Shown here: positions 1-61,835 of the stretch, one piece after another
Layout of the letters: every line of letters starts with the position of its first letter
How positions within the stretch are numbered: the stretch's first letter is position 1
Origin: a virus
Taxonomy: Duplodnaviria > Caudoviricetes
Direction: 5' to 3' (one strand)
IMG/VR virus record: IMGVR_UViG_3300044816_000047
Location: 1-61,835 of that record
Length of the DNA: 61,835 nucleotides
Position numbers and translations under genes: made by a program
The notes under the pieces: generated by a model
The model's database searches: none
The model's input: the letters and a program-made list of their open reading frames with translations, nothing else
What the model was told of the DNA's origin: nothing

Positions 1-127
1 CTTGGGCCTCGTTTGAATATGATCTGGTCTGACACGGCCTGCTACCTCAACCAGTGGACCGGCGACGCCTATGTCTATTCGACCGATCTGGTGGGTCGCA
101 ATTGCGGGCTAATTTCTCCGAACGCCG
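1..127. repeat. Terminal overlap identical to 61709-61835 (circular assembly)
   Basis: Exact 127-nt identity between the window ends; the ORF starting at 60746 reads in frame across the join into 1..819. Confidence 0.95.
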
Positions 128-819
128 TCGTCACCATTGCGGGCGCGGCCTACTGGATGGGGTCGGATAATTTCTGGATGTATTCCGGCGCAGGCGTGCA
201 GCCGATCCCGAACGTCGAGGACATCAGGCGCTATGTGTTTGACGACATCACCGACATCAACGGGTTTCAATGTCATATCGTTTATAACCCGAAGTTCAAC
301 GAGATTGAATTCCACTACACGCTAAGCGGAGACACGGCGGTTTCCCGCAGCGTCATCTACAGCCTCAGCGCGCAATGCTGGACGCCGAACCCGAGCACCA
401 GAACCGGAGGAACTCATTTCCCGCAAGGCGACACGCGGCCCTATATCGCCGACGCCGATGGGTACATTTATCTGCACGAGGAAGGGGTCGACGACAACGG
501 TGTGGCGCTTCCCTACAGCCTCACGCTTGCGCCATACGCGCTCGAAGAGGGCGGCAAGAATTATGATGTGATGGGCTTCCTGCTCGACACCTTCGAGCAA
601 GCCGGAAACATCACGGTCACGTTCAATTCGTGGGACCGCTTGAGCGACCTGATCGTCCAGGATACGGAAACGGATGTCTTCACGCCGACGACCGGCTTTG
701 TCGATGTCAGGATGTCCGGCCGGTACGTCGGCTTCACGATGGGGTCAACCGACATCGGCAGTTACTTCCGTCTCGGCAAGCCGGTGGCGTTTGCCAATCC
801 AACGGGGACCAGATCATGA
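1..819 (+). CDS. Tail nozzle / stabilisation protein, 3' part
   Basis: Beta-rich (AYWMGSDNFWMYSG, YNPKFNEIEFHY, VRMSGRY); continuation of the 60746 ORF. Confidence 0.75.
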   Translation, partial: LGPRLNMIWSDTACYLNQWTGDAYVYSTDLVGRNCGLISPNAVVTIAGAAYWMGSDNFWMYSGAGVQPIPNVEDIRRYVFDDITDINGFQCHIVYNPKFNEIEFHYTLSGDTAVSRSVIYSLSAQCWTPNPSTRTGGTHFPQGDTRPYIADADGYIYLHEEGVDDNGVALPYSLTLAPYALEEGGKNYDVMGFLLDTFEQAGNITVTFNSWDRLSDLIVQDTETDVFTPTTGFVDVRMSGRYVGFTMGSTDIGSYFRLGKPVAFANPTGTRS

Positions 820-1079
820 GGCCAGTGACACTTAGCTCGCCAGCGTCGAACAGGCAGGAAGATATCATCGCTTGGCTGGTGCAGGCGGTGCGCACGATCG
901 AACAGGCATCCAGAGACGACCGCGCCGCGATAGCCGACAGCTACACGCAAACCGGAACCAACACAGTAACGAGGGTCATCAATGTCACGTCGCCGACGAC
1001 GGCGAACGTCGCCGCAGTCCTTGCCACATTCCTCAACGACACCAAAAATCGAGGTGTCAATCGTACCGCCCCAACCTGA
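816..1079 (+). CDS. Small virion-module protein (87 aa)
   Basis: ATGA overlap with the upstream stop at 816-819; co-oriented with the structural operon. Confidence 0.6.
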   Translation: MRPVTLSSPASNRQEDIIAWLVQAVRTIEQASRDDRAAIADSYTQTGTNTVTRVINVTSPTTANVAAVLATFLNDTKNRGVNRTAPT

Positions 1080-1494
1080 TGCGGTAGAGATCAGGTACGC
1101 GTCGACCGACGACGAGGTGATTGCGATCCACCGGTTTTTGCTGGTGGTGGCTGTTCCCGCGATGCGGTGCCCGGTCGATCCGGTCAAGAGCCTGCACGAG
1201 ATCATTCGCGTTGCACAGTACGAAGCCGCGATCATGGCGATCCAGAACGGGATGCTTGTCGGGACGATGGGTTTGATGAAAGCCAATTGGTGGTATGGCG
1301 ACGGATCGTTTCTGACGGATCGCTGGCATTTTTGTCTGCCGCAATTCTGGCACGGCGCGGTCAATGACGCGCTGATCAACGAAGCGAAACAAATCGCGGG
1401 CGCGGCAAATCTTGAATTTATTCATCAGGGCAAAATCCGCCCGGCACGAAACGGCATGACGATGATGATGCCGAGAGTTTACGAAGGAACCTAG
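1054..1494 (+). CDS. GNAT-fold (acetyltransferase-like) protein of the ejection module
   Basis: EIRYAS...LVGTMGL...WWYGDGSFLTDRWHF...ALINEAKQIA pattern; usual position before ejection proteins; start codon uncertain. Confidence 0.55.
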   Translation: MSIVPPQPDAVEIRYASTDDEVIAIHRFLLVVAVPAMRCPVDPVKSLHEIIRVAQYEAAIMAIQNGMLVGTMGLMKANWWYGDGSFLTDRWHFCLPQFWHGAVNDALINEAKQIAGAANLEFIHQGKIRPARNGMTMMMPRVYEGT

Positions 1495-1497
1495 ACC

Positions 1498-2547
1498 ATG
1501 TGTTTCGGTATGCAACCTCAGTCGACTACAACCACTAATGGCAACAGTTCTAGCGTCGGAACGCTCAACACGGCGTCGACTGCTAATCCTGCGGTGCAGA
1601 ATGCTGCGCTCGGCAATCTCAATTATGCGACAGCGGTTCGCGATGGTGGGTTTCAGGGTTACAATGGCCAGCAGGTCGCGAACATCAACCCGACGCAGCA
1701 ACAGACGATCAACAATGCGAGCGATATTGCCAGCGGCCCGAGCAACCTTGCATCGAATAACCTGATCGGGCGGTACGCGAACGCTGGGCCGCAGAGCGTG
1801 CAGGCGAGCACCATCGCCGATAACATGTCGCCGTATATGTCTCAATACGTCGAGCGGGCGCTTGCGCCGCAGCTTCGGCAGATGGACATTTCCAACGCTG
1901 CCACCAACCAACAGACCGACGCACTTGCAACATCGCGTGGAGCTTTTGGAGATGCGCGTCAAGGCGTCCAACAGTCGAACAATAGTTTTAACCAAGCGGT
2001 GCAGCGCGAGGGCGTGATCGGCAATGCCTATGATCGGGCATTCACTCAGGCGATTGGCGCGGGCTCAACGGACGCTTCCAACAATCTCGCGGCGCAGAAT
2101 GCCAATGCGGGATACAACGAGACGGCGCTGTCTCGCGCGCTTGGCGGCTCGAATGCGTTGCAGAGCACAGCCGCCAACCAGATGAACTTGAACAAGGACG
2201 CTAATTCGCTCGCCCAGCAGGACACCGCGAACAACCAGGCTAATTTGACTGCGCGATACAATCAATGGTTGCTGCAACAGCAATACCCGTTCCAGACGAC
2301 GGGACTGGTGAATTCCACCACCGGCGTTGCGGCAAATGCCGTGCCTGCGTCGACAGCCAGCAACACGACGAACAACCAGACGGCTTCGGGCGTGAGCAAC
2401 AAGTCGGCAGTCGATAATTCTGGCTTGAGCCTTCTGGGGTCACTCGGCGGCGCTCTACTCAGCGGCGGCAACTTAGGCGGCCTTTTCGGTAATGGCAGCG
2501 GCGGCATCACTTATGGCGGTCCGAACGGACCCACTGCGTTCATTTAA
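1498..2547 (+). CDS. Internal virion / DNA ejection protein
   Basis: 349 aa, Q/N/A/G-rich, MSPYMSQYV motif, Gly-rich amphipathic C-terminus. Confidence 0.65.
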   Translation: MCFGMQPQSTTTTNGNSSSVGTLNTASTANPAVQNAALGNLNYATAVRDGGFQGYNGQQVANINPTQQQTINNASDIASGPSNLASNNLIGRYANAGPQSVQASTIADNMSPYMSQYVERALAPQLRQMDISNAATNQQTDALATSRGAFGDARQGVQQSNNSFNQAVQREGVIGNAYDRAFTQAIGAGSTDASNNLAAQNANAGYNETALSRALGGSNALQSTAANQMNLNKDANSLAQQDTANNQANLTARYNQWLLQQQYPFQTTGLVNSTTGVAANAVPASTASNTTNNQTASGVSNKSAVDNSGLSLLGSLGGALLSGGNLGGLFGNGSGGITYGGPNGPTAFI

Positions 2548-2558
2548 GGAAAACCAAA

Positions 2559-4346
2559 ATGGGGCTCTTAGATTGGCTGACGTCGGACATCGGTAGCGGT
2601 TCGACCGGTACTGGCATTGGAGGAAATCCGATGCCGGGTTTCGACGGTGGCTCGGCCACTCCCGCTGCGCCCGCGCCAGTGCCGGGGCAGCGCAGCTTTA
2701 ACATTTCTCCGAACATCTTGCAGCGGGGCATGCAAGGTCTTGCGGGTGGCTTGGAAACGACGAAGGCCGGCATGGGTCCGGGCGAGGCGTTTGCACAGGG
2801 CCTCGGTGGTGCGCTCAAGGGCGGTGCTGCCTACGACAAGGATAAATTGGACCGCGAGCTCAAAGTTCGTGCGCTGGAGAATTCGGAAAACGACACGCAA
2901 GGAACGCTCGACTATCATAACCGAACGCTAAGTCTCCAAGAGAAAAAGGATAAGCGCGAGGCTGATCAGTTGGTAGAGCAAAGCAAAGCCGCCGCTGATT
3001 TCTCGTCAAGAATTGGCGGGATGCTTGGGACGGGCGGGCCGGCGAACCTGCCGCCGGCTTCGGGACCATCCGCGGCCCCGCGCGCGCCAGTCGCCCCATC
3101 GGCAAAAGTGTGGGGTGATGATGAGGCCGTTGCGGCTGGGCTGTACGATCCGCCGGCTACCCCCGGCGCGCGACCGCCCGTGCAGGGAGCAGGGACGCCT
3201 CCGATGCCACCTCCCGTTCCTGTGTCGCAGCCCGGCGCCGACGCACTTCCTCCAAACGCCACGCCGACGGCTGGGACCGGGATGCCGGGACCTATGACCC
3301 CGCCACCGGCACCGACGATGACTCCCGCGGTGCCAGTGGTTCCGGGCGCGGCGCCGGTGGCTCCGACGGGAGCCCCGGCCGCCGCTGCCCCGCCACAGCA
3401 ACTCACGATTGGCGCGCAGCACGTCCCGGTTCTGATCGGCGCGCTATCGAATCCGAATCTCCCGGCCGGGCAGAAGGAAGTCGCCAAGACGCTTCTGACC
3501 GAAGCCTTCAAGAATATGAAGGAGCCGGAGAAAATCCAGACGCTGCGCGCGCTCCACGCCGATCCGTCGTTGCTAGAGGTTGAAAAGCAGCTTCGATCGG
3601 CCGGAAAGACCGAGGTCAATATCGATCAGAAGTCCGAGAGCGAGTTTGCCAAACAGGCAGGCGGCACGGTCGCAAAACGCTTTGAAAAGCTGAGCGAAGA
3701 AGGGCAGAACGCGACGCAAGATATAGCATTGCTCGGCCAGCTTCGCGATCTTGGCGCGGTCGTCAAGACTGGCGCTCCGGCGGCGATCCAAGGCTGGCTC
3801 GCCGAGCGCGGAATCAAGGTTGGCAATAATGTCTCCGCAGTCGAGGCATATTCGAGCATCATTGACAAGTTGACGCCGCAGCAACGCATACCTGGGTCAG
3901 GGGCCACTTCTGATTATGAAGGCCGGATGTTCAAGAACAGTTTGCCAAAGCTGATCAATACGCCGGAGGGCAACTCGATCATCGAGAACACGTTGGCGGG
4001 TCTTTCTCAATATAAAATGGATCGCGCGGCTATCGCGGAGAAAGCGTTAACGCGAGAGATCACGCCTGCGGAAGCCCTGAAGCAAATTCGGGAAATGCCA
4101 AGCCCGTATGAGTCGTTCAACAAGTTCGCAAAGAACGGGTTTAAGGCCGATCCGAACAATCCGGATTCCGCGAAGCCGCCGGAGAAAGCGGCCGATCCAA
4201 ACGCGGCGAAAGTCGTCCCGAGCACCAAAATTGAAATCGACCAGTCACTTGCCAATGCGCGGGCGGCCATTGCCACCAATCCGGGGGCGCGATCCGGGAT
4301 CGAGCGGAAACTTAGAGACGCCGGGATCGACCCCAGTGGGCTTTGA
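2559..4346 (+). CDS. Internal virion / DNA ejection protein
   Basis: 595 aa, MGLLDWL start, Pro-rich linker, PGSGATSDYE motif typical of podovirus ejection proteins. Confidence 0.65.
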   Translation: MGLLDWLTSDIGSGSTGTGIGGNPMPGFDGGSATPAAPAPVPGQRSFNISPNILQRGMQGLAGGLETTKAGMGPGEAFAQGLGGALKGGAAYDKDKLDRELKVRALENSENDTQGTLDYHNRTLSLQEKKDKREADQLVEQSKAAADFSSRIGGMLGTGGPANLPPASGPSAAPRAPVAPSAKVWGDDEAVAAGLYDPPATPGARPPVQGAGTPPMPPPVPVSQPGADALPPNATPTAGTGMPGPMTPPPAPTMTPAVPVVPGAAPVAPTGAPAAAAPPQQLTIGAQHVPVLIGALSNPNLPAGQKEVAKTLLTEAFKNMKEPEKIQTLRALHADPSLLEVEKQLRSAGKTEVNIDQKSESEFAKQAGGTVAKRFEKLSEEGQNATQDIALLGQLRDLGAVVKTGAPAAIQGWLAERGIKVGNNVSAVEAYSSIIDKLTPQQRIPGSGATSDYEGRMFKNSLPKLINTPEGNSIIENTLAGLSQYKMDRAAIAEKALTREITPAEALKQIREMPSPYESFNKFAKNGFKADPNNPDSAKPPEKAADPNAAKVVPSTKIEIDQSLANARAAIATNPGARSGIERKLRDAGIDPSGL

Positions 4347-4646
4347 GACCATCGGCATCCCAGCGCGGACCCAGCGGAAGATGTCGATGAGCCGGATGCG
4401 CGGCTCTTTCTTCGGCTTCGGAGGGAGCGGCGGGTCTATGCCTAGCCGGCGGCGGCGCCACGCGCGGATGTCGGTGAACCCTTGCTCGGCGCCGAGAAAA
4501 ATCAACGTGAAGACGAGAGCGAAGAAAAAGCCAGCAGCAATGACAAATCCGACCTGTTTCTGTCCGTCTCGCTCCATGTCGCCAAAAATGACAATCACTG
4601 CCGCAAATGCAGCAATCTGAATTGAGCAGAGAAATAGGTGCCGCAT
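4245..4646 (-). CDS. Antisense two-TM membrane protein between ejection genes (candidate superinfection exclusion)
   Basis: Fills the gap 4347-4644; two hydrophobic segments then a basic tail; its ATG shares CATG with the ATG of the 4645 gene. Confidence 0.45.
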   Translation of the reverse strand: MRHLFLCSIQIAAFAAVIVIFGDMERDGQKQVGFVIAAGFFFALVFTLIFLGAEQGFTDIRAWRRRRLGIDPPLPPKPKKEPRIRLIDIFRWVRAGMPMVSKPTGVDPGVSKFPLDPGSRPRIGGNGRPRIGK

Positions 4647-7353
4647 GGCCGCATTGACCTTTGACGAATTCGGAACGACGCCCGGTGGCGTTCCCGTCGG
4701 TGCGAACGGCCTGCCGCGCGTCGAAATCAGCGGCGCAGAGCCGAAGGAAGAAAAAGCCAACCCCAAAAACGTTTTGACGTTCGATGAATTTAATCCAAGC
4801 CGTTGGGGCGATAAAGCCATTAAAACCGCGAAAGATATCGGGAAATCTGCGCTTTCGGGCATTGACAAAGGCATCAGCGGACTGGCGGGGCTCCCTGCTG
4901 ATACCGCTCTGAACGTGGACAGCTTTGTAAGAAAGGGGAAGTCCTGGGCGCAGGGCCGCCCCATTGAGGATATCAACGAAGAAGAAGAGCGCAACGGCAT
5001 CGTTTCTCGCAAGAAGGTCGAAGACTTTCTTCAGCCTTATACGTCGAAGTCTCTTCATGAAAATTCGGGCTTAGCGCACACGCCCGAAACCGAAGCCGGG
5101 AAATGGGTTGAGGCCGGCACCGAGTTCGTGCCGAGCGTGGTGTTGCCGGCGGCGGCCGCCGGCCGCGTCGCGCGCGCGGGCGAAATAATCGGAATGGGTG
5201 TGGCCCCCGGCGTGGCATCGGAAGCGGCAGGTCGGGCAACCGAGGGATCGGCGCTTGAACCGTGGGCCCGCGGCGCTGCCGCGCTTGTCACCGGCGGCGC
5301 TGGCGCAATCGCCTCGGCGCCGAGCACCGCCGGTCGAGCCGTCTCGCGGGCCACGCATGGCGCAACCCCGGCCCAAATCGACGAGGCCGAGCAGCTTTTC
5401 CAGTCCGCCCAGCAGCAGGGCATGCCGCTGACCCGTGCGGAAGCGGTCCAGCACGTCACGAACGGCGGGACGAATCTGGGGAACCTGCAACGGGTCGTCG
5501 AGGGCTCCGGTGAACTGCGGCCAATGATGTCGCAGCGGCCCGGGCAGGTTGACGCCGCGGCGCGCCGGGAATTCGACAATCTGGCGCCGGCGTCGCCGAG
5601 TCCGTCGGCAATTGGTGAGGATGTCAGTGTCGCGGCGCGCGGTGCTGTCGCCGAAACGCCGCAGGGCCGGGCGTTGTCGGATTCGGTATATCAGGCTGGA
5701 CCACGGGTTTCGCCTGCCGATGCGGGATCCACGATCCAATCGGAACTTGCTCGCGTTGGCGATAAGCGAGAGTCGATGCGGTCGGCGCTTGCTGATCATG
5801 ACTATTCGGCGGCCCGCAACGCTCCGGCTACAATCCCGGTCAACGGCGGGCATCGCGTTACGGATGTCACCAAGCATTATCTTGACCGACCTGACATCCC
5901 AATCATATTGGATCCAGCCGAGCGGTCGGCTGCTCAGAAGAACTGGTTTAGCGAAAACAATCCAACGTCGCGCACGGCGATCGTTGGAGAGCGCCCGACG
6001 GAGTTTGCTCAAGTCGATGCGAGTTCAGTCGTTGCTCATATTGATAGTGCGTTGGAAAGTGCCAAGGGGGCAGTTAGGCAAGGTCTAACGGCGGCGCGAT
6101 CGGCCTTGATGAATTCAGAGGGCGCGGTCGACCATACCGTGCAGGGCCTTCACAATTCGAGAAAAGCCATCGACGACTTGATCACCCAGGCCAAAAACGC
6201 TGGTGCCAAGAATACTGTCACGGAACTCATGGGGGCCAAGAGCGTGCTGGACACCGCTCTTGAAAAGGTCCCCGCCTATGGCGACGCCGTGCGAAATTTC
6301 AAAGCCGCCAGCGAGCCCTTGTCCTCATTTGAAAGCGGTCGCGCTCCGGGCCGTATCGTTGAGCGCGATCAGTTCAACCAGCGTTTTGAAATGACGCCCG
6401 ACAAGGTGGCGGATACGATCCAGCGCGGGGGACGCTCGGCCGCCCGTGACTTCAATCAAGTTGCGACACCGGCTGCCCGCGAGGCTTTTGAGCAACATTT
6501 AATTACACAGACATTGGAGAAGGCGCGCGGCCAAGGCGGCGAGATTTCCGCGGAATCCATCCGCAAAGCAATACGCAAGAACGAAGACGTGATCGGTGAA
6601 TTTCCGGGAGTGCGCGATCGCCTTGATGCTGTTGCGCGCGCCCGCGATGCGCTTGAGCCTGTTTTGGCGACGCCCATCGGCAAGTTGGCTCAACGCGACC
6701 CGACGACAAAGAAAGCCATCAACGTGCTTTTCCCGGAAAATCCGCTGCCGAATAGTCAGCGGGAGGTGGGTAACGCGGTTCGGGACGTGGCTCGGCGCAA
6801 CCGGCCGGCCGCGACCGCTTTGGTGCGCGCGCATACTGAGATGGTTTTCAACGAGGCCACCAGTCGCCTTCAAACCGGTGCCAACGAGTTCGCTGGCGCC
6901 GGGTTTGCGGCCGCGCTTCGCGGTAATAAGCAGCAGGCGGCGAACCTTGAAGCGGCAATCACCGGTTTGCAGGGTCGACAGACCTTTGAAGGATTTGACC
7001 GGTTCTTGGACGTGCTGGAAGCGCAAGGCGCGCGCCAGCGCATCGGATCCCAGACTGCGTTCAATCAGGAAGTTCAACAGTCCTTGAAGCAGGGCGGCAC
7101 GGTCGGGGAGGCGCTGTCAGCCGTCGCGTCTGGCGGTGTGAAGCTCCCGGCCAAAATCACCCAGCGGATCGAACAATGGCGGATGGGCGGCAACGTCCGC
7201 GAGATTGCTGACATTCTCACGAACCCGCAGGGAGCGGACCTGTTCCGGCGGCTCGCGACCGCGCCGCCGGATTCGGCGCTCGCCGCTCGGATCGTTGGAC
7301 GGCTGACTTATTTGGCCGGACGCAGCTCGCAAGACGGCAAAGGTGAGAAGTGA
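4645..7353 (+). CDS. Large internal virion / DNA ejection protein
   Basis: 902 aa, Ala/Gly-rich helical, repeated LTFDEF near the N-terminus; last large gene of the ejection module. Confidence 0.65.
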   Translation: MAALTFDEFGTTPGGVPVGANGLPRVEISGAEPKEEKANPKNVLTFDEFNPSRWGDKAIKTAKDIGKSALSGIDKGISGLAGLPADTALNVDSFVRKGKSWAQGRPIEDINEEEERNGIVSRKKVEDFLQPYTSKSLHENSGLAHTPETEAGKWVEAGTEFVPSVVLPAAAAGRVARAGEIIGMGVAPGVASEAAGRATEGSALEPWARGAAALVTGGAGAIASAPSTAGRAVSRATHGATPAQIDEAEQLFQSAQQQGMPLTRAEAVQHVTNGGTNLGNLQRVVEGSGELRPMMSQRPGQVDAAARREFDNLAPASPSPSAIGEDVSVAARGAVAETPQGRALSDSVYQAGPRVSPADAGSTIQSELARVGDKRESMRSALADHDYSAARNAPATIPVNGGHRVTDVTKHYLDRPDIPIILDPAERSAAQKNWFSENNPTSRTAIVGERPTEFAQVDASSVVAHIDSALESAKGAVRQGLTAARSALMNSEGAVDHTVQGLHNSRKAIDDLITQAKNAGAKNTVTELMGAKSVLDTALEKVPAYGDAVRNFKAASEPLSSFESGRAPGRIVERDQFNQRFEMTPDKVADTIQRGGRSAARDFNQVATPAAREAFEQHLITQTLEKARGQGGEISAESIRKAIRKNEDVIGEFPGVRDRLDAVARARDALEPVLATPIGKLAQRDPTTKKAINVLFPENPLPNSQREVGNAVRDVARRNRPAATALVRAHTEMVFNEATSRLQTGANEFAGAGFAAALRGNKQQAANLEAAITGLQGRQTFEGFDRFLDVLEAQGARQRIGSQTAFNQEVQQSLKQGGTVGEALSAVASGGVKLPAKITQRIEQWRMGGNVREIADILTNPQGADLFRRLATAPPDSALAARIVGRLTYLAGRSSQDGKGEK

Positions 7354-8444
7354 GCAAAGAACTGGGACTGCGCGATCATCTGGCGGCGGCCGGCATCTAT
7401 CACGCGGCGCTGCACGAAGGGGATATGACCCGCGCGGAAGCAATGATGCTGAACGGACACGACCATATTTCGGCCCTCACGCGCGCGGCGATCCTCAACT
7501 CGCTAGAGCAGGGCGACCTCACGCTGGCTGAAATCGAAACCATCTTCGGCGAAGGAGTCCTACACCATGTTTACGACCAGCCAGTATCAGGAAGCAGCGA
7601 AGCTGCTGAAAACGAGAGCGTCGAAGAGCAAGGACCAGATGCAGAAGACGGCGGCGCTGAAGAAGGCGACGACGTTCGCGGCGTTGGCGAAGATCACGAC
7701 GAAGGCGACGCCGGACCCGTCGCCGACGCCGAAAGTGAAGGTGTCGAATCCGCCGAAGACGAAGTGGGAGCTGCCGCCAAGTCCAAAATAGAGAGGCTAA
7801 CCAATCTGATCGATCTTGTCGTCAAGGAACTGCGCGAGATCGTCAGCGAGCCTGCCGAAGAGAAGGTCGAGAATGGAGACGGCAGTCGTTCCGCCCCGGT
7901 CGTAGTTGTGTCCTCCGATGACATTGCCCGCGCGGCCGAGCGGATCGACGGTGAAGCGACGGAGGCCCAAAGGGTCGCTGGAAATTATCGAAAGGCGCAT
8001 GTGCAATTCGACGGTTTTGATCTCACTATTGAAACGCCCAGAGGCGGCATCCGGACCGGCAAGCGCGAAGACGGCAGCGAGTGGAAGGTTAAAATGCCCG
8101 CCGCCTACGGATACCTGAAGCGCACGGCCGGCGCCGACGATGAACAGGTTGATATCTTCCTCGTCGACCACGCCTCGCCGGGTCGGGTTTTTGCGATCGA
8201 CCAAATCGACCCCGAGACTGGTATGTTCGACGAACACAAAATAGTTCTAGGCGCGCGATCGGAGAGAGAAGCACGCCATATCTACGGGCGGGCCTTCTCT
8301 GATGGATCTGGACCGACGCGCATCGGCACACTGACGCAAATGACGTCTGACGAATTGCGGGAATGGCTACAGTCGGATGGCGGCAAAAAGCCGATTGGAG
8401 ATTTGCCGCAGCCCTACGAGGCTAGACGTCAGTCAAATCTTTGA
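7350..8444 (+). CDS. Acidic protein with C-terminal inorganic-pyrophosphatase-like domain of phage polyvalent (DarB-type) proteins
   Basis: TEAQRVAGNYRKAHV...LTIETPRG..RTG..W...MPAAYGY..RTAGADDEQVDIF...IDQ...FDEHKIVLG; D/E-rich middle. Confidence 0.7.
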   Translation: MSKELGLRDHLAAAGIYHAALHEGDMTRAEAMMLNGHDHISALTRAAILNSLEQGDLTLAEIETIFGEGVLHHVYDQPVSGSSEAAENESVEEQGPDAEDGGAEEGDDVRGVGEDHDEGDAGPVADAESEGVESAEDEVGAAAKSKIERLTNLIDLVVKELREIVSEPAEEKVENGDGSRSAPVVVVSSDDIARAAERIDGEATEAQRVAGNYRKAHVQFDGFDLTIETPRGGIRTGKREDGSEWKVKMPAAYGYLKRTAGADDEQVDIFLVDHASPGRVFAIDQIDPETGMFDEHKIVLGARSEREARHIYGRAFSDGSGPTRIGTLTQMTSDELREWLQSDGGKKPIGDLPQPYEARRQSNL

Positions 8445-8577
8445 TGATATCGGGAAGCTTCTTCTCCAGTTCGAGAAGGGTTTCGGCTTCGGTCACAAGC
8501 CCCGGAAGGTCTGGGCTCGTAGCGACCCAGACTTTTGCTTCGTCGTCGAAAAATTTATCGATGCGAGGTTCCGTCAT
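8422..8577 (-). CDS. DUF1902 / HicB-like small protein (51 aa)
   Basis: DDEAKVWVATSPDLPGLVTEAETLLEL motif; ATGA overlap with the upstream gene. Confidence 0.75.
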   Translation of the reverse strand: MTEPRIDKFFDDEAKVWVATSPDLPGLVTEAETLLELEKKLPDIIKDLTDV

Positions 8578-8690
8578 TTGGTCTCGCTCTGACGTTCGAT
8601 GAAGTAGATTTCGACACCGCAAAAGGCGCCAACCAGTACAAGCGCAACAAATGGTGCTAGAGCAGCAAGCGCTGGTAAGGAGAAAGTCAT
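8574..8690 (-). CDS. Single-TM micropeptide (38 aa)
   Basis: Manual translation MTFSLPALAALAPFVALVLVGAFCGVEIYFIERQSETK; ATGA overlaps at both ends; below the ORF-track cutoff. Confidence 0.6.
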   Translation of the reverse strand: MTFSLPALAALAPFVALVLVGAFCGVEIYFIERQSETK

Positions 8691-8857
8691 CGCTTGCCGA
8701 AATGCCAAGAAATGTCGGACGTTTTAATTGTGTAGGATTGCACGCCGGGATGCTTGGGAGTGCTGGTGCGCCAAACAGTGAAGCGGGCCAGACAGTAAAG
8801 AACTGCCAAGCCCACAAACGGCATGCCGAACGCGATCAATTGGTGTGCTAGCTTCAT
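8687..8857 (-). CDS. Single-TM small protein (56 aa)
   Basis: MKLAHQLIAFGMPFVGLAVLYCLARF...; ATGA overlaps at both ends. Confidence 0.55.
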   Translation of the reverse strand: MKLAHQLIAFGMPFVGLAVLYCLARFTVWRTSTPKHPGVQSYTIKTSDISWHFGKR

Positions 8858-9078
8858 GACGACGCTCCGAATACGCTCTGGCCTATCAAATGTAAGCAGA
8901 CGCCCATGAATAGGCAAATAATAGAGCCTGCGACAATTAGGGTGGGGTCCGTTCCTTCAAAAATCTTGCTGTAAAGGAACGTCGCCAAGGGGCCTAATAT
9001 CCCTGTCGTAAGGAAGCCAGCTCCGACCATGTTGAGAAAGCTGGCGACCAGTTTCTTTCGCTCGTCGTCAGGGTTCAT
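8854..9078 (-). CDS. Two-TM small membrane protein (74 aa)
   Basis: DERKKLVASFLNMVGAG...ICLFMGVCLHLIGQ resembles small Rhizobiales membrane proteins. Confidence 0.65.
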   Translation of the reverse strand: MNPDDERKKLVASFLNMVGAGFLTTGILGPLATFLYSKIFEGTDPTLIVAGSIICLFMGVCLHLIGQSVFGASS

Positions 9079-9209
9079 GCCTTTTTTCGGGCCTTCTCAA
9101 TGGCTTGCTCCACCAGCCTCCGGATAGCCTCGGGACGACCGGGGAGGTCCTCTTGGGTTCGGCGCCAGGGCGAGGCGTGGAAGGTACGTCAAGGCAGTCA
9201 AGGCAACGG

Positions 9210-9238
9210 AGAGGGAGGCGTATCGCGCCTCCCTTTTC
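9210..9238 (+). terminator. Rho-independent terminator
   Basis: gggaggcg-tatcg-cgcctccc stem followed by tttt. Confidence 0.6.
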
Positions 9239-9260
9239 ATTTTGGAGAAGATGAGAATGA

Positions 9261-9665
9261 CTAGTTTTTCGTTGGCGATGGACCTTCTGAAACCGTGGGA
9301 AGAAGGTCAGTGCACAATCTACGTAAAATGGATAACTCGACCGCAAATACCAGATCAAGGTTTCCAAGCTTCATCGCAACAAACGCTTCTTGATTTGTGC
9401 GACCCGGCGAAAATCCCATCGATATCACCGGAATTGGATCGGAACGAAGGGTCTCTGACTTTTCAAGTTTCGGTGTCTGAGTGGCAGCATGCTTCTCAGC
9501 TTCAAGAATGATGCGGGACGCTAGCCGACTAAACTCTTGATTGGCGATAGCCACTCCTAAGGGGCCGTCGTCCATATTGAATACTAGGCCGGTGTGGGTG
9601 TCATTTATGGGCTGAACTGCCCACCCCTTGCTGGTCTTTAGATTGAGCTTCAGTTCCTCCGCCAT
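9261..9665 (-). CDS. Hypothetical moron protein (134 aa)
   Basis: Strong SD (gggagggg) before the ATG; divergent from the 9751 microprotein. Confidence 0.65.
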   Translation of the reverse strand: MAEELKLNLKTSKGWAVQPINDTHTGLVFNMDDGPLGVAIANQEFSRLASRIILEAEKHAATQTPKLEKSETLRSDPIPVISMGFSPGRTNQEAFVAMKLGNLDLVFAVELSILRRLCTDLLPTVSEGPSPTKN

Positions 9666-9750
9666 TTTCCCCTCCCATTTAATTTAGGGGATCGAACCAC
9701 CTCTGCGCGAACGAGTCCATCGGCGCAGTTCAAAAATATTGGAGAAAGAC

Positions 9751-9906
9751 ATGACGACCAAGAACTCTAAATTTGAAAAAGCAGCGTCGAGCGCCGCAAC
9801 GAAGAGCAATACTACCCACGGCGCGGCAGCCAAGGCTGAGATGCGACAAATGGAGCGTGAAGCGGCGCAACAGAAGCGTCCGGCTCCGAAGCGCACGTCG
9901 AAGTAA
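9751..9906 (+). CDS. Basic microprotein, copy A (51 aa)
   Basis: SD ggag; MTTKNSKFEKAASSAATKSNTTHGAAAKAEMRQMEREAAQQKRPAPKRTSK; paralog at 28919-29062 differs almost only at synonymous sites in the 3' half. Confidence 0.85.
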   Translation: MTTKNSKFEKAASSAATKSNTTHGAAAKAEMRQMEREAAQQKRPAPKRTSK

Positions 9907-10025
9907 CGCCACAAGCCTTTCCAGTCGAAATGCTTGAACTGCTCGCACCGACGCTCTTCCGGGCGTTCGCCTTCGCTTGCGTATTCGGCGCGGCGTTGTG
10001 GCTTTTATTGCATTAGGAGAAACGG

Positions 10026-10652
10026 ATGCTCGACCTTCATGGCATTTCGCAGGAATCATTTGACCTTATCGTTGGGTTCGAGGTTTCCAGTCGTGCGGCT
10101 TACGAGAAAACCTATCGACGGCCGGAGAGGCCTGGAGGGGCGTCCGGCATCACGGTCGGTATAGGGTACGACTGCGGCTATAGCACCGCTGCTGTGATCC
10201 GGCAGGACTGGGCAGGCAAGATCCCCGACGCAATGGTGAACGTCCTTTGCAGTGTTGCTGGCCTTACCGGCGACCGCGCCCAGGCTCAGCTTGCCCGCGT
10301 CCGGCCGCTCGTTGACGTGCCGTGGGGCGCTGCGCTTGACGTTTTCAGCAACGTCTCGATTCCGAAGTATCTGCGATCGACGGTCGGGGGTCTCTCTAAC
10401 TTTGATGAACTGTCGCCAACCTGCAAGGGCGTTCTGCTGTCACTGGTTTACAATCGAGGGGCTTCCTTCTCTGCGACCGGCGACCGCTACCGCGAGATGC
10501 GGAATATCAGGGATCTGATGGCCGCTAAGAAGTTTGCCGGAATACCGGCTGAGCTTCGCAGCATGAAACGGCTTTGGACAACGCCTAGCGTTCGAGGCGT
10601 TGCCATCCGACGCGAGCAGGAAGCCCGCATGTTTGAACAGGGACTCGCTTAA
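10026..10652 (+). CDS. Endolysin (lysozyme-fold, GH24/pesticin-like)
   Basis: FE...PGGASGITVGIGYDCG, LLSLVYNRGAS, MKRLW...RREQEA; SD aggag; followed by holin-like genes. Confidence 0.8.
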   Translation: MLDLHGISQESFDLIVGFEVSSRAAYEKTYRRPERPGGASGITVGIGYDCGYSTAAVIRQDWAGKIPDAMVNVLCSVAGLTGDRAQAQLARVRPLVDVPWGAALDVFSNVSIPKYLRSTVGGLSNFDELSPTCKGVLLSLVYNRGASFSATGDRYREMRNIRDLMAAKKFAGIPAELRSMKRLWTTPSVRGVAIRREQEARMFEQGLA

Positions 10653-10680
10653 AATTTACCTCACTCAATTGGAGAATATT

Positions 10681-10992
10681 GTGGCTGTACCCTCTCAAGA
10701 TCAAGTCGTTGCTCAAATTCGCCTCATCATCCCGGCGCTTGGAATAATTGTCTCGGCATTCGGCATTTCGTCAACTTCGGTTGATCACTATTCGCAGGCA
10801 ATTCTGGTTGCTGCTGGTCCGATCGCTTATCTCATCACGGCCATCTGGTCGCTGTACGCAAATTCTCGCGCGTCGATCATGGCGTCTGCGGCAAAGCCCG
10901 TCGATGCGAATACTCCGGCGCCCCAGATTATCCTTCCCAAGGAGGAATCGGCTCTGGCCGCGACTCTTCCAGACAACGTTACAACCCAGTGA
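10681..10992 (+). CDS. Holin-like membrane protein
   Basis: Two TM segments directly after the endolysin; SD ggag before GTG. Confidence 0.6.
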   Translation: MAVPSQDQVVAQIRLIIPALGIIVSAFGISSTSVDHYSQAILVAAGPIAYLITAIWSLYANSRASIMASAAKPVDANTPAPQIILPKEESALAATLPDNVTTQ

Positions 10993-11003
10993 AAGGACCT
11001 CCC

Positions 11004-11453
11004 ATGCGCAAGATCATTCTTGCTCTAACGCTGACGCTCGCCCTCGGCGGCTGCGCCAGCTTGAATCAACTAGGCGAGAAGGTGCTTAACCTTCCGGCCG
11101 GATCGCTCACGACGACGATCAGCAATCCGGTTGCCCCGGTTAACATCTACCAGGCGAAAACGGTCTATGCCGCCACGCTGGAACTTGCGAACACTTACCG
11201 GGATTATTGCTACGGCAGACCATTCGCTGCGCTGATGGCCGATCCGGTAGCGAAGCCGGTCTGCAAGAGCCGCAGGAAGATCGTTCTTGCAATGCAGGCG
11301 GCAGACGACAAGGCGTTCGCCGCGATCAAAACGGCAGACAACTTTGTCCGCAGCAATCCAACTCTGGACGCTACCGGCGCGATCCGCGCGGCGATTGCGG
11401 CTGTGACTGAGTTCCAGAATATCGCAACCACAACTGCCAAATCCATCAACTAG
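11004..11453 (+). CDS. Lipoprotein of the lysis cassette (spanin-like)
   Basis: Signal peptide with lipobox LGG-C. Confidence 0.6.
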   Translation: MRKIILALTLTLALGGCASLNQLGEKVLNLPAGSLTTTISNPVAPVNIYQAKTVYAATLELANTYRDYCYGRPFAALMADPVAKPVCKSRRKIVLAMQAADDKAFAAIKTADNFVRSNPTLDATGAIRAAIAAVTEFQNIATTTAKSIN

Positions 11454-11464
11454 GAGCGACCACA

Positions 11465-11770
11465 ATGGCTGATTTCAAAAGTCTGCTCAGCGCAGTCACA
11501 ACCGCTCTTGGTGCCATCAGCGCTGCCGGTAATCTTCCGGGCGTAAATCTGATCCCATATGTCAGCACTGTCGCGAGCGCGGCAGGCCTCTTGCAGTTCG
11601 CCATCGAGAAGGGGATGAACGTAGCCGACGATATCGCGGCGCTCAAGGATACGTTCTCGAACGGCCTCCCGACGCAAGACAAGATCGACGCACTCGACGC
11701 TCGAATTGAGGCTCTGCGTACCAAACTACACGCGCCGCTTCCTCCGAAGGAAGATGGCGAGGACGAGTAA
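11465..11770 (+). CDS. Lysis-cassette hypothetical protein
   Basis: SD aggag; amphipathic helix plus coiled coil. Confidence 0.6.
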   Translation: MADFKSLLSAVTTALGAISAAGNLPGVNLIPYVSTVASAAGLLQFAIEKGMNVADDIAALKDTFSNGLPTQDKIDALDARIEALRTKLHAPLPPKEDGEDE

Positions 11771-11851
11771 ATCAGGAGGCTATTAGCGTTCGACTGTCTG
11801 GGAATGGTTCCTAGCGGACAAGGGTAAGAGGCTAGGAATGGGGAATGCCAA

Positions 11852-12118
11852 GTGGATATTTTACAGGAGTTCCTGAAGGCGTGGGGGCCTCCGGGTCTGA
11901 TCGCCGTGATCCTATGGATTTTTCTTTATAAGTCGGAGCGACGTGAGGAAAAAAAAGACGCCCGAATTCAGATGTTGGAAAATCAGCTTCGCGAAAGTTA
12001 CGACGAGAGGATAGAAGCGGCCGACAGAATAGGCGAAGCCATCCACGGCAGCGCTATTGCGGCTAACAACGCTGCGAGAGCGCTTGAAAGCCTAGCCGCG
12101 GAAGTCAGGTCAAAATGA
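11852..12118 (+). CDS. N-terminal TM coiled-coil protein
   Basis: TM followed by a coiled coil; coupled to the next ORF. Confidence 0.55.
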   Translation: MDILQEFLKAWGPPGLIAVILWIFLYKSERREEKKDARIQMLENQLRESYDERIEAADRIGEAIHGSAIAANNAARALESLAAEVRSK

Positions 12119-12321
12119 TGAACGCAATAGTGAACCAGTTCCGCAGGATTTATTCCGACTACGGGCAGAACGATAAAGACTTCACCGATCAGGAAACAAA
12201 GCTGCGTGAAGCCAGGACCAAACTTGCGAATGCAACACAAGAGTTGATCAAGTCGTCCATGCGATTGAACGATGTCGTTCTTGCTCACGGATTTGATCTT
12301 GATAAAGGTGAAATTCACTGA
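12115..12321 (+). CDS. Hypothetical protein
   Basis: ATGA overlap; co-oriented. Confidence 0.5.
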   Translation: MMNAIVNQFRRIYSDYGQNDKDFTDQETKLREARTKLANATQELIKSSMRLNDVVLAHGFDLDKGEIH

Positions 12322-12323
12322 CT

Positions 12324-12695
12324 ATGGGCAACAAGAGCGACTTAAACGTCTCCCTTAGAGAGCACTTCGAGGCACTGCTAGACGCCAATGATCGCCGCTA
12401 CGCCGAAGTAAACACAGAGCGCGAGAAGGCGCTAAAGATCAAGGAAACGGCAGACCTCGCAGCCCTCCAACTAGCGAGAGAGATTCAATCCTATAAGGAC
12501 GAAAAAGCCAACCAACTGCGCGAACAGATCAACAGCGAACGCGGGCTTTACGCGACCAACAAGGATATTGAACCCCTGAAGACCTACATGGCCGGGCAGA
12601 CCGGCCGCGGTCTCGGGATGAATGCGCTGTTCGGATGGGCCATGGCTATCCTGATGCTCGGCGTTGCTATAGCTGCCGTATATGTACGGCGCTAA
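12324..12695 (+). CDS. Coiled-coil protein with C-terminal TM
   Basis: SLREHFEALL...DRRY pattern; C-terminal TM. Confidence 0.6.
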   Translation: MGNKSDLNVSLREHFEALLDANDRRYAEVNTEREKALKIKETADLAALQLAREIQSYKDEKANQLREQINSERGLYATNKDIEPLKTYMAGQTGRGLGMNALFGWAMAILMLGVAIAAVYVRR

Positions 12696-12925
12696 CTGTG
12701 CCATCCGCTGTCTTCGAAGCCGAATGCCTCGCCACCACCAAGCTATCAGACGGCAACGAGATGGCCCTGATAATGCATGGCGGCGAAAGCGTCATAAGCA
12801 GTCTGCATCATTCGAGCGGGATACTGGTGCGCGGCAAGTTTTATCGCGTCACGTTCGAAGAAATTCCACCACCAATCACGGCGATGTCGCCATGAGCATC
12901 ACAAGCTAGAAGGAAATGGTTAGTC

Positions 12926-13354
12926 GTGACGGACGAAGAAAGACGAAGGAGGGCTGCGGAGCGGGCGCGTATCCAGCGAGCTAAAGACCCGGATAAGGCT
13001 CGGGCTAGTTGGCGAAAATGGGCTGCTGCTAATCCTGAAAAAGTCAAAAATGCGAAAAGGCGTAAGCAGAGTTCAGAATGGTCTGCGGCTCGACCTTGGA
13101 AACGTCGGGAATATAAATTTGGTCTGTCTCAAGAGGCTTTCGACGCCATACTTCAAACTCAGAAGTTTGTTTGCGCATCTTGTAAAACGGATTTGAGGGT
13201 TATCCAAAGTAAAAATGTTCACGTCGATCACTGCCATGCCACAAAACGAATACGCGGCATTCTTTGTCATTCCTGCAATACATCGCTTGGATTGATGAAG
13301 GAGGATTCGAATCTTCTTCTGGGACTTATCTCTTACATTGAGGGCTTCAAATGA
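12926..13354 (+). CDS. Endonuclease VII-family (HNH-type) nuclease
   Basis: CASC...HVDHCH...IRGILCHSCNTSLG; AT-richer than flanks. Confidence 0.85.
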   Translation: MTDEERRRRAAERARIQRAKDPDKARASWRKWAAANPEKVKNAKRRKQSSEWSAARPWKRREYKFGLSQEAFDAILQTQKFVCASCKTDLRVIQSKNVHVDHCHATKRIRGILCHSCNTSLGLMKEDSNLLLGLISYIEGFK

Positions 13355-13599
13355 CCGGATGTTTCTCGCTAGGCTGGATTGAACAGCTTTGTATCTGGCT
13401 GATTATGGTGATCGCACTAGTGGCGATTATCAAGTTGTTGGTGCCGTATCTCACTGGATTGATTGGTGTCCCGATCGTGGCCCAAATCATCAACATCGTA
13501 CTGTGGGCGGTCGTCGCCATTATGTGCGTCTATGTCATCTTTGCGCTCATCGCATGTTTGATCGGCTCCGGCGGTGGCCTGATGCACTTTCCCCGCTGA
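13351..13599 (+). CDS. Two-TM membrane protein
   Basis: Highly hydrophobic 82 aa; ATGA overlap. Confidence 0.6.
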   Translation: MTGCFSLGWIEQLCIWLIMVIALVAIIKLLVPYLTGLIGVPIVAQIINIVLWAVVAIMCVYVIFALIACLIGSGGGLMHFPR

Positions 13600-13664
13600 G
13601 TCTCAGGTCGATCCATTGCCACCAATGCCTCCGGCTCCGCCGAGCATTTGTAGAGGATGTTGAG

Positions 13665-14000
13665 ATGCAAAAGCGCTGGTATCACCATTTCATCCCGGAC
13701 TACGAGGTCCTATGCCGGATGGAATCTATCGAGAGAAAAATGGACCTTATCATCGAAAATCAGGAGAATATTATGGCTACACTCGACGAAGTTCTAAAAG
13801 ACGTGACCGATGAAGCGACGGCAATCGACGGCATCTCAACTCTGATTGCCGGACTGAAGCAGCAGCTTGCAGACGCGCTTTCTGGCGCAACGCTTCCCCC
13901 GGCCACGCAAGCCAAGGTGGACGCTATCTTCGCACAGGCGGAAGCCAACAAGGCGAAGATAGCGACGGCACTGGAGCCCAATCCTACCGCCACACCCTAA
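13665..14000 (+). CDS. Coiled-coil hypothetical protein
   Basis: MATLDEVLKDVTDEATAIDGI...; alternative start at 13773 with SD aggag. Confidence 0.6.
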   Translation: MQKRWYHHFIPDYEVLCRMESIERKMDLIIENQENIMATLDEVLKDVTDEATAIDGISTLIAGLKQQLADALSGATLPPATQAKVDAIFAQAEANKAKIATALEPNPTATP

Positions 14001-14060
14001 CCACTACCGGGCGCGAGCATCACCGCGCCCACTTTTCCTTCCATTGCATCACGAGGAAAC

Positions 14061-14558
14061 ATGCTCCGCATCATTCTAGCGGTCGCCGTGCTATGCGCGC
14101 TGACCATCAACGCCGAGGCCCGCAAGCGAACCATCGTGGTTGATCCTATGTGCAACATTACAATGCCATGCGAGGGTGTAACGACATCTCCCCGAGGCGA
14201 GCTGGTCGTCAAGGCCATGGGAGGTTTCGGGACCGCTCAGAAGGTCTATAAGCCGCGCGCTGAAGTCATCGGGGGCAGGCCAAGCGGTTGCCCCAGAGCG
14301 TTCTGCGGCTGCGGCGCAAGCCTTCAGGTATTCGGCAAGATCATCCCGGCTCTAAATCTGGCGGACAATTGGCTGCGTTTCCCTAGAGCTGCGCCAGCGC
14401 CGGGGATGGTTGCAGCTCGACACGGGCATGTGTTCGTTTTGAAAGAGCATCTGGGCGGCAATGTCTGGTTAGCACACGATAGTAATTCGGGCCGACACCT
14501 CACGCGCCTGCATCCTCGATCGATCGCAGGCTACTCAATCGTCAATCCTCATTCCTGA
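14061..14558 (+). CDS. Secreted CHAP/NlpC-like protein
   Basis: Signal peptide; GGRPSGCPRAFCGCGAS...HGHVFVL...HDSNSG (Cys/His dyad), a type I recall from Bradyrhizobium genomes. Confidence 0.6.
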   Translation: MLRIILAVAVLCALTINAEARKRTIVVDPMCNITMPCEGVTTSPRGELVVKAMGGFGTAQKVYKPRAEVIGGRPSGCPRAFCGCGASLQVFGKIIPALNLADNWLRFPRAAPAPGMVAARHGHVFVLKEHLGGNVWLAHDSNSGRHLTRLHPRSIAGYSIVNPHS

Positions 14559-14643
14559 ATCCGCCGGGGATGCCTTCTCCTGCGGTAGTTGAGCCGAGTT
14601 CTTAGCCACTCTGTTCAATGCCCTCCCTAGCCTTGGGCCGCGC

Positions 14644-16692
14644 TCATTCCTTCGGGAGTGGCGCGGCCTCTTTTTCTTTAGGAGGAAACAGGTAGTGAAA
14701 CATCTTCAGAGCCGGTTCTATATCACCCGGAAGTTTGCGGAGTTCCTGTTCAAACTCTTCCGGGGTGAGCGCCCGAGCAATTGGCTTCTGTTCTGGCATT
14801 AGTTTCATTCCTGTTTTATGACGGTTTAGCCCACGGCTCCCATTCCTCAAAGAACATGAAGCCGCATTGAGAACAGCGCGATCCAATCCAGCCGAAGCCC
14901 TTGTGCGGCACTTTCAAGGCTTCGTGTTCGGCCTCGCATACCCGCCGTTCGTCCAGCCGTTGTTGTAACTGTTCATCGGTCATTGTGTCGCTGCTCAAAA
15001 CCTCGGTCCCAACCACCAGCGCCGCAACTTGCGGCGAAGCCTATCGAAAATTGTAAACACCATAGCTGCTGTTCCTGCTCAAGAACGCTGTAGTGCGACA
15101 ATATTGTCCATCCGAATAACAGCCAAAGCGGCCTTCGCCTGCTTAGTCCATTCCTTGTTTTCGGCTATTTCGTAAATGTCCGCATATCTCATCCCGTGTT
15201 CCTTGTGCAGATACTCGACCAAAGCCATGCCGGCGCCGCACCAATAGCTTTCTTTGGCGCGCAGGCGGTTATAATCGTCGAACACCTTTTGGATTTCCTC
15301 GTCGGTCATGCGTGGCATGTGCTATCCTCGGTCAGGATCGGATACGCTTCAAATCTTCAGCGTAGTTATCGACTGTGCTTGAATTGTACACATGGTCTGC
15401 GACATCCGCCGCCCATTCAGAGGCCTCTTCAAATGTCGGGAACGTCCGGTTAGGCACGCCACCCCCAAAGGACACCTCAAAACCTTTCAGGGTATCGGGG
15501 TTGCCCTCGGTGTACTCCGCTGAAATTACTGCAATCGTTTGGTCACTGCTCGGCATCAGCTTGCTCCATTCGTTACCGGGTGACTATGCAGTGGGTGGGA
15601 GTTCACGGCGGTCCCTGCATAGCCATCTGCCCATCCGCCGTAGTCCGAGGGCGTCAACTTTCGCTACTGATGAATGGTTAGGTGGTGCATCGCCTAATCA
15701 TTTTTCACTTTTTGGATACTGACCTTCAGCATCTCGCTGCGCCCATCCGCCGAGATCAGGGCGAAATTCCCAAAAGTCAGAGTTGACAGCCAGCACCCCC
15801 AAAATATCGAAATCCCTTTTCGCCGTCGCCGTTCTAATCAGGTAGCGCCCATCCGGTAGAACCTCGGCGGGAACGTGTCGGCGCCTGTCTCTTCCGAAAC
15901 CGCCGATGGTTTCTGGCGGTTCTGGCAGAAGCGTTGCTTTATTGCGTTCTCCGGTCATCGTGCCTATCCCTCTCCGTCACCCTTTGCCCGCCGCGCTTTA
16001 GGATTCCGCTCGTGATAATCAAAGGAGCACGGCCCTCCTGCAAGTTTGCACTCCATCATACGCTGCTTTGTTGGTTCTGGGCCTGTGCCGGGGTCGCAAG
16101 GACAAGACGGCATCCGCTCAAATGGCATATTGACAATATCTTCGCTCATGTTCCGTCTCCATTCGTCAAAGCGCTACTCATTACCGCGATTGTCTCCGCA
16201 ATCTTCTGGACAAGATCAGAAGCGGCCACGGGATCGACGGCGAGGTTGTTATCTCGGCACCAATTCCGAAAAATCTTGCGCCCGATTTCAATGTCTTGCC
16301 TGGTCGGTTTGGGAGGCATCAGAGGTTCCTACTGATGACGGTTGATGCGCTTCAGGTGGTCAATGATCGGTTGGGCTCGCTCTTGGGCCGTGTGCTGTCG
16401 CCAAAGTTTCAAGCCGGCACGCTTAACCAGCACTTCGCGGCCATCCAACTCCACAATTTTGCAGTATGCCCCGGCATCATGGTTATAGCCGAGGCTTTCC
16501 ACTACCTTGCAGAAGGCCAGTCGCCCATCATCACGGATCACATTTATCTTGCCGCTCATGCCGCGCCCTTTCCGTCACCCTTTGTGGCTACTGAATAGTG
16601 ATGTGGCCGGCGAGTATCCAGACCGCGAAGGCGGCGCATATTCCGAGATAAATTTTTACTGCCGGGTTCAATCTGATCCACCAGTTTCTCAT
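14644..16692 (-). CDS. Cluster of ~9 small accessory ORFs distal to the candidate attP (e.g. 15079-15318, 15332-15556, 15698-15958, 15964-16149, 16146-16319, 16329-16559)
   Basis: Tightly packed minus-strand ORFs with SD motifs; no recognisable domains. Confidence 0.5.
15672..15705. terminator. Hairpin terminator (possibly bidirectional)
   Basis: aatggttaggtg-gtgcat-cgcctaatcatt followed by a T run. Confidence 0.45.
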
Positions 16693-16721
16693 GGGGTCTC
16701 TCCGTTGCCCTTTGGGAATGG

Positions 16722-17342
16722 TTATGCCGCCAAAATTTGTTGTAGTTCGCGCGTTGTGGCGGCCATGCAGACTACCAGTAGCGGCGGCGGGTCCGGTCGG
16801 TTCAAGTTCTCTATTTGCTCGATCAGAAGGCTCGCCCGGAATGTAATCGCAAAATTGCCCATGTGCTTCGTCCGAAGCGCGATCAGAGGCGGGATAAGTG
16901 GGTTGACCTGATTTTTCTTTTCGGCGCGCGGCGGCATCATCGCTGCTTTCGCCCCGATCTTCTTGGCTCGTCGGATGAAGGCCAACAGATCCGGCTCGGG
17001 CCGGAACATCTCGGCGCCATCAATTCGGAGGTGGGAGAAGCGATGATGGGTTTCAAACTCTCCGGCCACCGATCCCGGAACTATCGCCAGAATCTTTAGA
17101 TCCGGCCACGTTTTCCGGTGCTGTCTGATCCTTGTCCTTGGCTTGGCAGTCATGCCGATTTTAATGCGGTCTCCCAAATGAAGGAAGTAAGTCCACCCAT
17201 GAACATCCGGGGAACGCTCCCGTGTCAGTTCTGTGTCACTTTTCGCGGGTGTTCCCGCATCGTTCACGCCAAACTGGCACGAACCTGCAAGCTCCGAATT
17301 GTCAGAAGTGCCGGTATTTGTTGGTTTAGTTGGATTTTTCAT
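16722..17342 (-). CDS. GIY-YIG / T5orf172-like nuclease (true start probably near 17200)
   Basis: TYFLHLGDRIKIGMT..PRTRI...E..THHRFSHLR..GAEMF. Confidence 0.7.
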   Translation of the reverse strand: MKNPTKPTNTGTSDNSELAGSCQFGVNDAGTPAKSDTELTRERSPDVHGWTYFLHLGDRIKIGMTAKPRTRIRQHRKTWPDLKILAIVPGSVAGEFETHHRFSHLRIDGAEMFRPEPDLLAFIRRAKKIGAKAAMMPPRAEKKNQVNPLIPPLIALRTKHMGNFAITFRASLLIEQIENLNRPDPPPLLVVCMAATTRELQQILAA

Positions 17343-17447
17343 AATAAGTCGCGGCCCTCGTCAGGGGTGAAGATATGGGTTAAGAAGCCCTTATTTTACG
17401 GGCACTTCTTGCATTTGGTTTAGTCGGCTGTGTCAGATTTGTGCCAG
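17221..17447. other. Candidate attP with integrase arm-type repeats
   Basis: Paired YGTGYCA(G/C) repeats 11 bp apart at 17221/17232 and 17429/17440, an inverted copy at 17274-17281, AT-richer centre, at the integrase 3' end. Confidence 0.5.
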
Positions 17448-18384
17448 AAATCAGATCCGGCAGCGTCTTGTCCTCGTTAGCGTGTCCGTAGGTCTCCAGA
17501 ACGTGTCGGGCGCTCTTCCAGCCGCCCAGCTTGGCAATGGTCACAACGTCCACCCCGCGGTGCAAGAGTGCCGTAGCGAAGCCGTGGCGGCAGCTATGGA
17601 AGGTCAGGCGATCAATCTTGGCCCGTCGAACAACTGCATCCCAGACGCGGTAGCAGTTCGAGCGAGAGGTATAGAGGAAGACCGGACGATCCTTGATCTT
17701 CTCGATGTTCGCCAGCGCGACGACGAGGGGCTGCGGAAGATGCGCCCGCCGCTCGGCGCCGATCTTGGTCTGTCGGATCAGGACAGTCTTGGCCTTGAAG
17801 TCGATATCCTCCCAGCGGACCCGTAGCGCTTCAGTCACGCGGGCGCCTGTCAGGAACATGAACAAGGCCAGTCCGCCAAGGTGCGGTGTCGAGTGCTTGG
17901 CGAAGGCTTGGCACCATTCGAGGGTTGCAGGCAGTTTGCTTTTGGTTTCGACCTTGAACCGCTTCACGCGGATGCGCGGGCACATCTCGGATTCCGCGGC
18001 GTGGTTGATGATTGCCTGCATCGGGACAATGGCTTGTCGATTGCGGGTGGCCGCTGCCCCGTTCGGGTAAAGCGTCCGGGCCGCCGTCTGGATAGCGCCT
18101 GGGGTAATGTCCCGCACCAAAGTATCCTTCCAGTAGTCCTCTAACCGCTCCAGAAACCGCATCGGCTTCTTGGCAGCGCGGTACGCAATCGACGCCTGCG
18201 CGAACGTCAGGACCGCCGCGGGGCCATTGACACGACGTTTCCACGCTTTGTCCGCAATCTGGGCAGCGATTTCTGCGGCTCTTTCTTTGACCGCTGTGCC
18301 CGTAGAGCCGCGTAATCGCCCGACACCGGGAATTGTGCCCCGGTAGTGGAAGACGCCACCTCGCTTGTAGATTTTAAGGGACAT
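17380..18384 (-). CDS. int: Tyrosine integrase
   Basis: TGARVTEAL (R), K, FHSCRHGFAT (HxxR), LGGW, TYGH catalytic set. Confidence 0.95.
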   Translation of the reverse strand: MSLKIYKRGGVFHYRGTIPGVGRLRGSTGTAVKERAAEIAAQIADKAWKRRVNGPAAVLTFAQASIAYRAAKKPMRFLERLEDYWKDTLVRDITPGAIQTAARTLYPNGAAATRNRQAIVPMQAIINHAAESEMCPRIRVKRFKVETKSKLPATLEWCQAFAKHSTPHLGGLALFMFLTGARVTEALRVRWEDIDFKAKTVLIRQTKIGAERRAHLPQPLVVALANIEKIKDRPVFLYTSRSNCYRVWDAVVRRAKIDRLTFHSCRHGFATALLHRGVDVVTIAKLGGWKSARHVLETYGHANEDKTLPDLISGTNLTQPTKPNARSARKIRAS

Positions 18385-18551
18385 GGCCGGCTCGCTTCCA
18401 AAATGGCGTCAACATCGGCTTTGGTAAGAGTCATACGATTACCCAAAACCCGGCACGCGCCAAGGCGTCTGGCGAGGTCGCGCACACGTCTTTCTGACCA
18501 TCCCATGTGCTGGGCGAGGGCTTCCGGAGTAGTGGTTTCTGGCAATGTCAT
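18207..18551 (-). CDS. xis: Excisionase-like HTH protein
   Basis: TPEALAQHMGWSERRVRDLAR HTH; overlaps the integrase start. Confidence 0.65.
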   Translation of the reverse strand: MTLPETTTPEALAQHMGWSERRVRDLARRLGACRVLGNRMTLTKADVDAILEASRPCPLKSTSEVASSTTGAQFPVSGDYAALRAQRSKKEPQKSLPRLRTKRGNVVSMAPRRS

Positions 18552-18639
18552 AACGCTAATCTACGCCTTCAAATCAGGTTGGCTAGTGGGCCGGTGCACG
18601 ACTCCGCAGTCCTAGGTCGCGACTGAACAAAAAATATTT

Positions 18640-21600
18640 TCACTTCTCCACAGTCGTCCCGTCCTGCGAAGAAGCAGAACGTGCCTTCAGCCATTTTTCG
18701 AGCGCTTTAAGGCCAGCTATGTTGACGGCGTAGATCGCGTCTTGGCCGCCGTTTATGAATCTGCGAAAGTCCCAATATGGAGAGGCTTCAAAATTCCTCG
18801 CCTGCGGGCCGCCGGCCGTTGTGCAGTAGTAATTTCGGTAAGCGGTCTTCAATGAGCCCTTGGGCCTTCCGATGGCATGGTGCATGTCGTCGAAATCTTC
18901 ATCAGTTAGGGTCACGGCTTTCCTCCCACAGGAATGCCTACCCTGCGCTGCACGATGTAGGTTTTGCCGTCTGGTCGTTGAAGGTCGCAGCGATCGGTAT
19001 CCTTGATCTGGTCCTCATTGCCGGTGTACTCGAGATCCTTCTGCTTGGGATCGACGCCACGGATATCCCATTGCATCGCGATCTTCTTCGGCAGTTTGAT
19101 CTCGCACTTGCCGTTGGCACTGTCATAATCTCGGTCGCGCACAAAAAACTTGCATGAGCCGCATGTATTCGGCTCCGCGCTGCAACCGACCGCCAATGTT
19201 ATTTCACTTGGCATCGGCGCTCTCCTGGGGTGACGGAGGGGCTGCATTTAGCGCCTTCAGTACATCGCTCAACTCCCTACACTCAACGCCGTCTACTAAA
19301 TAGGTGGTCTTGTGGATTTGCTTGACCTTGCGAGAGTGACCATCACCACTCTTGATGACCGCGAGACGAGGATAAGTCGTGCTCTGGTAATGATTCTCAT
19401 AGGCACCGTGCGCCATGTCGAGACACAGCGTTCCGCGAAATTTGGCGTTAGCCTTGAGGTCCGCCAACGTGATTGGCTCACTCGCTGTCACAGGAGATGA
19501 CGGGTTAGCGGTATCGGTCATAGTGATCCTCCTCGGCGCGGCCGCGGGCGTCGGCCTCCTGTTCGCGCATTGCGTATTGCGTATTGAGCCTGTCGCGAGC
19601 ACTCTCTTGCGCCACAATGCTCAATGTCGCCGTGGTAATGTTCATAAACGCCAAGTTCTTCACCGCACCAAAAACAATGCTGCATCCGCTTCATGTGGCA
19701 TTCCCTCCCTAGCTCGCAAAAAAGACAAAAGCTAAAAGCCCTACCAACCAACTATTGTTGTCGGTCCAGATCGCCATCGGGATTGCGCCGACGAGGGCGA
19801 TAAGCATTACGGTCATGAACAGCCAGACAGATATTTTGGCCCACAGGTCGGTCATGACTTGCTCCCGTCAGGCCCATACCTGCGCAGCGGGCTTTTGATC
19901 GTGATCGGGCGCCGAGTCGGCCGGTCTGATTTGGGCCGCCGCACGCGCTTGCGCTTGACCATTTCGCGGGGGTAGAGCTTCACGGCTTGCGCTCCATCGC
20001 ATCTGCGATACGTTCAACAGCCGTCACAAAGCGATCTACCATATCCAATGTCATGGTCATTTCGGTGCGCTGCCGCATCATCAAGTCCATATCTTTCAAC
20101 TTGTCGCGCTCAGCTTTGCGGGCTTCGTATTGCTCTTTCGGGGTCATGTCGCACCGTCGCTTTTGGGGGAGGAGAATGGCGATGCCTTCATCGGCTCGAC
20201 TTCGACCAAGGTCAGTACGCACCAATTCCAATCATTGCGCTGGCGGATAGCAATCGCTACGGGCTGGTTTTTGTGCCATAGCGTCGTGATGTTGCTGTCT
20301 GTCACGTTCTGGCAAGTGATCTCCGACCCCGGCTTTCCTTTGAGACCGAGCTTGTTAACAATCGCTTCCATCCACATCTGGCCGATGCTCGCCACTTCTA
20401 TTTCGTCCATAGCCATCATTTGCTGGACTTTACTCATGGGCGTTCTGCCGATGTGATCGCGAGGGCCGGCAAGTCAGCGATTGGATGCCAGTGTGTTGCC
20501 GTGTGGCCGCACCATCGCAACATCTCGCTCTCGTCAAAGCCGTCCATGCGTTTGTCCAGCCAACGGGCTTTGCCATCGGTGCAGACCACTACGTCATCAA
20601 GGGCTGGGATTTCCGTCTTCAAGTCGATCCAGCCCAAGCCCTCCGCTGCGGCCTTGGCATATTGGGTGCGTCCTGTGTCCATGTCAGCGATGTTGTCCAT
20701 CGCGATCCATGCGAGTTCGGTTCGATCTTCGATGTTCATGCCGCAGGCTCCCCGTCACCCTTAACAACTGGCAGGGCCTCAAACCGACCGTCTTCAAATT
20801 CTTCCTCCCAACGGACCCAGTATTTGCCATCGTCGCAGCGGTAAACGATCATCGTAAAGCCTTCGATCACGTCACGATCTGCTTGCAATTCGGCTCGGCA
20901 AATTTCGGTGTAGGTTGATCCGCGCTTCTTGTGCCGCCAACGACGGGGCAGTTGCTTGTCCTCGACCGGAACGCGAGCGTCCTCGTATTCGTTGACCGTT
21001 ACCGGGCCAGTCTCAATCATCTCGCTTGCCCCTTGGGAGAGGGCGCGAACTTCGGTGGCAATTCGAACTTGGTCGAAAATTTGCAAGGCCACAGCAAGCC
21101 CGCTCGCGCGGCCAGCCTGCCAACTTCGATCACTCCATCCGCTGGTCGTTTTCGCAATTTCTCCCCATTTGCCGTTTTCTTCGTTGTGCGCCGCCGCCAA
21201 CTTCGCGCGGATATCGTCGATCTCCTGCTGCAACGCTTGAAACGTCGGGCAAACCCCAACCGACAGCGCGTCTTCATGGCAGCACTCGGATTCGATCTTC
21301 TCCCGCGCCCCATCCTGTAGCGCGATGCCTGCGGATTCAAAGTCGCAAATCATCGCCGCGTAGTTCCGTCGCGACCATCCGCCCTCAGTGTAATTCGGGC
21401 CGGTTGCTGGCGGCTCTTTCGGCCAAGCCTGTAGCGGTGCGGCGAGGGCGGCCTCCAGCGCGAAGCGAGCGGAATCCCGGAAGGCGTTAGCATTAGGCTT
21501 TGGAACATCTTCCCATTGTGGCGGCGTGCCGTCCCAATGTTGCCCGCGCTCATACATAGCCCGCGCGCCAGCCTCGATCTGCGCAGGGGTCGGCTTTAAT

Positions 21601-21740
21601 TGGGCAGGACGGGAAGGGCGGGAAGGGCGGTCCTCGCGCGGCGTATCCCGGTATTGCCCGCACTTCATGCAGCGCTGGTTTTGTCCGTCCGTCTCCGGCC
21701 AGATTTTCCAGTCGTGCTCGCAGGGTTGGTTGGCGGTCAT
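18640..21740 (-). CDS. Early-left accessory ORFs (18640-18915, 18912-19247, 19204-19521, 19980-20147, 20144-20437, 20434-20739 DUF551-like, 20736-21740 mosaic protein)
   Basis: Chain of overlapping minus-strand ORFs; THWHPI and RWRHKKRGSTY motifs seen in phage early proteins. Confidence 0.55.
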
Positions 21741-22432
21741 CGCGCTGCCTCCAGCATGTAACCAAGAACTTCCGCCATTACTGGCGGGTTGCTGTCGCCT
21801 AAAGCTTCGATTGTTTCCCGTCGCTCAAGCACGTCTTCGGAGCGCCAAGTATCCATATCGAAAGCCGGGATGGAATCCGGGTGCCAATCACCTCGGGCCA
21901 GGGCTGCCCCCTTGGCGCGCTCAATCGCTTGTGGTCCCGCTTGCCAGGCGATCTCCAGTCTCGGCAGACTGGTGCAGGCAATAAGGTACACTCGCCGGCG
22001 CGGATAAGGTGCACCAACATCCGCAGCGCCGAAGACAAATCTGGCGACGTGGTAGCCAGCTCGTGAAAGGTGGTTAGAGACCTGCGTCTCCCACGCATCG
22101 TTTCCGGGCGGCTGCTCCACGATAAACCATTCGACACCGGCATTGAGCCCCGCGCATAGCATGTAGGGCCAGAGAGAAAGGCCGGTCCGATTGCCACTGA
22201 TGGCGGCGCCGACGCTGGTTTGCTGGCAGGGCGGTCCTCCAAAAATAACATCCGCTGGAATGGCGGGCAGGGTGCGGATGTCGTCATAGATCGGTATCTC
22301 CGGGTAGAGCCACGCAAGTTCCTGCTGTCGCCTAGTTTTGGACTCGCAGAAAGCAACAGTTTCGAACTCGCCGGCACGGGCCAAGCCGAGCGCGTGGAAG
22401 CCAATACATGAGAAGACATCCAGCACGCGCAT
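21737..22432 (-). CDS. C5 cytosine DNA methyltransferase (orphan, short)
   Basis: LDVFSCIG (motif I), GGPPCQ (IV), VEQP (VI variant), RRRVY (VIII), LGDS (X). Confidence 0.85.
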   Translation of the reverse strand: MRVLDVFSCIGFHALGLARAGEFETVAFCESKTRRQQELAWLYPEIPIYDDIRTLPAIPADVIFGGPPCQQTSVGAAISGNRTGLSLWPYMLCAGLNAGVEWFIVEQPPGNDAWETQVSNHLSRAGYHVARFVFGAADVGAPYPRRRVYLIACTSLPRLEIAWQAGPQAIERAKGAALARGDWHPDSIPAFDMDTWRSEDVLERRETIEALGDSNPPVMAEVLGYMLEAAR

Positions 22433-22947
22433 CAGTTTCTTTCCGCAGCCGTTAAAGGAAGTGCCTTCGCTCGTTTCGCCATTTTCCGCTCCCGGCGATC
22501 CTTCGCCGCAATGATGGTTGCTAGATCACTGGGCAGGGGCGACGACCGCCGATCGCGAAGGCGGCCCCATGCTTCGGAGATTTCCTCGATGGTGCAGGGC
22601 CGACCGATGCGTCCAATGACGGCGATGATAGTTTCTTCAACATCGACCGATATTCCGCGAAGGCGCGGGCGTCCTCGCCGGTCAGTCTCAGGAAGGTGGT
22701 ACGGTATTGCCCATTTTCCCATGTAATCCCTGACAGCCGGGTCATTGACCTTGGGGCCAAGGGACCAATATCGCCCGTTAATCCGCTTCTCTGATTTGAA
22801 GTATTCATGTTTTTCCGCTCGCTTCAGCATCCGGTCGATGCGGGCATTTTGCCGATGATCGTAACAAAGACGGTAGGGCGCAGCCTCTTTGCCGCAGAGC
22901 GGGCATTGCCCTGCTAGAATCCGCTGCTGCTGAAGAGGTGTTTTCAT
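22432..22947 (-). CDS. Zn-finger-containing hypothetical protein
   Basis: CPLC...CYDH; basic. Confidence 0.55.
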   Translation of the reverse strand: MKTPLQQQRILAGQCPLCGKEAAPYRLCYDHRQNARIDRMLKRAEKHEYFKSEKRINGRYWSLGPKVNDPAVRDYMGKWAIPYHLPETDRRGRPRLRGISVDVEETIIAVIGRIGRPCTIEEISEAWGRLRDRRSSPLPSDLATIIAAKDRRERKMAKRAKALPLTAAERN

Positions 22948-22965
22948 CGCCCTAGTTTCATTCGC

Positions 22966-23304
22966 TCAGAGAGAACGCTGATACGCGCGGGCGCGTTCGA
23001 GCGCTCCACCGAACGTGTGCGGACTTCGCGAAAGTACGGTGAAGCGCACGTCACGACCGGAACCAAAGATTTGACGCGCAGTCTGCGTGTAGCTTGATTT
23101 ATCCCAGTTGCCGGACGCCTTATCTGGTGCCCCAGTCCATGGGATATCGATGTCGGACATATATTGGCCGAGCAGGCACCGTCCCTCGCACTCCATAAAC
23201 TGATAGCACCCTTTCGGGTCTTTCGTTTCAAGCCACGCGATAAAGCCGGCGAGCGAAACGTCAGCGGTAATGAATTTGGCATCCCACTTCTTGTCGTAAA
23301 GCAT
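22966..23304 (-). CDS. Hypothetical protein (separated from its SD by the IS)
   Basis: MLYDKKW...FIAWLET..P...HTFGGALERAR; original SD aagggg now lies beyond the IS at ~25282-25287. Confidence 0.65.
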   Translation of the reverse strand: MLYDKKWDAKFITADVSLAGFIAWLETKDPKGCYQFMECEGRCLLGQYMSDIDIPWTGAPDKASGNWDKSSYTQTARQIFGSGRDVRFTVLSRSPHTFGGALERARAYQRSL

Positions 23305-23327
23305 TGGTCTAAACCATGCCTATCCGG

Positions 23328-23356
23328 TTGACACCCACAACTACTTGTGCTAGAGA
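23328..23356 (+). promoter_or_regulatory. Sigma70-like promoter in the left IR
   Basis: TTGACA-N17-TAGAGA with a TG extension. Confidence 0.6.
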
Positions 23357-23390
23357 ATAGGGCATAAGTTGGAACTCCAAGGAGGTTGTC

Positions 23391-23807
23391 ATGGAAGATA
23401 AATTGATGAGCCCAGCATTGTGGGTAATCCCCGGCGATGGAAACGCTAGAGACGATGGCTCTCTTGATGCGATGGCATGGAGGGAAGGGGAATTTACCCG
23501 CCCTCTTTACGAGGTGCCTTCTCTGATTTCTGAGATCGCATGTCGGCGACGGTTCCAGATAGCGAAGGGCTACGATGCCGCGCATGACGACAAACATGTG
23601 AATGGTGAGATTGCCCTGGCCGCGGCTGCTTATTGTCTGAGCGCCGCGCAGCACCCCGGAAAAGGCATACGCCAGACCCCTACTTGGGTGCCCCCAGCGT
23701 GGCCGTGGCATAGGGAGCAGTTCGATTTTGTAGACGCGAGGTCCAGCCTGCTTGATGCAGCGGCAATGATTATTGCCGAGATTGAGCGATTGGATCGGAA
23801 GGATTGA
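23391..23807 (+). CDS. IS passenger: phage-type helical protein
   Basis: RRRFQ..KGY...HDD.H..GEIA.AAAAY...WPW...LL.AAAMIIAEIERLDR, a family common in phage early regions. Confidence 0.7.
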   Translation: MEDKLMSPALWVIPGDGNARDDGSLDAMAWREGEFTRPLYEVPSLISEIACRRRFQIAKGYDAAHDDKHVNGEIALAAAAYCLSAAQHPGKGIRQTPTWVPPAWPWHREQFDFVDARSSLLDAAAMIIAEIERLDRKD

Positions 23808-23810
23808 GCG

Positions 23811-24848
23811 ATGCCGCCCTATGCCGATGTGCTCAAATGGGAACATCTGCCGTTCCCCAAATCTCTGCCAAGCTTCCAAAAGCTGTTTCCGGATGACGCG
23901 GCTTGCGCCTCTTACTTGGAGCGCGTGCGTTGGGAAAAGGGCTTCGTCTGCCCGCTGTGCGAGGCCAAGGGCGAACCCTACCGCTTCACCGCGCGCCCCG
24001 GCGTGCTGCGCTGTAAGACATGCAGAAACGACACGGCTTTGACGGCCGGAACCGTGATGGAACGGACCCGAACGCCGCTTACGGTATGGTTTTGGGGCGC
24101 GTATCTCGTTGCGAGCATGACACCCGGCCTTTCGGCTATGCAATTTCAGAGGCAGCTTGGCCTTACGCGATACGAAACCGCATTCCAAATCCTGCACAAG
24201 CTGCGCGCGGGAATGGTGCGCCCCGACCGCGACCGGATCGGTGGCGCTATCGGCATCAAGGACCATGTTGAGGTTGACGAAACATGGATTGGTGGCAAGA
24301 CCGTTGGCGAGGGAAAGGGCGTTCATCCCGATCAGTCCTTAGTTATCGCTGCTGTCGAGGTCCGAACCCGGCCCGCCAAGAGGGGCGACAAGCCCATGAG
24401 GCGCGGCGGGCGTTACGCTGGCCGTTTGCGGATGGAGGTTGTCCCCGACCGGACGGCTAAGTCCTTGGTCGGTTTTGTCGAAGCTGCCGTCGCTCCCGGG
24501 GCGATGATCGTCACCGATGCCGCCCCGAGTTACGCCACCCTCACCAAACACGGCTTCGAGCATCTTCCGGTAGTCGAGGCTGGAAATCCGGCTGTCGCCG
24601 AGGAGTATCTTCCGATTGTTCATCTTGTTTTCTCCAATCTAAAAAGTTGGCTTCGAGGCTGCCACCACGGCGTCAGCCCGCAACATCTGCAAGCCTACCT
24701 CAATGAGTTCGCTTTCCGCTTCAATCGCCGGTTTTACCCATTCAACGCCTTCCGTTCGTTGCTCGGCATCGGTTCGGACGCCGAAAGCCCGACCTATGAC
24801 GAACTCTACAGCGGCGAGTGGGAGCATCCGCGTGTCAGTCATGGCTGA
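23811..24848 (+). CDS. tnp: IS1595-family DDE transposase
   Basis: Zn ribbon CPLC...CKTC, VEVDET, IVTD, HHGVSPQHLQAYLNEFAFRFNRR. Confidence 0.95.
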   Translation: MPPYADVLKWEHLPFPKSLPSFQKLFPDDAACASYLERVRWEKGFVCPLCEAKGEPYRFTARPGVLRCKTCRNDTALTAGTVMERTRTPLTVWFWGAYLVASMTPGLSAMQFQRQLGLTRYETAFQILHKLRAGMVRPDRDRIGGAIGIKDHVEVDETWIGGKTVGEGKGVHPDQSLVIAAVEVRTRPAKRGDKPMRRGGRYAGRLRMEVVPDRTAKSLVGFVEAAVAPGAMIVTDAAPSYATLTKHGFEHLPVVEAGNPAVAEEYLPIVHLVFSNLKSWLRGCHHGVSPQHLQAYLNEFAFRFNRRFYPFNAFRSLLGIGSDAESPTYDELYSGEWEHPRVSHG

Positions 24849-24895
24849 GCTTTCCGGGTTCGCCCTCACCGCAAAGTATATCGCCCTTATCTCTT

Positions 24896-25203
24896 TCATC
24901 CATTGTGGTTCACTCCATCTCCGACTTTGCCGCAATCTGCGCAGACTCCACCCACGTCATAGCGGAACCACCCTATGGTCGGAGACTCGCGGTGTGCATA
25001 GCGCCACCAGCAGCGGATACGTTTGATGTGCTGCATGATGCTCATGCTCGCCTCACTTCGGCTGCGGCAACTACGCCCGCTGAAAAAATAAGGACCGTCC
25101 AAACAGCGGTCGGAAAGTCGGAAAGGCCGCTATGACCCAGTAAATCCAGAGCGCGACCAATGCAAAGCCACAAAATTGCAAGTATTGTAAGTTTTTTCAG
25201 CAT
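24896..25203 (-). CDS. Two small IS passenger ORFs (53-aa two-TM protein; 49-aa Cys/His protein)
   Basis: MLKKLTILAILWLCIG... (SD gagga) ATGA-coupled to MSIMQHIKRIRCWWRYAH...CADCGK. Confidence 0.5.
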
Positions 25204-25309
25204 GGGGTTCCTCGATGTTCGCTTCAGTCATTTATCTATTCCTTGACGTTGTGGGTTACAACCGGATAAGCACGGTCTAAACCCCTTATTTAGTACGGTT
25301 TCGGCTGTC

Positions 25310-25801
25310 TCAGATGACAGGATATGCCTTCGACTTGTTTTGAAGGTTACTCAGAAACTCCCACGCGGTCCGAGCCCATCTGGCGTCAGCTAAGGCGTGG
25401 TGTTCGGCCCCGTCCTGTTCCGGCAGTTTCGGATTGTTGAGGTCGTCGCAAAACTGCTTCACGTCGCGGCAATACATCGGCCAGTCTTTCGGGAGATCGA
25501 TCATGCGGCCGTAAAGCTGGCAGAGCGCTACCCAATCATAATCGGCGTAATAGGCCCAGAACTCGGGTTTCTCGCCTACAAAGGCCAGAACCTTAGGCCC
25601 GATTTCCTCGCGGGCAACGCCATGTTTTACGAGATCAAGATAGACGATGACATTTTCCTGCACCCAATCGTTGGCGCTGGAATAATCGGCACTTAGGTTT
25701 TCGAGGTACAGCGTTTCGCCATCCTCTCGCACCATGCCGATGCTGATTAGGTCGATCGTCTTGCCATCTTCGATAAACTCGGTATCAAACCAGATTTTCA
25801 T
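25310..25801 (-). CDS. DEDDh 3'-5' exoribonuclease (Rv2179c-like)
   Basis: FDTEFIEDG..IDLISIGMV...YYADYDWV...HHALADARW. Confidence 0.85.
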   Translation of the reverse strand: MKIWFDTEFIEDGKTIDLISIGMVREDGETLYLENLSADYSSANDWVQENVIVYLDLVKHGVAREEIGPKVLAFVGEKPEFWAYYADYDWVALCQLYGRMIDLPKDWPMYCRDVKQFCDDLNNPKLPEQDGAEHHALADARWARTAWEFLSNLQNKSKAYPVI

Positions 25802-25804
25802 GGG

Positions 25805-26218
25805 TTATGTCCTGTCATGGATTGAGACGGAAACTGCTCTGTGTGAGCCGATTATTCCTTCCGCGATTTCGTCGTCTCCGGTGCATGCGAACAGCGCCAG
25901 CGCAAGCCCGAACGGATCAATGCGACGTGCTGCCCACCACTTGAGTTCGTTGTGCTTGTGTTGATCTGCGTGGCACCCAGTACACAGCGGAAGCGTCCAC
26001 TTGTCAGAGGACTTTTGCTGACCGCCAGCTGGCGCCTTCCCATGTAGCGGGCTCTCCGAGCGGATATGCGCGGCTTCGACGTTCCGTGATCCGCAGATGC
26101 AGCAAGGCAATCCGCGAATAAACTTCAAATGTGCGGCGTCCTCAATGCGCGGGCACTTCTGCTTGGTTGAGGCAACCGAGAAGGCTGTAGCAGGGCGGAT
26201 GATCTTTTGTGCCCTCAT
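25805..26218 (-). CDS. DUF968 / HNH-like nuclease
   Basis: HLKFIRGLPCCICG...EAAHIR...SDKWTLPLCTGCHADQH. Confidence 0.8.
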   Translation of the reverse strand: MRAQKIIRPATAFSVASTKQKCPRIEDAAHLKFIRGLPCCICGSRNVEAAHIRSESPLHGKAPAGGQQKSSDKWTLPLCTGCHADQHKHNELKWWAARRIDPFGLALALFACTGDDEIAEGIIGSHRAVSVSIHDRT

Positions 26219-26721
26219 GCCGCTTCCGCCTCCGCAAGTTCCTTAGTCTCGACTCCGAGCAGCTTCGCTATCACATCCATGATGTCGGACTTGCTCTTCT
26301 GGAACTCGGCGCCACCCATTGCTCGTTTCGACTGACTCTTGGCGGTGTACCGGGTCACGGTCGGGCCTTGCGTGACGACAACGGCGAACTCGTCGATCGG
26401 GCGGATGAAAGCCGCAACCCGCAATGCCTCAGCCTTCGACGAGCAGACAATCGTGTGACTGTCGCTATAGCCGGCGCGGATCAGTGCCCATTTGCGAAGA
26501 TGCTCGGACGAGGGGAATTGATCGCAGAGATGTTCCGGCAGCGTTTTCCATGCCTCGGTCAGCCAAGCGAACTCGTGGCTATGGCTGATCTCGCTCCGCG
26601 GGTAATGCGGAACCAGATTGTAGCGCTCACCAACGACGTACTCCCGGTCAGCGTCGCGAGGGCGCAGGGGTTTCATCACCTCGCCATCCCACGCAAACAT
26701 GATCGGTCGATGGAAGGTCAT
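26215..26721 (-). CDS. NinB-like recombination accessory protein
   Basis: RS..SH...FAWL..AW..LPE...SEHLRKWALI; AKSQS..AM...EFQ; follows YqaJ. Confidence 0.55.
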   Translation of the reverse strand: MTFHRPIMFAWDGEVMKPLRPRDADREYVVGERYNLVPHYPRSEISHSHEFAWLTEAWKTLPEHLCDQFPSSEHLRKWALIRAGYSDSHTIVCSSKAEALRVAAFIRPIDEFAVVVTQGPTVTRYTAKSQSKRAMGGAEFQKSKSDIMDVIAKLLGVETKELAEAEAA

Positions 26722-27356
26722 GCCGCTTCCTTCTCGCCATAGAGGCTGTTCAACTCGGAGAGTTTGACGGCCATTTCCAGAAGGAACGCGGCGATCTCGG
26801 TTTCCAGTTCTTTGATCCGGACGGGATCGCGGAATATGCGCTTAGTGAAAAGTCGCATGTTCTCAGGCATCCGCGGGTCGTAGGACACAAAATCACAATA
26901 AGATCGGCCAGTGCAGGCAAGTTGAAACTGGATCTGCGTTTCGTATTTCCCTGGCACCGATTGGCCGAGCAGCGTTTCGAGGTGAGTTGCAGTCTGGGGA
27001 CATTTTATTTCCACAAGGCAGTCACCTCCGATCAATCCATCTGGAGAACAGCCAGCTTGGTCGATCTTCGGGTGCGGGACGAAGGCGACTTGTTCGACCG
27101 TGACGCCCTGATAGAACTCATAGGCAGCGCGGGCCTCGGGCTCCGTCTCTGTCCCATGCTGCATCGCTGCATTGGTGTAGGATTCCGCCGGGACACCAGT
27201 CAGGCGCTCCGCAATGAGTTGTGCCATGTAGTTTGCACGGCTGGCGCTGTATCCGCTCTTGGTCTTGGCAACCACGTCAGCAACGCGGGAGGCCGTTACC
27301 TTGCCGAGCCGGAGGGCCTTCCACTCGTCCGAGCCTTGGATGATTTGCTCGCTCAT
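26718..27356 (-). CDS. YqaJ / lambda-exonuclease family
   Basis: QGSDEWKALRLGKVTAS, AMQHGTETEP, SPDGL, VEIKCP, QIQFQL. Confidence 0.93.
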   Translation of the reverse strand: MSEQIIQGSDEWKALRLGKVTASRVADVVAKTKSGYSASRANYMAQLIAERLTGVPAESYTNAAMQHGTETEPEARAAYEFYQGVTVEQVAFVPHPKIDQAGCSPDGLIGGDCLVEIKCPQTATHLETLLGQSVPGKYETQIQFQLACTGRSYCDFVSYDPRMPENMRLFTKRIFRDPVRIKELETEIAAFLLEMAVKLSELNSLYGEKEAA

Positions 27357-28120
27357 TGTGCCGATCCCTTTTTCTTGCCGATAGCGACGAGCGCGCGCTG
27401 ATAGTCTTTGGCCGGAAGGTCTGCGATGGCGTCAATCTTGAAGTAGCTGCAAAAGGAATCGGAAAAACCTTCTGCAACTTCCTCGCACTTCGCGGCGAGA
27501 TTTGCTGCCTGCTCAGGCGTGATTGTGCTGGAGTTATCTGACGCCTTCCCATCGTCATCGTTCGACGCGGCGAGGCCGAGCGCGGCTTTGAGTGTCATTC
27601 GCTGCAAATAGGTGAGCGTCGATCCAATCATTTGGATCGGGTTTTTATTGCCACTATCGTCGCGACCGGCGCACAAGGTGTTTTCCTCGAAGTGCCCGTC
27701 GCGATGCGATACAATGCAAGTGACCGACACGGGTTCATTGATGTGCGCCGTGGTCCGGAAGCGGTAAGAAAGGCCATACTTGCCAAGTATCGGGTTGACG
27801 ACGCGGGCGATCTCGCCCAAATCCTCATAGCGGTAGTTCGTGCGACCCTTCGCGGAGGTGAAGTCGACCGTGCGATTTTTGCTGATGTTGGGAATTTCAG
27901 CCTTTGCCGACGCCATCGCGCCATCAAACGCCTTGCGGTTCTCCCTGTCCTCCCATCGTTCGTGCATCGCCATGAAGCGCTCAAGGACTTCAGGCGTGGC
28001 ACCGGAGGACACAGCCCGGTTGAGCATGTCCATTGGCGTGAGGGCAGCCGCGCTAATCGGGTAAGTCGGCGCATCATCCTGCGGCGGGAGAATGGAAACC
28101 TTTTTCATTGCGTCAGACAT
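27353..28120 (-). CDS. erf: ERF-family ssDNA annealing protein
   Basis: YRYEDL...HRDGHFE...QMIGSTLTYLQRMTLKAALGLA..DDDG. Confidence 0.9.
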   Translation of the reverse strand: MSDAMKKVSILPPQDDAPTYPISAAALTPMDMLNRAVSSGATPEVLERFMAMHERWEDRENRKAFDGAMASAKAEIPNISKNRTVDFTSAKGRTNYRYEDLGEIARVVNPILGKYGLSYRFRTTAHINEPVSVTCIVSHRDGHFEENTLCAGRDDSGNKNPIQMIGSTLTYLQRMTLKAALGLAASNDDDGKASDNSSTITPEQAANLAAKCEEVAEGFSDSFCSYFKIDAIADLPAKDYQRALVAIGKKKGSAQ

Positions 28121-28893
28121 GACTTGCGCTCCATAACTTGTCGGACCATTTCAATTTCAATGTCGTATTCGAGACGATCGAGCCGCTTCGCGTATTCTTG
28201 CATCCGCTCGTTCGCTACCAGCGGGCAGGCGCCAGCGCGGCGCTCGGCCGAATAGAAATTCGCAAGTGCGATTTCGCGATCCTGCGCGGTCATGCCATTT
28301 TCCTAATTCTCGCGGCGATGTCCTCAATCGCGGCATTGTAGCCGCGCTGATATTCGTTCTCTGGACGCGGGATACGGTGTATGGTTGCGACCTTGGCGCA
28401 AATCTCGACGGTTGACGCGCTGATGTCTTTCGCGAGCTTTTCCATAATGTCTTGCATCACGCAGCCTCATGCTTGCGCAGGTCGCGCGCGTGATCCCATG
28501 CAACGGTTTGAACACCGACCTCGAAGTCGACATGCGCGGCGTCGCGGGCCTCGGCCCTGATATCTTCGGTGACGTCTTCGATGGAATCGCCGTCGACAAA
28601 CTTGACGAACACCGGGTGCGTGGCCCCGCGATATTCAGCAACAACATCAGCGCGGGTCATCTCGGGACGGACCACGGCCTCAAGGCCGCGGCGCCCAAAA
28701 TCCAGCATTAAAATGTAAAACTGCATCACGCATTCTCCCGCTTGGCGGCGCGCTGGGCGCGGCTGATGACGGTGAGGATGTCGTGCGCGGTCTTGACGTG
28801 GCCCATGATGATCTGGTCATCGGACGGCAAAGACTGGATGAGAGCGGCGCCGAGGTGGGCGATCGCTTCATCGAGGGCGTGCTGGGCAATCAT
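28105..28893 (-). CDS. Small early-left ORFs (28105-28293, 28457-28729, 28726-28893)
   Basis: Overlapping start/stop chain with SD motifs. Confidence 0.55.
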
Positions 28894-28918
28894 CGTGGTC
28901 TCCCGTGGTGATCCGGAA

Positions 28919-29062
28919 TTACTTCGAGGTTCGCTTCGGAGCCGGGCGCTTCTGTTGCGCCGCTTCACGCTCCATCTGACGCATCTCGGCCTTAGCCGCG
29001 GCGCCGTAGGTGGTGCCCTTGCTCGACGCTGGTTTGGTTTCGGATTTGGGGGTCTTCGCCAT
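28919..29062 (-). CDS. Basic microprotein, copy B (47 aa), first gene of the PL transcript
   Basis: SD ggag; MAKTPKSETKPASSKGTTYGAAAKAEMRQMEREAAQQKRPAPKRTSK. Confidence 0.85.
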   Translation of the reverse strand: MAKTPKSETKPASSKGTTYGAAAKAEMRQMEREAAQQKRPAPKRTSK

Positions 29063-29099
29063 CTGATGTCTCCATTGGCTGATCTGAGCCGATGGGGAG

Positions 29100-29150
29100 A
29101 CAATAAGTCGGAAAAATCCGACTGTCAACAGAAAGTCGGAAAAATCCGAC
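29100..29150 (-). promoter_or_regulatory. PL promoter with operators OL1 (29107-29122) and OL2 (29135-29150)
   Basis: TTGACA (29128-29123)-N17-TATTGT (29105-29100); two GTCGGA-N4-TCCGAC palindromes flank the -35. Confidence 0.9.
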
Positions 29151-29169
29151 AAATAGTTTTGGATGTGCT

Positions 29170-29202
29170 AAAACCCTCCTACCGCAGGCGCGGGGAGGGC
29201 TT
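29170..29202 (-). terminator. Terminator of the cI (immunity) transcript
   Basis: Minus strand ccctccccgc...gcggtaggaggg followed by tttt. Confidence 0.55.
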
Positions 29203-29368
29203 CAGATGGCAGACGAAAAATGGGAAAAGACGCTCAAACCGGGCGACACGGTTCCGGTGAAGGATTTCACGATTACCGCCAGCGGCGGCTCGTCTGCACC
29301 GAGCGATCTCGAAAAAACGATGCTTCAGGCTTTCAGCGGGCCGTGGCCTGACTGGAAGGGACCCGCTA

Positions 29369-30226
29369 TCAGCGAGGCTTTATCTGTTGGGATGCAGCCA
29401 AGAGTTCCGCGGCTAACCGCCGAGCTTCATCGCGCGTCATGGGAATCTGAATTTCAAAAGCGTCTGGATGCTGAGAATGAACGGACGCGTAAACAATCAC
29501 CCTTACGCCGGAGCCTGATACGCTGGCTCTCGGCGGCTGCGTCAGCGGCATTACGAATGGTGATTCGCCTTGATAAATGATTTCGCCCATCAAATCCCCC
29601 TGAGTGCTGCGAAAGAACAAGATGTCCACTGACGAGCGCCCCGATCTAGATCAACTGATGGCCCAAGGAATGACGATCAGCGAGGCTTTGGCGGCTTGGG
29701 TTGCGTGGCGCCCAAAATCTCAACCAACTTCTTCAAGCTCTGATTTATCTGCCCAAGCTGAAAAGCCGAAAACTCCGCTGCATTGACCATGCGCTGGTCA
29801 ATCGCTGGGGCAATGTCGGGCACATGGAAGTCGCCTTCCATGCGGGACTTGTAGCGCTCTGCTTGCAGGTTAGTCTCTTCACTCGTTGGCATTATTTTCT
29901 CCATTTTCCATCAAAATCCCCCTGTACCGCAGCGGTTAGGTGGCCGGCCGGTTCGGCCAGAAAGCGGAATGGCACGTTGACGTTCCGTCTTTTTCGAGGC
30001 GGCACATTTCCGTCGCGCTTAGTCCAATTACGACCATAGTGAGAACGATCAAGACAACCTTGATTCCAAAGAGCCATTTCAGGTTCATGTCGCGCAATAC
30101 AAACATCCAAGAAATCGCTGCCAGCAGCGTTGCCATCCCTATGTAGACGGCGATCCCAACGCCTAGGCTGTAATTTTGCCAAGCGTAGAGCGCTGGAAAA
30201 ATCGAAATTGTCGTATTCTTGATCAC
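29369..30226 (-). CDS. Three genes co-oriented with and downstream of cI (29936-30226 two-TM; 29677-29892; 29369-29590)
   Basis: GTG overlaps the cI TGA; SD motifs ggag and agggg for the others; position of lambda rexAB. Confidence 0.55.
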
Positions 30227-30852
30227 AGGTCCAACACCGTTCGCTTGACGCGGCCGACGACCATCTTCTCCGCTTCCGCCTTGCTCTTCACATAGATCGG
30301 CTCGTGCACGGGGTTTGTGGAGTAGGGCGCGAAGCGTGGAGGATCGGATCGCCAAAGTTTGAAGGTAGTCTCGCCGCGCCGCGAGATGACGTATGCCCGA
30401 CCAGACACTAAGGTCCGCTCAGCTTGATTGACGACGATCACCGAATTTTCGGGCGACACCCGATCCATGGAATCGCCCTCTACGGTTAGCGCGAAGAAAT
30501 CACCCCTCCCGAGGTCGGCAAACGCCAGTAGTGGAACATCCTCTACAGGGATTTGGGAGGAAATTGATCTGAGTTTTCCAGCGGTTACATTGTCTAACAG
30601 GGGTATTTTGGAGAGTGTTTCGGCCGCGGCTTCATGGTTTCCGATCTGACCTTGCAACTCCGCAACACTCCAATGGAGGGCTTGGGCAACCAAAGCCGCT
30701 TTGGACTGAGAAAACGATCGCTTTTTCCCTTCAATTAGGTCCCGGATATAGTTCCGTTCCAGCCCGGTCACGGACTGGGTAGCCTCGACCGCGCCAACCT
30801 CCAATTCGCGCAGTCTCTTCTCAACCCTTTGACGAAGTTCATTAATTGCCAT
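30223..30852 (-). CDS. cI: CI-like repressor, S24 autopeptidase domain
   Basis: N-terminal HTH, AG cleavage site (VTAG), VEGDSM catalytic Ser, TFK catalytic Lys. Confidence 0.9.
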   Translation of the reverse strand: MAINELRQRVEKRLRELEVGAVEATQSVTGLERNYIRDLIEGKKRSFSQSKAALVAQALHWSVAELQGQIGNHEAAAETLSKIPLLDNVTAGKLRSISSQIPVEDVPLLAFADLGRGDFFALTVEGDSMDRVSPENSVIVVNQAERTLVSGRAYVISRRGETTFKLWRSDPPRFAPYSTNPVHEPIYVKSKAEAEKMVVGRVKRTVLDL

Positions 30853-30941
30853 GGCGGATTTATCCGACTTTCCGCCTCATTTGGCGAATGGGATGTTTCC
30901 GACTTTTTGCGCTTGCAAAGTCGGAATTTTCCGACTAAAAC
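30853..30941. promoter_or_regulatory. OR region: operators at 30853-30868, 30888-30903, 30920-30935; PR promoter
   Basis: NNNGGA-N4-TCCGAC sites (the one nearest cro is perfect); TTGCAA (30913)-N17-TAAAAC (30936). Confidence 0.85.
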
Positions 30942-30950
30942 AGTCGGGCC

Positions 30951-31208
30951 ATGGAAAATGAGCTTCGATCAAACCTCCTGTCTTGCGCGGCGGCCTATGC
31001 CGCGAAAAGGAAAACTAAGCTTTCCACCCTTGGCCGGTTAGCAGCCGGCGATTGGCGGTTTTTCAGCAATCTTGATGCAGACGACAAGACCTTCACGGCA
31101 CGCAAATACGATGAGGTCTTGCAGTGGTTTTCGGCCAACTGGCCAGAAGACGCGGATTGGCCAGCCAACATTGAGCGGCCCGCCTCAGTAGAAATGGGGG
31201 CGGTATGA
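30951..31208 (+). CDS. cro: Cro-like regulator
   Basis: Divergent from cI; LSTLGRLAAGD..FF...QWFSANWPEDADWP typical of alphaproteobacterial phage Cro. Confidence 0.75.
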   Translation: MENELRSNLLSCAAAYAAKRKTKLSTLGRLAAGDWRFFSNLDADDKTFTARKYDEVLQWFSANWPEDADWPANIERPASVEMGAV

Positions 31209-31822
31209 CCGCCTCTAGCCGCGTCTACTTCATCAAGCCAGTCGGCATGGACGGACCAATCAAAATTGGGTGCTCGGCGCTTCCAGAAAAGCGTCTTGCA
31301 GACCTGATGGCATGGTCGCCTCTTCCCCTCGAAGTGATCGGAAGCGTTGCCGGCACCATCAACGATGAGCAATTTTTGCACGGTTGTTTTGCGCATATTC
31401 ATTCGCATCGGGAATGGTTTCACTCCAGTTTGCCGTTGCGAAACATGATCTCTGAAATCATCGCGGCCGGATCGATCGCGCCAGCGCGTGCTGCGATGAA
31501 ACCGACAGGCAGTATCCGAAAGGGTGGCAGAAAGAATTGGACTCCGGACCAACGGAAGCAATCTTCCTACGGTCATCGCATCCGGTGGGCTCTCAACAAA
31601 CTTCGGCGCGAGGACGAAACAGAAATAGTTTATGCGACCGTACCTGATGAAGTGCGGGCGATTATGACCAAATGGCACGGGAACCCGTATAGGGGCAGAC
31701 CGGGCCCACCGGCGACCGATGCAGAAGTCGCGCGGCTTGAAGCATTTTTGGCAAATCCATCCGGCCAAGTTCATTTGAGCTGCATTCCGCGCATCCGTCC
31801 GAAAAGCGGGGCTGCCGCATGA
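31205..31822 (+). CDS. GIY-YIG / T5orf172-like nuclease
   Basis: VYFIKP..GPIKIGCS..PEKRL..L...E..LH..F......EWF. Confidence 0.75.
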   Translation: MTASSRVYFIKPVGMDGPIKIGCSALPEKRLADLMAWSPLPLEVIGSVAGTINDEQFLHGCFAHIHSHREWFHSSLPLRNMISEIIAAGSIAPARAAMKPTGSIRKGGRKNWTPDQRKQSSYGHRIRWALNKLRREDETEIVYATVPDEVRAIMTKWHGNPYRGRPGPPATDAEVARLEAFLANPSGQVHLSCIPRIRPKSGAAA

Positions 31823-32217
31823 CAACCTTCATCATCGCATCAGCAATCCTCAACGCGCTCGTGCTGTGTCTCGCAGTCGCGCGTTTGTATCACGTCCGGA
31901 AACGGCGTGGAGCGGCGTCCGCTTCGAAACCCAGCCCCCAGTCCTTTGAAGCGGGCGCCGCGAATAATTCGGTGATCGCATGAGCGGACGGCCGCGCACT
32001 GTCGGGGGGGATGACGCGCAGCCGTCCGCAACGCGCGAAACGCAGCGCGTATTAGATTTCATTTCATCTAAACCGGACGACCGCGAACTTAGCGCTGTGA
32101 TCTTCGCTGGCCTCGTCGCGTCTCCGCTTCTCGTTGCAAGTGTCGTTCTGATTTATCTCTCGTTCTAGCAGTCGCCGCGTCGCCAAACTAAGCGGCTGCC
32201 AAGTGTCGTTGTCTTGA

Positions 32218-32622
32218 GTGCTCTTCATGCCGAGCAACATGCATGTAGAGGGTTTGAAAGTGCTCAAAAGATTTTTGATGGGTAAGCAAATGAGTGAGGC
32301 CGCGTTCGTAGAAGAAGCCGCGCAGTGGTCGCGAGAGTTAACGCGAATGCGAGTACGCGGACCGGGCGATGCCGAGAATGCTCTCCGAGGAATCGAACAA
32401 GAATATGGCATCAATTACTGGACGCTCTGGCAACTCCGATATCGGCTCTCCGCCGTCAAAAAGATCAGTGCCGGAACATACGCTCTCATCAAGGCGGCCT
32501 ATGACGCCGAACGCGATCGGCAATTCAATAAGCTCAAGCGCGAAATTGTTAGAACGGAAGCCATCACCGGGCCTGACAGCGCTGCTGTGCGCGCGGCTAA
32601 GACTTTATTGGGCGAGGGTTAG
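32218..32622 (+). CDS. CII-like transcription regulator
   Basis: GPGDAENALRGIEQEYGINYWTLWQLRY; position after cro; start uncertain. Confidence 0.55.
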   Translation: MLFMPSNMHVEGLKVLKRFLMGKQMSEAAFVEEAAQWSRELTRMRVRGPGDAENALRGIEQEYGINYWTLWQLRYRLSAVKKISAGTYALIKAAYDAERDRQFNKLKREIVRTEAITGPDSAAVRAAKTLLGEG

Positions 32623-32625
32623 GGC

Positions 32626-33621
32626 ATGACGCACAGTTATGGAGAGCGCCTGTATCGCAAGCTATCCGACAGCGAGAAGTGGGCGGTCCTAGCGCTCTGG
32701 CGTCAAGGCTACGACAGCTACGCGATATCCTACCGGATTGGCGTTCATGAGTGTGTAGTCGCAAATGATTTGATGCGTATTCGGCAATCAGAAAAGCTCG
32801 GGGGAGTAAATGGCAACAAAGCAGCAAGTTCATGAGTTGGCGAGTTCGCATCCTGATTTATCGCCGGCACAGATGGCCGAGCGCATCGGCACCACGCCGG
32901 AATATATCCGGGCCACGCTAAGTCGAAAGCGTGCGGCGGATAACCGGGAAAAGGGAATCCCCGTTCTCGGTCGGGTCTCCACTTGGACCGATGAGGATTT
33001 GAAACAACTGGTTCACCTTCGCAACAGCGGCATGAGATGGGCCAAGGTTGCTGAAGAGATGAACCGCCCGCTGGGCTCCTGTTACGATCGATACGCGAAA
33101 ATCTGTTCGATCGGTTATCCAAATGATCCGATCATCGTCCCGGAATTGCCGCGCGTGAATAACATTCCTTTCCATCAGCAATTGGGCATTGAAACTTACG
33201 TCCACATGCAGCCCATGACCCACGATCGGCAGGGCCGCGCGTTCATGCCCGTCACGCTGGCGAAGGTATGACTGATCTGTTCGAACATGCCGCAGCACGA
33301 GCCGCGCGCGACGCCTCGATGGCGCATGTCGACGGCGCGGCGTTGCCGGAATGGAAAATCTTGATGGAGCAGCTCGTCGAAACCGTGGCCGGCCGCATGA
33401 AGCGGTTTACCTCCGATGACGTGTTCGATCTCTTGGACACCTATCCTGGAGCCCCGACGACGCATGACCTTCGCGCGTTCGGTCCGATCATGATGCGCGC
33501 GGCCAAGAACGGTATTTGCCGCAAGGCTGACTGCGCGGCTGTCCCGTCACGTCGGGTATCGCTGCACGCGAGCCCGAGAACCGTTTGGGAATCGCTGATC
33601 TGTCGGGAGAAGGCAGCATGA
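32626..33621 (+). CDS. Early-right ORFs: HTH protein (32626-32835), HTH plus Myb/GcrA-like protein (32810-33271), winged-helix-like protein (33268-33621)
   Basis: WTDEDLKQLVHLRNSGMRWAKVAEEMNRP..SC..RY; coupled starts and stops. Confidence 0.55.
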
Positions 33622-34190
33622 GTCAGAACACATGGCCCTTCGCTTCTCTAATGCCGATGTCCTACGAGATTTTGGCGGTCGATCCGCCGTGGCGCTTTCG
33701 TACATGGTCGGAATCGAACCAGCAGAAATCCGCAAGCAAACATTACGACCTGATGATGATCGACGAGATTAAAGCATTGCCGGTCGGCCAGCTCGCACAA
33801 GGGGATTGCCTTCTGCTGCTTTGGGCAACGGCGCCGATGCTGCCGCAGGCGTTCGACTGCATGAAGGCGTGGGGTTTCACCTACAAATCGAACATGGTCT
33901 GGCGAAAGGTGACCGTTAACAACAAGGTTCGCATGGGGACCGGGTACTGGGCCCGCTCAATGCACGAACAAGTTTTGATCGGCAGCATTGGAAAGCCGCG
34001 AAAGTTTTCGGCCTTCCCGTCCTGCTTCGACGGCATCGCCCGCGAGCATAGCCGCAAGCCGGAAGAGTTCTTCAATCTGGTAGCGAAGCACACCGCCGGA
34101 TTGCGCCGCGCTGACGTGTTTTCGCGAGAGAGCCGTGATGGTTGGGATTCCTTTGGTAACGAAACCGGCAAGTTTGACGAGGCAGCATGA
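33618..34190 (+). CDS. MT-A70 family N6-adenine methyltransferase
   Basis: DPPW, LLLWAT, AWGFTYK, GTGYWARS..E, REHSRKPE, FSRE. Confidence 0.92.
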   Translation: MSQNTWPFASLMPMSYEILAVDPPWRFRTWSESNQQKSASKHYDLMMIDEIKALPVGQLAQGDCLLLLWATAPMLPQAFDCMKAWGFTYKSNMVWRKVTVNNKVRMGTGYWARSMHEQVLIGSIGKPRKFSAFPSCFDGIAREHSRKPEEFFNLVAKHTAGLRRADVFSRESRDGWDSFGNETGKFDEAA

Positions 34191-34604
34191 GCAAGCCCCC
34201 CACAGCCTGCCTAAACGAAGTCCTGCTCCGTGCGGCCCTTAGAGCCGAGCGCATCAACCATCAGCGCTTGCTCGACAGTAACGACGCCCAGCTTGCAAAG
34301 CAAAACGACCATTACGCCAACGAGTTTCGCCGCGTTCCAGAACTCACCGGAGCGCGGGAGGGATAGTGAGCAACCACAATTGGCGTCCTGCCGACACCGC
34401 ACCGTTGGGCGAGGTCAGCGTCGTTTGCCGTGTCACTGAGGCTGGCAACACCGGTCCTATGACCATGTACCGCCGCCTCGAAGGCGTGTGGCACCACTGG
34501 CCGGACGGAACGCCTGTACCGCCAGAATACCCGCCAACCCATTGGATCGACGTAGGAGAGCCTGCGGAGACCGAGACGTAACCACCAACCAACTGGAGGC
34601 TGAA

Positions 34605-34976
34605 ATGCAATCTTTTCTCGACGTTCTTTCTCAAATCCGCGGTGGTGCCGCACTCTCTGACGCTGCAAAGGATCTGCAAGAGCTCGCGCAGGCCGTCCGC
34701 GACACCGGCAAGGCCGGCAAGCTGACGTTCTCGATCACGGTCGAGCCGGACAAGGCCGACGAAACCGTTGTGACCCTCCAGCCCGACGTCACACTCAAAC
34801 TGCCGAAGAAGGCCCGCGCCAAGGGCCTCTTCTACATGGATCGCCACGGGTGGCTCACGCGCGAGGATCCGCGCCAACTCGAACTGCTGGCCGAGAAGGA
34901 AGCGGAGAAGCAGGCCGAGAAGGAAGCCCAGGCCGCCGCGGGCGTCGCTCATCTTGAGCGCGTTGGCCGCGGCTAA
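34605..34976 (+). CDS. YfdP-like protein (partner of DUF2303)
   Basis: F.DVL..IRGG...L.EL..AV.DTGKAGKLT...LTREDPRQ. Confidence 0.65.
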   Translation: MQSFLDVLSQIRGGAALSDAAKDLQELAQAVRDTGKAGKLTFSITVEPDKADETVVTLQPDVTLKLPKKARAKGLFYMDRHGWLTREDPRQLELLAEKEAEKQAEKEAQAAAGVAHLERVGRG

Positions 34977-35015
34977 TCGACCACACCCAATTTCGTTCGG
35001 AAACCGGAGACTTCA

Positions 35016-35843
35016 ATGGCTGAAAATAACGAAGCTGAAACGATCGCCACCCTTGCGACGAGAGCCGTATCCGCCCCACAGATCATCAAGGCTGACGACG
35101 GTCGCGAGTTCCTGATCACGCCGGACACGATGAAGGCGGGCGATATTTCGCCGCCGAACACCATCAAGGTCCTGATGCCGCAGGTGGTTACCCAGCACAT
35201 CAAGGTGCAGACCACGGAATCGCTGGCGGATTACGTCAACCGGTTCAAAAACGCCGATACGGTCCTGTTCGCCGACATCACCAACAACACCATCTCGGCG
35301 ATCGTCGACTATCACAAGGCAGCGGTCGACGCCCCGCTCGGACCGCAACTGGCGACCCACCGTGCCACGCTGGCGCTGCCGTTCTCCCTCGAATGGCAGA
35401 CCTGGCAGCGCGCCAACGGAAAACTGATGAGCCATCTGGAATTCGCGACCTTCCTCGAAGAGAACAGCGTCGACATCAAATCCCCCGCCGGCGCCGACCT
35501 CCTCGAACTCTGCCGCGACCTTCAGGTGGCCCACAACGTCAATTTCGGCAGCCAAGTTCGGATGGGAGACGTCACCAAGATCGAATACCAGAAGGACAAC
35601 GACGCCAAAACCAAGGGCGGCGTGAGCCTGCCGACCTCGATCATCCTCTCGATCCCGGTCTATTTCGGTGAACAGCCAGTTCCGATGACCGCCTTCATGC
35701 GCAGGAAGATCGGCGACGGGGCCCTTTACCTCGGCGTGCAACTATCGCGCGCGGAGAACGTCCGGCAGGAGGAATTCCACCGGATCGTGGACTTCGTGCA
35801 GGAAAAGGTTGCCCTCACCACAATCTATGGGACGCCGGCGTGA
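35016..35843 (+). CDS. DUF2303 (YfdQ) family protein
   Basis: SL.DYVNRF...AIVDYH...S.EW..W...M...EFA.FLEEN...IPVYFG. Confidence 0.8.
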   Translation: MAENNEAETIATLATRAVSAPQIIKADDGREFLITPDTMKAGDISPPNTIKVLMPQVVTQHIKVQTTESLADYVNRFKNADTVLFADITNNTISAIVDYHKAAVDAPLGPQLATHRATLALPFSLEWQTWQRANGKLMSHLEFATFLEENSVDIKSPAGADLLELCRDLQVAHNVNFGSQVRMGDVTKIEYQKDNDAKTKGGVSLPTSIILSIPVYFGEQPVPMTAFMRRKIGDGALYLGVQLSRAENVRQEEFHRIVDFVQEKVALTTIYGTPA

Positions 35844-36197
35844 CCGATAGCGGCCAGCTCACCTTCAAGACCATGGGCGGTGATACCGTCCCGGTCCGCG
35901 GCAAGCACTATGTGCAGCCGCGGGGCTATGCCCATTTCCCAGGTGGTGGACCGGCCAGCGAAACCTGCGGATCCTGCCAGCACATCCAGCGGTATCGGCG
36001 ATGGGCCAAATGCGCACTGGCGCGCGCGGTGCGCACCGGTGGCCGCGGCTCCGACATCCTCGTGCGGGCTCCGGCGTGCAGCAAGTGGGAGGCGGACGAA
36101 CCTCGACCGTCTAGCGATCCTAAAGCGACCGTAAAGCAAACAACGAGCGTTCGCTTAGCGGACGCTCTGCGTTCGCATAGAAATGGAGGGCAGTAGC

Positions 36198-37076
36198 ATG
36201 AGCAGCAAGCGCCCATGGATGCCGCTCTACATCGACGATTATCTCGCAGGAACCTCGCATTTAGAGGCACATGAGCATGGTGCGTACCTGCTTCTGATGA
36301 TGCGCTATTGGAGCAAAGGCTCGCTTCCAGACGACGAGGAACTGATCCGTCGTGTCTCGCGGCTGTCCGTCAAGCAATGGAAAGAGTCTCGCGAAACCAT
36401 CAAATCTTTCTTCCTTGATGGGTGGAGGCACGAGCGTATAGACGCTGAAATCAGCAAAGCTATTGAAAAGTCTAAGATCAATTCTGCGAACGCATCAAAG
36501 TCGCACGACAATCGCAAGCCATCCGCACCTAAACCGCGTAGCGAACGCAAAGCTAACGCACCTGCGAACGCAGACACACTTCACACTTCACACTTCACAC
36601 CCCCTTCGGGGGGGAGAGAGGACGCCCCCCCGAAGGCTGCTTTGCAGGTGGGTTTAGGAAGTCAGGTCGATCCCGAGTTCGAGCCGAGCGCCGAAGCGAT
36701 CGACCGCGCGCACCAGCAGGGCGCCACGGACGAGGAAATCGACAGTGAGGTGCGAAAATTTATAGCCAGCCACCAGATCAAAGGGACATTTTCGCCAAAC
36801 TGGGACGCCTCGTTCGCGAAGTGGTGGGAAAACTGGAAGCCGCACAAGGAGCGATCCAAGGCGCCGCCGCGCGTCGAGGTCAACAGCGGCCCGTTCGTTC
36901 CGAGCGAGACCGATTGGACCAAGGCGATCGCACGCTGGAGCAAGAACGAAAGCCATTGGCCAACATGGGGCGGCAACTCGCCAGGATCGACCTCGTGCAA
37001 ATGCCCGCCTGAGATCCTACGCAAGCACGGAATTGACCCCGCGACCGGATTCAAGATCAAGGAGGTGGCAGAATGA
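36198..37076 (+). CDS. DUF1376 (YdaU-like) replication initiator
   Basis: PWMPLYIDDYLAGTSHL...EHGAYLLLMM.YW..GSLPDD; internal iterons; DnaT-like C-terminal part. Confidence 0.85.
   Translation: MSSKRPWMPLYIDDYLAGTSHLEAHEHGAYLLLMMRYWSKGSLPDDEELIRRVSRLSVKQWKESRETIKSFFLDGWRHERIDAEISKAIEKSKINSANASKSHDNRKPSAPKPRSERKANAPANADTLHTSHFTPPSGGREDAPPKAALQVGLGSQVDPEFEPSAEAIDRAHQQGATDEEIDSEVRKFIASHQIKGTFSPNWDASFAKWWENWKPHKERSKAPPRVEVNSGPFVPSETDWTKAIARWSKNESHWPTWGGNSPGSTSCKCPPEILRKHGIDPATGFKIKEVAE
36486..36600 (+). repeat. Probable replication origin: four GC(G/T)AACGCA iterons and a (CACACTT)3 array
   Basis: Copies at 36486, 36541, 36552, 36564; tandem 7-mer 36575-36600 in the initiator linker, as for lambda ori inside O. 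Confidence 0.65.
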
Positions 37077-37345
37077 TCCGCGACCCGTCAGACGGTTCGG
37101 TACGAGAGCCCGTGGTGGGAAATCCCGTCACGGAAATCATTACCGGGGAAAGCCCGGCAATCCCAGTTGTGGCAAAAAGTGCAACTACTGAAAAGCCCGC
37201 AAACTGGGGCCTCACGTCGCTCGACAAGCAGCCTCGACCGGAACCAAAGAAGGCCCCAACCAAGGAAGAACTCGCGGCGCACTACAGCCAATTCAATTTG
37301 GGTTTTAAGCCAAAGTCGGCCAGCTAAACCAACGAAAGAAATCTC

Positions 37346-38014
37346 ATGCACGGGGCAGCACAAGTGAACGAAACCATCATCAAGAGCATTTCAGCGGTCA
37401 AGCCGAGCCGCGGCAGCGGGCAGACCCGCGCCAAGAAGCGCAGGGAGGACGAACGTCGAGGAGGGATGCATCTGAGATACAAGGTCATGGTGCAGACGTT
37501 CGATGGAGCCATAAAAGCCCTGAAGGACTGCCCGCCGGACCAATTCGACGCGCTGGTCAAATCTATTTCGGAGGTCAAGCGCCTGCAAGAGCCCGTCACT
37601 CGGCTGGTGTTTGTCGGCCACCTGACTGCCGAGCAGGGCATCGCAGCGCGCCGCTACGCCGACGTGGTTCGGAAGTTCGAGCGCTACTTCCTCCCACCGA
37701 TCCAGCGGAGCGCCAGGAGCGCGGCATTGGAGCCCATGCACGGAGAGGACGACGAGATCGAACGCCGCATCGCAGAGGGCACGCTGCCTCAGTACGAGGC
37801 CAATGCGCGGAAGGCCAAGCGCGACTACCAGCGCGTTATAAAGGTTCTCGCCCGCTTCGCCGACCCCCTGACCGGCCGCAACGTCGCCAAGGACGTGCTC
37901 GACGATCTCTGCCTCAACGACCGGGAGCCCGCGCAGCAGCACCGCCGGGACATCGCCGTGGTCCTGTCGGGTATCGCGGCTGCGTTTGGACAGGTGAAGG
38001 GAGAACGACGGTGA
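37346..38014 (+). CDS. Putative late-gene regulator (antiterminator/activator)
   Basis: Q-like position; GHLTAEQGIAARRY...VLDDLC...VLSGIAAAFG resembles alphaproteobacterial phage late regulators. Confidence 0.5.
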   Translation: MHGAAQVNETIIKSISAVKPSRGSGQTRAKKRREDERRGGMHLRYKVMVQTFDGAIKALKDCPPDQFDALVKSISEVKRLQEPVTRLVFVGHLTAEQGIAARRYADVVRKFERYFLPPIQRSARSAALEPMHGEDDEIERRIAEGTLPQYEANARKAKRDYQRVIKVLARFADPLTGRNVAKDVLDDLCLNDREPAQQHRRDIAVVLSGIAAAFGQVKGERR

Positions 38015-39354
38015 TGGAAGGGCATGAAAATGTGGTGAAACATCTTCAGAGCGTGATTTCAGATATTGATCAGGAAATAGCGGTCCACAAAGAAAATCTT
38101 GATCGAATTATCGGCCGGAGGGCTGAGATTGAATCGAACCTCGCCAAGGCAGAGGAAAGAAGGGCGTCCTTCCAACACGCCATGGACCGCCTGAAGACCC
38201 CAACGGACCACACCAAGGGAGGGCGAGGATGACCAGAGACGAGGCGACGGAGATCATTCAGAGACACGGGATGATTGGTGATCCAAGGAGATTTGTGGAC
38301 GCGATCGCCGCTCTCGGCATCCTCAAACTGGAGGAGCCGCGGAAGAGAGAATTGGTCGAGGTCTTGGTGGACCACATTCACAAGAGCGGCGGATGCCCGT
38401 GCAGCAAGTGCCTGCGCGAGAGCCTAAAAGCTACCGGCCTCAAGATCGTAGAGGCGGATAAGGTCTGCTGGAAGCCCGTGGAAGGCCGTGAATACAACCC
38501 TAGAGCGGAGGCACGGAAGTACATTGACGACCTCGCCGAAACGAGGCGCGATACGTGGCCTGTGCCATAACTCGTGTGCCACATCGTGTTGTCCTGTGCC
38601 GCCTGTGCCTCTCTAATGGCACACCACCGAAAGGTCTGAAATGACTGACGAAACCGAGAAGCCCGCGATGTCCTACGCCGAGATAGGGAGCGCTCCGATC
38701 GTCTATTTCGATGGCACAGCGTGCCATGGGGTGCTCAATGGCACACTGCAATTGGAGCTCGTGGCGCGGATCCTGGTGCCGACCGCGGACGGCGGGGTGG
38801 ACCTGAAACTGATCCCGGCGGTGCGGCTGAGGTGCTGCCCGGCGGCGGCAAAGGCGCTGCTGTACTCGATCGAGAGCGCGCTACAGATGGCGGAACGGCC
38901 GGAACCGCAGCCGCCGGTCGCGGCTTCAAAGTTGAATTGAGGATAGCATGAGCCCAGACATTGGAAGCATGGAATTCGTCGTTCGGATGATGGGTGTCGC
39001 CATTGTAATGTGGGCAATATTCATCGGTTGCGTGGCGCTGATCGTCCGACTTATCAGACCGAAACGTCCGCCGGTCGCCGCGTCGAAGCTGAATTGAGGG
39101 AGGGAACCATGAGCACAACAATAGGACGACAACTGGATTATAACCATCCAGCGGATTATCAAGCGCAGGCAAACGCCTATGCTCAGCCACCGCGCCTCAC
39201 AGCAAAGGAGGCTGGCGAGAACCTTGCCCGGCTGATGGAGCGCCAGCTAGGTTACCCGGAGGGGCATTTCGACAACGTGGCCCTGCGGCTGTTCATCCGC
39301 GCCTACTGGTCGCGGGTGTCGACGTATGCGCATGCGATACATAACGAGCCGTGA
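38011..39354 (+). CDS. Small hypothetical ORFs (38011-38232, 38229-38570, 38641-38940, 39109-39354)
   Basis: SD motifs and coupled junctions. Confidence 0.5.
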
Positions 39355-39387
39355 TTCGGAGTGCCCACCAAACCTGTGAATAACCAA

Positions 39388-39525
39388 CTGTGCCACATAC
39401 CGCTGTGGCACAGGGGTCTTGTGCCATTTCGCGAAGCACAGTAGGGTCCCACTTGTTCAGGGGCGGTCATTCGCCCCTTTTTCATTTTCAGAGCCCTCGC
39501 TGCGGACCCCGCGCGGGGGCTTTTG
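39388..39525 (+). promoter_or_regulatory. Candidate late promoter with upstream palindrome and two tandem terminators
   Basis: CTGTGCCACA-N6-TGTGGCACAG (39388-39413); TTGTGC-N17-TAGGGT (39419-39447); hairpin plus T run at 39459-39482 and 39490-39524. Confidence 0.55.
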
Positions 39526-39542
39526 CATGTCAGGAGCCTCCC

Positions 39543-39716
39543 ATGGGCCTCATTCACCTTCTCCTCATCGTCCTCGTAATCCTGCTGGTCGTCGGCGCGT
39601 TGCCGTTCGGCGCCAACCCGACCGGGCCGTATTGGGGAACGGGAGCGATCGGCGGCGGGGGCATCGGCCTGGTGCTGATCATCCTGCTCGTGCTGCTGTT
39701 GCTGGGTAGGCTGTAG
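39543..39716 (+). CDS. DUF3309-like small membrane protein
   Basis: ILLVVGALP...WG...GGGIGLVLIILLVLLLLGRL; SD aggag. Confidence 0.8.
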   Translation: MGLIHLLLIVLVILLVVGALPFGANPTGPYWGTGAIGGGGIGLVLIILLVLLLLGRL

Positions 39717-39719
39717 ACT

Positions 39720-40217
39720 ATGCTGACAGCGGAACGCCTGCGCGAAATCCTGTTTTACAATCCAGAAACAGGCGGCTGGCATTGGCTGGTCACGTTGAGC
39801 AACCGGGCCAAGGCCTTCTCCAAAGCCGGATCGCTCCGGAAGCGCGGTGACATCACCATCCGGATCGGCGGTATTGAATACAAAGCGCACCGGCTCGCAT
39901 GGCTTTATATGACCAGCGAGTGGCCGCCTGAGCAGGTTGATCATCGCGATCTTGATCGGTCGCATAATTGGTGGTCTAACCTGCGGCTCGCCAACAACTC
40001 GCAGAACAACGCCAATCGTCCCGGCAAGGTCGGAACACAAACAGGCGTCAAGAACGTCTCCTTCTATCCGCGCAAGTCGAAGGCAAACCCCTATTCGGCC
40101 TACGGCTCAAGAAGTCAAAAGCGGGTTTATTTGGGCTGTTTCCCGACGCTGGTCGACGCTGAGAGGGCCGCTTTCGAGCACGCCAAGAAAGAGTTCGGTG
40201 AGTTCGCTCACCCCTGA
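39720..40217 (+). CDS. Free-standing HNH endonuclease (HNH plus AP2-like)
   Basis: LFYNPETG...AHRLAWLY...VDHRDLDRSHN..SNLRLA..SQNNAN...YLGCF. Confidence 0.9.
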   Translation: MLTAERLREILFYNPETGGWHWLVTLSNRAKAFSKAGSLRKRGDITIRIGGIEYKAHRLAWLYMTSEWPPEQVDHRDLDRSHNWWSNLRLANNSQNNANRPGKVGTQTGVKNVSFYPRKSKANPYSAYGSRSQKRVYLGCFPTLVDAERAAFEHAKKEFGEFAHP

Positions 40218-40218
40218 C

Positions 40219-40848
40219 ATGCGCGCTGCGATCGAGCGCGCTGCCAACGAAGAGGGTGTCGACCCCAGTTTTGCCCTCGCCGTGGCCGAGCGCGAGTCGA
40301 GCTTCAATCCGACCGCGCGCAGCAGCAAGAGTATCCGGGGTTTGTTCCAGATGCGAGGGGATCACCGCGCCAAGTACGGCATCGGTGATTCCAATGACCC
40401 ATATGTGCAGGCCAAGGGATGGTCGCGCTTCATCAAGGATGAACGCGCTTCTGCATCGAGGGCTGCTGGACGCGACATAACCGACCCGGAACTCTATGGG
40501 GCGCATCACTGGGGCGCTGGCCGTGCTGGCCGGATGCTCAACATGGATCCATCGACGCCGGTCTCCTCGGTCTTCACGCCGAACGAGATCGCCCAAAATC
40601 CGCATTTTTCGAAGGCTGGCACCGTCGGCAACCTGCTTTCAAGCGTCACCGGCGACATCGACCGCCGGCGCACCAAGTTCGGCGGCGCGACCGAGCTTCC
40701 AGACTTCAGCGCGTTCGGCCAGCCCGTCGAGGCCGGCCCCGCGCAGCTACCGGACTTCTCCCACATGGGAGCCCCCGTTGAATTCGCGTCCGTGCAGCCG
40801 CCCCCGAGCGCTCCGGACTTCTCCAACTCAGGACGACCCATCATATGA
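40219..40848 (+). CDS. Lytic transglycosylase (SLT) protein
   Basis: GVDP..ALAVAERESSFNP.A......GLFQM; LYGAHHWGAG; C-terminal PDFSxxGxP three times. Confidence 0.85.
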   Translation: MRAAIERAANEEGVDPSFALAVAERESSFNPTARSSKSIRGLFQMRGDHRAKYGIGDSNDPYVQAKGWSRFIKDERASASRAAGRDITDPELYGAHHWGAGRAGRMLNMDPSTPVSSVFTPNEIAQNPHFSKAGTVGNLLSSVTGDIDRRRTKFGGATELPDFSAFGQPVEAGPAQLPDFSHMGAPVEFASVQPPPSAPDFSNSGRPII

Positions 40849-41008
40849 TACCTCACACCGTCGAGGCCTATTCTACCGGGCCCGGCCGCACCTTCTACAA
40901 GATCCGGATCGGCCCCGAAGGGCTGGACGAACTCGGGCTTGTGGTGGTGCAGAAGTACGAGGGTGGCGTTCCCGTCGGCGGGCTGCGGCTGGAGCGCAAG
41001 CAGTGAGC

Positions 41009-41584
41009 ATGCTTGCTCCAGAGCACGCCAAGGCGCTATGGGAAGGCATGTCCGACCCGTCGGCTCGTAAAGTCGCGGCCGCCTTGAAAGCGCAGGGCAT
41101 CAAGGTCTCATGGCGAACCGTCGCGCGATGGAAGCTGGCGGACTGGGTTGGACCCCGCCGGGTTATTGTGAAAGAACCAAAACCGGAAAAAGAAAAGAAA
41201 GATGTGATCCGCGTCGCAATGGCGACACCGCCGGACCCTGAAGAGGTCGCGGCGATCGGATCCGAAATGGATGTGCTGGTCGGCGATATCAAGGGCATGA
41301 GCCTGCCGGAGATTCAAGAGCGCACCAGGATGGCACTCAATACCGTGCTGATGCGGCGCGCCGCAGCGCGCGCTGACATGCTGGTGACGATGCCAAAGGA
41401 CACCGCGGCGTTCATCGAGGCACTGACCCTTGTTTCGGCTAACACGCTGTTGAGCGTCCCGGAGGCTACCGTCCAGCCTCACCTCAACGGCCACGGCAAC
41501 GGCCACATGATCGACGTCACGCCGGCCAACCCGATCACAGCGGCCATCGCCGACTTCAAGCGCCGGACCGGGGTCGCGGCGTGA
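41009..41584 (+). CDS. Terminase small subunit (putative)
   Basis: N-terminal HTH (SARKVAAAL...VSWRTVARW), helical; upstream of terL. Confidence 0.55.
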   Translation: MLAPEHAKALWEGMSDPSARKVAAALKAQGIKVSWRTVARWKLADWVGPRRVIVKEPKPEKEKKDVIRVAMATPPDPEEVAAIGSEMDVLVGDIKGMSLPEIQERTRMALNTVLMRRAAARADMLVTMPKDTAAFIEALTLVSANTLLSVPEATVQPHLNGHGNGHMIDVTPANPITAAIADFKRRTGVAA

Positions 41585-41794
41585 ACTGGTTTTGCCGCCT
41601 TCTGCTCGGTCCGAGGTATCGGTTTATCCGGCTCAGATCGTGGCGTCCGTCCTTGGGGCGGTACGGGATCGAATGGCCGACCATGGTTGTCGATCGGGCC
41701 GGAACCCGGATGACTGTCAGTCCGGTCTGGGATCGCTTTCACCTTCGGGCCATGGGCTATCACATGATCCGCCGGCAGCCGCCGGATCTAGACT

Positions 41795-43576
41795 ATGGCG
41801 ATCGAACTTAAAGGTTCGCGGTATTTAACGAAGGACAATGAACCGCTCGCCGAGTTCATCACTACCCGCCTTCGCTACCTTGATTTCGTTGAGACGCTGG
41901 ACTTCTACGCGAGCATCGAGCCTGCCCTCGACGACAAGGGGCGGGCGCTGCTCAATGTGAATGACCGCTTCTACCTTCTGACCGTCACGCTGCACCGGCA
42001 GGATGCTTGGCATCCTTGGTTGTTCGAGCGCTGCCGGGAGGTCGAGGCGGCGCCGGACGACTATCTCGATCTGTGGGCGCGTGGCCACTACAAAAGTTCC
42101 ATCGGCACATTCGCCGGCATCATCCAGGAAGTGCTGATCGATCCCGAGATCACGATCGCTATCCTGTCGGGCACCAACAAGGTCGCGCTGCCGTTTCTGG
42201 CGCAGATCCAGCAAGAATTCGAGAACAACGACGACCTGAAGCGGATCCACGCTGACGTGCTGTGGCAGGAGCCGCGCAAGGAGGCCCCGCTTTGGGCGCG
42301 CGACAAGGGCATCACGGTCAAGCGCCACGGCAACCCGAAGGAAGCCACCATCGAGGCGTTCGGCGTCATCGACGGCATGCGGACCGGCAAGCATTACGAT
42401 CTGCTCGACTTCGACGACCTGATCGACGAGTCGATGGTCGACAACCCCGATATCGTCAAGAAGGTGACGCAGCGGTGGGAGTTGGCCGGCAATCTTGGGC
42501 GCCACACCAAGAAGACGCGGAAGTGGCACTGGGGCACGCGCTATTCGTATGCTGACACCTATGGCGTGATCCTCGATCGGGCCATCTTGCAGGAGCGCCG
42601 CTATCCGGCGACCGAAGACGGCACGTTGAAAGGCGTTCCGGTTCTGATGCGGCCGGAAGAGTGGGAGAAGGTCAAGCTGGCGCAGCGGTCGACCGTCGCA
42701 GCCCAGATGCTCCTTAACCCGCTCGCCGGCAACGAGAGCACGTTCACGACGCTGACGTTCAAGCATTACGACGTCATCCCGGCGATCATGAACGTCTACA
42801 TCATGATCGACCCATCGAAGGGCAAGTCGAAGCGCTCCGATCGCACCGGCATTGCGGTGATCGGGGTCGACGTCGGCGGCAACAAGTATCTGCTCGATGG
42901 CTACTGCCACCGCATGAACCTGTCGCGCCGATGGGAACTGATCAAGCTGTTGAAGAAGAAATGGTCTGACCACACCGGCGTCGCGCTGGTTCGTGTCGGC
43001 TATGAGCAATACGGCATGCAGGTCGACCTTGAAGTGCTCAAGGAGACCATGGACCGCGAAAAGAATCACTTCGAGATCGAGGAACTGAATACCACGCGGG
43101 ACGGCACGCACTCCAAGAACGATCGCATCTCGCGATTGGAGCCGGACTTCAACCGCGGTGCCTTCTACTTGCCGGCCGTGATTTACCATCCGGAGTACGG
43201 CGGTGGCCTAGCCAACCAAGCCCTGTGGGATGTTTGGACGGAAGAAGATGTCAAGCGGATGGAAGCCGGAAGCCAAAAGGACATCCCGGCCGTCGGCACC
43301 ATCGTCTATCGGCCCATGCAGGGCCCGACCAAGCAGCAGCGTTACTGCCAGGCCACGATGCAGACCTTCCGTATTGTCACCGCACTCAAGCGGATCAATG
43401 AGGACGGCGATATGTACGATCTCACGCGCGCCTTCATCGAGGAGGCCCGCCTTCACCCCTTCGCGCCGCACGACGATCTGATCGATGCGGTTTCGCGCGT
43501 TTACGATATGGAGCCAAAGATACCGATGCCGTTCGAATCCGTCCGCGCCGATCCCCAAACCTACGCGGATTCATAG
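41795..43576 (+). CDS. terL: Terminase large subunit
   Basis: WARGHYKS (Walker A variant), LLDFDDL (Walker B), GTRY, IMIDPS..SDRT, HDDLIDA nuclease motifs. Confidence 0.92.
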   Translation: MAIELKGSRYLTKDNEPLAEFITTRLRYLDFVETLDFYASIEPALDDKGRALLNVNDRFYLLTVTLHRQDAWHPWLFERCREVEAAPDDYLDLWARGHYKSSIGTFAGIIQEVLIDPEITIAILSGTNKVALPFLAQIQQEFENNDDLKRIHADVLWQEPRKEAPLWARDKGITVKRHGNPKEATIEAFGVIDGMRTGKHYDLLDFDDLIDESMVDNPDIVKKVTQRWELAGNLGRHTKKTRKWHWGTRYSYADTYGVILDRAILQERRYPATEDGTLKGVPVLMRPEEWEKVKLAQRSTVAAQMLLNPLAGNESTFTTLTFKHYDVIPAIMNVYIMIDPSKGKSKRSDRTGIAVIGVDVGGNKYLLDGYCHRMNLSRRWELIKLLKKKWSDHTGVALVRVGYEQYGMQVDLEVLKETMDREKNHFEIEELNTTRDGTHSKNDRISRLEPDFNRGAFYLPAVIYHPEYGGGLANQALWDVWTEEDVKRMEAGSQKDIPAVGTIVYRPMQGPTKQQRYCQATMQTFRIVTALKRINEDGDMYDLTRAFIEEARLHPFAPHDDLIDAVSRVYDMEPKIPMPFESVRADPQTYADS

Positions 43577-44460
43577 TGCTATCTAGAAACGCGAGGTCGG
43601 TCGCGCAGAGCGGGCAGACTTTCTATGGCGTCTTCAACAAAGCCCACTTCGCAGATGGGCTTTTGCATCCGCACACGTCCAACGACGGCTTAGAGTGGGA
43701 GCCGGTTAGCGGCTACGTGCCATATACGCCAGTCGGGCCCATGATGGGCTGCCCGACGCTGCTAAAGCACAACGGCGTCACTTACGTCGCCGGCTCGCGT
43801 GGTGTCGATTTCAGTTGGAGCGGAACGAGCATAGAGATTGCGTCCACCACGGACGGCAAAAATATTTCGTTCGTCTCGACGCTGGATTTCCCGAGCATTG
43901 TCTCAGGAGGCAGTCAGCCACAGGTCTGGACGGAAAGCTTCTTCAAGGATTCGAACGGAGACGTTTATCTAGGACTGCTCGCATGTCCTAACGGGGTCAC
44001 GCCGCCCTACACAACCTATCTGGTGAAATTGACCAGTGACTTGACGGCTACGGCCGGAAGCCCCGTGGCGATTACGGGCTCTGGACTGCCGAGCGGCTTT
44101 TTCAACGTGGTGTTCGCCAAGATCGGCTCCACCTACGTGATGTTCTACAAAAACGAGAACGGCGGCAGCTACCCGAAATATCTGGAAGTTGCAACGAGTT
44201 CATCGCTGTTGTCCGGTTACACGCCTCTGCACACCGGGGACTGGGCGGGGTGGGGCTCGCCGGTAGAGGCGCCGGTGTTGCGCCAAATCGGAAACGAATG
44301 GTGGATGTGGATCGATTACGAAGGCGCGGCCTACAAACTCACCAAGAACGTTTCAGGCGATCCGACCAACACTTCATGGTCCGCTCCCGCCACCTGTAGC
44401 GCCACGTTCGGCACGCAGCAGCACGGATCGACTGTCCTCAATCCGTTTGGGCCGCTCTAA
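43576..44460 (+). CDS. Beta-propeller glycoside-hydrolase-like protein (GH43/GH32 clan-like)
   Basis: SNDGLEW, CPTLLKHNGVTY, VWTESF, YVMFYKNE, VEAP, QHGS motifs. Confidence 0.55.
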   Translation: MLSRNARSVAQSGQTFYGVFNKAHFADGLLHPHTSNDGLEWEPVSGYVPYTPVGPMMGCPTLLKHNGVTYVAGSRGVDFSWSGTSIEIASTTDGKNISFVSTLDFPSIVSGGSQPQVWTESFFKDSNGDVYLGLLACPNGVTPPYTTYLVKLTSDLTATAGSPVAITGSGLPSGFFNVVFAKIGSTYVMFYKNENGGSYPKYLEVATSSSLLSGYTPLHTGDWAGWGSPVEAPVLRQIGNEWWMWIDYEGAAYKLTKNVSGDPTNTSWSAPATCSATFGTQQHGSTVLNPFGPL

Positions 44461-46228
44461 TGGCGATAGCATTTAACGCCGGAACGGACGGTGGTGCCAC
44501 CGCTACGACTTCGAGCGTGACGTTTTCGCATACGTGCGGATCGGGCAGTAATCGGATGCTGTGGCTTTCCCTAGCGGGCAATGCGGCCTCCGATATTATC
44601 ACAGGCGCTACCTATGGCGGTGTTGCAACGACGCTGGTTGGGAAGCAGTTGCCCGATCCGTCCGGGTCGCGTTGGCAATATCTTTTTGGTCTGATTGCAC
44701 CCGCGACTGGCGCAAATAACGTCGTTATCTCGGCGTCTGGAACGTGCGACTTCATCATCGCAGTCTCCGCTGATTACTCAGGCGTCTATCAAAGTTTGCA
44801 GCCGGATGCTTCGGCCGTCAACCAATTGGCGGCGGGGAGCACCTCTCTAACGTCGTCAGTCACAACGGTTGCCGACAATGATTGGGTGGTGCTCGGTCAT
44901 CAGGGCTACTTCTCAAATCAGGCACCATCAGCAGGGACGGGCGCAACGCGCCGTATTTACGACGCTACCTTTGGCGCTGTTGCGATATTTGACAGCGGTG
45001 GTGTCGTTCATCCCGCCGGCTCGTACAGCATGACGACTTCGTATGCGGGCACGGCTAGTCCCTTTGGTCATCTCTTGGCTGCGATGAAACCAGATACCTA
45101 TACGCCGCCGGGCGGTTTTATCCCTGCATGGGCGAGGAACTCTAATCTTCCAGTCATTGGAACGGGCACTATCTGATGTATCGAAAAAACACTTCTGGGC
45201 AATTTATCTGCGTCCAGTTGCTTTTGACAGCAACGGGCGCGGTTGCCACGGGACTTTCACCGGCAGCACGACGCTGTATTGACGGAACGTTCGCGGCCGG
45301 TGGCGGCTCGTTCACGGAAGATGGTTCGACCGGATCTTACAAATATGCCTTGGCCCAGGCCGACACCAACGGCAACGACATCTCGATTATCGTGACCGCA
45401 ACGGGCGCGATGCCGGTTTGCGTGAACTTCGTCACCACGGCGGCCGATCCAACTGATGGCGTCAGGCTTGGCCTTACGGCGCTCCCGAACGCCGCAGCAA
45501 GCGCGGTTGGCGGCCTCCCGGTTGCGGTCGATACCAGCGGGCGCGTTGACGTGCTCAAGATCAACGGCACGTCGCAGACAGCGCGCGACCTCGGCGCCAG
45601 CGTCATTACGGCATCGGGCACGGTGACGACCGTTACCAATCAGTTGACAGCGGCGCAGATTGCCACGGGCGTATGGCAGGACACGACGGCCGGCGACTTC
45701 ACGACAGCCCTTAGCGTTGGCAAGTCGATCATGAACGGCGTTTCGCTGGGCACTGGTCTTACCGTGAACGATATTACGACCAAGACCGGCTACTCGCTTT
45801 CGGGCACCCAGACATTCAACGTCACCGGCAACATCACGGGCAACCTCTCGGGGACGGTTGGCAGCGTCACCGGCGCGGTGGGCAGTGTGACGGGTGCGGT
45901 GGGTTCGGTAACTGGTGCAGTCGGCAGCGTCACTGCGGCGGTTGCGATCACATCGAACGTTAAGAAAAATCAGGCGCTTGCAGGCTACGCCTTCCTGATG
46001 ACGGACAGCACCACGCACGCGCCAAAGACTGGCCTCACGGTTGCAGTTTCGATCTCGAAGGACAAGGGCGCATTCGCTACCGCCACCAACAGCCCGGCGA
46101 CTGAAACCGCCAACGGCTGGTACTGGGTCGATTTTACCCAGACCGAAATGAACGCCAACAACATTGCGATTCGCTTTACAGCGACCGGCGCGGATGATGG
46201 TGGCGACGATCTGATCACGCAGCCGTAA
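44460..46228 (+). CDS. Two fibre/appendage-like beta-rich proteins (44460-45176; 45176-46228 with four GSVTGAV-type repeats)
   Basis: T/G/S/A-rich; single-base coupled junctions; internal N/C domain duplication in 45176-46228. Confidence 0.6.
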
Positions 46229-46229
46229 T

Positions 46230-46775
46230 GTGGTCTTGCGTATGAGGAGATCCGGGCAAAATCCCGTAATCAACAGGCTACGGTACGGGTTCGAGGTACA
46301 CGGTAATCTAGGCGCTCAACTCGTCGCGTCTCAAACGCTCGCCACGGTAACGCAGGCAGCGACGCTTACTGATCCGGTCGCGCTGGTATCGAGCGTCACA
46401 CTCGCCACTGTCTCGCAGACCGCAACGCTGATCGAGAAGGCGGCGGTCACATCCTCGGTGACGCTGGCCACAGTCTCGCAAACCGCCGCGTTCCTTAACG
46501 GGGGCGTTGTCCATCTGATGCAGTCGAGCACGCAGACGGACGGGGTTTCGCAAACGACCACGTTTACGGCGCCGCGGGTTATCCGGCCGCGCTATCTGCC
46601 GCCGACCAAGGTCAAGACGCTTCAGATCCCGTGGAAGGTCATGGTTCTGCGCGCTGATCCGGGCTTCGAGGCCGGGAAGCGCAAGGAGCCGTTTTACGAG
46701 TTCTCGAACGGCAGGACGTTCAACGAAGACACCGCACATCAGGGTCCGTATTCCACGGACCCTAACGTCAGCTAA
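46230..46775 (+). CDS. Repeat protein (TLATVSQ units) with a distinct C-terminal domain
   Basis: Repeats shared with 51894-52778. Confidence 0.6.
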   Translation: MVLRMRRSGQNPVINRLRYGFEVHGNLGAQLVASQTLATVTQAATLTDPVALVSSVTLATVSQTATLIEKAAVTSSVTLATVSQTAAFLNGGVVHLMQSSTQTDGVSQTTTFTAPRVIRPRYLPPTKVKTLQIPWKVMVLRADPGFEAGKRKEPFYEFSNGRTFNEDTAHQGPYSTDPNVS

Positions 46776-46795
46776 CATCAGAAAGCACCACCACC

Positions 46796-47832
46796 ATGGC
46801 GCAGACGACGCTTTCGGGCCCTCTCAACAACGCAGTGCCGTTCAATACCGGCGATGGCGGAGAAAACGGCCAGCATCCCAAAGAGATTATCGATGCTCTA
46901 AATACGATGCTGACCGAGCTATATGCGAGCGACACCGCAGCAGCACTGGCGTTGACGACCCAATCCGCCATCAAATTTGTTAATGTTACGATCACTACGG
47001 CGCAGTTGAAGGCATTGAACGCCACGCCGCAGACAATTCTGGCGGCGCCCGGCGCCAATCTGGCCAATGTCATCGATAGCATCGTCGCCTACAAGGCCGC
47101 CGGCACTGCCTATGCGGGCATTGCCGGCGGCGAGGACCTGTCCGTCAAATACACGGACGCATCTGGCCTTGAAGTGCTGGAGATCGAAACCACCGGGTTC
47201 CTCGATCAGACCACGGCGCAGACGCGCTACGCCTCATCCTTTGCCGCGGCGTCGGGCATTTCTTCGATCACGCCGGTTGCGAATGCAGCGATGGTCATGA
47301 TGCTGCTCTCCGGTGAAATCACCACCGGCGACAGCGATCTGAAACTTCGTGTGTACTACCGCACGGTTCCGACCACGCTATGACCACCGACATCTCCGAC
47401 AAGCCGACCACGACGGACGTCAATGTTCTCGATGCGCCGTCCGGATCGAGCGACATGGTGGTGGTGTCTCAATACACGCCGCGGCTCGATGGGCTGTTCG
47501 ATAATTTCAAAGAAGCCGATATGGCGTGTGCGCATTGGCTGGCTGCGATCTTGACAAAAGAATTCTTCGGCTACGAGTGGAAGACCGAGGCAGATCTGTA
47601 TCAGGGCGTGGTGGCGTTTAGCATCCCCGAACTCATGGGTGCCACCATGAAATGCGCGATCAACCTGCGCCGGACCGTTCTGAGCGAGAAACTGGTTCGT
47701 GACCTTGCCGGGGAATTGCTCGAACGCATGGGCCTGCCGCGTGGTCAGGTTGAGATGGCCATGGCCGTCGCCGCTCGCAAACGGCTGCACACCTTTGACT
47801 TTGCCGATGTCGGCAAGAAACGGCCCGCATAG
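46796..47832 (+). CDS. Two hypothetical virion-region proteins (46796-47383; 47380-47832)
   Basis: Coupled ORFs immediately before the portal. Confidence 0.65.
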
Positions 47833-50309
47833 TGCCCAATTTGCGAACGCAACCGTCCGGCGAGGATGGTGTAACCAATCCGCGCGCCGCGTCTGGCGAG
47901 ATCGACGAACTCGAAAATGCCGCTCAGACAGCCACGGAAGGCGACACTGACGCCGACGGTGATGATGAGTTCAACGAGAAGCCGAGCAATGACGAATTCC
48001 TGCAAATGGTGCGGGAAGCCGACCAGCAGGGCCTCTATTACTCCAATCAGGTAAATCGCCGCTCGTGGGAGCGCGTCTATCGCGCATACCACCAGGAGCA
48101 TTTTACCGGGTCGAAATACACGAGCGACGACTACAAGAACCGCTCAAAGCTGTTCATCCCGAAGACCCGCGCGGCAATCGAGAAGGATTTGGCCGCGGTC
48201 GCGGCCTCCCTGTTTGGATCGCTGGATGCCGTCAGTTGCATGCCCGGCAACGAGGGCGACGCGAAGCAGCGCGCATCGGCCTCGGTCCTTCAGGAGCTCG
48301 TGAACTACCGCACCGACGGGTCGCGCGGTAGTCGCGCGGCGATTCCGTGGTTTCACGTCGCGATGGGCGCCCGGCAGACCTCGAAGCTGACCGGCGTGTG
48401 CCTGTCGAAGCAGTCATGGAAACTGGAGCTCAAGCGCGAAGGTTCCGAAACCTTCACCGACGAGGAGGACGGCGAGGAAAAAGAGCGCGACGTTTGGAAG
48501 CCTTGGATCGATCGGCCCGACGTTCAACTGATCCCGCCGGAGAACTACGTCATCGATCCGGCGGCTGACTGGACCAATCCGGCGCAGGATGCGGCGTATA
48601 TCCTGATCAAATGGCCGATGCGGATCGACGAAATCCGCAGGAAGCAGAAGGATCCGCGCAATCCCTGGAAGGCGGTCGACGAGAATATTCTGAAATCGGC
48701 CGGCGAGGGCGCGCGGATGGAAGCCGCGGCGATCCGCCGGGCCCGCGAACAGGGGCTCGACCGCTACGACGAGAGCCAGACCGGGCCAAACTTCGACATC
48801 ATCTGGGTGTGGGAGACGTATCTGAGGACCGCCGGCGAGGACTGGACCTTCATCTCTGTCGGCGACAAGCACATGCTGACGGACCCGAAGCCGGTCTCCG
48901 AGGTGTATCCGGAACAGTTCGGCGAGCGTCCTCTGGCAATGGGCTATGGCGCCTTCGAGGCGTTCCGCATCTTCCCTATGTCGTCGGCCGAAAGCTGGCA
49001 GATGCTCCAGCAGGAGACCAACGATCTCCGTAACTTATCGCTGGATGCCATCAAGCAGAACGTCATGCCGGTCAGCAAGGTGGTCCGCGGCAAGAACGTC
49101 GACCTCGACCAGTTGAAGCGGCGCGGTCAGGGCACATCGATCATGGTGTCCGACAAGGACGACGTGACATGGGAGAAGGTCCCTGACATCTCCGGTAGCG
49201 TCATGCAGATGGCGCAGTCGATGAACGTCGAGTTCGACGACATCGCAGGCCAGCAGAATTACGGCACGGTGCAGGACAACAATCAGCTCGGCAAGACGCT
49301 GGGCGGGCTGAAACTGGCCGCCGGCGCCGCCAATGCGGTCCAAGAGTTCAATATCCGCATCTGGATCGAGACCTGGTGCGAGCGGGTTCTGTCGCAAATC
49401 GTCCGCCTTGAGCAGTATTACGAGTCCGATCCGATCGTCCTTGGCATTGCCGGCGACCGCGCGCAACTGCTCACCAAGTACGGCGTCGACGAAATCGACA
49501 ACGAGTTGTTGGAAAACACGGTCACGATCCGGGTGAACATCGGCCTCGGCGCCGGCGATCCGCAGCAGCGGTTGGCCAAGTTTCAAAGCGCGACGCAAAT
49601 CTTCCTTCCGCTCGCACAAGCGTCGAAGGAATTCCAGAGCGGTGAAAAGTCGATTGATATCGAAGCGATCATGCAGGAAATTTACGGCGGCGCGGGATAT
49701 CGCGACGGCGGCAAGCGCTTCATCAAGACTGGTCCGCCCGCCCCGAACCCGATGCAGCAACCGCAGTTGGATAAACTGATCTCGGAGACCGACAAGAACA
49801 AGGCGCTCGCCAAGAAGGCGATCATCGACGCCATGTCCGGCGCCGCAAAGGTCGGACTGTCGCTCGAAGCGCTCAAGGCGGAAACCGCCGACAACGAGTT
49901 CTGGCAGCATCTCGAACATCTCGACCAAGCTGGACGCGCGCTCGATTTGGGCCACAAGCACGGCCTGGCGATCTCCGCCCCCAAGGCTTTGCCCGGCGCT
50001 GGTGCGGTCCCTCCGGGCCCTGCTCCGGGCGAGGGAGCCGCCCCGCCGTCTGCGCCGAACAACGCTGGCGGCGGGGACGGTCTCATTGCTCCAAACAATG
50101 TCGGAGCAGGGAATGCAGGCGTCTCGCCGGCGGACCTCGGCAGACACGGAATCCCGGCGGCCGACGCCGGCCAGCAGCATTTGCAGGATCAAGCGGCCGA
50201 ACAGCACGCGATCCAGCAGTCTTTGAAGAAGCCGACCAAACGCAAAATCACCATCGCAAAGCGCGGGCCCGACGGTCGCGCCAGCGAATTCCACGTCACA
50301 GAGGAATAG
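47832..50309 (+). CDS. Portal protein
   Basis: 825 aa; RSKLFIPKTR, PENYVIDP, LQQETNDLRN, TLGG motifs of P22/N4-like portals. Confidence 0.85.
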   Translation: MPNLRTQPSGEDGVTNPRAASGEIDELENAAQTATEGDTDADGDDEFNEKPSNDEFLQMVREADQQGLYYSNQVNRRSWERVYRAYHQEHFTGSKYTSDDYKNRSKLFIPKTRAAIEKDLAAVAASLFGSLDAVSCMPGNEGDAKQRASASVLQELVNYRTDGSRGSRAAIPWFHVAMGARQTSKLTGVCLSKQSWKLELKREGSETFTDEEDGEEKERDVWKPWIDRPDVQLIPPENYVIDPAADWTNPAQDAAYILIKWPMRIDEIRRKQKDPRNPWKAVDENILKSAGEGARMEAAAIRRAREQGLDRYDESQTGPNFDIIWVWETYLRTAGEDWTFISVGDKHMLTDPKPVSEVYPEQFGERPLAMGYGAFEAFRIFPMSSAESWQMLQQETNDLRNLSLDAIKQNVMPVSKVVRGKNVDLDQLKRRGQGTSIMVSDKDDVTWEKVPDISGSVMQMAQSMNVEFDDIAGQQNYGTVQDNNQLGKTLGGLKLAAGAANAVQEFNIRIWIETWCERVLSQIVRLEQYYESDPIVLGIAGDRAQLLTKYGVDEIDNELLENTVTIRVNIGLGAGDPQQRLAKFQSATQIFLPLAQASKEFQSGEKSIDIEAIMQEIYGGAGYRDGGKRFIKTGPPAPNPMQQPQLDKLISETDKNKALAKKAIIDAMSGAAKVGLSLEALKAETADNEFWQHLEHLDQAGRALDLGHKHGLAISAPKALPGAGAVPPGPAPGEGAAPPSAPNNAGGGDGLIAPNNVGAGNAGVSPADLGRHGIPAADAGQQHLQDQAAEQHAIQQSLKKPTKRKITIAKRGPDGRASEFHVTEE

Positions 50310-50543
50310 GACATGACGGACATTCTCCCGACCTACCAGATGCCGGCAATCGAGATGTCGCGCGCGGAGTTCAAAAAGCTGCCGAAGCGCGACTGGATCA
50401 GCGGCAAGCATGATCCCGATCAGCTTTACCGGACACTCAACGGGTATCCGAACGACGTTTTCAAGTGGGTTCCTATCGAGTCACCGGATGCCGCCGGCGA
50501 ATGGCATCGCGCCCCCGTCACCTTCAAATAAGGAAGCAAATCT

Positions 50544-52778
50544 ATGAGCGTGCAATTCTCAGTTGCGGTAAGAAACAGCCGTTTAGACGCGATAGAAACC
50601 TCTATCGGCACCAGCGCCGTCGTCAAAATCCGCACCGGCTCGGCACCCGCAACCTGCGCCACCGCCGATTCCGGAACGGTGCTGGCGACCTTTTCGCTGG
50701 CATCAGACTGGGCTGGCGCGGCCTCGGCTGGAGCCAAGTCATTCAGCAGCACGCCGATCTCGGCGACCGCGAGCAACACCGGCACCGCTGCGCATTATCG
50801 CATCTATGCCTCTGACGGCACCACATGCGGATCGCAGGGCACCATAACGGCGACCGGCGGCGGCGGCGACGCCACGATCGACAACACCGCGATCAACTCC
50901 GGCCAGACCGTCAATATCACCGGCTGGACGATCACGGACGGAAACGCCTAAACCATGGCGGCGACATTCCTCTACAATATGGCGCGGATGACCGTTACGG
51001 GCACGCCCGGCACGGGAACAATCACGCTTAATGCGGCGGTGTCGTCGTTCCTGACGTTTGCGCAGGCAGGCGTACCCGACGGAACCCGCGTTGCCTACAC
51101 GATCGAGGACGGCGCCAATCGAGAGAAGGGCGAGGGCGTCTACACCTCGTCAGGTACGACGCTCACGCGCGCGACGATCCGCAATTCGACCAATAGCAAT
51201 GCGGCTATCTCGGCCACGAGTGCGGCACAGGTTCTCATCGATCCGGCAGCGACCGACATCCTCAACAAGACCGGCGACACGATGACCGGCAAACTGACGA
51301 CGCTTGCAACAGCCACGGGCGCGGCGGGTTTCAATGTCCCTCACGGTACTGCGCCGACATCGCCGGTCGACGGAGATGTGTGGACCACGAGCGCTGGAGG
51401 GCTTTATGCGCGCATCAACGGCGTGACGGTCGGCCCCTATGCGGCTGGCAGCGCATCTTTTTCGCAAGTTCAAACCTCTGGTTCCATATCCGGCGGCACA
51501 ACGAACGTTGTCTTTACGAGTATCAATAGCGAAGATATCAAAGTCGTTTTCAATAACGTCGCAACGTCAGGCAGCACAACAGCCCAGATTTCAATCTCCA
51601 TTGATAACGGGTCCACCTACACGACGACTCCCATTAGTTTTGTAACAGCGGGTATCCTTAATACCGGCGGCGCTTACGGCAACGCTACATTTTCTGGTTT
51701 GAAGGCCGGCTGGGTTCAGGGGCTTGTTGGGGGTATGACAACGGTAGTTGGCAAGGATGGAGGGCTGTCCGGAGGAGTGGTCCTTACATTCAACGCAGGC
51801 GCACAGGTCAACGCCATCAAGATAACCCTGACAGGTGGCGCGACATTCTCAAGCGGCACAATTCTCCTATTTGGCCGCGGATAAAAATCTAAAGTGCTCG
51901 GCCATGGAGCAATAGGCCAGTTCGCACTCGGCCAAGGCGTCTACGTTGATACGGTAAGCGCAGCCCAAACGCTCGCGACAGTCACGCAGGCGTCAACGAT
52001 CACGGTGCTGGAGAAGATCGCATCTGCGGTCACGCTCGACACCGTAACGCAGTCAGTTAATATTCTCGGCGGCGGCGCAGTCAGCGCGAGCCAGTTCCTC
52101 GACGGCTGCACGCAGACAGCGATCGTCACGAGCGACATGTCTGTTTTGAGCGCGCAAACGTTGGCAGACGTTTCGCAGACGGCAACGATAACTGAAACGA
52201 TTGCAGTGACGTCCGGCGCGACGCTGGCGACAATCTCGCAGGCGGCGACCATCACTGCGGTTGCATCGGTAGTCTCTACCGCGACGTTGGGCACGGTTTC
52301 GCAAACCGTGACGATGACGGTACTGAGCGGATTTCTTTCAAGCGGGGCGCTTGCCAGCGTTAGTCAGGCCGCGACGTTTGTTGCTGGTGCAGCGTTCTCG
52401 GCAAACCAGACACTCAACTCCGTCATCACGATCACGCCGTGGCATCTGAGTTTTGGTGGTGCGAGCGGTAGCGCTGGAAGTGCGGGAGATGCTGGCAATC
52501 CAGCGCTCCGCAACAAGCGTCTCAAGACCGGGCTAGAGCGGGTGGTCAAGACACCACCGGCGCCGATCGAACCGCCAGAGTTTCGCGTACCGCTGCCGGC
52601 ACCAGAGTTCATCAGGACGCAGCCGACGATTGCCTACCGGCATTCATCGCCGATGGACCTGATCGACCCAAGGCTGATGCCGACCAACCTGCTCGACCTG
52701 CAACGCGAAATCCAGCAGGCGCAGGACGAGTCCGACATCGCCGCCCTCGAACAGTTCCTCGACAGCATCGAGAGTTAG
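50544..52778 (+). CDS. Three fibre/decoration-like proteins (50544-50951; 50955-51884; 51894-52778)
   Basis: RN.RLDAI...G.GGGD; TGTPGTGTITL...E.GEG.Y; MLGHGAIGQFALG start plus TLxxVSQ repeats. Confidence 0.65.
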
Positions 52779-52781
52779 ACA

Positions 52782-53153
52782 TTGAAAGACCCAGTATCCG
52801 AATTGTCGGAGAAAGCGCTGATCACGCTTTCAGCCGATCTCCAGGTGCAACTCGAAAAAGGTACGGCCTATCGCCCCGTGCTGTGGATGCTCTCGGCATC
52901 GCGCAAGCGGGCGATGAACGCGGTCACGATGATGGTGAACGTCAACCCGTCAGACTCGGACGCGGTTCGCCAGATCCAAAACGAGATCAAACTTTATCTC
53001 GATCAGATCGAAGCCTGCAAGACGCTGTTGGAGCGCGGCAAGCTCGCCGACCAGAAGATCAGCGAAGAATCACGAGACGAACTTAGCCAGATCGTCATGA
53101 GCGAGGACGACGCCCGCATGTACGGGCAACCCAACCAAGGATATGACGCATGA
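52782..53153 (+). CDS. Small protein before the scaffold
   Basis: Usual position between portal region and scaffold. Confidence 0.6.
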   Translation: MKDPVSELSEKALITLSADLQVQLEKGTAYRPVLWMLSASRKRAMNAVTMMVNVNPSDSDAVRQIQNEIKLYLDQIEACKTLLERGKLADQKISEESRDELSQIVMSEDDARMYGQPNQGYDA

Positions 53154-54376
53154 CCGTTGTTAACGAGATCACACCGGAGATGGAAGCCGCCGAGCAGGAG
53201 CGGCAGAACGAGATCGACGCGCTGACCGGAGTGGAAGATACGGGGCATGAGCGCTCGCAGGATCAGCAACTCTCCGACGAAGAACCCAATATTCCCGAGC
53301 AGCCCGCGGCAAAGAAGATCCAGCAATCCCCGGCCGATGCCGAGCGCGAGCGGATCGCCAATCGTTTCAAGCGCGGCCCGGAAGACGAGAAGCCGTTCGA
53401 CGGCGACATGACCAACGAGGAGAACCTATACGGCACGTTCGCCCAGCAGGACCTCGAACCCGATCCGGACGCACCGGAGCCGGGCGTGCCCCATGTGCAG
53501 CAGGCCGAAGCGCCAGCGCCAAAAATGGTCACGCTGAAGATTCGCGGCAAAGACGTCACCATGACCGAGGCGGAAGTTCTTGCCCGCGCGGCCAAGGTCG
53601 ACGCTGCCGATTCATACCTCGAAGAAGCTCGCGAGCTTCTGAGCGAGGCTAAACGAGTAAAGGCCGAGCGTGCTGGCCGGGACCCTCAACACCCCGAGGG
53701 GCGATCAAGCACGCAAGACGACGGACAGGATATTGACCCCCTCAGTGATCCACAACACCCCGTGGATGACATCGAGGCTGTGGTTGAAAAAATCCAGTTC
53801 GGCGACCCGAAGGAGGCTGCACGCGATCTCCGGCAAGTCATTGCCACGGAGTCCCAACGGCAGGCTAACGAAGGCCATCTGCAACGGCTGGTCAGTAACG
53901 ACCTCGCTATCGCACAGAAGGCACTCGCCGACTTCACGGCCGCAAACCCTCACATTGCGAATGACCCCGATGCTTCTGTGATGATGGAAAACCGCATCTA
54001 CAGCATCTATCGCGACGAAATCGCAAAGCTGGGGGTCGATGAAGCGAAGATCCCGAAAGACCCGAGATCACTTGCCGATTGGCACCGCTGGTATCGGATT
54101 CATGGGGACAACGTGTCCAAGCCTGCCGATCTGCTTATTCAAGCAGGGAAGCATGTCGAGAGCAGGTTGTTCGCTTCAACCACCAAGCAAGCTGCAAAGC
54201 CAAAGGTCGCCGGCCGCGTCGAAGTCAACGTCGACCGGACCGAACGCCGCGCAGCTATCCCAAATCAACCCACTCGCGCCGTCGCTCCGCGACGCGACGC
54301 CGTAGCAGCGCCCGTTCAAAACCCGCGATCTGCTGCCGTCGCCGAAATGCGGAAGGCACGCGGTCAGTCTGTCTGA
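53150..54376 (+). CDS. Capsid scaffolding protein
   Basis: Acidic, VTLKIRGKD motif, helical, basic C-terminus (MRKARGQ), directly before the capsid gene. Confidence 0.75.
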   Translation: MTVVNEITPEMEAAEQERQNEIDALTGVEDTGHERSQDQQLSDEEPNIPEQPAAKKIQQSPADAERERIANRFKRGPEDEKPFDGDMTNEENLYGTFAQQDLEPDPDAPEPGVPHVQQAEAPAPKMVTLKIRGKDVTMTEAEVLARAAKVDAADSYLEEARELLSEAKRVKAERAGRDPQHPEGRSSTQDDGQDIDPLSDPQHPVDDIEAVVEKIQFGDPKEAARDLRQVIATESQRQANEGHLQRLVSNDLAIAQKALADFTAANPHIANDPDASVMMENRIYSIYRDEIAKLGVDEAKIPKDPRSLADWHRWYRIHGDNVSKPADLLIQAGKHVESRLFASTTKQAAKPKVAGRVEVNVDRTERRAAIPNQPTRAVAPRRDAVAAPVQNPRSAAVAEMRKARGQSV

Positions 54377-54412
54377 TCGCGCTGAGCGCATCACCTCAGA
54401 AGGAATATCACT

Positions 54413-57036
54413 ATGACCGGCCAAGTCTGGGCGGTTGCTACCGAAGGCGGCTATCTCTACAGCGACGAGCTGTCGACCTATCTCCGCAAGCAGGTGCAGC
54501 CCCTCACCAAGTTCCGCCAGTTGTGCGACGCCAAGGACGGCACTGAAAAGGGCCTCAACCGCGGCGATAAGTTCAACTGGAACGTCTATTCGAACGTCGG
54601 CACCCAGGGTCGCCGGCTGTCGGAAAATACGACGATGCCTGAGACCGGCTTCACTGTACTCCAGCATCAGCTTACTGTGAACGAAGCAGGCAACTCGGTT
54701 CATTAAGGGAGCCGCTTCTTTTTTGTGTGTCCTTTATGCTCCAGCCAATGACACGGCCGGCATAAAGTTTCTACGTTCTCATCATCAAATATCCGGCCTC
54801 TGTTTTTCTTGACCGGTTCAATGTGATGAACGTGATGCATCGTTGGATCAGCATCGTTCCACGGAAGACCGCACTTAGTACACTTTCTTCCGTCGCGATC
54901 GAGAATAGCATCTCGAAATTTGCCCCATACTTTGCTTGCGAAGCGACTTCGGCGTCTATGTCCGAATTTGTTTGAGAACTCTACGTGATCGAAAGACGGA
55001 TCAAACCAATCTGGATTTTGATCTTCGCGCCAATTCCAGTGTTCGTTTCCGTCCTGGAATCCCATGCGCTCAAGCGACGGATGATCGCCCTTCTTCTTTC
55101 CTGCATTCCACGCCGGCATTTTGCCGGTTTGAGTTTTGCGGCAATTGGGGTGATGGCCGCGCTTGTATTCTGGAATGAACAGATCACCCCCACCTTTGGG
55201 GTATTTGGCAAAAGCAAGGAATCGCTGACCGCACCCGCACTTGCAGGTTACGGAATAGCGTTCTCCGAACTTAATTTCTGGAATAAGCATATGGCGTTAG
55301 TAGCACGATACACACAGGAAAGCAAGAAAACCGCGTGAAACGGGGAAACTCTCTCTGAGACAATCCCGTAGGAAGCCGCCGAGGGCCTTTGGTTCGGCGG
55401 AACCTCTAACGACTAGGCAGTGAGTCCCAACAATAATCTGCCCACGAGCGCGCGGCGCGAAAGCGAAAAGATAGTCTGACCTCACGGGCGACCGTGAGAA
55501 TGCTGCGGATAAAGAGCCGCAGTGAAGAACAAGTGTCCCTACACCGGCAAGCTCTCTGCCCTCGCCAAGCAGGACGTCATCGCGATCATCGACCAGACCT
55601 TGAAGGACGATGCCCGCAAATACTTCGACATCGAGGCTTACTTGCAGTTCAAGTCGACCCCGCTCCGGTTCGCGCCGGCCTCGGGCAACTCCGCGACTGC
55701 GATCACTCTCGATACCACGGTCCAGTGCACGACCACCAACAACCTCGCGCTGGGCACCGGTCACATCAAGGCGATCGGCGACACCATGAAAGAGCGAAAT
55801 ATTGCTCCGTATATCATGGACGATTACGTTTCGATCTCCCACCCGTCGACGTATCGCGGCTTCAAAAATTCTTTGGAGACGCTTCATCAATACACGGAAA
55901 CCGGCATCGCCCATATTTTTAACGGCGAAATCGGAAGGTACGAGAGTTTCCGCTTCGTCGAGCAGACCTTCATCCCGAAGGGCGGCGCCTATGACTCGAC
56001 CACCTACGATCCGTGGAGCGGCACTGCCGACGCCTGGAACAATGCCCTCTCGTCTTGGGCATTCATGATGGGCGCCGACACCGTGGCCGAAGCGGTCTGC
56101 GTTCCGGAAGAAGTTCGGGCGAAGATCCCCGGCGACTTCGGCCGTTCGCGCGGCATCGCTTGGTACTACCTGGGTAAACAAATCTGCCCCGTCGTCGCGG
56201 AAGCGGCGAATGATAACATCGTGAACTCAGAGGAAGTCCTCGCGGCTTAATGCCGTCGCAAGGATTATTCTGATCCAAGCCTCCTGAAAGGGAGGAAGGA
56301 GCAACGACCATCCCTGAGAGGGGAGTAGGGCCAAGTGGCCCGAAGCGCGATGCACCTGACGGCTAAGACGCCAAGGTGATGATATGGTCTGAACTCACAG
56401 GTAACTGTGAGCAGTTTTGCTTCCTTCTGGAAGTTGGTAATAGACCGTGGCATACTGTAGTCATGGAAAACATCATCTTACAGAGGTTTAACGCCAAGTG
56501 GCGCTTAGACAAAAGGTCTGGTTGCTGGAACTGGACTGCATCGACGGCCGGAAAAGGCTACGGGCAGTTTAGAATTCCCGGCACTCGGAAAAACATCTAT
56601 GCGCACCGATTGTCCTACGAGATACACAAGGGTCCGATCCCGGAAGGGATTTTGGTTCTTCACTCCTGTGATAACCCCCGATGTGTGAACCCCGATCATC
56701 TCTCTCTTGGAGATAGCGGCGACAATCTCAAGGACATGGCAGCGAAGGGACGGCATCTGTTCGGAGAGCTAAACGCGCAAGCGAAGCTCACCGGGCGAAA
56801 AGTTCATGCCATCCACGACGCTGCGGCAAGAGGATCAACGCAAAAGCAAATCGCTGAAAGGTTCGGAGTTGGTCAAATGACCATCTGCCGGATACTTCGC
56901 GGCGAGCGCTGGCGTCACATCTTCGAAGCAAGACGGCGAGAGAAGTAACGCACTCTCGTGAACATGATTGGGATTCGGCATCGTCCACCCGGATGCGACC
57001 AACGCCCGCATCTGCATGTGGGACTCCGCGGCTTGA
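54413..57036 (+). CDS. Major capsid protein (N4 gp56-like), join(54413..54699,55536..56175,56971..57036), 330 aa
   Basis: Splicing restores NEAGNSV-PYTGKL and GIAWYYLG-GFGIVH in one frame (993 nt). Confidence 0.9.
54703..55290 (-). CDS. Intron-encoded HNH endonuclease, antisense to intron 1
   Basis: CKCGCG, AWNAGKK (NUMOD-like), ILDRDGRKCTKCG...HVHHI...NVETLCRPCH..EH. Confidence 0.88.
   Translation of the reverse strand: MLIPEIKFGERYSVTCKCGCGQRFLAFAKYPKGGGDLFIPEYKRGHHPNCRKTQTGKMPAWNAGKKKGDHPSLERMGFQDGNEHWNWREDQNPDWFDPSFDHVEFSNKFGHRRRSRFASKVWGKFRDAILDRDGRKCTKCGLPWNDADPTMHHVHHIEPVKKNRGRIFDDENVETLCRPCHWLEHKGHTKKKRLP
55291..55325 (-). promoter_or_regulatory. Promoter for a leaderless antisense HNH mRNA
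   Basis: TTGCTT-N17-TACTAA with a TG extension, ending 6 nt before ATG 55290; no SD. Confidence 0.55.
56176..56970 (+). ncRNA. Group I intron 2 (795 nt)
   Basis: P1 GGGU/GCCC with U56175-G56186; P10 AAUCU/GGAUU; P3 56217-56223/56346-56352; P7 GACCA 56306/UGGUC 56385; P9 GUAA tetraloop; terminal G56970. Confidence 0.92.
56463..56948 (+). CDS. Intron-encoded HNH homing endonuclease (in the P9 region of intron 2)
   Basis: GCWNWT..GYG..AHRLSYE..VLHSCDNPRCVNPDHL..DN..DM; C-terminal HTH; extended -10 TGgCATACT 6 nt upstream. Confidence 0.9.
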   Translation: MENIILQRFNAKWRLDKRSGCWNWTASTAGKGYGQFRIPGTRKNIYAHRLSYEIHKGPIPEGILVLHSCDNPRCVNPDHLSLGDSGDNLKDMAAKGRHLFGELNAQAKLTGRKVHAIHDAAARGSTQKQIAERFGVGQMTICRILRGERWRHIFEARRREK

Positions 57037-57062
57037 TGCGTATCAATATGTGAGGCGAGCAC

Positions 57063-57512
57063 ATGCCCGCTTCACGTCCAACCGAAATCCGCTTTGCGGA
57101 AAAGTATCGCGTCAACCTGAATACGGGCTGCTGGGATTGGACCGGCTCAAAGTCTCGCGGATATGGATACATCCGCGAGGCGCGAGGCGGGATGCTTCTG
57201 GCCCACAAGTTCTCCTATGAACATCACATTGCTTGCGTTCCGGCGGGTAAAATCGTTCGGCACTCTTGCAACAACAGCGTTTGTGTAAATCCAGATCATC
57301 TTCGGATCGGGACGCATGCAGACAACATGATTGATATGGCGATGGCCGGAACCCGAAAGGGGAAAAGCGGCGAGCGCACGTATCTATCAGATGATCAGCG
57401 GGAACTTGTTGTTGATGATCTTGGTAACGGGAAAACCGTTTCCGAGGTTGCTCGTGCGTATCAGGTCGACCGCAAAACCATCCGCAATATTCGCAACACC
57501 TATTGGGTCTGA
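57063..57512 (+). CDS. Free-standing HNH endonuclease, paralog of the intron 2 enzyme
   Basis: GCWDWT..GYG..AHKFSYE..VRHSCNNSVCVNPDHL..DN..DM; HTH. Confidence 0.9.
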   Translation: MPASRPTEIRFAEKYRVNLNTGCWDWTGSKSRGYGYIREARGGMLLAHKFSYEHHIACVPAGKIVRHSCNNSVCVNPDHLRIGTHADNMIDMAMAGTRKGKSGERTYLSDDQRELVVDDLGNGKTVSEVARAYQVDRKTIRNIRNTYWV

Positions 57513-57527
57513 AAGGACACCACTAAA

Positions 57528-57992
57528 ATGAGCTACGATATCCCGTCTCTGAGGGAGGTTTACTACCTTCCTTCCAGCGCGTATGGCGCGACTACCGCGT
57601 CCAAGACCATCATGGGTCCGAAAGGCAAGAAGGGCATTGTCACCGACATTGTTGTTCTGCTTTCAGCGGACAACGTTGGCACCACCACGGTCCCGGAGGT
57701 CACTGTCGGTTCGGCTGCGGGTCTTGTCGAGTATGCCCGCTTCCGTCTCGGCACCACTGCGACGGCCGGTTATGCCGCAGCCAATACACCGTTCCGCGCT
57801 CGCGCGCTGACGGCAACGGCGCAGGGCAACACCGGCGGCGTTGTGCCGACGTTGGTCGATTTCGCGGGGCACGTTCTCCTCGAAACCGCATCGATCCCGG
57901 CGGACACCGCGATCGTCATCAGCGGCAAGGCTGGCGTCGGCGGCACTCCCGCCGGCACCTTTGAAGCCTACGTTCACGTCCGTTGGGACTAA
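57528..57992 (+). CDS. Capsid-associated/decoration protein (putative)
   Basis: Beta-rich, T/G/A-rich, SD aagga, first structural gene after the capsid. Confidence 0.6.
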   Translation: MSYDIPSLREVYYLPSSAYGATTASKTIMGPKGKKGIVTDIVVLLSADNVGTTTVPEVTVGSAAGLVEYARFRLGTTATAGYAAANTPFRARALTATAQGNTGGVVPTLVDFAGHVLLETASIPADTAIVISGKAGVGGTPAGTFEAYVHVRWD

Positions 57993-58002
57993 CGACATCG
58001 CT

Positions 58003-58024
58003 CGGCGGCGCTTCGGCGCCGCCG
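58003..58024 (+). other. 9-bp GC stem with cUUCGg tetraloop
   Basis: cggcggcgc-ttcg-gcgccgccg after the capsid/decoration genes; no U-tract, so more likely a stability or processing element. Confidence 0.55.
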
Positions 58025-58049
58025 CCTGCACTCTGACAAGGGTCTCCCA

Positions 58050-59052
58050 ATGTCTGGTTTCTTCCCCTACGGCGGTTACTACAGTGGCAATGGCCACGCC
58101 CGCCGAAACGAGCCGGTGTGCGTTCCTGCCAGCAACCCGTTGCCTGCCAATAAAATGGCTTGCGACACGGGAAATGCTGGTGCGGACGGTTACACCGTGC
58201 TTTCCCGCGCAGATCGCGACAGCGATATGCGTCCAATCGCGGGCACTTCCGAACCGGAAGGTCCCCGCATGAGCGAGGATAATTGATATGGCAAGTGGCG
58301 AAAAGTCTGGCGGCGTCTTTACCGGCAATTCGACCGGCAAAGGCGCTTCGGCTGGCGTGAAGATCGAGAACAAGTCGGGCATGAAGATGGTTTCTTCGTA
58401 CCCGCAGGACAACGTGCATGGCGTTGATCTTCCCAATACGATGGGCGGATCGATGGCCGGCAGCGACACCAACCTCAGCCATTCGTTGAAGGGCGCCAGC
58501 GCCGTTCAGCGCGGGTCGGGCGGTGGCGGCAAGACCGAGCGGTCGGGCATCTAATTCATGTCCGAATCGAAAGTGCGTATGGACCGTGGCAAGGTTTTCG
58601 CCACGGTCCATGGTGAACGGGCGCCGGGCGATAGGCATGCGGCTGTTCATTATTTCCAGGATGGGCTTCCGTTTGATGTCGGCGGCTACCTGATCCCCGA
58701 TCACCCCGACCTGATGGGCGACGACCCCAAGGCGAAGAAGTTGCGCGAGCTTGCCGAGCGCAAGATCAAGAGGGCGGAAAAGGCGGCAAAGGAAAAGCCC
58801 GCAGCCAAGTCCGACGATGACGCTGATGGCGAAGATGCCGAAGCTGAATCGGACGATAGAGATGAGGAAGTCAACCTCGAAGCATGGGCTCGCGGCGAAA
58901 AAGATTATCAATGGCTCGACATCACCCAGACCATCGCGCGCCGCTACAACAAGCGCGTGAAGGACAAGGAAGCCGCCCTTGATCTATTGATCGAGGAGAA
59001 GGTCGTTACGGTGGACGATCTTCCGCCTCACTTCCGAAAACTGATCAAGTAA
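58050..59052 (+). CDS. Three small head-region proteins (58050-58286; 58288-58554; 58558-59052)
   Basis: Contiguous co-oriented ORFs. Confidence 0.6.
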
Positions 59053-59053
59053 C

Positions 59054-59947
59054 ATGGCGATGACCTACACGACCCTCGTCGGGACAAAAACCGACGCGGG
59101 TTCGATCATGAACTGGTCGAACTACACCAAGCTCGACGCGGCCACGGTTTTAGACGAGGCCCAAAGCCTTCTCTACTCCGTGCTGCGCGTGCGGGAGATG
59201 AGGACTGAGTGGGTCTTCGGCATGGTTGTGGGACAGTCGGAGATCCCATTGCCGGCGCGGTTTCTCGATCCGATCGGGAAGCTGTACGATATCACGAACA
59301 GCTACCCCTACGACCACCGCATCGAGACTGATATTCAGGCTTATCGGTCTTACGATACCTCGCTCGGTGGAACGCTCGGAGCCAATCCGTTCACGACGGC
59401 CTCCGGCCTGACGACGGTCACGGTGCATTCCGTGGCGCATACGCTGACGCAGGGTTCCACGTTCACGGCAGCAGGAGCAACCGCAACCGGCGGGCTCACG
59501 CTAAATGGAACGTGGCCGGTCACAAGCATTACGGACGCGGACAATTTCGTGATCGACACGGTGGATACCGCGGCGACCTCGACCGCGACCGGCGGCGGGT
59601 CTGCGGTCACGTTTACCGCCAACCAGTTGATTTCCGGTTCTCCGTCGATCTGGACCATCTTCGATGAGAAGGTCAAGTTTGACGTCGCGTTCGAGACCGC
59701 AGCCCAATTCAAGCAATTGTATTACCGAGCGCCGACGCTGCTTTCGTCGACCAACACCTCGAACTGGCTGACCAACCGCTACCCGAAATTGATGCGGGTG
59801 GCCTGTCTTGCGGCTGCCGCCGAGTACATGAAGGACACCGAAGAGTATCAGAAGCAGATTCAGGCGCTCAATGCCTTGGCTCATTCCGTCGCAGTCGAGA
59901 ATGACATGGGCTATCGCGGCATGGAATTCGGAACGGATACACCCTAA
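59054..59947 (+). CDS. Head-tail adaptor with an inserted beta domain
   Basis: MTYTTL...EAQ...LRVREM...LPARFL...YYR...TSNWLTNRYP..L..AAEYMKD; insert GANPFTT...H...G. Confidence 0.75.
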   Translation: MAMTYTTLVGTKTDAGSIMNWSNYTKLDAATVLDEAQSLLYSVLRVREMRTEWVFGMVVGQSEIPLPARFLDPIGKLYDITNSYPYDHRIETDIQAYRSYDTSLGGTLGANPFTTASGLTTVTVHSVAHTLTQGSTFTAAGATATGGLTLNGTWPVTSITDADNFVIDTVDTAATSTATGGGSAVTFTANQLISGSPSIWTIFDEKVKFDVAFETAAQFKQLYYRAPTLLSSTNTSNWLTNRYPKLMRVACLAAAAEYMKDTEEYQKQIQALNALAHSVAVENDMGYRGMEFGTDTP

Positions 59948-60746
59948 TGGCGCTCGACACCCTATCGCCGATCCTTCAACTGACGCTGATGGCCACAGGC
60001 AACGATACCGATACCTGGGGCGGCATCATCAACAACAACTTCATTCTGAAGGTCGAGAACGCGATTGCTGGAAAGACCAGCCTCACCGTGACCGGCGGAA
60101 CCACGGCGCTGACCACGGCGCAGCGGATGAATGGCGTCATCGACATTCGCGGGACGCTGACAAGCAACGTGCTGATCACGGACGCCTTCGGGTTTCCGAT
60201 GCGTTGGGTCGTTTATAACGGCTGCACGCTTGGCGGGTTCACCGTCAGCATGTCGGCATCCTATGATGCCACGCCAGGAACTCCCGCCGTCATTTCAACC
60301 GGGCTGCATCTTGTTTATGGCGACGGCCAGCGCGCGGTTTTCGTGCTGTGAGTGACGACACGTTCTCTCCGCATTTTGGCTGGCGCTTGCAGGCGTACAA
60401 CAACAACATCAACAACTGGATCAACCAACTCAATACCGTCGGCCGGCAGATGGAGATTGCGACGTCCGGCGGGCAACTCGGCACTGCTCGGTACGGCACG
60501 ATTGACACTTCGCTTGCGAGCTACAGCGGTCTGATCGACTTTGCCAATTACACGCAACAGGACGGCGGGACGGCCTTGGCGCTGCTGTTCGATAGCACGG
60601 TTCCGGTGCACTACATCTACAACCGGTTTTTCAGTCTGGGCCTGACGATCCGCGTCGGACACGTTGATGCTTTTGCTGGCGATACGCTGCACGCCGGGTT
60701 GAACATCGTCTATATCGACGACAATAAAGTCACGCACATCCTTTAA
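59947..60746 (+). CDS. Two short paralog-like tail proteins (59947-60351; 60348-60746)
   Basis: Both begin DT.SP...L...N...W...N; resemble tail-fibre N-terminal domains. Confidence 0.6.
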
Positions 60747-61835
60747 TGGCAAGCCTTCTCCCAATCCCGATCGCGCCTCCCGGCGGCGTGGTCAAGACGG
60801 AATCAGGACGTATTGCAGAGGGGCGGTTCACGGACAGCCTGAATATCCGCTTCGTGATGGGGACGGATGGCAAGGCGCGACCGCAGAAAAAAGGCGGATG
60901 GACGCGCGCGAGCACGGCGATCTCGACCGGCATCATCCGGTCGACCAAGGCGTGGCAGTCGCTCGCGGGCAATACGTTCTATGCGGCTGGCACCAACCAG
61001 CGGCTTTACGTCTACAACAGCCAGTTCGCCCAGACCGATATCACGCCGATTGAATCGTCTGGCACGCTCGGCACCAACCCGTTCACCACCACGAACGGGT
61101 CTAGCATCGTCACGGTGGCGCACAACGCGCACGGTCGAAACATCGGCGATGGCGTTTATTATCCGGGGTCGAGCACGGGCGGCGGCGTGACGGTTACAGG
61201 GGTCTATCCCATTACGTCGATCACGGCCAACACCTATACGTTCACGGCGACAACAGCGACCTCGGCGGCATCCTTCGGTACGGGCGCGGCCTACCAGTTC
61301 TTGGTGGCGAGCGGCGTCGACGTGGCGTCCTTTCCAACCGGCGTCGGCATCGGTGGCTGGGGCGTCGGCGCTTGGGGCGTCTCGCAAACTGCGACCGCGA
61401 TCTTCAATGAACCGCGCATCTGGTCGCTGGATAATTTCGGCCAGATCTTGATTGCCTCCTACAATGGAGGGTCGATCTACACGTTTGATCCGTCCATTAC
61501 GTTTGTGCGGGCTGCGAAAATCTCGACGGCCCCGACCGATTGCCGTTTTGCCTTCGTGACGCCGGAGCGCTATGTCATGGCGCTTCGAGCGGGCATGGTG
61601 CTCTCCTGGTGCAATCAGGGCGACTACACGGTCTGGACGCCAGCCGTTGGCAATACCGCGAACACGCGGACGCTGACCGACGGCAGCAAACTGATCGCCG
61701 GCAAGGTCCTTGGGCCTCGTTTGAATATGATCTGGTCTGACACGGCCTGCTACCTCAACCAGTGGACCGGCGACGCCTATGTCTATTCGACCGATCTGGT
61801 GGGTCGCAATTGCGGGCTAATTTCTCCGAACGCCG
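60746..61835 (+). CDS. Podovirus tail nozzle / packaged-DNA stabilisation protein (P22 gp10-like), 5' part; continues over the origin to 819 (~593 aa)
   Basis: ATG at 60746 overlaps the upstream TAA; MASLLPIPIAPPGGVVKTES...FTDSLNIRF, WSLDNFGQILIA; in frame with ORF 13..819; lies between adaptor and ejection genes. Confidence 0.75.
   Translation, partial: MASLLPIPIAPPGGVVKTESGRIAEGRFTDSLNIRFVMGTDGKARPQKKGGWTRASTAISTGIIRSTKAWQSLAGNTFYAAGTNQRLYVYNSQFAQTDITPIESSGTLGTNPFTTTNGSSIVTVAHNAHGRNIGDGVYYPGSSTGGGVTVTGVYPITSITANTYTFTATTATSAASFGTGAAYQFLVASGVDVASFPTGVGIGGWGVGAWGVSQTATAIFNEPRIWSLDNFGQILIASYNGGSIYTFDPSITFVRAAKISTAPTDCRFAFVTPERYVMALRAGMVLSWCNQGDYTVWTPAVGNTANTRTLTDGSKLIAGKVLGPRLNMIWSDTACYLNQWTGDAYVYSTDLVGRNCGLISPNA

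Follow-up and report, generated by a model that had tools for sequence, protein, structure and literature searches.

A two-copy basic microprotein gene behind the PL promoter and upstream of putative lysis genes in an uncultivated soil phage

The two loci and their phage

Two small open reading frames (ORFs) with similar, basic products lie on opposite strands of the window, by which we mean the whole stretch of DNA that was analysed (61,835 bases, GC 58%). Copy A (9751-9906, plus strand; ATG at 9751, stop at 9904-9906) encodes 51 amino acids with a net charge of +8 and a pI of 10.75, and copy B (29062-28919, minus strand; ATG at 29062, stop at 28921-28919) encodes 47 amino acids with a net charge of +8 and a pI of 10.5. 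Both start codons are preceded, at a distance of 5-6 nt, by a GGAGA Shine-Dalgarno sequence. The window is an entire IMG/VR virus record with a direct terminal repeat of 127 bases and a completeness rating of 100%, and the view of a sequence-only reading that it belongs to a chromosomal prophage has to be given up: it is the complete 61.8-kb genome of a temperate phage. This genome carries a tyrosine integrase (17380-18384, minus strand), a RecT/exonuclease pair (26718-28120, minus strand), replication genes on the plus strand from about 32 kb, and a large terminase (41795-43576), which is followed by structural genes running past the end of the record to position 8444. The closest large terminase in GenBank phages reaches just 33% identity across one third of the protein's length, suggesting a temperate phage without a close cultured relative. 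Two DNA methyltransferase-like genes, one in each early operon (21737-22432, minus strand; 33585-34190, plus strand), are recognised by a C-5 cytosine methylase domain and by a match to a DNA methyltransferase family in PHROGs (E 1.8e-62), respectively. The late, structural region contains a group I intron (Rfam RF00028; 56166-56411, plus strand) that covers the full model length, scores 58.3 bits where the gathering threshold is 50 (E 3e-12), and adjoins two ORFs on the minus strand with a lower GC3 (54703-55290 and 55297-56181).

Copy A follows three minus-strand ORFs (8422-9665). The one divergent from it (9261-9665, 134 aa) was earlier called a moron gene; it has no match in Pfam, PHROGs, or NCBIfam and falls into no known family. 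An inverted repeat, TCCCCT-N12-AGGGGA (9667-9690), covers the Shine-Dalgarno sequence of this divergent ORF and forms a hairpin in the predicted fold, and may serve translational control or be the site of a regulator in the divergent intergenic region. Further along the same strand, the C-terminal part (8422-8570) of ORF 8422-8817 resembles a HicB-like antitoxin family of PHROGs (E 7.5e-4).

On its 3′ side copy A is separated by a spacer of 119 nt (9907-10025, plus strand) from a lysozyme-like gene. The spacer contains GC-rich stems and then a T-run (9986-10010), which together make a weak terminator-like site; such sites occur at chance level (5 found against 4.4 expected), and the fold of the spacer as a whole is not unusual (z -0.57). 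A hydrophobic ORF of 28 codons also lies inside it (9931-10017, plus strand). It was considered as a membrane peptide and rejected, having no Shine-Dalgarno sequence and a hydropathy below the transmembrane (TM) threshold, and it is probably no gene. The lysozyme-like protein itself (10026-10652, plus strand, 208 aa), of the pesticin/T4-lysozyme type, is a putative endolysin: it matches the Pfam Pesticin family with E 6.5e-4 and 20.1 bits, below the cut-off of 25.8, and the PHROG endolysin family with E 0.076. The best rows of a Foldseek search are a pesticin muramidase domain and phage endolysins, all with E of 0.27 or more and from a model of pLDDT 61, and no sequence match was found in the PDB. 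It is followed by a two-TM protein (10600-10992, plus strand; segments at residues 35-61 and 67-87) that is a holin candidate, although Phage_holin_10 is reached only at E 0.07, and by a lipoprotein (10989-11453, plus strand; LPAM_1, E 0.0033) that is a spanin candidate, with the Rz-like spanin family of PHROGs at E 0.031. Weak, concordant matches thus make it likely that the genes 3′ of copy A form a lysis cassette.

The sequence-only reading had described copy A as lacking an operator and as preceding the endolysin gene. The absence of the operator and the place upstream of a lysozyme-like gene both stand, and the identity of that gene as an endolysin is indicated by weak, mutually consistent matches. 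No CI operator occurs near copy A at three or fewer mismatches, the nearest lying within a gene at 8182. A search upstream of copy A detected no sigma-70-like promoter, and no promoter motif of the segment 9666-9716 recurs elsewhere in the genome, where the best other local score is 15 of 51. From its position at the head of the lysis genes and at the end of the late region, copy A would be expressed with them, be it from an activator-dependent promoter of its own or as part of the late operon. Three loci with relatives of the endolysin (86, 81, and 63% identity) resemble the window from the endolysin ATG onward only and have no small ORF like copy A upstream of the endolysin, suggesting that copy A is an addition special to this phage.

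The setting of copy B is better defined. A PL promoter, TTGACA-17-TATTGT (29100-29128, minus strand), agrees with the consensus at 10 of 12 positions and is the sole sigma-70-like site detected within 28000-32500. Two exact 16-bp palindromic operators, GTCGGATTTTTCCGAC, lie over and beside it (29107-29122 and 29135-29150), and three imperfect ones, with 2, 3, and 1 mismatches, lie between cI and a divergent cro-like gene (operators, 30853-30935; cro-like gene, 30951-31208). Seven sites with three or fewer mismatches are present in all, against 0.69 expected, a number reached in none of 100 shuffles. The CI-type repressor (30223-30852, minus strand) is an S24 peptidase (Peptidase_S24, E 4.7e-12; PHROG transcriptional repressor, E 2.6e-17). 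Hence the promoter and its two exact operators bear out the proposal that copy B is the first gene after a CI-repressed PL, the slot held by N in phage lambda; its stop codon lies 28 nt from the start of the next gene. Two small ORFs of 86 and 75 aa (29369-29629 and 29677-29904, minus strand), with no convincing family, lie on the cI strand between PL and cI in the position of rexA/rexB in lambda, and by this analogy are candidates for prophage-expressed exclusion genes.

Two viral contigs, L053 and L054, with cI identities of 83% and 78%, have the same repressor type, the same operators beside cI, and the same PL, but their first PL genes are unrelated to copy B. The L054 leader agrees with that of copy B at both ends (CCCATC... 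and ...AGCCAATGGGGAC) and is followed by an unrelated ORF of 63 aa, and in L053 a different leader precedes an unrelated ORF of 117 aa. Neither ORF has a PHROG family, and no second copy was found in the two records, which are only 54% and 27% complete. The differing ORFs suggest that small genes are swapped in and out of the slot behind PL within this immunity group, with copy B as one cargo.

Coding capacity and selection in the two copies

The sequence-only reading had reported that the two products end in the same 28 residues and that the final 31 codons differ by 10 synonymous changes and a single replacement (H/Y). Both ORFs lie where it had placed them, the identity of the C-terminal 28 residues is exact, and a recount of the differences gave the same figures. 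By codon position 1/2/3 these differences distribute as 1/0/10, which corresponds to a dS of 0.70 and a dN of 0.014 (Nei-Gojobori) over the last 31 codons, and in simulation one or no replacement arose in none of 100,000 random sets of 11 substitutions.

Nucleotide alignment shows that the homology is wider than the shared C-terminus and runs from the leader (9717 in copy A, 29095 in copy B) through the stop codon, with identities of 23/31 bases in the leader, 37/47 in the N-terminal coding part, and 85/96 in the C-terminal part. The N-terminal halves, on which the earlier note is silent, are therefore homologous as well; they are interrupted by three indels (3, 9, and 3 nt), all in frame, and the four lysines and the glutamate are retained in both. 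Over the whole gene 38 of the 45 aligned residues are identical (dS 0.61, dN 0.07), while the 14 N-terminal codons alone give a dS of 0.44 and a dN of 0.21. Beyond the unit there is nothing convincing, with 7 of 10 scattered bases matching upstream and 10 of 20 downstream. The conserved C-terminal module of copy A (9811-9906, plus strand, 96 nt), which comprises a predicted helix and a basic tail, is 89% identical to 28919-29014, a pair that no other repeat in the genome exceeds in length except the 127-nt terminal repeat. Judged from these comparisons, the N-terminal half evolves fast with its composition kept, and the C-terminal module is almost frozen.

Other frames do not account for the pattern. 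The antisense ORFs 9730-10059 (minus strand) and 28742-29260 (plus strand) were considered as the cause of the conservation and dismissed, their translations differing at many sites, and the +1 frame of the two copies has no conservation at the protein level. Given that the differences fall at third positions and the indels are in frame, protein coding is the sole reading that fits. The proposal that these are real paralogous coding genes under purifying selection is consequently upheld by the 10:1 synonymous excess, by dN/dS, and by the in-frame indels, and we are highly confident that copies A and B are a real, selected protein-coding pair. The codon comparison demonstrates that purifying selection on the protein keeps both copies and is very strong on the C-terminal 28 residues. 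That these residues are still identical at a synonymous divergence of about 0.6-0.7 argues strongly for a functional ORF, even though no relative is on record.

Leaders and the origin of copy A

Each copy is preceded by a short leader. That of copy A (CCATCGGC..., with the GGAGA Shine-Dalgarno sequence; 9717-9750, plus strand) is homologous to the PL leader of copy B (29063-29095, minus strand), the first base of which lies 5 nt past the -10 hexamer and 1-3 nt before the expected start site. A relationship between the two leaders had been noticed before and proves correct over the 23 matching positions given above; the homology begins at 9717, and the sequence upstream of this point is unrelated. 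Exact occurrences of a 16-nt leader motif, CCATCGGCNCAGNTCA, are confined to 9717 and 29095. There is no further exact occurrence in the rightward operon or the late region, and relaxed matches are no commoner than chance would give (11, with 8.3 expected).

RNA structure had been named as an alternative source of the conservation, and folding argues against it. The leader of copy B forms a hairpin of -9.9 kcal/mol that is not unusual (z -0.6), the leader of copy A does not fold (-3.5 kcal/mol, z +0.69), and a comparison of folds found no hairpin common to both. The folds of the conserved stretch itself are ordinary relative to shuffles (z +0.38 and -0.41), with different structures in A and B, and a search of 9600-10100 and 28800-29300 against Rfam returned nothing with E of 1 or below. 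As a separate observation, the PL leader of L054 (5743-5800 of that contig, plus strand) has a stable 5′ hairpin reaching into the Shine-Dalgarno sequence (-20.6 kcal/mol, z -2.6, equalled by 4 of 200 shuffles); the 5′ hairpins of L053 and copy B also end in the Shine-Dalgarno sequence and are statistically not unusual.

The leader also bears on the origin of copy A. Because it is found at the PL of L054 as well, it belongs to PL, and copy A carries such a PL-type leader without the PL promoter or its operators. Moreover, the stretch that copy A shares with copy B runs from the predicted PL start site to the stop codon. Copy A hence probably descends from a PL-linked unit that was moved together with its leader, the source being this phage itself or, through mosaic exchange, a relative. 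Given a synonymous divergence of 0.6-0.7, the move would be old, or the donor had already diverged. On the same comparison, the two copies have not been homogenised by frequent exchange since that event.

Relatives, structure, and possible function of the protein

The protein has no cysteine and no TM segment and would be cytoplasmic. AlphaFold2, run on the two-row alignment, predicts a single helix at residues 25-42 and leaves the remainder unstructured (mean pLDDT 69). On a helical wheel the predicted helix has a basic stripe (K28/R32/R36), a polar-acidic side (E30/Q33/E37/Q40/Q41), and a narrow non-polar stripe (A27/M31/M34/A38), and it is weakly amphipathic, with a hydrophobic moment of 0.26. 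Beyond the helix the tail is basic and broken by prolines, and the N-terminal part is rich in lysine, serine, and threonine.

The sequence-only reading had recognised no family, and neither did the database searches. Pfam, PHROGs, and NCBIfam returned no family for either copy, Pfam none even at E of 0.1 or less; among PDB sequences the top match spans 16 residues with E 0.6, and the best score in the ESM Atlas, 0.82, is below the level of a lead. A word-indexed search of 5.8 billion proteins found none at near lengths and 110 candidates among longer proteins, none of them with E of 1 or less, and a HMMER profile run against 1.84 billion representatives had one hit, copy B itself. At the nucleotide level, tblastn found no relative in GenBank phages and plasmids, none in 48 loci around relatives of the endolysin and RecT (best E 0.09), and none in 11 loci around relatives of cI, where the best row (E 0.025) is a frame of dissimilar composition. 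Peptide-pattern scans gave 121 pattern matches in IMG/VR, 272 in GTDB genomes, and 387 in JGI metagenomes, and none was confirmed. A profile search of whole related virus records was negative in all five, and one of two genomes gave a single row at E 0.39, not counted as a relative. Among 401 genomes, taken from the same class as an alphaproteobacterial MAG with a RecT relative, a row at E 0.0057 (per genome) was discarded as noise after translation revealed two internal stops. In libraries of such size a 28-residue motif becomes significant only if well conserved, and these searches accordingly speak to well-conserved relatives.

A sequencing-run search pointed to one soil-metagenome DNA run, in which 7% of the sampled words of the phage are present; over 9500-29400 it yields short contigs identical to the window, 9752-9902 included, and no variant copy of the gene among them. 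No RNA sequencing run containing phage sequence is listed by the same search. The family is seen in one genome only, that of an uncultivated soil phage, and comparison is confined to its two copies. Searches of the accessible full-text literature turned up no description of such a gene pair or of an arrangement at both an early and a lysis position. On these searches the two-copy gene encodes an undescribed microprotein with no relative found.

For the function of this protein we favour, with a probability of roughly 35% and from composition and position, an accessory protein of disordered, basic, helix-plus-tail type, which would bind a polyanion and be supplied both early and late. Its target would be a nucleic acid or a host machine bound to nucleic acid, which it would contact through its tail and through the residues K28/R32/R36 that make up the basic stripe of the helix. 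The same C-terminal module would be delivered twice, right after derepression and again with lysis, as the descent of copy A from a moved PL-linked unit suggests. An accessory rather than a core factor is indicated by the unrelated small genes that occupy the same slot in the homoimmune relatives.

The same strong conservation of 28 residues would also suit a specific interface with a protein, and a host-takeover or anti-defence peptide, whose helix and tail would dock on an acidic host surface (that of a protease or nucleoid protein, say, or of a division protein or defence sensor) and block it early and late, is a possible reading that we hold as doubtful. Temperate phages carry many small host-directed genes in their early-left operons, kil, cIII, and ral in the case of lambda; differing small ORFs in the PL slot of homoimmune relatives are what would be expected of accessory arms-race genes; and two methionines and two alanines do form a narrow non-polar stripe on the helix. 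CIII and Kil of lambda share with the present protein a length of about 50 aa, a place in the early-left operon, and one functional helix. CIII is an inhibitor of FtsH with a strongly amphipathic central helix, whereas the helix here is only weakly amphipathic, the protein is far more basic, and there are two copies; BLASTP gave no alignment to either lambda protein, or to lambda N, at E of 100 or less. Nor does PHROG, Pfam, or NCBIfam offer a match to such a peptide, and the high charge and a disordered half conserved in composition would be more typical of nucleic-acid binders. The sequence-only reading had named an N-like antiterminator as one possibility, beside an RNAP- or nucleoid-binding peptide and an anti-defence peptide, and a processive antiterminator in two operon-specific versions would have the shared C-terminal module engage RNA polymerase or a Nus-type factor, with the variable N-terminus or the shared leader tethering it to the nascent transcript so that each copy gives read-through in its own operon. 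Lambda N and its analogues in P22 and phi21 are likewise small, basic, largely disordered, and encoded first behind an operator-controlled PL with the leader accompanying the gene. The 16-nt motif at the 5′ end of both units, the weak stem and T-run between copy A and the lysozyme-like gene, and the division into a variable N-terminus and an invariant C-terminus, which would suit separate specificity and effector parts, also agree with this idea. Lambda N is disordered and has an arginine-rich N-terminal RNA-binding motif. In the present protein, however, the N-terminal halves hold four lysines and no arginine, all arginines being in the C-terminal module, and its 47-51 aa are under half of the 133 aa annotated for N. 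The leader hairpin is confined to copy B and ordinary, and the motif is missing from the rightward operon and the late region. A scan for intrinsic terminators found one weak site and no convincing one on the transcribed strand of 18400-29100 (10 overall against 13.9 expected from shuffles). The first PL genes of L053 and L054 are unrelated. Moreover, lambda has one N gene acting through two RNA sites, whereas here the gene itself is present twice. What remains in agreement with the proposal of antitermination is the position of copy B, as there is no similarity, no arginine-rich N-terminus, no shared hairpin, and no third occurrence of the leader motif; we regard it as unlikely.

Two further explanations give the peptide itself little or no part. 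The leader and short ORF could load ribosomes and couple translation or transcription to the genes downstream, the peptide mattering little, and it is true that both units head gene clusters with a strong Shine-Dalgarno sequence and that the leader travels with the ORF. Yet a ribosome-loading ORF would not hold 28 residues through 10 synonymous changes, coupling is unlikely for copy A given the 119 nt to the next gene, and the gap of 28 nt behind the stop codon of copy B also speaks against it, so that this device seems very improbable. Alternatively, the repeats could be small RNAs, structured leaders, or inverted repeats for recombination or inversion of a 19-kb segment. The two units are indeed inverted, 19 kb apart, and the longest internal repeat of a phage with its own RecT/exonuclease pair. 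In phage HK022 the N slot is filled by a small basic protein, Nun, and leader elements called put are duplicated close to the promoters of two operons; put acts as an RNA structure and requires no protein. In contrast to put, conservation here tracks codons and not base pairs: the differences fall at third positions of one frame (1/0/10) and the indels keep that frame, there is no unusual or shared fold and no Rfam match, and 89% identity over 96 nt with a dS of about 0.7 speaks against homogenisation by frequent exchange. A role as RNA or DNA element alone is thus hardly credible. At the other extreme, one might imagine a new class of very small regulator with a variable N-terminus and an invariant effector module, its two operon-specific paralogues acting in cis. 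Each paralogue, with the shared leader, would be encoded at the start of its own transcript (early-left or lysis) and act on its own transcription or translation complex, filling an N-like role with an unrelated protein of 50 residues, and the abrupt onset of homology in copy A at the PL start site would mark a functional RNA 5′ end. We consider this a long shot.

Whichever partner the preferred polyanion-binding protein may have, small early phage proteins are among the main sources of new inhibitors and regulators directed at the host, and homology searches miss most of them. Internal paralogy is a way to validate such ORFan microproteins, because the genome then supplies its own comparative test, and the present gene pair lends itself cleanly and cheaply to expression and pull-down work. 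Judged from the positions of its two copies, it would tie the immediate-early and the lysis transcripts of this phage together through one shared protein module and leader.

Follow-up and report, generated by a model that had tools for sequence, protein, structure and literature searches.

An antisense-strand HNH endonuclease gene in the P2 loop of a group I intron interrupting a phage capsid gene

The stretch of DNA analyzed here (the window) is a complete temperate phage genome of 61.8 kb, in which two group I introns interrupt the major capsid gene (Table 1). The three capsid exons sum to 993 nt, which corresponds to 330 codons and a stop, and the exon 1 junction was set by tblastn to 35 relatives and to the homologue in Vibrio phage D279. 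The assignment of the gene as capsid rests on gene order, a weak match to Pfam Phage_capsid_3, the PHROG annotation "major head protein" and homologues; it leans on context and family matches because a phmmer search of exon 2 against PDB sequences returned no match. A blastn search of 54300-56300 against the phage collection also gave no match. Intron 2 carries an ORF at 56463-56948 on the sense strand, which encodes an endonuclease with HNH_3 and HTH matches in Pfam and PHROG. Intron 1 contains an endonuclease gene as well, encoded on the opposite strand.

Table 1. Positions of the capsid exons, introns, predicted RNA helices and HNH gene elements in the window
Feature	Position	Strand	Description	Basis
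Capsid exon 1	54413-54699	+	Ends ...N-S plus GT of Val	ORF list
P1	54696-54701 with 54709-54714	+	Exon CGGU and intron UC pair with GAGCCG (IGS strand)	
Group I intron 1	54700-55535	+	836 nt; preceded by U54699, final base G55535	
HNH homing endonuclease gene	54703-55290	-	195 aa, ATG start, intact	
P2 5' strand	54715-54730	+	U-rich	Two-strand cofold
Candidate -10, TACTAA	55297-55302	-	6 nt before ATG; TGc just upstream	
Alternative candidate -10, TATCGT	55305-55310	-	14 nt before ATG	
P2 3' strand	55310-55326	+	ACACACAGGAAAGCAAG; opposite strand overlaps -35-like TTGCTT (55320-55325)	
Ribozyme core	55331-55535	+		RNAalifold and pair counts on 6 related cores; cofold reproduces helices
P3	55331-37/55449-55	+		
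P4	~55343-46/55364-67	+		
P5	55350-53/55357-60	+		
P6	55370-83/55393-405	+		
P7	55411-15/55472-76	+		
Extra hairpin	55416-20/55438-42	+		
P8	55456-58/55463-65	+		
P9	55481-87/55492-98	+		
P9.1	55503-08/55517-22	+		
Capsid exon 2	55536-56175	+	T of Val, then PYTGK ... AWYYLG	
Group I intron 2	56176-56970	+	Rfam RF00028, 58.3 bits at 56166-56411	
Capsid exon 3	56971-57036	+	GFGIVHPDATNARICMWDSAA, then stop	tblastn to relatives
Spliced exon 1/exon 2 junction (predicted)			...AACUCGGU joined to UCCCUACACC	

Removal of intron 1 restores the reading frame, with exon 1, the split Val codon (GT plus T) and exon 2 aligning with uninterrupted homologues. The P1 helix has the loop AUUAAGG and places a wobble pair, U54699.G54711, at the splice site. 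The same features recur in the related loci; a U precedes the 5' splice site in all 26 of the non-redundant intron-bearing loci, and a 4-bp complement to the internal guide sequence (IGS) with a G.U pair is present in 25 of the 26. Exon and IGS covary, as seen in the compensatory pairs CGGU/GCCG, CCGU/GCGG, GCGU/GCGC and GGGU/GCCC, and the inferred 3' end of the intron is a G in 27 of 27 loci that include the exon 2 boundary. When intron windows taken every 5 nt are compared as partners for the P2 5' strand, the best are those starting at 55296-55311, which take in the proposed 3' strand. The stability of the resulting duplex is not exceptional, as 51 of 500 mononucleotide shuffles are equally stable. 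An earlier note on this DNA had proposed a long-range stem, 54714-54730 with 55310-55323, from which the HNH ORF is looped out; we find this stem in a slightly shifted register (54715-54730/55310-55326), with the ORF in its loop.

The ribozyme core comprises 11 helices and 51 pairs. Across six related cores, 95.1% of the cells are paired, compared to 33-42% when the partner strand is slid, and compensatory change is seen at 25 of the 51 pairs. For four of the five measures, the observed value is not reached by any of 500 shuffles; for the fifth, 3 shuffles reach it. The five pairs of P7 are invariant, and this helix is therefore uninformative on covariation either way. Rfam reports RF00028 in the window for intron 2 only. 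Intron 1 gives no match to that covariance model, the threshold of which is 50 bits, when Rfam is searched at the gathering threshold; the outcome is the same when 54300-57700 or the core alone is searched at E ≤ 10. The low-scoring matches near intron 1 (adapt33_2, eeev_FSE and Methylosinus-1) are far under threshold and are ascribed to chance. The 590-nt insertion in P2, together with the short P4-P5, may be what causes Rfam to miss this intron. Two related ORF-less cores (locus L037) are above the RF00028 threshold, with 54.5 and 53.2 bits, and of 17 relatives with an intron at this site, 15 match the model, always opposite in strand to the HNH gene and in 13 cases with at least 50 bits. 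The core, the U.G and terminal-G boundaries and the covariation rule out a capsid gene that is merely split by an HNH gene without an intron. The central claim of the earlier note, a group I intron with an endonuclease gene on its antisense strand, is thus borne out by P1, core covariation, boundaries and the HNH family matches described below.

The HNH protein matches Pfam PF01844 over residues 137-186 (E = 6.2e-9, 36.3 bits, cut-off 21.4) and PHROG HNH families with E-values down to 2e-14, and among solved structures the HNH endonuclease 5h0m is nearest (E = 9e-10). The sequence contains an N-terminal Cys/His cluster, CxCxC...HHPNC, and an HNH core with two CxxC pairs and the His/Asn/His residues. 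Alignment of 20 homologues reveals 30 invariant columns, among them C137, C140, H156, N172, C177, C180 and H181. There are 53 database homologues, from 84% identity downward, and these, along with the family matches, rule out a chance antisense ORF. The nearest two homologues, at 84% and 79% identity, are likewise intact.

The inverted arrangement is retained in relatives. An alignment-based scan yielded the metagenomic relatives, while none came from a peptide-pattern scan of IMG/VR based on this HNH protein alone. A capsid exon is present in 35 of the 36 metagenomic loci that encode the homologous HNH family, and in 35 of 35 the HNH gene is on the opposite strand. The remaining locus (L041) is too short for the exon, and its blastn matches to the intron core and P1 are on the strand opposite HNH. 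The IMG/VR locus L017 exhibits the same antisense arrangement at the capsid position. HNH identity drops to 33% across the antisense loci, and the inversion persists among capsid genes that share only about 40-50% identity. Of 35 assessable IMG/VR relatives, 33 have an empty site with contiguous capsid flanks at this position (the other two have an insertion), whereas the site is HNH-occupied in the 36 metagenomic loci and L017. This polymorphism in site occupancy reads as the signature of a mobile intron.

The HNH ATG at 55290 is the first start codon past an in-frame stop, and no Shine-Dalgarno sequence lies upstream of it. The -35-like TTGCTT is separated from TACTAA by a 17-nt spacer that contains the TGc. 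These hexamers each match consensus at three of six positions, TACTAA lacking the final T, and a scan for the sigma-70 consensus called no promoter at the hexamers upstream of the gene. The alternative TATCGT has a -10 score of 4.23. The scoring matrix did not come from a tool, and the promoter rules of the host may differ; on this scale, the mean best -10 score of 25 non-redundant upstream regions is 5.53, against 4.2 for shuffled sequences, with 0 of 2000 shuffles reaching 5.53. Scores of at least 5 are seen in 17 of the 25 upstream regions and in 3 of the 25 windows taken within the ORF as controls. A Shine-Dalgarno sequence is present in 12 of the 16 loci in which the box is at least 19 nt from the ATG, but in only one of the nine in which it is at most 14 nt away; the latter are eight relatives with the best box 4-10 nt from the ATG, and the window, with 14 nt. 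TACTAA corresponds in position to the -10-like boxes of the relatives, among which no conserved -35 is found. With the window's own hexamers being weak, the promoter reading leans on the relatives. The leaderless promoter suggested by the earlier note is in keeping with the -10-like box of the relatives and the missing Shine-Dalgarno sequence, though the weakness of the hexamers tempers it. These observations suggest that the HNH gene may have its own promoter, which would probably be leaderless. There is no nearby source of minus-strand read-through, as the structural module is on the plus strand.

We consider it likely that the locus is a mobile capsid intron with a compact, inverted HNH gene in the P2 loop, expressed from its own promoter. 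The late capsid transcript cannot yield the endonuclease, because it carries the HNH gene only in antisense. Instead, the gene would be transcribed from a promoter of the host type, the spacer and -35 region of which coincide with the P2 3' strand, to give an mRNA that is probably leaderless or near-leaderless. The enzyme would then nick or cut capsid alleles that lack the intron, close to where exons 1 and 2 meet, and repair off the intron-bearing copy would spread the intron and the HNH gene jointly. The inversion would uncouple endonuclease expression from the very strong transcription and translation of the late capsid gene. In the exon frame, a TAA ends translation two codons into intron 1, which would keep the ribozyme in the sense pre-mRNA free of ribosomes.

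The overlap between the gene and the ribozyme invites a different reading, that of the earlier note, in which the capsid pre-mRNA is bound at the IGS, P1 and the P2 5' strand by the HNH mRNA, or transcription of the HNH gene collides with late transcription, so as to throttle splicing and capsid production, and the overlap itself is selected. The last nine HNH codons and the stop do cross the P2 5' strand, the IGS and the P1 loop, and the shared sequence pointed out in the earlier note can be read directly off the DNA; G-H-T-K-K-K is encoded by the complement of the P2 5' strand and R-L-P by that of the IGS strand, and the stop codon is the complement of 54703-54705, inside the P1 loop. Since the stop is only 3 nt inside the intron, a full-length HNH mRNA must include the complement of 54703-54730, that is, of the IGS and the P2 5' strand. 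No minus-strand terminator-like site is found for ~890 nt past the HNH stop, so that the transcript would also be antisense to exon 1. Among 26 non-redundant relatives, 20 have an ORF that extends to the IGS or beyond, but in five the ORF ends 7-17 nt short, and the overlap is accordingly frequent yet not obligatory. Moreover, the frame of the tail differs, reading RLP in the window and GSV in L017, which fits constraint at the RNA level alone, and capsid mRNA is expected to be in great excess over the output of a weak promoter. Regulation by the antisense RNA is, on balance, quite unlikely. The "triple use" of this sequence put forward in the earlier note looks like compaction and not a selected device, and the shared P1/P2 sequence would best be read as RNA structure constraining a tolerant protein tail.

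The weak hexamers could alternatively mean that the HNH gene in the window is a silent, decaying passenger, with a degenerated promoter in an intron kept by splicing alone, and that it persists only because disabling mutations have yet to accumulate. Indeed, the -10 candidates in the window, TACTAA and TATCGT, are the weakest among close relatives, which have TATAAT, TATACT and TATAGT, and endonuclease genes typically go through cycles of gain and decay. However, the ORF is full length with every invariant zinc and catalytic residue, the two nearest homologues are also intact, and the TG one base 5' of TACTAA is in the extended -10 position; we therefore regard a silent gene as unlikely. An own host-type promoter in a temperate phage, which has an integrase gene at 17380-18384 (-), means that the nuclease could be made early or from the prophage, and an inverted gene does not depend on late transcription. 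The enzyme might thus be chiefly a weapon that cuts the capsid gene of intron-less co- or superinfecting relatives, with homing as a by-product. An intron endonuclease of phage PhiPA3 is reported to interfere with a competing phage (PMC11620839). Such a role is compatible with the mobile intron favored here and does not exclude it, and as the primary explanation we find it very improbable. A further, highly speculative proposal to which we give little credence is that the leaderless HNH unit in P2 is autonomous and is expressed while the capsid operon is silent, either early in infection or in the prophage, and that its mRNA transiently masks the 5' splice site once late transcription sets in. 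If true, the phage would hold a standing nuclease against intron-less relatives, and homing or exclusion would be temporally exclusive with capsid production.

A standing question for mobile introns is how a selfish endonuclease can be expressed without harming the splicing of an essential and highly expressed gene. The answers known from phages involve sense-strand ORFs, which are controlled by timing and at translation. The lineage described here offers an apparently stable alternative, an inverted gene with what would be its own small promoter in a ribozyme helix and a tail shared with the guide. The 38 loci provide a natural test system, with leaderless-type and Shine-Dalgarno-type versions, suited to asking whether the orientation protects ribozyme folding, how antisense transcription affects splicing, and if prophage-expressed intron nucleases act in phage competition. 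They also carry a warning for annotation; Rfam missed intron 1, and gene callers will return a split capsid gene and an unrelated-looking HNH gene in reverse orientation.

The introns of T4 td (I-TevI), the SPO1 DNA polymerase gene (I-HmuI) and Pf-WMP3 (I-PfoP3I) are likewise IA-type, with the ORF looped from a peripheral helix. I-HmuI is an HNH nickase. I-PfoP3I is also described as an HNH nickase (PMC3428280). Such sense-strand ORFs are expressed either as part of the host-gene transcript or through internal middle or late promoters, with translational control (PMC2988022), and the ORFs in the T4, SPO1 and Pf-WMP3 introns are all sense-strand, whereas the gene in the window is inverted and needs separate transcription. 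An inverted gene is also known for I-DirII, an endonuclease that, to our knowledge, is not of an HNH family of the window's type. As in the window, its gene runs antisense to the group I intron that contains it, here one in the rDNA of Didymium iridis; the I-DirII gene is expressed from its own promoter (PMC3073962). Unlike the window, this system is eukaryotic and nuclear, with a Pol II promoter, a spliceosomal intron and a poly(A) tail; as the host gene is an rRNA gene, the problem solved there is translatability rather than timing.

The premise of the earlier note that phage intron endonucleases are encoded on the sense strand holds generally, but mycobacteriophage LittleE has a bottom-strand gene in a capsid intron, which makes the present arrangement less surprising than that note assumed. 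A 2014 review on group I introns in bacteria (PMC3984707) does not contain the words antisense, opposite, orientation, reverse strand or complementary strand, and in a full-text search of the literature outside subscription journals the LittleE paper was the only one to deal with an antisense endonuclease gene in a group I intron of a bacterium or phage; further precedents may exist. As in the window, LittleE has a probable group I intron in the major capsid gene with a bottom-strand endonuclease gene, and splicing was shown by RT-PCR and N-terminal sequencing in a paper that contains no promoter analysis (PMC3706429). In GenBank (JF937101), gene 14 is annotated on the minus strand within a two-exon capsid CDS. 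The LittleE endonuclease is unrelated, being described as LAGLIDADG/I-CreI-like with an HNH-like C-terminus, and the four tblastn matches do not include LittleE. There, an Rfam-like core (30.7 bits, L097:559-762) is located 5' of the endonuclease gene, and the ORF does not overlap P1 and the IGS, since ~220 nt separate its end from the 5' splice site. The arrangement reported here is common to dozens of related uncultured phages, with LittleE as the one earlier phage case that we found.

The antisense HNH ORF that the earlier note had placed inside intron 1 is borne out by the ORF itself and by Pfam, PHROG and homologue evidence. It encodes 195 aa, and its ATG is the first start past an in-frame stop. 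The protein matches the Pfam HNH domain (E=6.2e-9) and 19 HNH-type PHROG families; a large protein collection contains 53 homologues, with 84%, 79% and 67% identity for the three nearest. An alignment of 20 family members contains 30 invariant columns, including an N-terminal CxCxC...YKRGHHPNC cluster, two CxxC pairs, His156, Asn172 and His181, and the solved structure nearest by profile is the HNH endonuclease 5h0m (E=9e-10). By these family matches, homologues, invariant residues and the nearest structure, the gene is intact and of the expected kind.

The main new result of the analysis is that the inverted arrangement is conserved. Scanning metagenomes with the HNH alignment yielded 58 loci, of which the best 36 (L039-L074) encode this HNH family. 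Capsid exon 1 and/or exon 2 is present in 35 of these 36 (both in 22, one in 13), always on the opposite strand; in the HNH reading direction, exon 2 comes before the start codon and exon 1 after the stop. The remaining locus, L041, is not long enough for an exon, and its blastn matches to the intron core and to P1, the hairpin at the 5' splice site, are on the opposite strand. In the other 22 loci the match is confined to the C-terminal HNH domain in other proteins, except for L092, where a fragment of the window's HNH family and exon 1 lie side by side on opposite strands. The most divergent HNH proteins are 33% identical to that of the window, and for the capsid exons identity goes down to about 37-45%.

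In nine metagenomic loci (L058, L059, L062-L066, L070 and L072), a homologous intron with its antisense HNH gene is found 8 nt upstream of the window's site, following GGT of a Gly codon, as opposed to GT of a Val codon at the usual site. The exon at the shifted site reads GAATTCGGT, and its resemblance to AATTCGGT of the usual site suggests that the element has shifted to a look-alike target in these loci.

The interrupted gene, from 54413 onward, is the major capsid gene: its exon 2 hits PHROG 'major head protein' (E=1e-5) and, weakly, Pfam Phage_capsid_3, and an uninterrupted 317-aa gene in the capsid position of Vibrio phage D279 is 48% identical to it. The window gene belongs to the structural module carried on the plus strand of a complete 61,835-bp record with direct terminal repeats. 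The three exons, compared by tblastn with 36 IMG/VR relatives, sum to 993 nt, or 330 codons and a stop. The first junction is uninterrupted (...NS-V-PYTGK...) in 33 of the 35 relatives assessable there (L013 is without exon 1); the other two hold insertions of 963 nt (L017) and 662 nt (L037). The intron 1 HNH gene, the intron 2 ORF and the free-standing HNH_3 ORF pack three endonuclease genes into 2.8 kb.

Features of the window and endonuclease ORFs of related capsid genes (L017-L037, IMG/VR relatives; L047-L074, metagenomic loci)
Feature	Position	Strand or orientation	Remarks
Integrase gene	17380-18384	-	
Large terminase	41795-43576		
Portal gene	47832-50309		
Capsid exon 1	54413-54699	+	tblastn vs relatives
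Intron 1	54700-55535	+	
HNH ORF	54703-55290	-	inside intron 1
Capsid exon 2	55536-56175	+	tblastn vs relatives
Intron 2	56176-56970	+	group I, Rfam 58.3 bits
Intron 2 endonuclease ORF, HNH_3 + HTH	56463-56948	sense	
Capsid exon 3	56971-57036	+	tblastn vs relatives
Free-standing HNH_3 + HTH ORF	57063-57512		paralogous to intron 2 ORF; starts 27 nt past capsid stop
L017 LAGLIDADG ORF	1904-2725	antisense	intron 1671-2737 near codon 7, Rfam 47.2 bits
L027 LAGLIDADG ORF	3392-3832	antisense	intron 3251-3937, Rfam 38.7 bits
L037 LAGLIDADG ORF	755-1282	sense	at window's intron 1 site
L057, L063, L070, L074 LAGLIDADG ORFs	codon 35/36	sense	
HNH_3 ORFs of window intron 2, L026, L047, L074		sense	

As the table shows, endonuclease ORFs in this capsid gene family occur in both orientations. 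Because the predicted LAGLIDADG ORFs of L017 and L027 also run antisense, the inversion is not confined to the HNH family; each intron-gene lineage thus keeps a stable orientation. The capsid gene of L037 (219-2160) is interrupted by at least four introns, with adjacent Rfam matches at 1576-1835 and 1908-2124 inside a single interruption of exon 2.

We assign intron 1 to group I on its boundaries, P1, core, related cores and cofolding, despite the Rfam result: for 54700-55535 there was no match, whether the gathering threshold was applied, E<=10 was allowed across 3.4 kb, or the core was scanned by itself. The last exon base is U54699 and the last intron base G55535. In P1, CGGUUC (54696-54701) pairs with GAGCCG (54709-54714), placing a U.G wobble at the splice site. 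Among 26 non-redundant intron-bearing relatives, all have U at the exon end and 25 have a 4-bp guide complement with G.U in the first 50 nt; exon and guide change together (CGGU/GCCG, CCGU/GCGG, GCGU/GCGC, GGGU/GCCC). RNAalifold on six related cores (the window, L017, L039, L068 and two ORF-less introns of L037) yields P3, P4, P5, P6, P8, P9, P9.1 and an extra hairpin between P7 and P3', the last being typical of subgroup IA. With P7 added as a pseudoknot, pairing holds in 95.1% of 305 cells, compared with 33-42% in a control that slides the partners 1-3 columns, and both sides change in 25 of 51 core pairs. Shuffled cores matched the observed values in 0/500 cases on four measures and 3/500 on a fifth, although among six related sequences this control exaggerates significance and the slid control is fairer. 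P7 is invariant in the six cores, which is neutral evidence. Both L037 cores exceed the Rfam threshold (54.5 and 53.2 bits). Finally, a two-strand cofold of 54688-54745 with 55291-55540 recovers P1, a long P2 and the core helices.

RF00028 matches 15 of 17 scanned same-site relatives, 13 of them with at least 50 bits, and the two it misses, L039 and L068, both have the window's core type. One HNH family is found with two ribozyme core types at this site: that of the window (also L039, L068 and L017), with a short P4-P5 (GUGAAACGGGG...) and missed by Rfam, and the common, Rfam-found type with a GAAUUGC P4 (L040-L070). The 3' halves of the two are alignable.

Reading the minus strand codon by codon confirms that the last HNH codons and stop are complementary to the stem and to P1 with its guide. 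The stop is the complement of 54703-54705, within the P1 loop; the Pro-Leu-Arg codons are that of 54706-54714 (loop and guide strand), and the Lys-Lys-Lys-Thr-His-Gly codons that of 54715-54732 (5' strand of P2). On the plus strand, TAA at 54704-54706 is in frame with the exon and ends read-through from exon 1 into the unspliced intron, so that in the window phage the palindrome TTAA (54703-54706) supplies a stop on both strands; this double stop is absent from L017. Where a 5' splice site is present (26 non-redundant loci), the HNH ORF ends in the P1 loop in 18, past the splice site inside exon 1 in two, and 7-17 nt short of the guide in five, while in one no guide complement is recognised. 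The C-terminal tails also use different frames (..KRLP in the window, ..GGSV in L017). With five stops short of the guide and differing tail frames, the proposed triple-use sequence hardly resembles a three-way code under selection; we read the HNH gene as pressed up to the intron's 5' end, its tail apparently tolerating what the RNA needs.

P2, the long-range stem proposed earlier, is found by cofolding in a slightly shifted register: U-rich 54715-54730 pairs with 55310-55326 through 15 pairs, one mismatch and one bulge. The duplex is unexceptional in stability (51/500 mononucleotide shuffles are equally stable). When partner windows for the 5' segment were sampled in 5-nt steps through the intron, the best ones began at 55296-55311, and, judged by eye, a stem is possible at this position in L017 and L068 with different sequences. 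The P1 hairpin together with the CUUCUUUUUU after it (54696-54724) was flagged as intrinsic-terminator-like on the capsid sense strand, and U-rich runs lie 3' of P1 in several relatives too. Since the U-run after P1 is the 5' strand of P2, formation of P2 could sequester it.

The leaderless promoter claimed for the HNH gene is supported in part. The hexamers are present (TTGCTT, a 17-nt spacer ending TGc, TACTAA, 6 nt, ATG), but the window element is weak, each hexamer matching 3/6 consensus positions, and a consensus scan upstream of 55290 on the minus strand found no sigma-70-type promoter. A second candidate -10, TATCGT, lies 14 nt from the ATG. Alignment of the relatives at their start codons shows a conserved CCTG, complementary to CAGG in P2, and a TAnnnT box 0-12 nt further on. 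We scored 25 non-redundant regions, drawn from 32 with at least 45 nt upstream; L061 and L074 (uncertain start or truncation), L054, L072 and L073 (start off the contig) and L046 (too little upstream sequence) had already been set aside ahead of this count. Using an approximate scoring matrix, the mean best -10 score is 5.53 versus 4.2 for shuffled sequence (0/2000 shuffles reach 5.53), and 17/25 regions score at least 5 versus 3/25 control windows within the ORF. The best -10 box is 4-14 nt from the ATG in nine loci (the window, L039, L040, L042, L057, L060, L068, L069 and L071), one with a Shine-Dalgarno sequence, and 19-42 nt away in 16, of which 12 have one. Scoring L017 from its first ATG masks a perfect TATAAT, which lies 7 nt ahead of the following in-frame ATG. 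Two such classes are what would be expected if a single promoter-gene unit came in a leaderless and a leadered form; the split supports the claim, and the HNH gene likely has its own promoter. Downstream of the HNH stop, no terminator-like site was found on the minus strand until about 53811; the putative HNH RNA, if transcribed, would cover exon 1 in antisense as well, unless it ended in some other way.

Gibb and Edgell reportedly described in 2010 that translation of an intron ORF conflicts with ribozyme folding. According to a paper on Cluster J mycobacteriophages, the capsid gene of LittleE (JF937101) holds an 819-bp probable group I intron (PMC3706429). As in the window, its endonuclease gene 14 is on the minus strand inside a two-exon capsid CDS (GenBank record); unlike the window, an Rfam-like core (30.7 bits) lies 5' of gene 14 and the ORF is not near the 5' splice site. 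Given this precedent, antisense placement of an endonuclease gene in a phage capsid intron is not new. The I-DirII endonuclease gene of Didymium lies antisense in its intron and has a Pol II promoter of its own (PMC3073962), and the consulted sections of a review of T4 mobile elements mention antisense orientation for free-standing segD only (PMC2988022). The observation of the earlier note is confirmed and its reading partly supported: the anatomy holds and a promoter belonging to the gene is likely, while the suggested regulation by antisense RNA is hypothetical. What appears to be undescribed is a widespread lineage with a fixed inversion, an ORF ending in P1 and a small putative promoter embedded at P2.

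Follow-up and report, generated by a model that had tools for sequence, protein, structure and literature searches.

Positions 54413-57036 of the window, as the whole stretch of 61,835 nt here analysed is called, raise the question of how a phage may produce its most abundant virion protein from a gene that is broken twice by insertions with in-frame stops. The window represents the whole genome of a soil phage, 61.8 kb long and bearing terminal repeats; its record is rated as complete and comes from a metagenomic assembly. A tyrosine integrase gene (17380-18384, minus strand; PF00589, 93 bits versus a cut-off of 27.1) fits the temperate lifestyle originally predicted for this phage, and the presence of intron-less relatives of its capsid in Bradyrhizobium, Xanthobacteraceae, Hyphomicrobium, Rhodoblastus and Methyloceanibacter assemblies fits the alphaproteobacterial link proposed with it. 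The answer favoured here, to which we give a probability of about 0.9, is that two mobile group I introns, each with its HNH endonuclease gene, split the major capsid gene, and that their predicted removal leads to a capsid protein of 330 aa.

The interrupted gene lies downstream of those for the terminase (41795-43576) and the portal (47832-50309), and it is putatively assigned to the Phage_capsid_3 / N4 gp56-like major capsid family, with family-model scores that are partly below cut-off. Thus, the intron-less homologue P0005 scored 25.3 bits with PF13252 (cut-off 23) and only 32 bits with TIGR04387 (cut-off 60), while exon 2 of the window alone gave weak matches to PF13252 (17.1 bits) and to phrog_1357, 'major head protein' (E 1.3e-5). 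The homologues are named 'N4-gp56 family major capsid protein' in their source databases.

Exon limits were obtained by tblastn with seven intron-less homologues of 330 aa (70-88% identical), all of which aligned to the window in three blocks with zero residues lost or gained: aa 1-96 at 54413-54700, aa 94/97-309 at 55528/55537-56175, and aa 310-330 at 56971-57033 (310-328 for one homologue). The exon coordinates of the original prediction and its lengths of 287, 640 and 66 nt are exactly reproduced in this way (Table 1), the alignment to intron-less homologues being continuous over both junctions in 7/7 cases, and the junctions that it proposed, AACTCGGT followed by TCCCTAC and CTGGGT followed by GGATTCGGC, are present in the sequence. 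When joined, the exons form a frame of 993 nt that encodes the expected 330 aa and whose sole stop is terminal. Also as foreseen, an unspliced mRNA would stop after 97 codons (ORF 54413-54706), and exon 3, which lacks a start codon of its own, is hidden from ORF calling, since no ORF of at least 30 aa in its frame covers it. Exon 2 appears in the unspliced sequence as a separate ORF of 242 aa with a GTG start. Values of pN/pS versus 42 gap-free homologues are 0.28, 0.26 and 0.28 for exons 1, 2 and 3, respectively, and purifying selection acts on all three, the 21-codon exon 3 included. This last exon retains the ten residues that are invariant among 28 homologues (G310, F311, G312, H315, D317, N320, R322, W326, D327 and S328).

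Table 1. Capsid exons, introns and endonuclease genes of the window.
Feature	Coordinates (strand)	Size and content	Homology or model support
Capsid exon 1	54413..54699 (+)	287 nt; aa 1-95 and bases 1 and 2 of the Val96 codon	tblastn, 75-85% identity, 7 homologues
Intron 1, group I	54700..55535 (+)	836 nt; P1, P2 with antisense ORF in its loop, P3-P9.1, terminal G 55535	
Intron 1 P1 hairpin and internal guide sequence	54696..54714 (+)	guide AGGGAGCCG at 54706-54714	
Antisense HNH endonuclease ORF, intron 1 P2 loop	54703..55290 (-)	195 aa	PF01844, E 6.2e-9, 36.3 bits versus cut-off 21.4
Intron 1 catalytic core	55329..55535 (+)	P3, P4, P5, P6/P6a, P7 (GACUA/UAGUC), P7.1, P8, P9 (GCGA loop), P9.1, terminal G	
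Capsid exon 2	55536..56175 (+)	640 nt; third base of Val96 and aa 97-309	tblastn, 71-87.5% identity
Intron 2, group I	56176..56970 (+)	795 nt; P1, P2, P3-P9, ORF downstream of P9, terminal G 56970	
Intron 2 P1-P9 core	56166..56411 (+)	model positions 1-253	RF00028, 58.3 bits (gathering score 50), E 3.1e-12
HNH_3 and helix-turn-helix endonuclease ORF, 3' part of intron 2	56463..56948 (+)	161 aa	PF13392, E 8.2e-11, 41.8 bits versus cut-off 24.8
Capsid exon 3	56971..57036 (+)	66 nt; 21 codons and TGA stop	tblastn, aa 310-330, 67-86% identity
Free-standing HNH_3 and helix-turn-helix endonuclease gene	57063..57512 (+)	26 nt past the capsid stop	PF13392, E 5e-7, 29.7 bits versus cut-off 24.8

The boundaries of intron 1 were set from the homologue alignment, the loci read across the site, and the rule of a U at position -1 and a terminal G. 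Direct reading places CGGU of exon 1 against GCCG of the guide in P1, including the U54699.G54711 wobble, and AGGGA of the same guide (54706-54710) against the start of exon 2, UCCCU (55536-55540), in P10. The intron ends with G55535, in a column that is G in 12 of the 13 family members. The homologue found at the same site in the related locus L067, 88% identical over the core, has the guide ACGGAGCCG and a 3' exon starting with UCCGU, which is a compensatory P10 change relative to the window.

The general Rfam model RF00028 gave no match to intron 1 at E ≤ 10, either in the 54300-57200 region or in the core alone (55291-55545), so that its threshold was not reached, likely due to the 590-nt ORF that parts P1 from the core together with the divergence of the core itself. 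On the contrary, R1, a covariance model of our own made from 11 related introns of other contigs, with the window and its close relative left out, found intron 1 at 178.6 bits (E 2.5e-66, 55329-55539). Its ORF-less relatives are matched by RF00028: the intron of L070, which shares its insertion site in the capsid gene, reaches 59.8 bits, and that of L073 (4263-4476) aligns with the whole of the model at 42.4 bits, a score short of the gathering one (E 1e-7). The group I assignment of intron 1 is, therefore, based on R1 and on homology to Rfam-positive relatives. R1 also gave a third match, of 8 bits with E 0.11, on the minus strand of the window at 20024-20125, which was treated as noise.

RNAalifold recovered all nested helices from P3 to P9.1 in the intron 1 family, with 31 of 45 pairs being compensatory. 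With P7 added, the figures are 31 of 50 pairs and 97.5% of 643 cells paired, versus 36-38% when partners are slid, and none of 500 shuffles reached the observed pairing. P7 itself is invariant in all 13 sequences of the family and is, therefore, uninformative for covariation. Minimum free energy (MFE) folding of the single sequence yields the same helices (z = -2.66). The stretch between P7 and P3' holds one hairpin (GGCAG...CUGCC) that shows compensatory changes in the family, and the P2 stem proposed to close the antisense ORF is weak in the window (6/7 positions by eye).

Boundaries for intron 2 came from the homologue tblastn, 56175/56971 being the only junction that restores YYLG-GFG. By direct reading, its guide AAUCUGCCC occupies 56181-56189 and pairs on either side, with exon 2 in P1 through GGGU/GCCC, including U56175.G56186, and with exon 3 in P10 through AAUCU (56181-56185) and GGAUU (56971-56975), and the intron ends with G56970. 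R1 matched this intron at 66.8 bits (E 5.6e-24), its P9 loop is GUAA, and its MFE (z = -4.81) was equalled by none of 200 shuffles. Two hairpins between P7 and P3', CCCU-GAGA-GGGG and GGGCC-AAGU-GGCCC, have a P7.1/P7.2-like disposition. Extra hairpins between P7 and P3' are typical of subgroup IA, home of the T4 introns, and in the scheme of Michel and Westhof introns of this subgroup reportedly bear there the additional helices P7.1/P7.2.

The splice features foreseen in the original prediction were thus found in both introns, namely the U-G pair at the 5' splice site, the terminal G, P10 with the 3' exon, and P3, P7 and a GNRA-capped P9, these last as seen in the Rfam alignment, the R1 alignment and the folds. 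The check with group I covariance models that it proposed was positive with Rfam for intron 2, whereas for intron 1 it was negative with Rfam and positive with R1. On the exon side, P1 amounts to no more than 4 bp in either intron. The match to the group I pattern is far beyond chance, considering E values of 3e-12 with Rfam for intron 2 and of 2.5e-66 with R1 for intron 1, and that 82 of 90 related loci are uninterrupted. The codon usage of the exons fits the guide sequences: TCGGT occurs in the three site-96 intron alleles examined versus 11 of 79 intron-less ones, and the CTGGGTGGATTC of the window occurs in none of 51 intron-less alleles. As regards other element types, an intein is ruled out by in-frame stops directly after exon 1 and within both insertions, and a group II intron by the absence of such an Rfam match and of a reverse-transcriptase ORF.

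Genes for endonucleases accompany both introns, and a third one stands free just past the capsid stop; in all three the ORFs are intact and the nuclease domains score above Pfam cut-offs. The antisense ORF of intron 1, whose orientation had gone unmentioned in the original prediction, matches phrog_144 (HNH endonuclease, E 2e-14), its last codons overlap the guide sequence, and it is 37% identical to a homologous antisense ORF in L067; a promoter scan found no sigma-70-like promoter for it within intron 1. The ORF of intron 2 also contains a PF13384 HTH_23 domain (E 1.2e-5, 25.4 bits versus a cut-off of 24.6), matches phrog_1872 and phrog_59 (E 1e-33), and is 60% identical to the ORF of the L063 capsid intron. 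The free-standing gene is a paralogue of the intron 2 ORF of the window (37% identity, E 9e-30) and belongs to the same mobile-element cluster, outside the introns. The distance from the capsid gene to the next gene (orf154) is mostly 18-139 nt in the listed relatives.

Related capsid loci were then explored for insertions. Among 90 of them, 82 are uninterrupted at both junction sites, six are interrupted at several other sites, and two are truncated. The site-96 intron is carried by the window, L067 and L070, and is missing from the 79 loci read across the site, while the one at site 309/310 is present in the window and absent from the 51 loci examined. The sole sign of a same-site sibling of intron 2 is a protein of another contig, P0115, that reads into a similar intron start. 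Pattern searches for such siblings returned, with a 20-nt P3-P4 pattern in metagenome contigs, 28 loci that proved on inspection to be unrelated sequence and, with a 19-nt pattern in viral contigs, no match. Presence/absence polymorphism at an identical site among otherwise collinear relatives, as expected of a mobile intron, is observed.

Interruptions in the window and six relatives fall at about seven positions, near codons 7, 53/54, 89, 93, 96, ~173-183, 305/306 and 309/310. Introns closely akin to intron 1 occur at codon 96 (window, L067) and codon 89 (L073), all after CGGU and with the guide GCCG, and the 3' half of intron 2 and its endonuclease match L063 and L073 introns located 11 nt upstream (after CCUGGU versus CUGGGU). 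Cores, tails and endonuclease genes are shuffled between introns. The codon-7 introns of L067 and L073, which share the UGGGU/GCCC P1, were considered as the closest relatives of intron 2 and rejected, their identity to it being 39-40% versus 51-52% for the site-306 introns; no direct move between the codon-7 sites and the intron 2 site is claimed. Tentatively, the capsid gene of these ~60-65-kb Hyphomicrobiales-linked phages may be regarded as an intron hot spot where related group I introns moved between nearby non-homologous sites. With similar reserve, the pattern might also reflect a spread to ectopic sites within one viral gene, in which reverse splicing is directed by a guide sequence of 4-6 nt and endonuclease-driven homing follows.

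Directly observed are the limits of the exons, the group I architecture, the covariation, endonuclease ORFs that are intact, the presence/absence polymorphism and purifying selection on the three exons, and we infer from sequence the actual splicing (with or without protein help), the endonuclease activity and the homing. Each intron would fold to a canonical P3-P9 core with the guanosine pocket in P7, and a single 9-nt guide per intron would bind the last bases of the upstream exon (P1, with its U.G wobble) as well as the first ones of the downstream exon (P10). Two transesterifications would then take each intron out of the late transcript, producing the mRNA for the 330-aa capsid protein. 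The HNH enzymes of the two introns would cut intron-less capsid alleles of co-infecting relatives, whose repair would copy the intron in, and such homing would explain the patchy distribution of the introns among related phages.

A further step, compatible with this mechanism and adding a benefit to it, is that the endonucleases could give a competitive gain, as cutting the intron-less capsid gene of a rival would hinder its virions while the own allele is immune. The clustering of three HNH-family genes in or beside the most conserved late gene and the many intron-less target alleles of related phages point in this direction, as does the case of phage PhiPA3, for which an intron endonuclease is reported to contribute to the competition between co-infecting viruses (PMC11620839). 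Such a gain is nonetheless rather doubtful, since the observations equally fit plain selfish homing without benefit.

Selfish mobility also bears on the suggestion of the original prediction that the introns act as a regulatory checkpoint, capsid output being timed or gated by ribozyme activity (GTP, Mg2+ and, as a variant considered here, translation coupling). Capsid production would indeed have to go through two ribozyme reactions, and the P1 hairpin of intron 1 with its U-run presents a terminator-like pattern, although the scan returned 6 sites versus 3.6 ± 2.5 in shuffles, a difference that is not significant. Considering that (i) the same capsid is made without intron at 82 of the 90 related loci, so that regulation in these phages can do without them, (ii) homing endonuclease genes are present in both introns, (iii) insertion sites and core types differ between relatives, which is a signature of selfish mobility, and (iv) no regulation-specific sequence feature was found, the suggested timing or GTP/Mg checkpoint receives no support and is improbable; selfish mobile elements are what the HNH genes, together with the pattern of presence and absence, suggest instead. 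Less probable still is that the capsid gene is dead or unspliced, be it in a defective genome, in an assembly chimera with endonuclease cassettes, or with its pieces made as separate polypeptides, because, even though a metagenomic assembly does not establish the viability of a particular phage and exons 1 and 2 have ORFs of their own, group I splice-site features delimit both insertions with single-nucleotide precision and the 330-aa frame is perfectly recovered when these are taken out, exon 3 keeps its invariant residues and a pN/pS equal to that of the other exons without having its own start codon, homologous introns occupy the same site in the independent contigs L067 and L070, and the record, which has terminal repeats, carries a rating of complete.

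Two mobile group I introns with HNH genes, the reading preferred here, have well-known counterparts in phages. The T4 td, nrdB and nrdD introns carry I-TevI, I-TevII and I-TevIII, and the DNA polymerase intron of SPO1/SP82 carries the HNH nickase I-HmuI. They share with the window endonuclease ORFs in peripheral loops, homing mobility and patchiness among relatives, but the genes that they interrupt serve nucleotide metabolism or replication, the phages are large and lytic, and the ORFs are on the sense strand. Gene orf142 of Staphylococcus phage Twort, with three group I introns, resembles the window in having several of them in one phage gene, although in that case a different gene is involved and the phage, a large lytic myovirus, infects a Gram-positive host.

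Closer still to the window is the temperate mycobacteriophage LittleE (Cluster J), described as having in its major capsid gene an intron with RT-PCR-verified splicing and an opposite-strand endonuclease gene (PMC3706429). As far as that description goes, the two share a U ending exon 1, a G ending the intron, an opposite-strand endonuclease ORF (in intron 1 in the window), absence of the intron from close relatives, and free-standing HNH genes nearby. They differ in that LittleE has one intron versus two in one capsid gene, of a type that its authors call 'unclear, most likely group I' whereas both introns of the window have a demonstrable canonical core, in the high-GC Gram-positive host of LittleE versus the Hyphomicrobiales hosts linked to the phage group of the window, and in a splicing shown by RT-PCR versus one predicted from sequence. 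A capsid-gene intron of the lactococcal phage Tuc2009 is cited in the same work (PMC3706429) and, likened by description alone, is likewise a group I intron that interrupts a gene for a capsid subunit, the phage being a temperate siphophage, in this case with a single intron and a low-GC Gram-positive host. With both capsid-gene introns already published for temperate phages, the novelty premise of the original prediction was overstated. The general picture is unchanged, because spliced capsid introns in temperate phages were already documented, and the window adds a further, well-supported case to those known from other phages.

Group I introns with homing endonucleases are extended by this example to structural genes of temperate phages associated with Bradyrhizobium-like hosts, a search of one literature collection having found no paper, as judged by title and abstract, that links group I introns with Bradyrhizobium phages. 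With two intron-borne endonucleases, a free-standing one, and many intron-less target alleles among relatives, such as those of the Bradyrhizobium prophages in L214 and L215, the cluster is a compact natural setting in which to study how introns move, how guide sequences and exons adapt to each other, and how endonucleases mediate competition between phages. In addition, ORF callers split this capsid into pieces of 97 and 242 aa and lose its last 21 codons, and the protein database holds similar truncated 'capsids' (226-254 aa) from other contigs; late genes in metagenomes of soil phages should therefore be annotated with introns in mind. Finally, a 16-nt motif of the P9.1 hairpin was found in 109 viral stretches, of which BLAST ties about one third to the intron 1 core (38 loci, with contigs partly repeated), and the remaining ones look like chance or sharing of the motif only.

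Two sharply delimited group I introns, each bearing an endonuclease gene, are indeed present in the window's major capsid gene (table). All that ORF calling recovers of this gene are frames of 97 aa (54413-54706) and 242 aa (55522-56250), with weak capsid matches. Using the translation of the middle piece as query, 3355 proteins were obtained at E <= 0.001 from 3538 candidates; the best 120 of them are mostly 328-332 aa long, with identities up to 88%, and several carry the source name 'N4-gp56 family major capsid protein'. In tblastn searches of the window, seven out of seven homologues displayed an identical three-block pattern, aligning across the junctions with no residues lost between blocks, and joining 54413-54699, 55536-56175 and 56971-57036 yields 993 nt that encode 330 aa with a single terminal stop, so that the original prediction of a three-exon capsid is borne out. 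At junction 1, where protein alignment alone permits a one-base slide, 54699/55536 is the sole choice that makes U the last base of the exon and G that of the intron. Although it lacks a start codon, exon 3 retains 10 of the 10 invariant residues of the stretch (28 homologues compared). This retention, together with pN/pS values against 42 gap-free homologues of 0.28 in exon 1, 0.26 in exon 2 and 0.28 in exon 3 (uncorrected proportions, synonymous sites being near saturation), argues that the three exons evolved as a single reading frame.

Features of the window and capsid interruptions in related loci
Feature	Position	Strand	Details
Tyrosine integrase	17380-18384	-	phrog_1, E 5e-37; PF00589, 93 bits
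Large terminase	41795-43576
Portal	47832-50309
Capsid block 1	54413-54700		aa 1-96; tblastn, 7 homologues
Intron 1	54700-55535
Intron 1 HNH ORF	54703-55290	-	195 aa; PF01844; occupies gap between P1 and core
Capsid block 2	ends 56175		aa 94/97-309; tblastn, 7 homologues
Intron 2	56176-56970
Intron 2 ORF	56463-56948		161 aa; HNH_3 + helix-turn-helix; downstream of P9
Capsid block 3	56971-57033		aa 310-330; tblastn, 7 homologues
Free-standing HNH_3 + HTH endonuclease gene	57063-57512	+	26 nt past capsid stop
Capsid interruption	near codon 7		L067, L073
Capsid interruption	53/54		L070 (1848-2611); LAGLIDADG ORF
Capsid interruption	89		L073
Capsid interruption	93		L071 (3320-4000); LAGLIDADG ORF; authors' own reading
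Capsid interruption	96		L067, L070
Capsid interruption	about 173-183		L220 (4050-4740); insertion ~690 nt; weak R1 match, 17.7 bits
Capsid interruption	305/306		L063, L073

The Rfam group I model RF00028 matches intron 2 along the whole length of the model, at 56166-56411 (58.3 bits against a gathering score of 50; E 3e-12), the alignment comprising P1, P2, P3, P4-P6, P8 and a GUAA-capped P9, with two hairpins between P7 and P3'. Its single-sequence fold is far more stable than those of shuffles (z = -4.81). In the guide AAUCUGCCC (56181-56189), GCCC pairs with GGGU of exon 2, a helix that contains the U56175.G56186 pair, and AAUCU with GGAUU at the start of exon 3; the full-model match and this pairing with both exons uphold the predicted group I assignment. 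The ORF ends 22 nt before the terminal G (56970).

Intron 1 was not reported by Rfam. For its 3' 207 nt, homologous introns are present in other viral contigs, among them one in L067 that occupies the same site in the capsid gene, shares 88% identity in the core and likewise has an antisense HNH ORF, and an ORF-less relative in L073, seven codons upstream, that spans the whole Rfam model (42.4 bits, E 1e-7). From the 13 collected members of this core family, RNAalifold recovered P3, P4, P5, P6, P6a, a P7.1-like hairpin, P8, P9 and P9.1, and 31 of the 45 pairs carry compensatory changes; upon adding the P7 pseudoknot, 97.5% of 643 alignment cells are paired, slid partners giving 36-38% and none of 500 shuffles reaching the observed values. 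R1, a covariance model built from 11 family members with the window and L067/L143 left out, places the intron 1 core at 55329-55539 (178.6 bits, E 2.5e-66) and also matches intron 2 (66.8 bits). In the guide AGGGAGCCG (54706-54714), GCCG pairs with CGGU of exon 1, with U54699.G54711 as one of the pairs, and AGGGA with UCCCU at the start of exon 2, for which L067 displays a compensatory change (guide ACGGA, exon UCCGU). The group I assignment of intron 1 is based on the R1 match and on homology to relatives that Rfam does match. The gap between P1 and core is taken, from inspection by eye, to be the loop closed by a weak P2; this is the least secure element.

Within P9.1 of intron 1 (window 55503-55522; columns 235-250 of the 13-member alignment), the loop AUAAAGAG and its closing stem GCGG/CCGC are nearly invariant (12/13) among otherwise divergent introns, and the loop is also common to introns with different 5' cores (L070); such peripheral conservation could reflect protein binding or a tertiary contact. 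With the intron 1 core of the window as BLAST query, 38 of 189 loci matched (IMG/VR loci L081-L210 being concerned), with two copies in some contigs (L103). Since many unrelated viral contigs carry the family with differing flanking exons, it seems widespread among environmental phages and seems to interrupt genes besides the capsid one. Terminator-like patterns at the intron 1 P1 hairpin followed by CTTCTTTTTT (54696-54724, + strand) and the intron 2 P9 hairpin followed by CAGTTTTGCT (56394-56421, + strand) are probably due to chance, as the 6 matches in the region lie within the shuffle expectation (3.6 +/- 2.5).

Of 90 related capsid loci (80 viral and 10 genome contigs), 82 read through without interruption, 2 run off a contig end and 6 are interrupted (L063, L067, L070, L071, L073 and L220). 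Most of these interruptions are covered by Rfam or R1 matches, and the uninterrupted loci gave no R1 match at E <= 0.001. In L067 (1686-2790) and L073 (2886-4000), a further group I intron seemingly separates an upstream capsid start from the rest of the gene: ATG..TGGGT leads into a P1-like UGGGU/GCCC, and Rfam/R1 matches stop just before the remaining capsid frame. On this reading, L073 would hold three capsid introns and L067 two, with ambiguous 3' splice sites near codon 7. A possible multi-site intron hot spot, together with the staggered, mosaic relatives, adds to the interest of the gene. At codon 96, the site of intron 1, TCGGT encodes Ser-Val in all three intron-bearing alleles examined (window, L067, L070) and in 11 of 79 intron-less ones; at site 309/310, that of intron 2, 51 intron-less alleles were compared, and the window's CTGGGTGGATTC is absent from all of them. 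Such exon usage is what one would expect under selection for pairing in P1 and P10. Database proteins P0039, P0055, P0060, P0079, P0090, P0095, P0115 and P0117 are 'capsids' of 226-301 aa, truncated or oddly extended, that start exactly at exon-2-like positions or run into intron-like sequence. This pattern suggests that mis-annotation of intron-split capsid genes as short proteins extends to many further cases.

The free-standing HNH_3 gene, 37% identical to the intron 2 ORF, seems to have been inserted between the capsid gene and orf154, the next gene downstream, their spacing being mostly 18-139 nt in the relatives listed. A similar gene occupies the same place in a few relatives (L038, L061, L066, L072). 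Both introns are most likely mobile group I elements that would have to be spliced out of the late transcript before capsid protein can be made, and their HNH enzymes would promote homing into intron-less capsid alleles; splicing, cleavage and homing are what we infer from the sequences. The further proposal that splicing gates capsid timing as a GTP/Mg checkpoint finds no support, since 82 of the 90 related loci manage without introns.

Capsid-gene introns are already known in phages, the window being a further example. PMC3706429 describes one in temperate mycobacteriophage LittleE, with splicing proven by RT-PCR, a leftward-transcribed endonuclease ORF inside, a U preceding the intron and a G at its end, and names another in lactococcal phage Tuc2009; PMC6669764 cites two late-gene introns in Lactobacillus phage JCL1032 and three within one gene of Twort. 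No paper on capsid-gene introns in Bradyrhizobium-type phages was found in the literature searched, which lacks most subscription journals.

The window has direct terminal repeats, the whole 61,835-bp record being rated complete, and its interrupted capsid gene lies downstream of terminase and portal. Genome-contig capsid relatives belong to Bradyrhizobium, Xanthobacteraceae, Hyphomicrobium, Rhodoblastus and Methyloceanibacter, plus two oddly binned MAGs, and these taxa support an alphaproteobacterial host range. Elsewhere (7350-8444, + strand) lies a gene for a 364-aa protein whose C-terminal half matches domains found in very large proteins associated with virions (phrog_37402, E 2e-49), families labelled 'minor head protein', 'DarB-like antirestriction' and 'endolysin' being matched as well.
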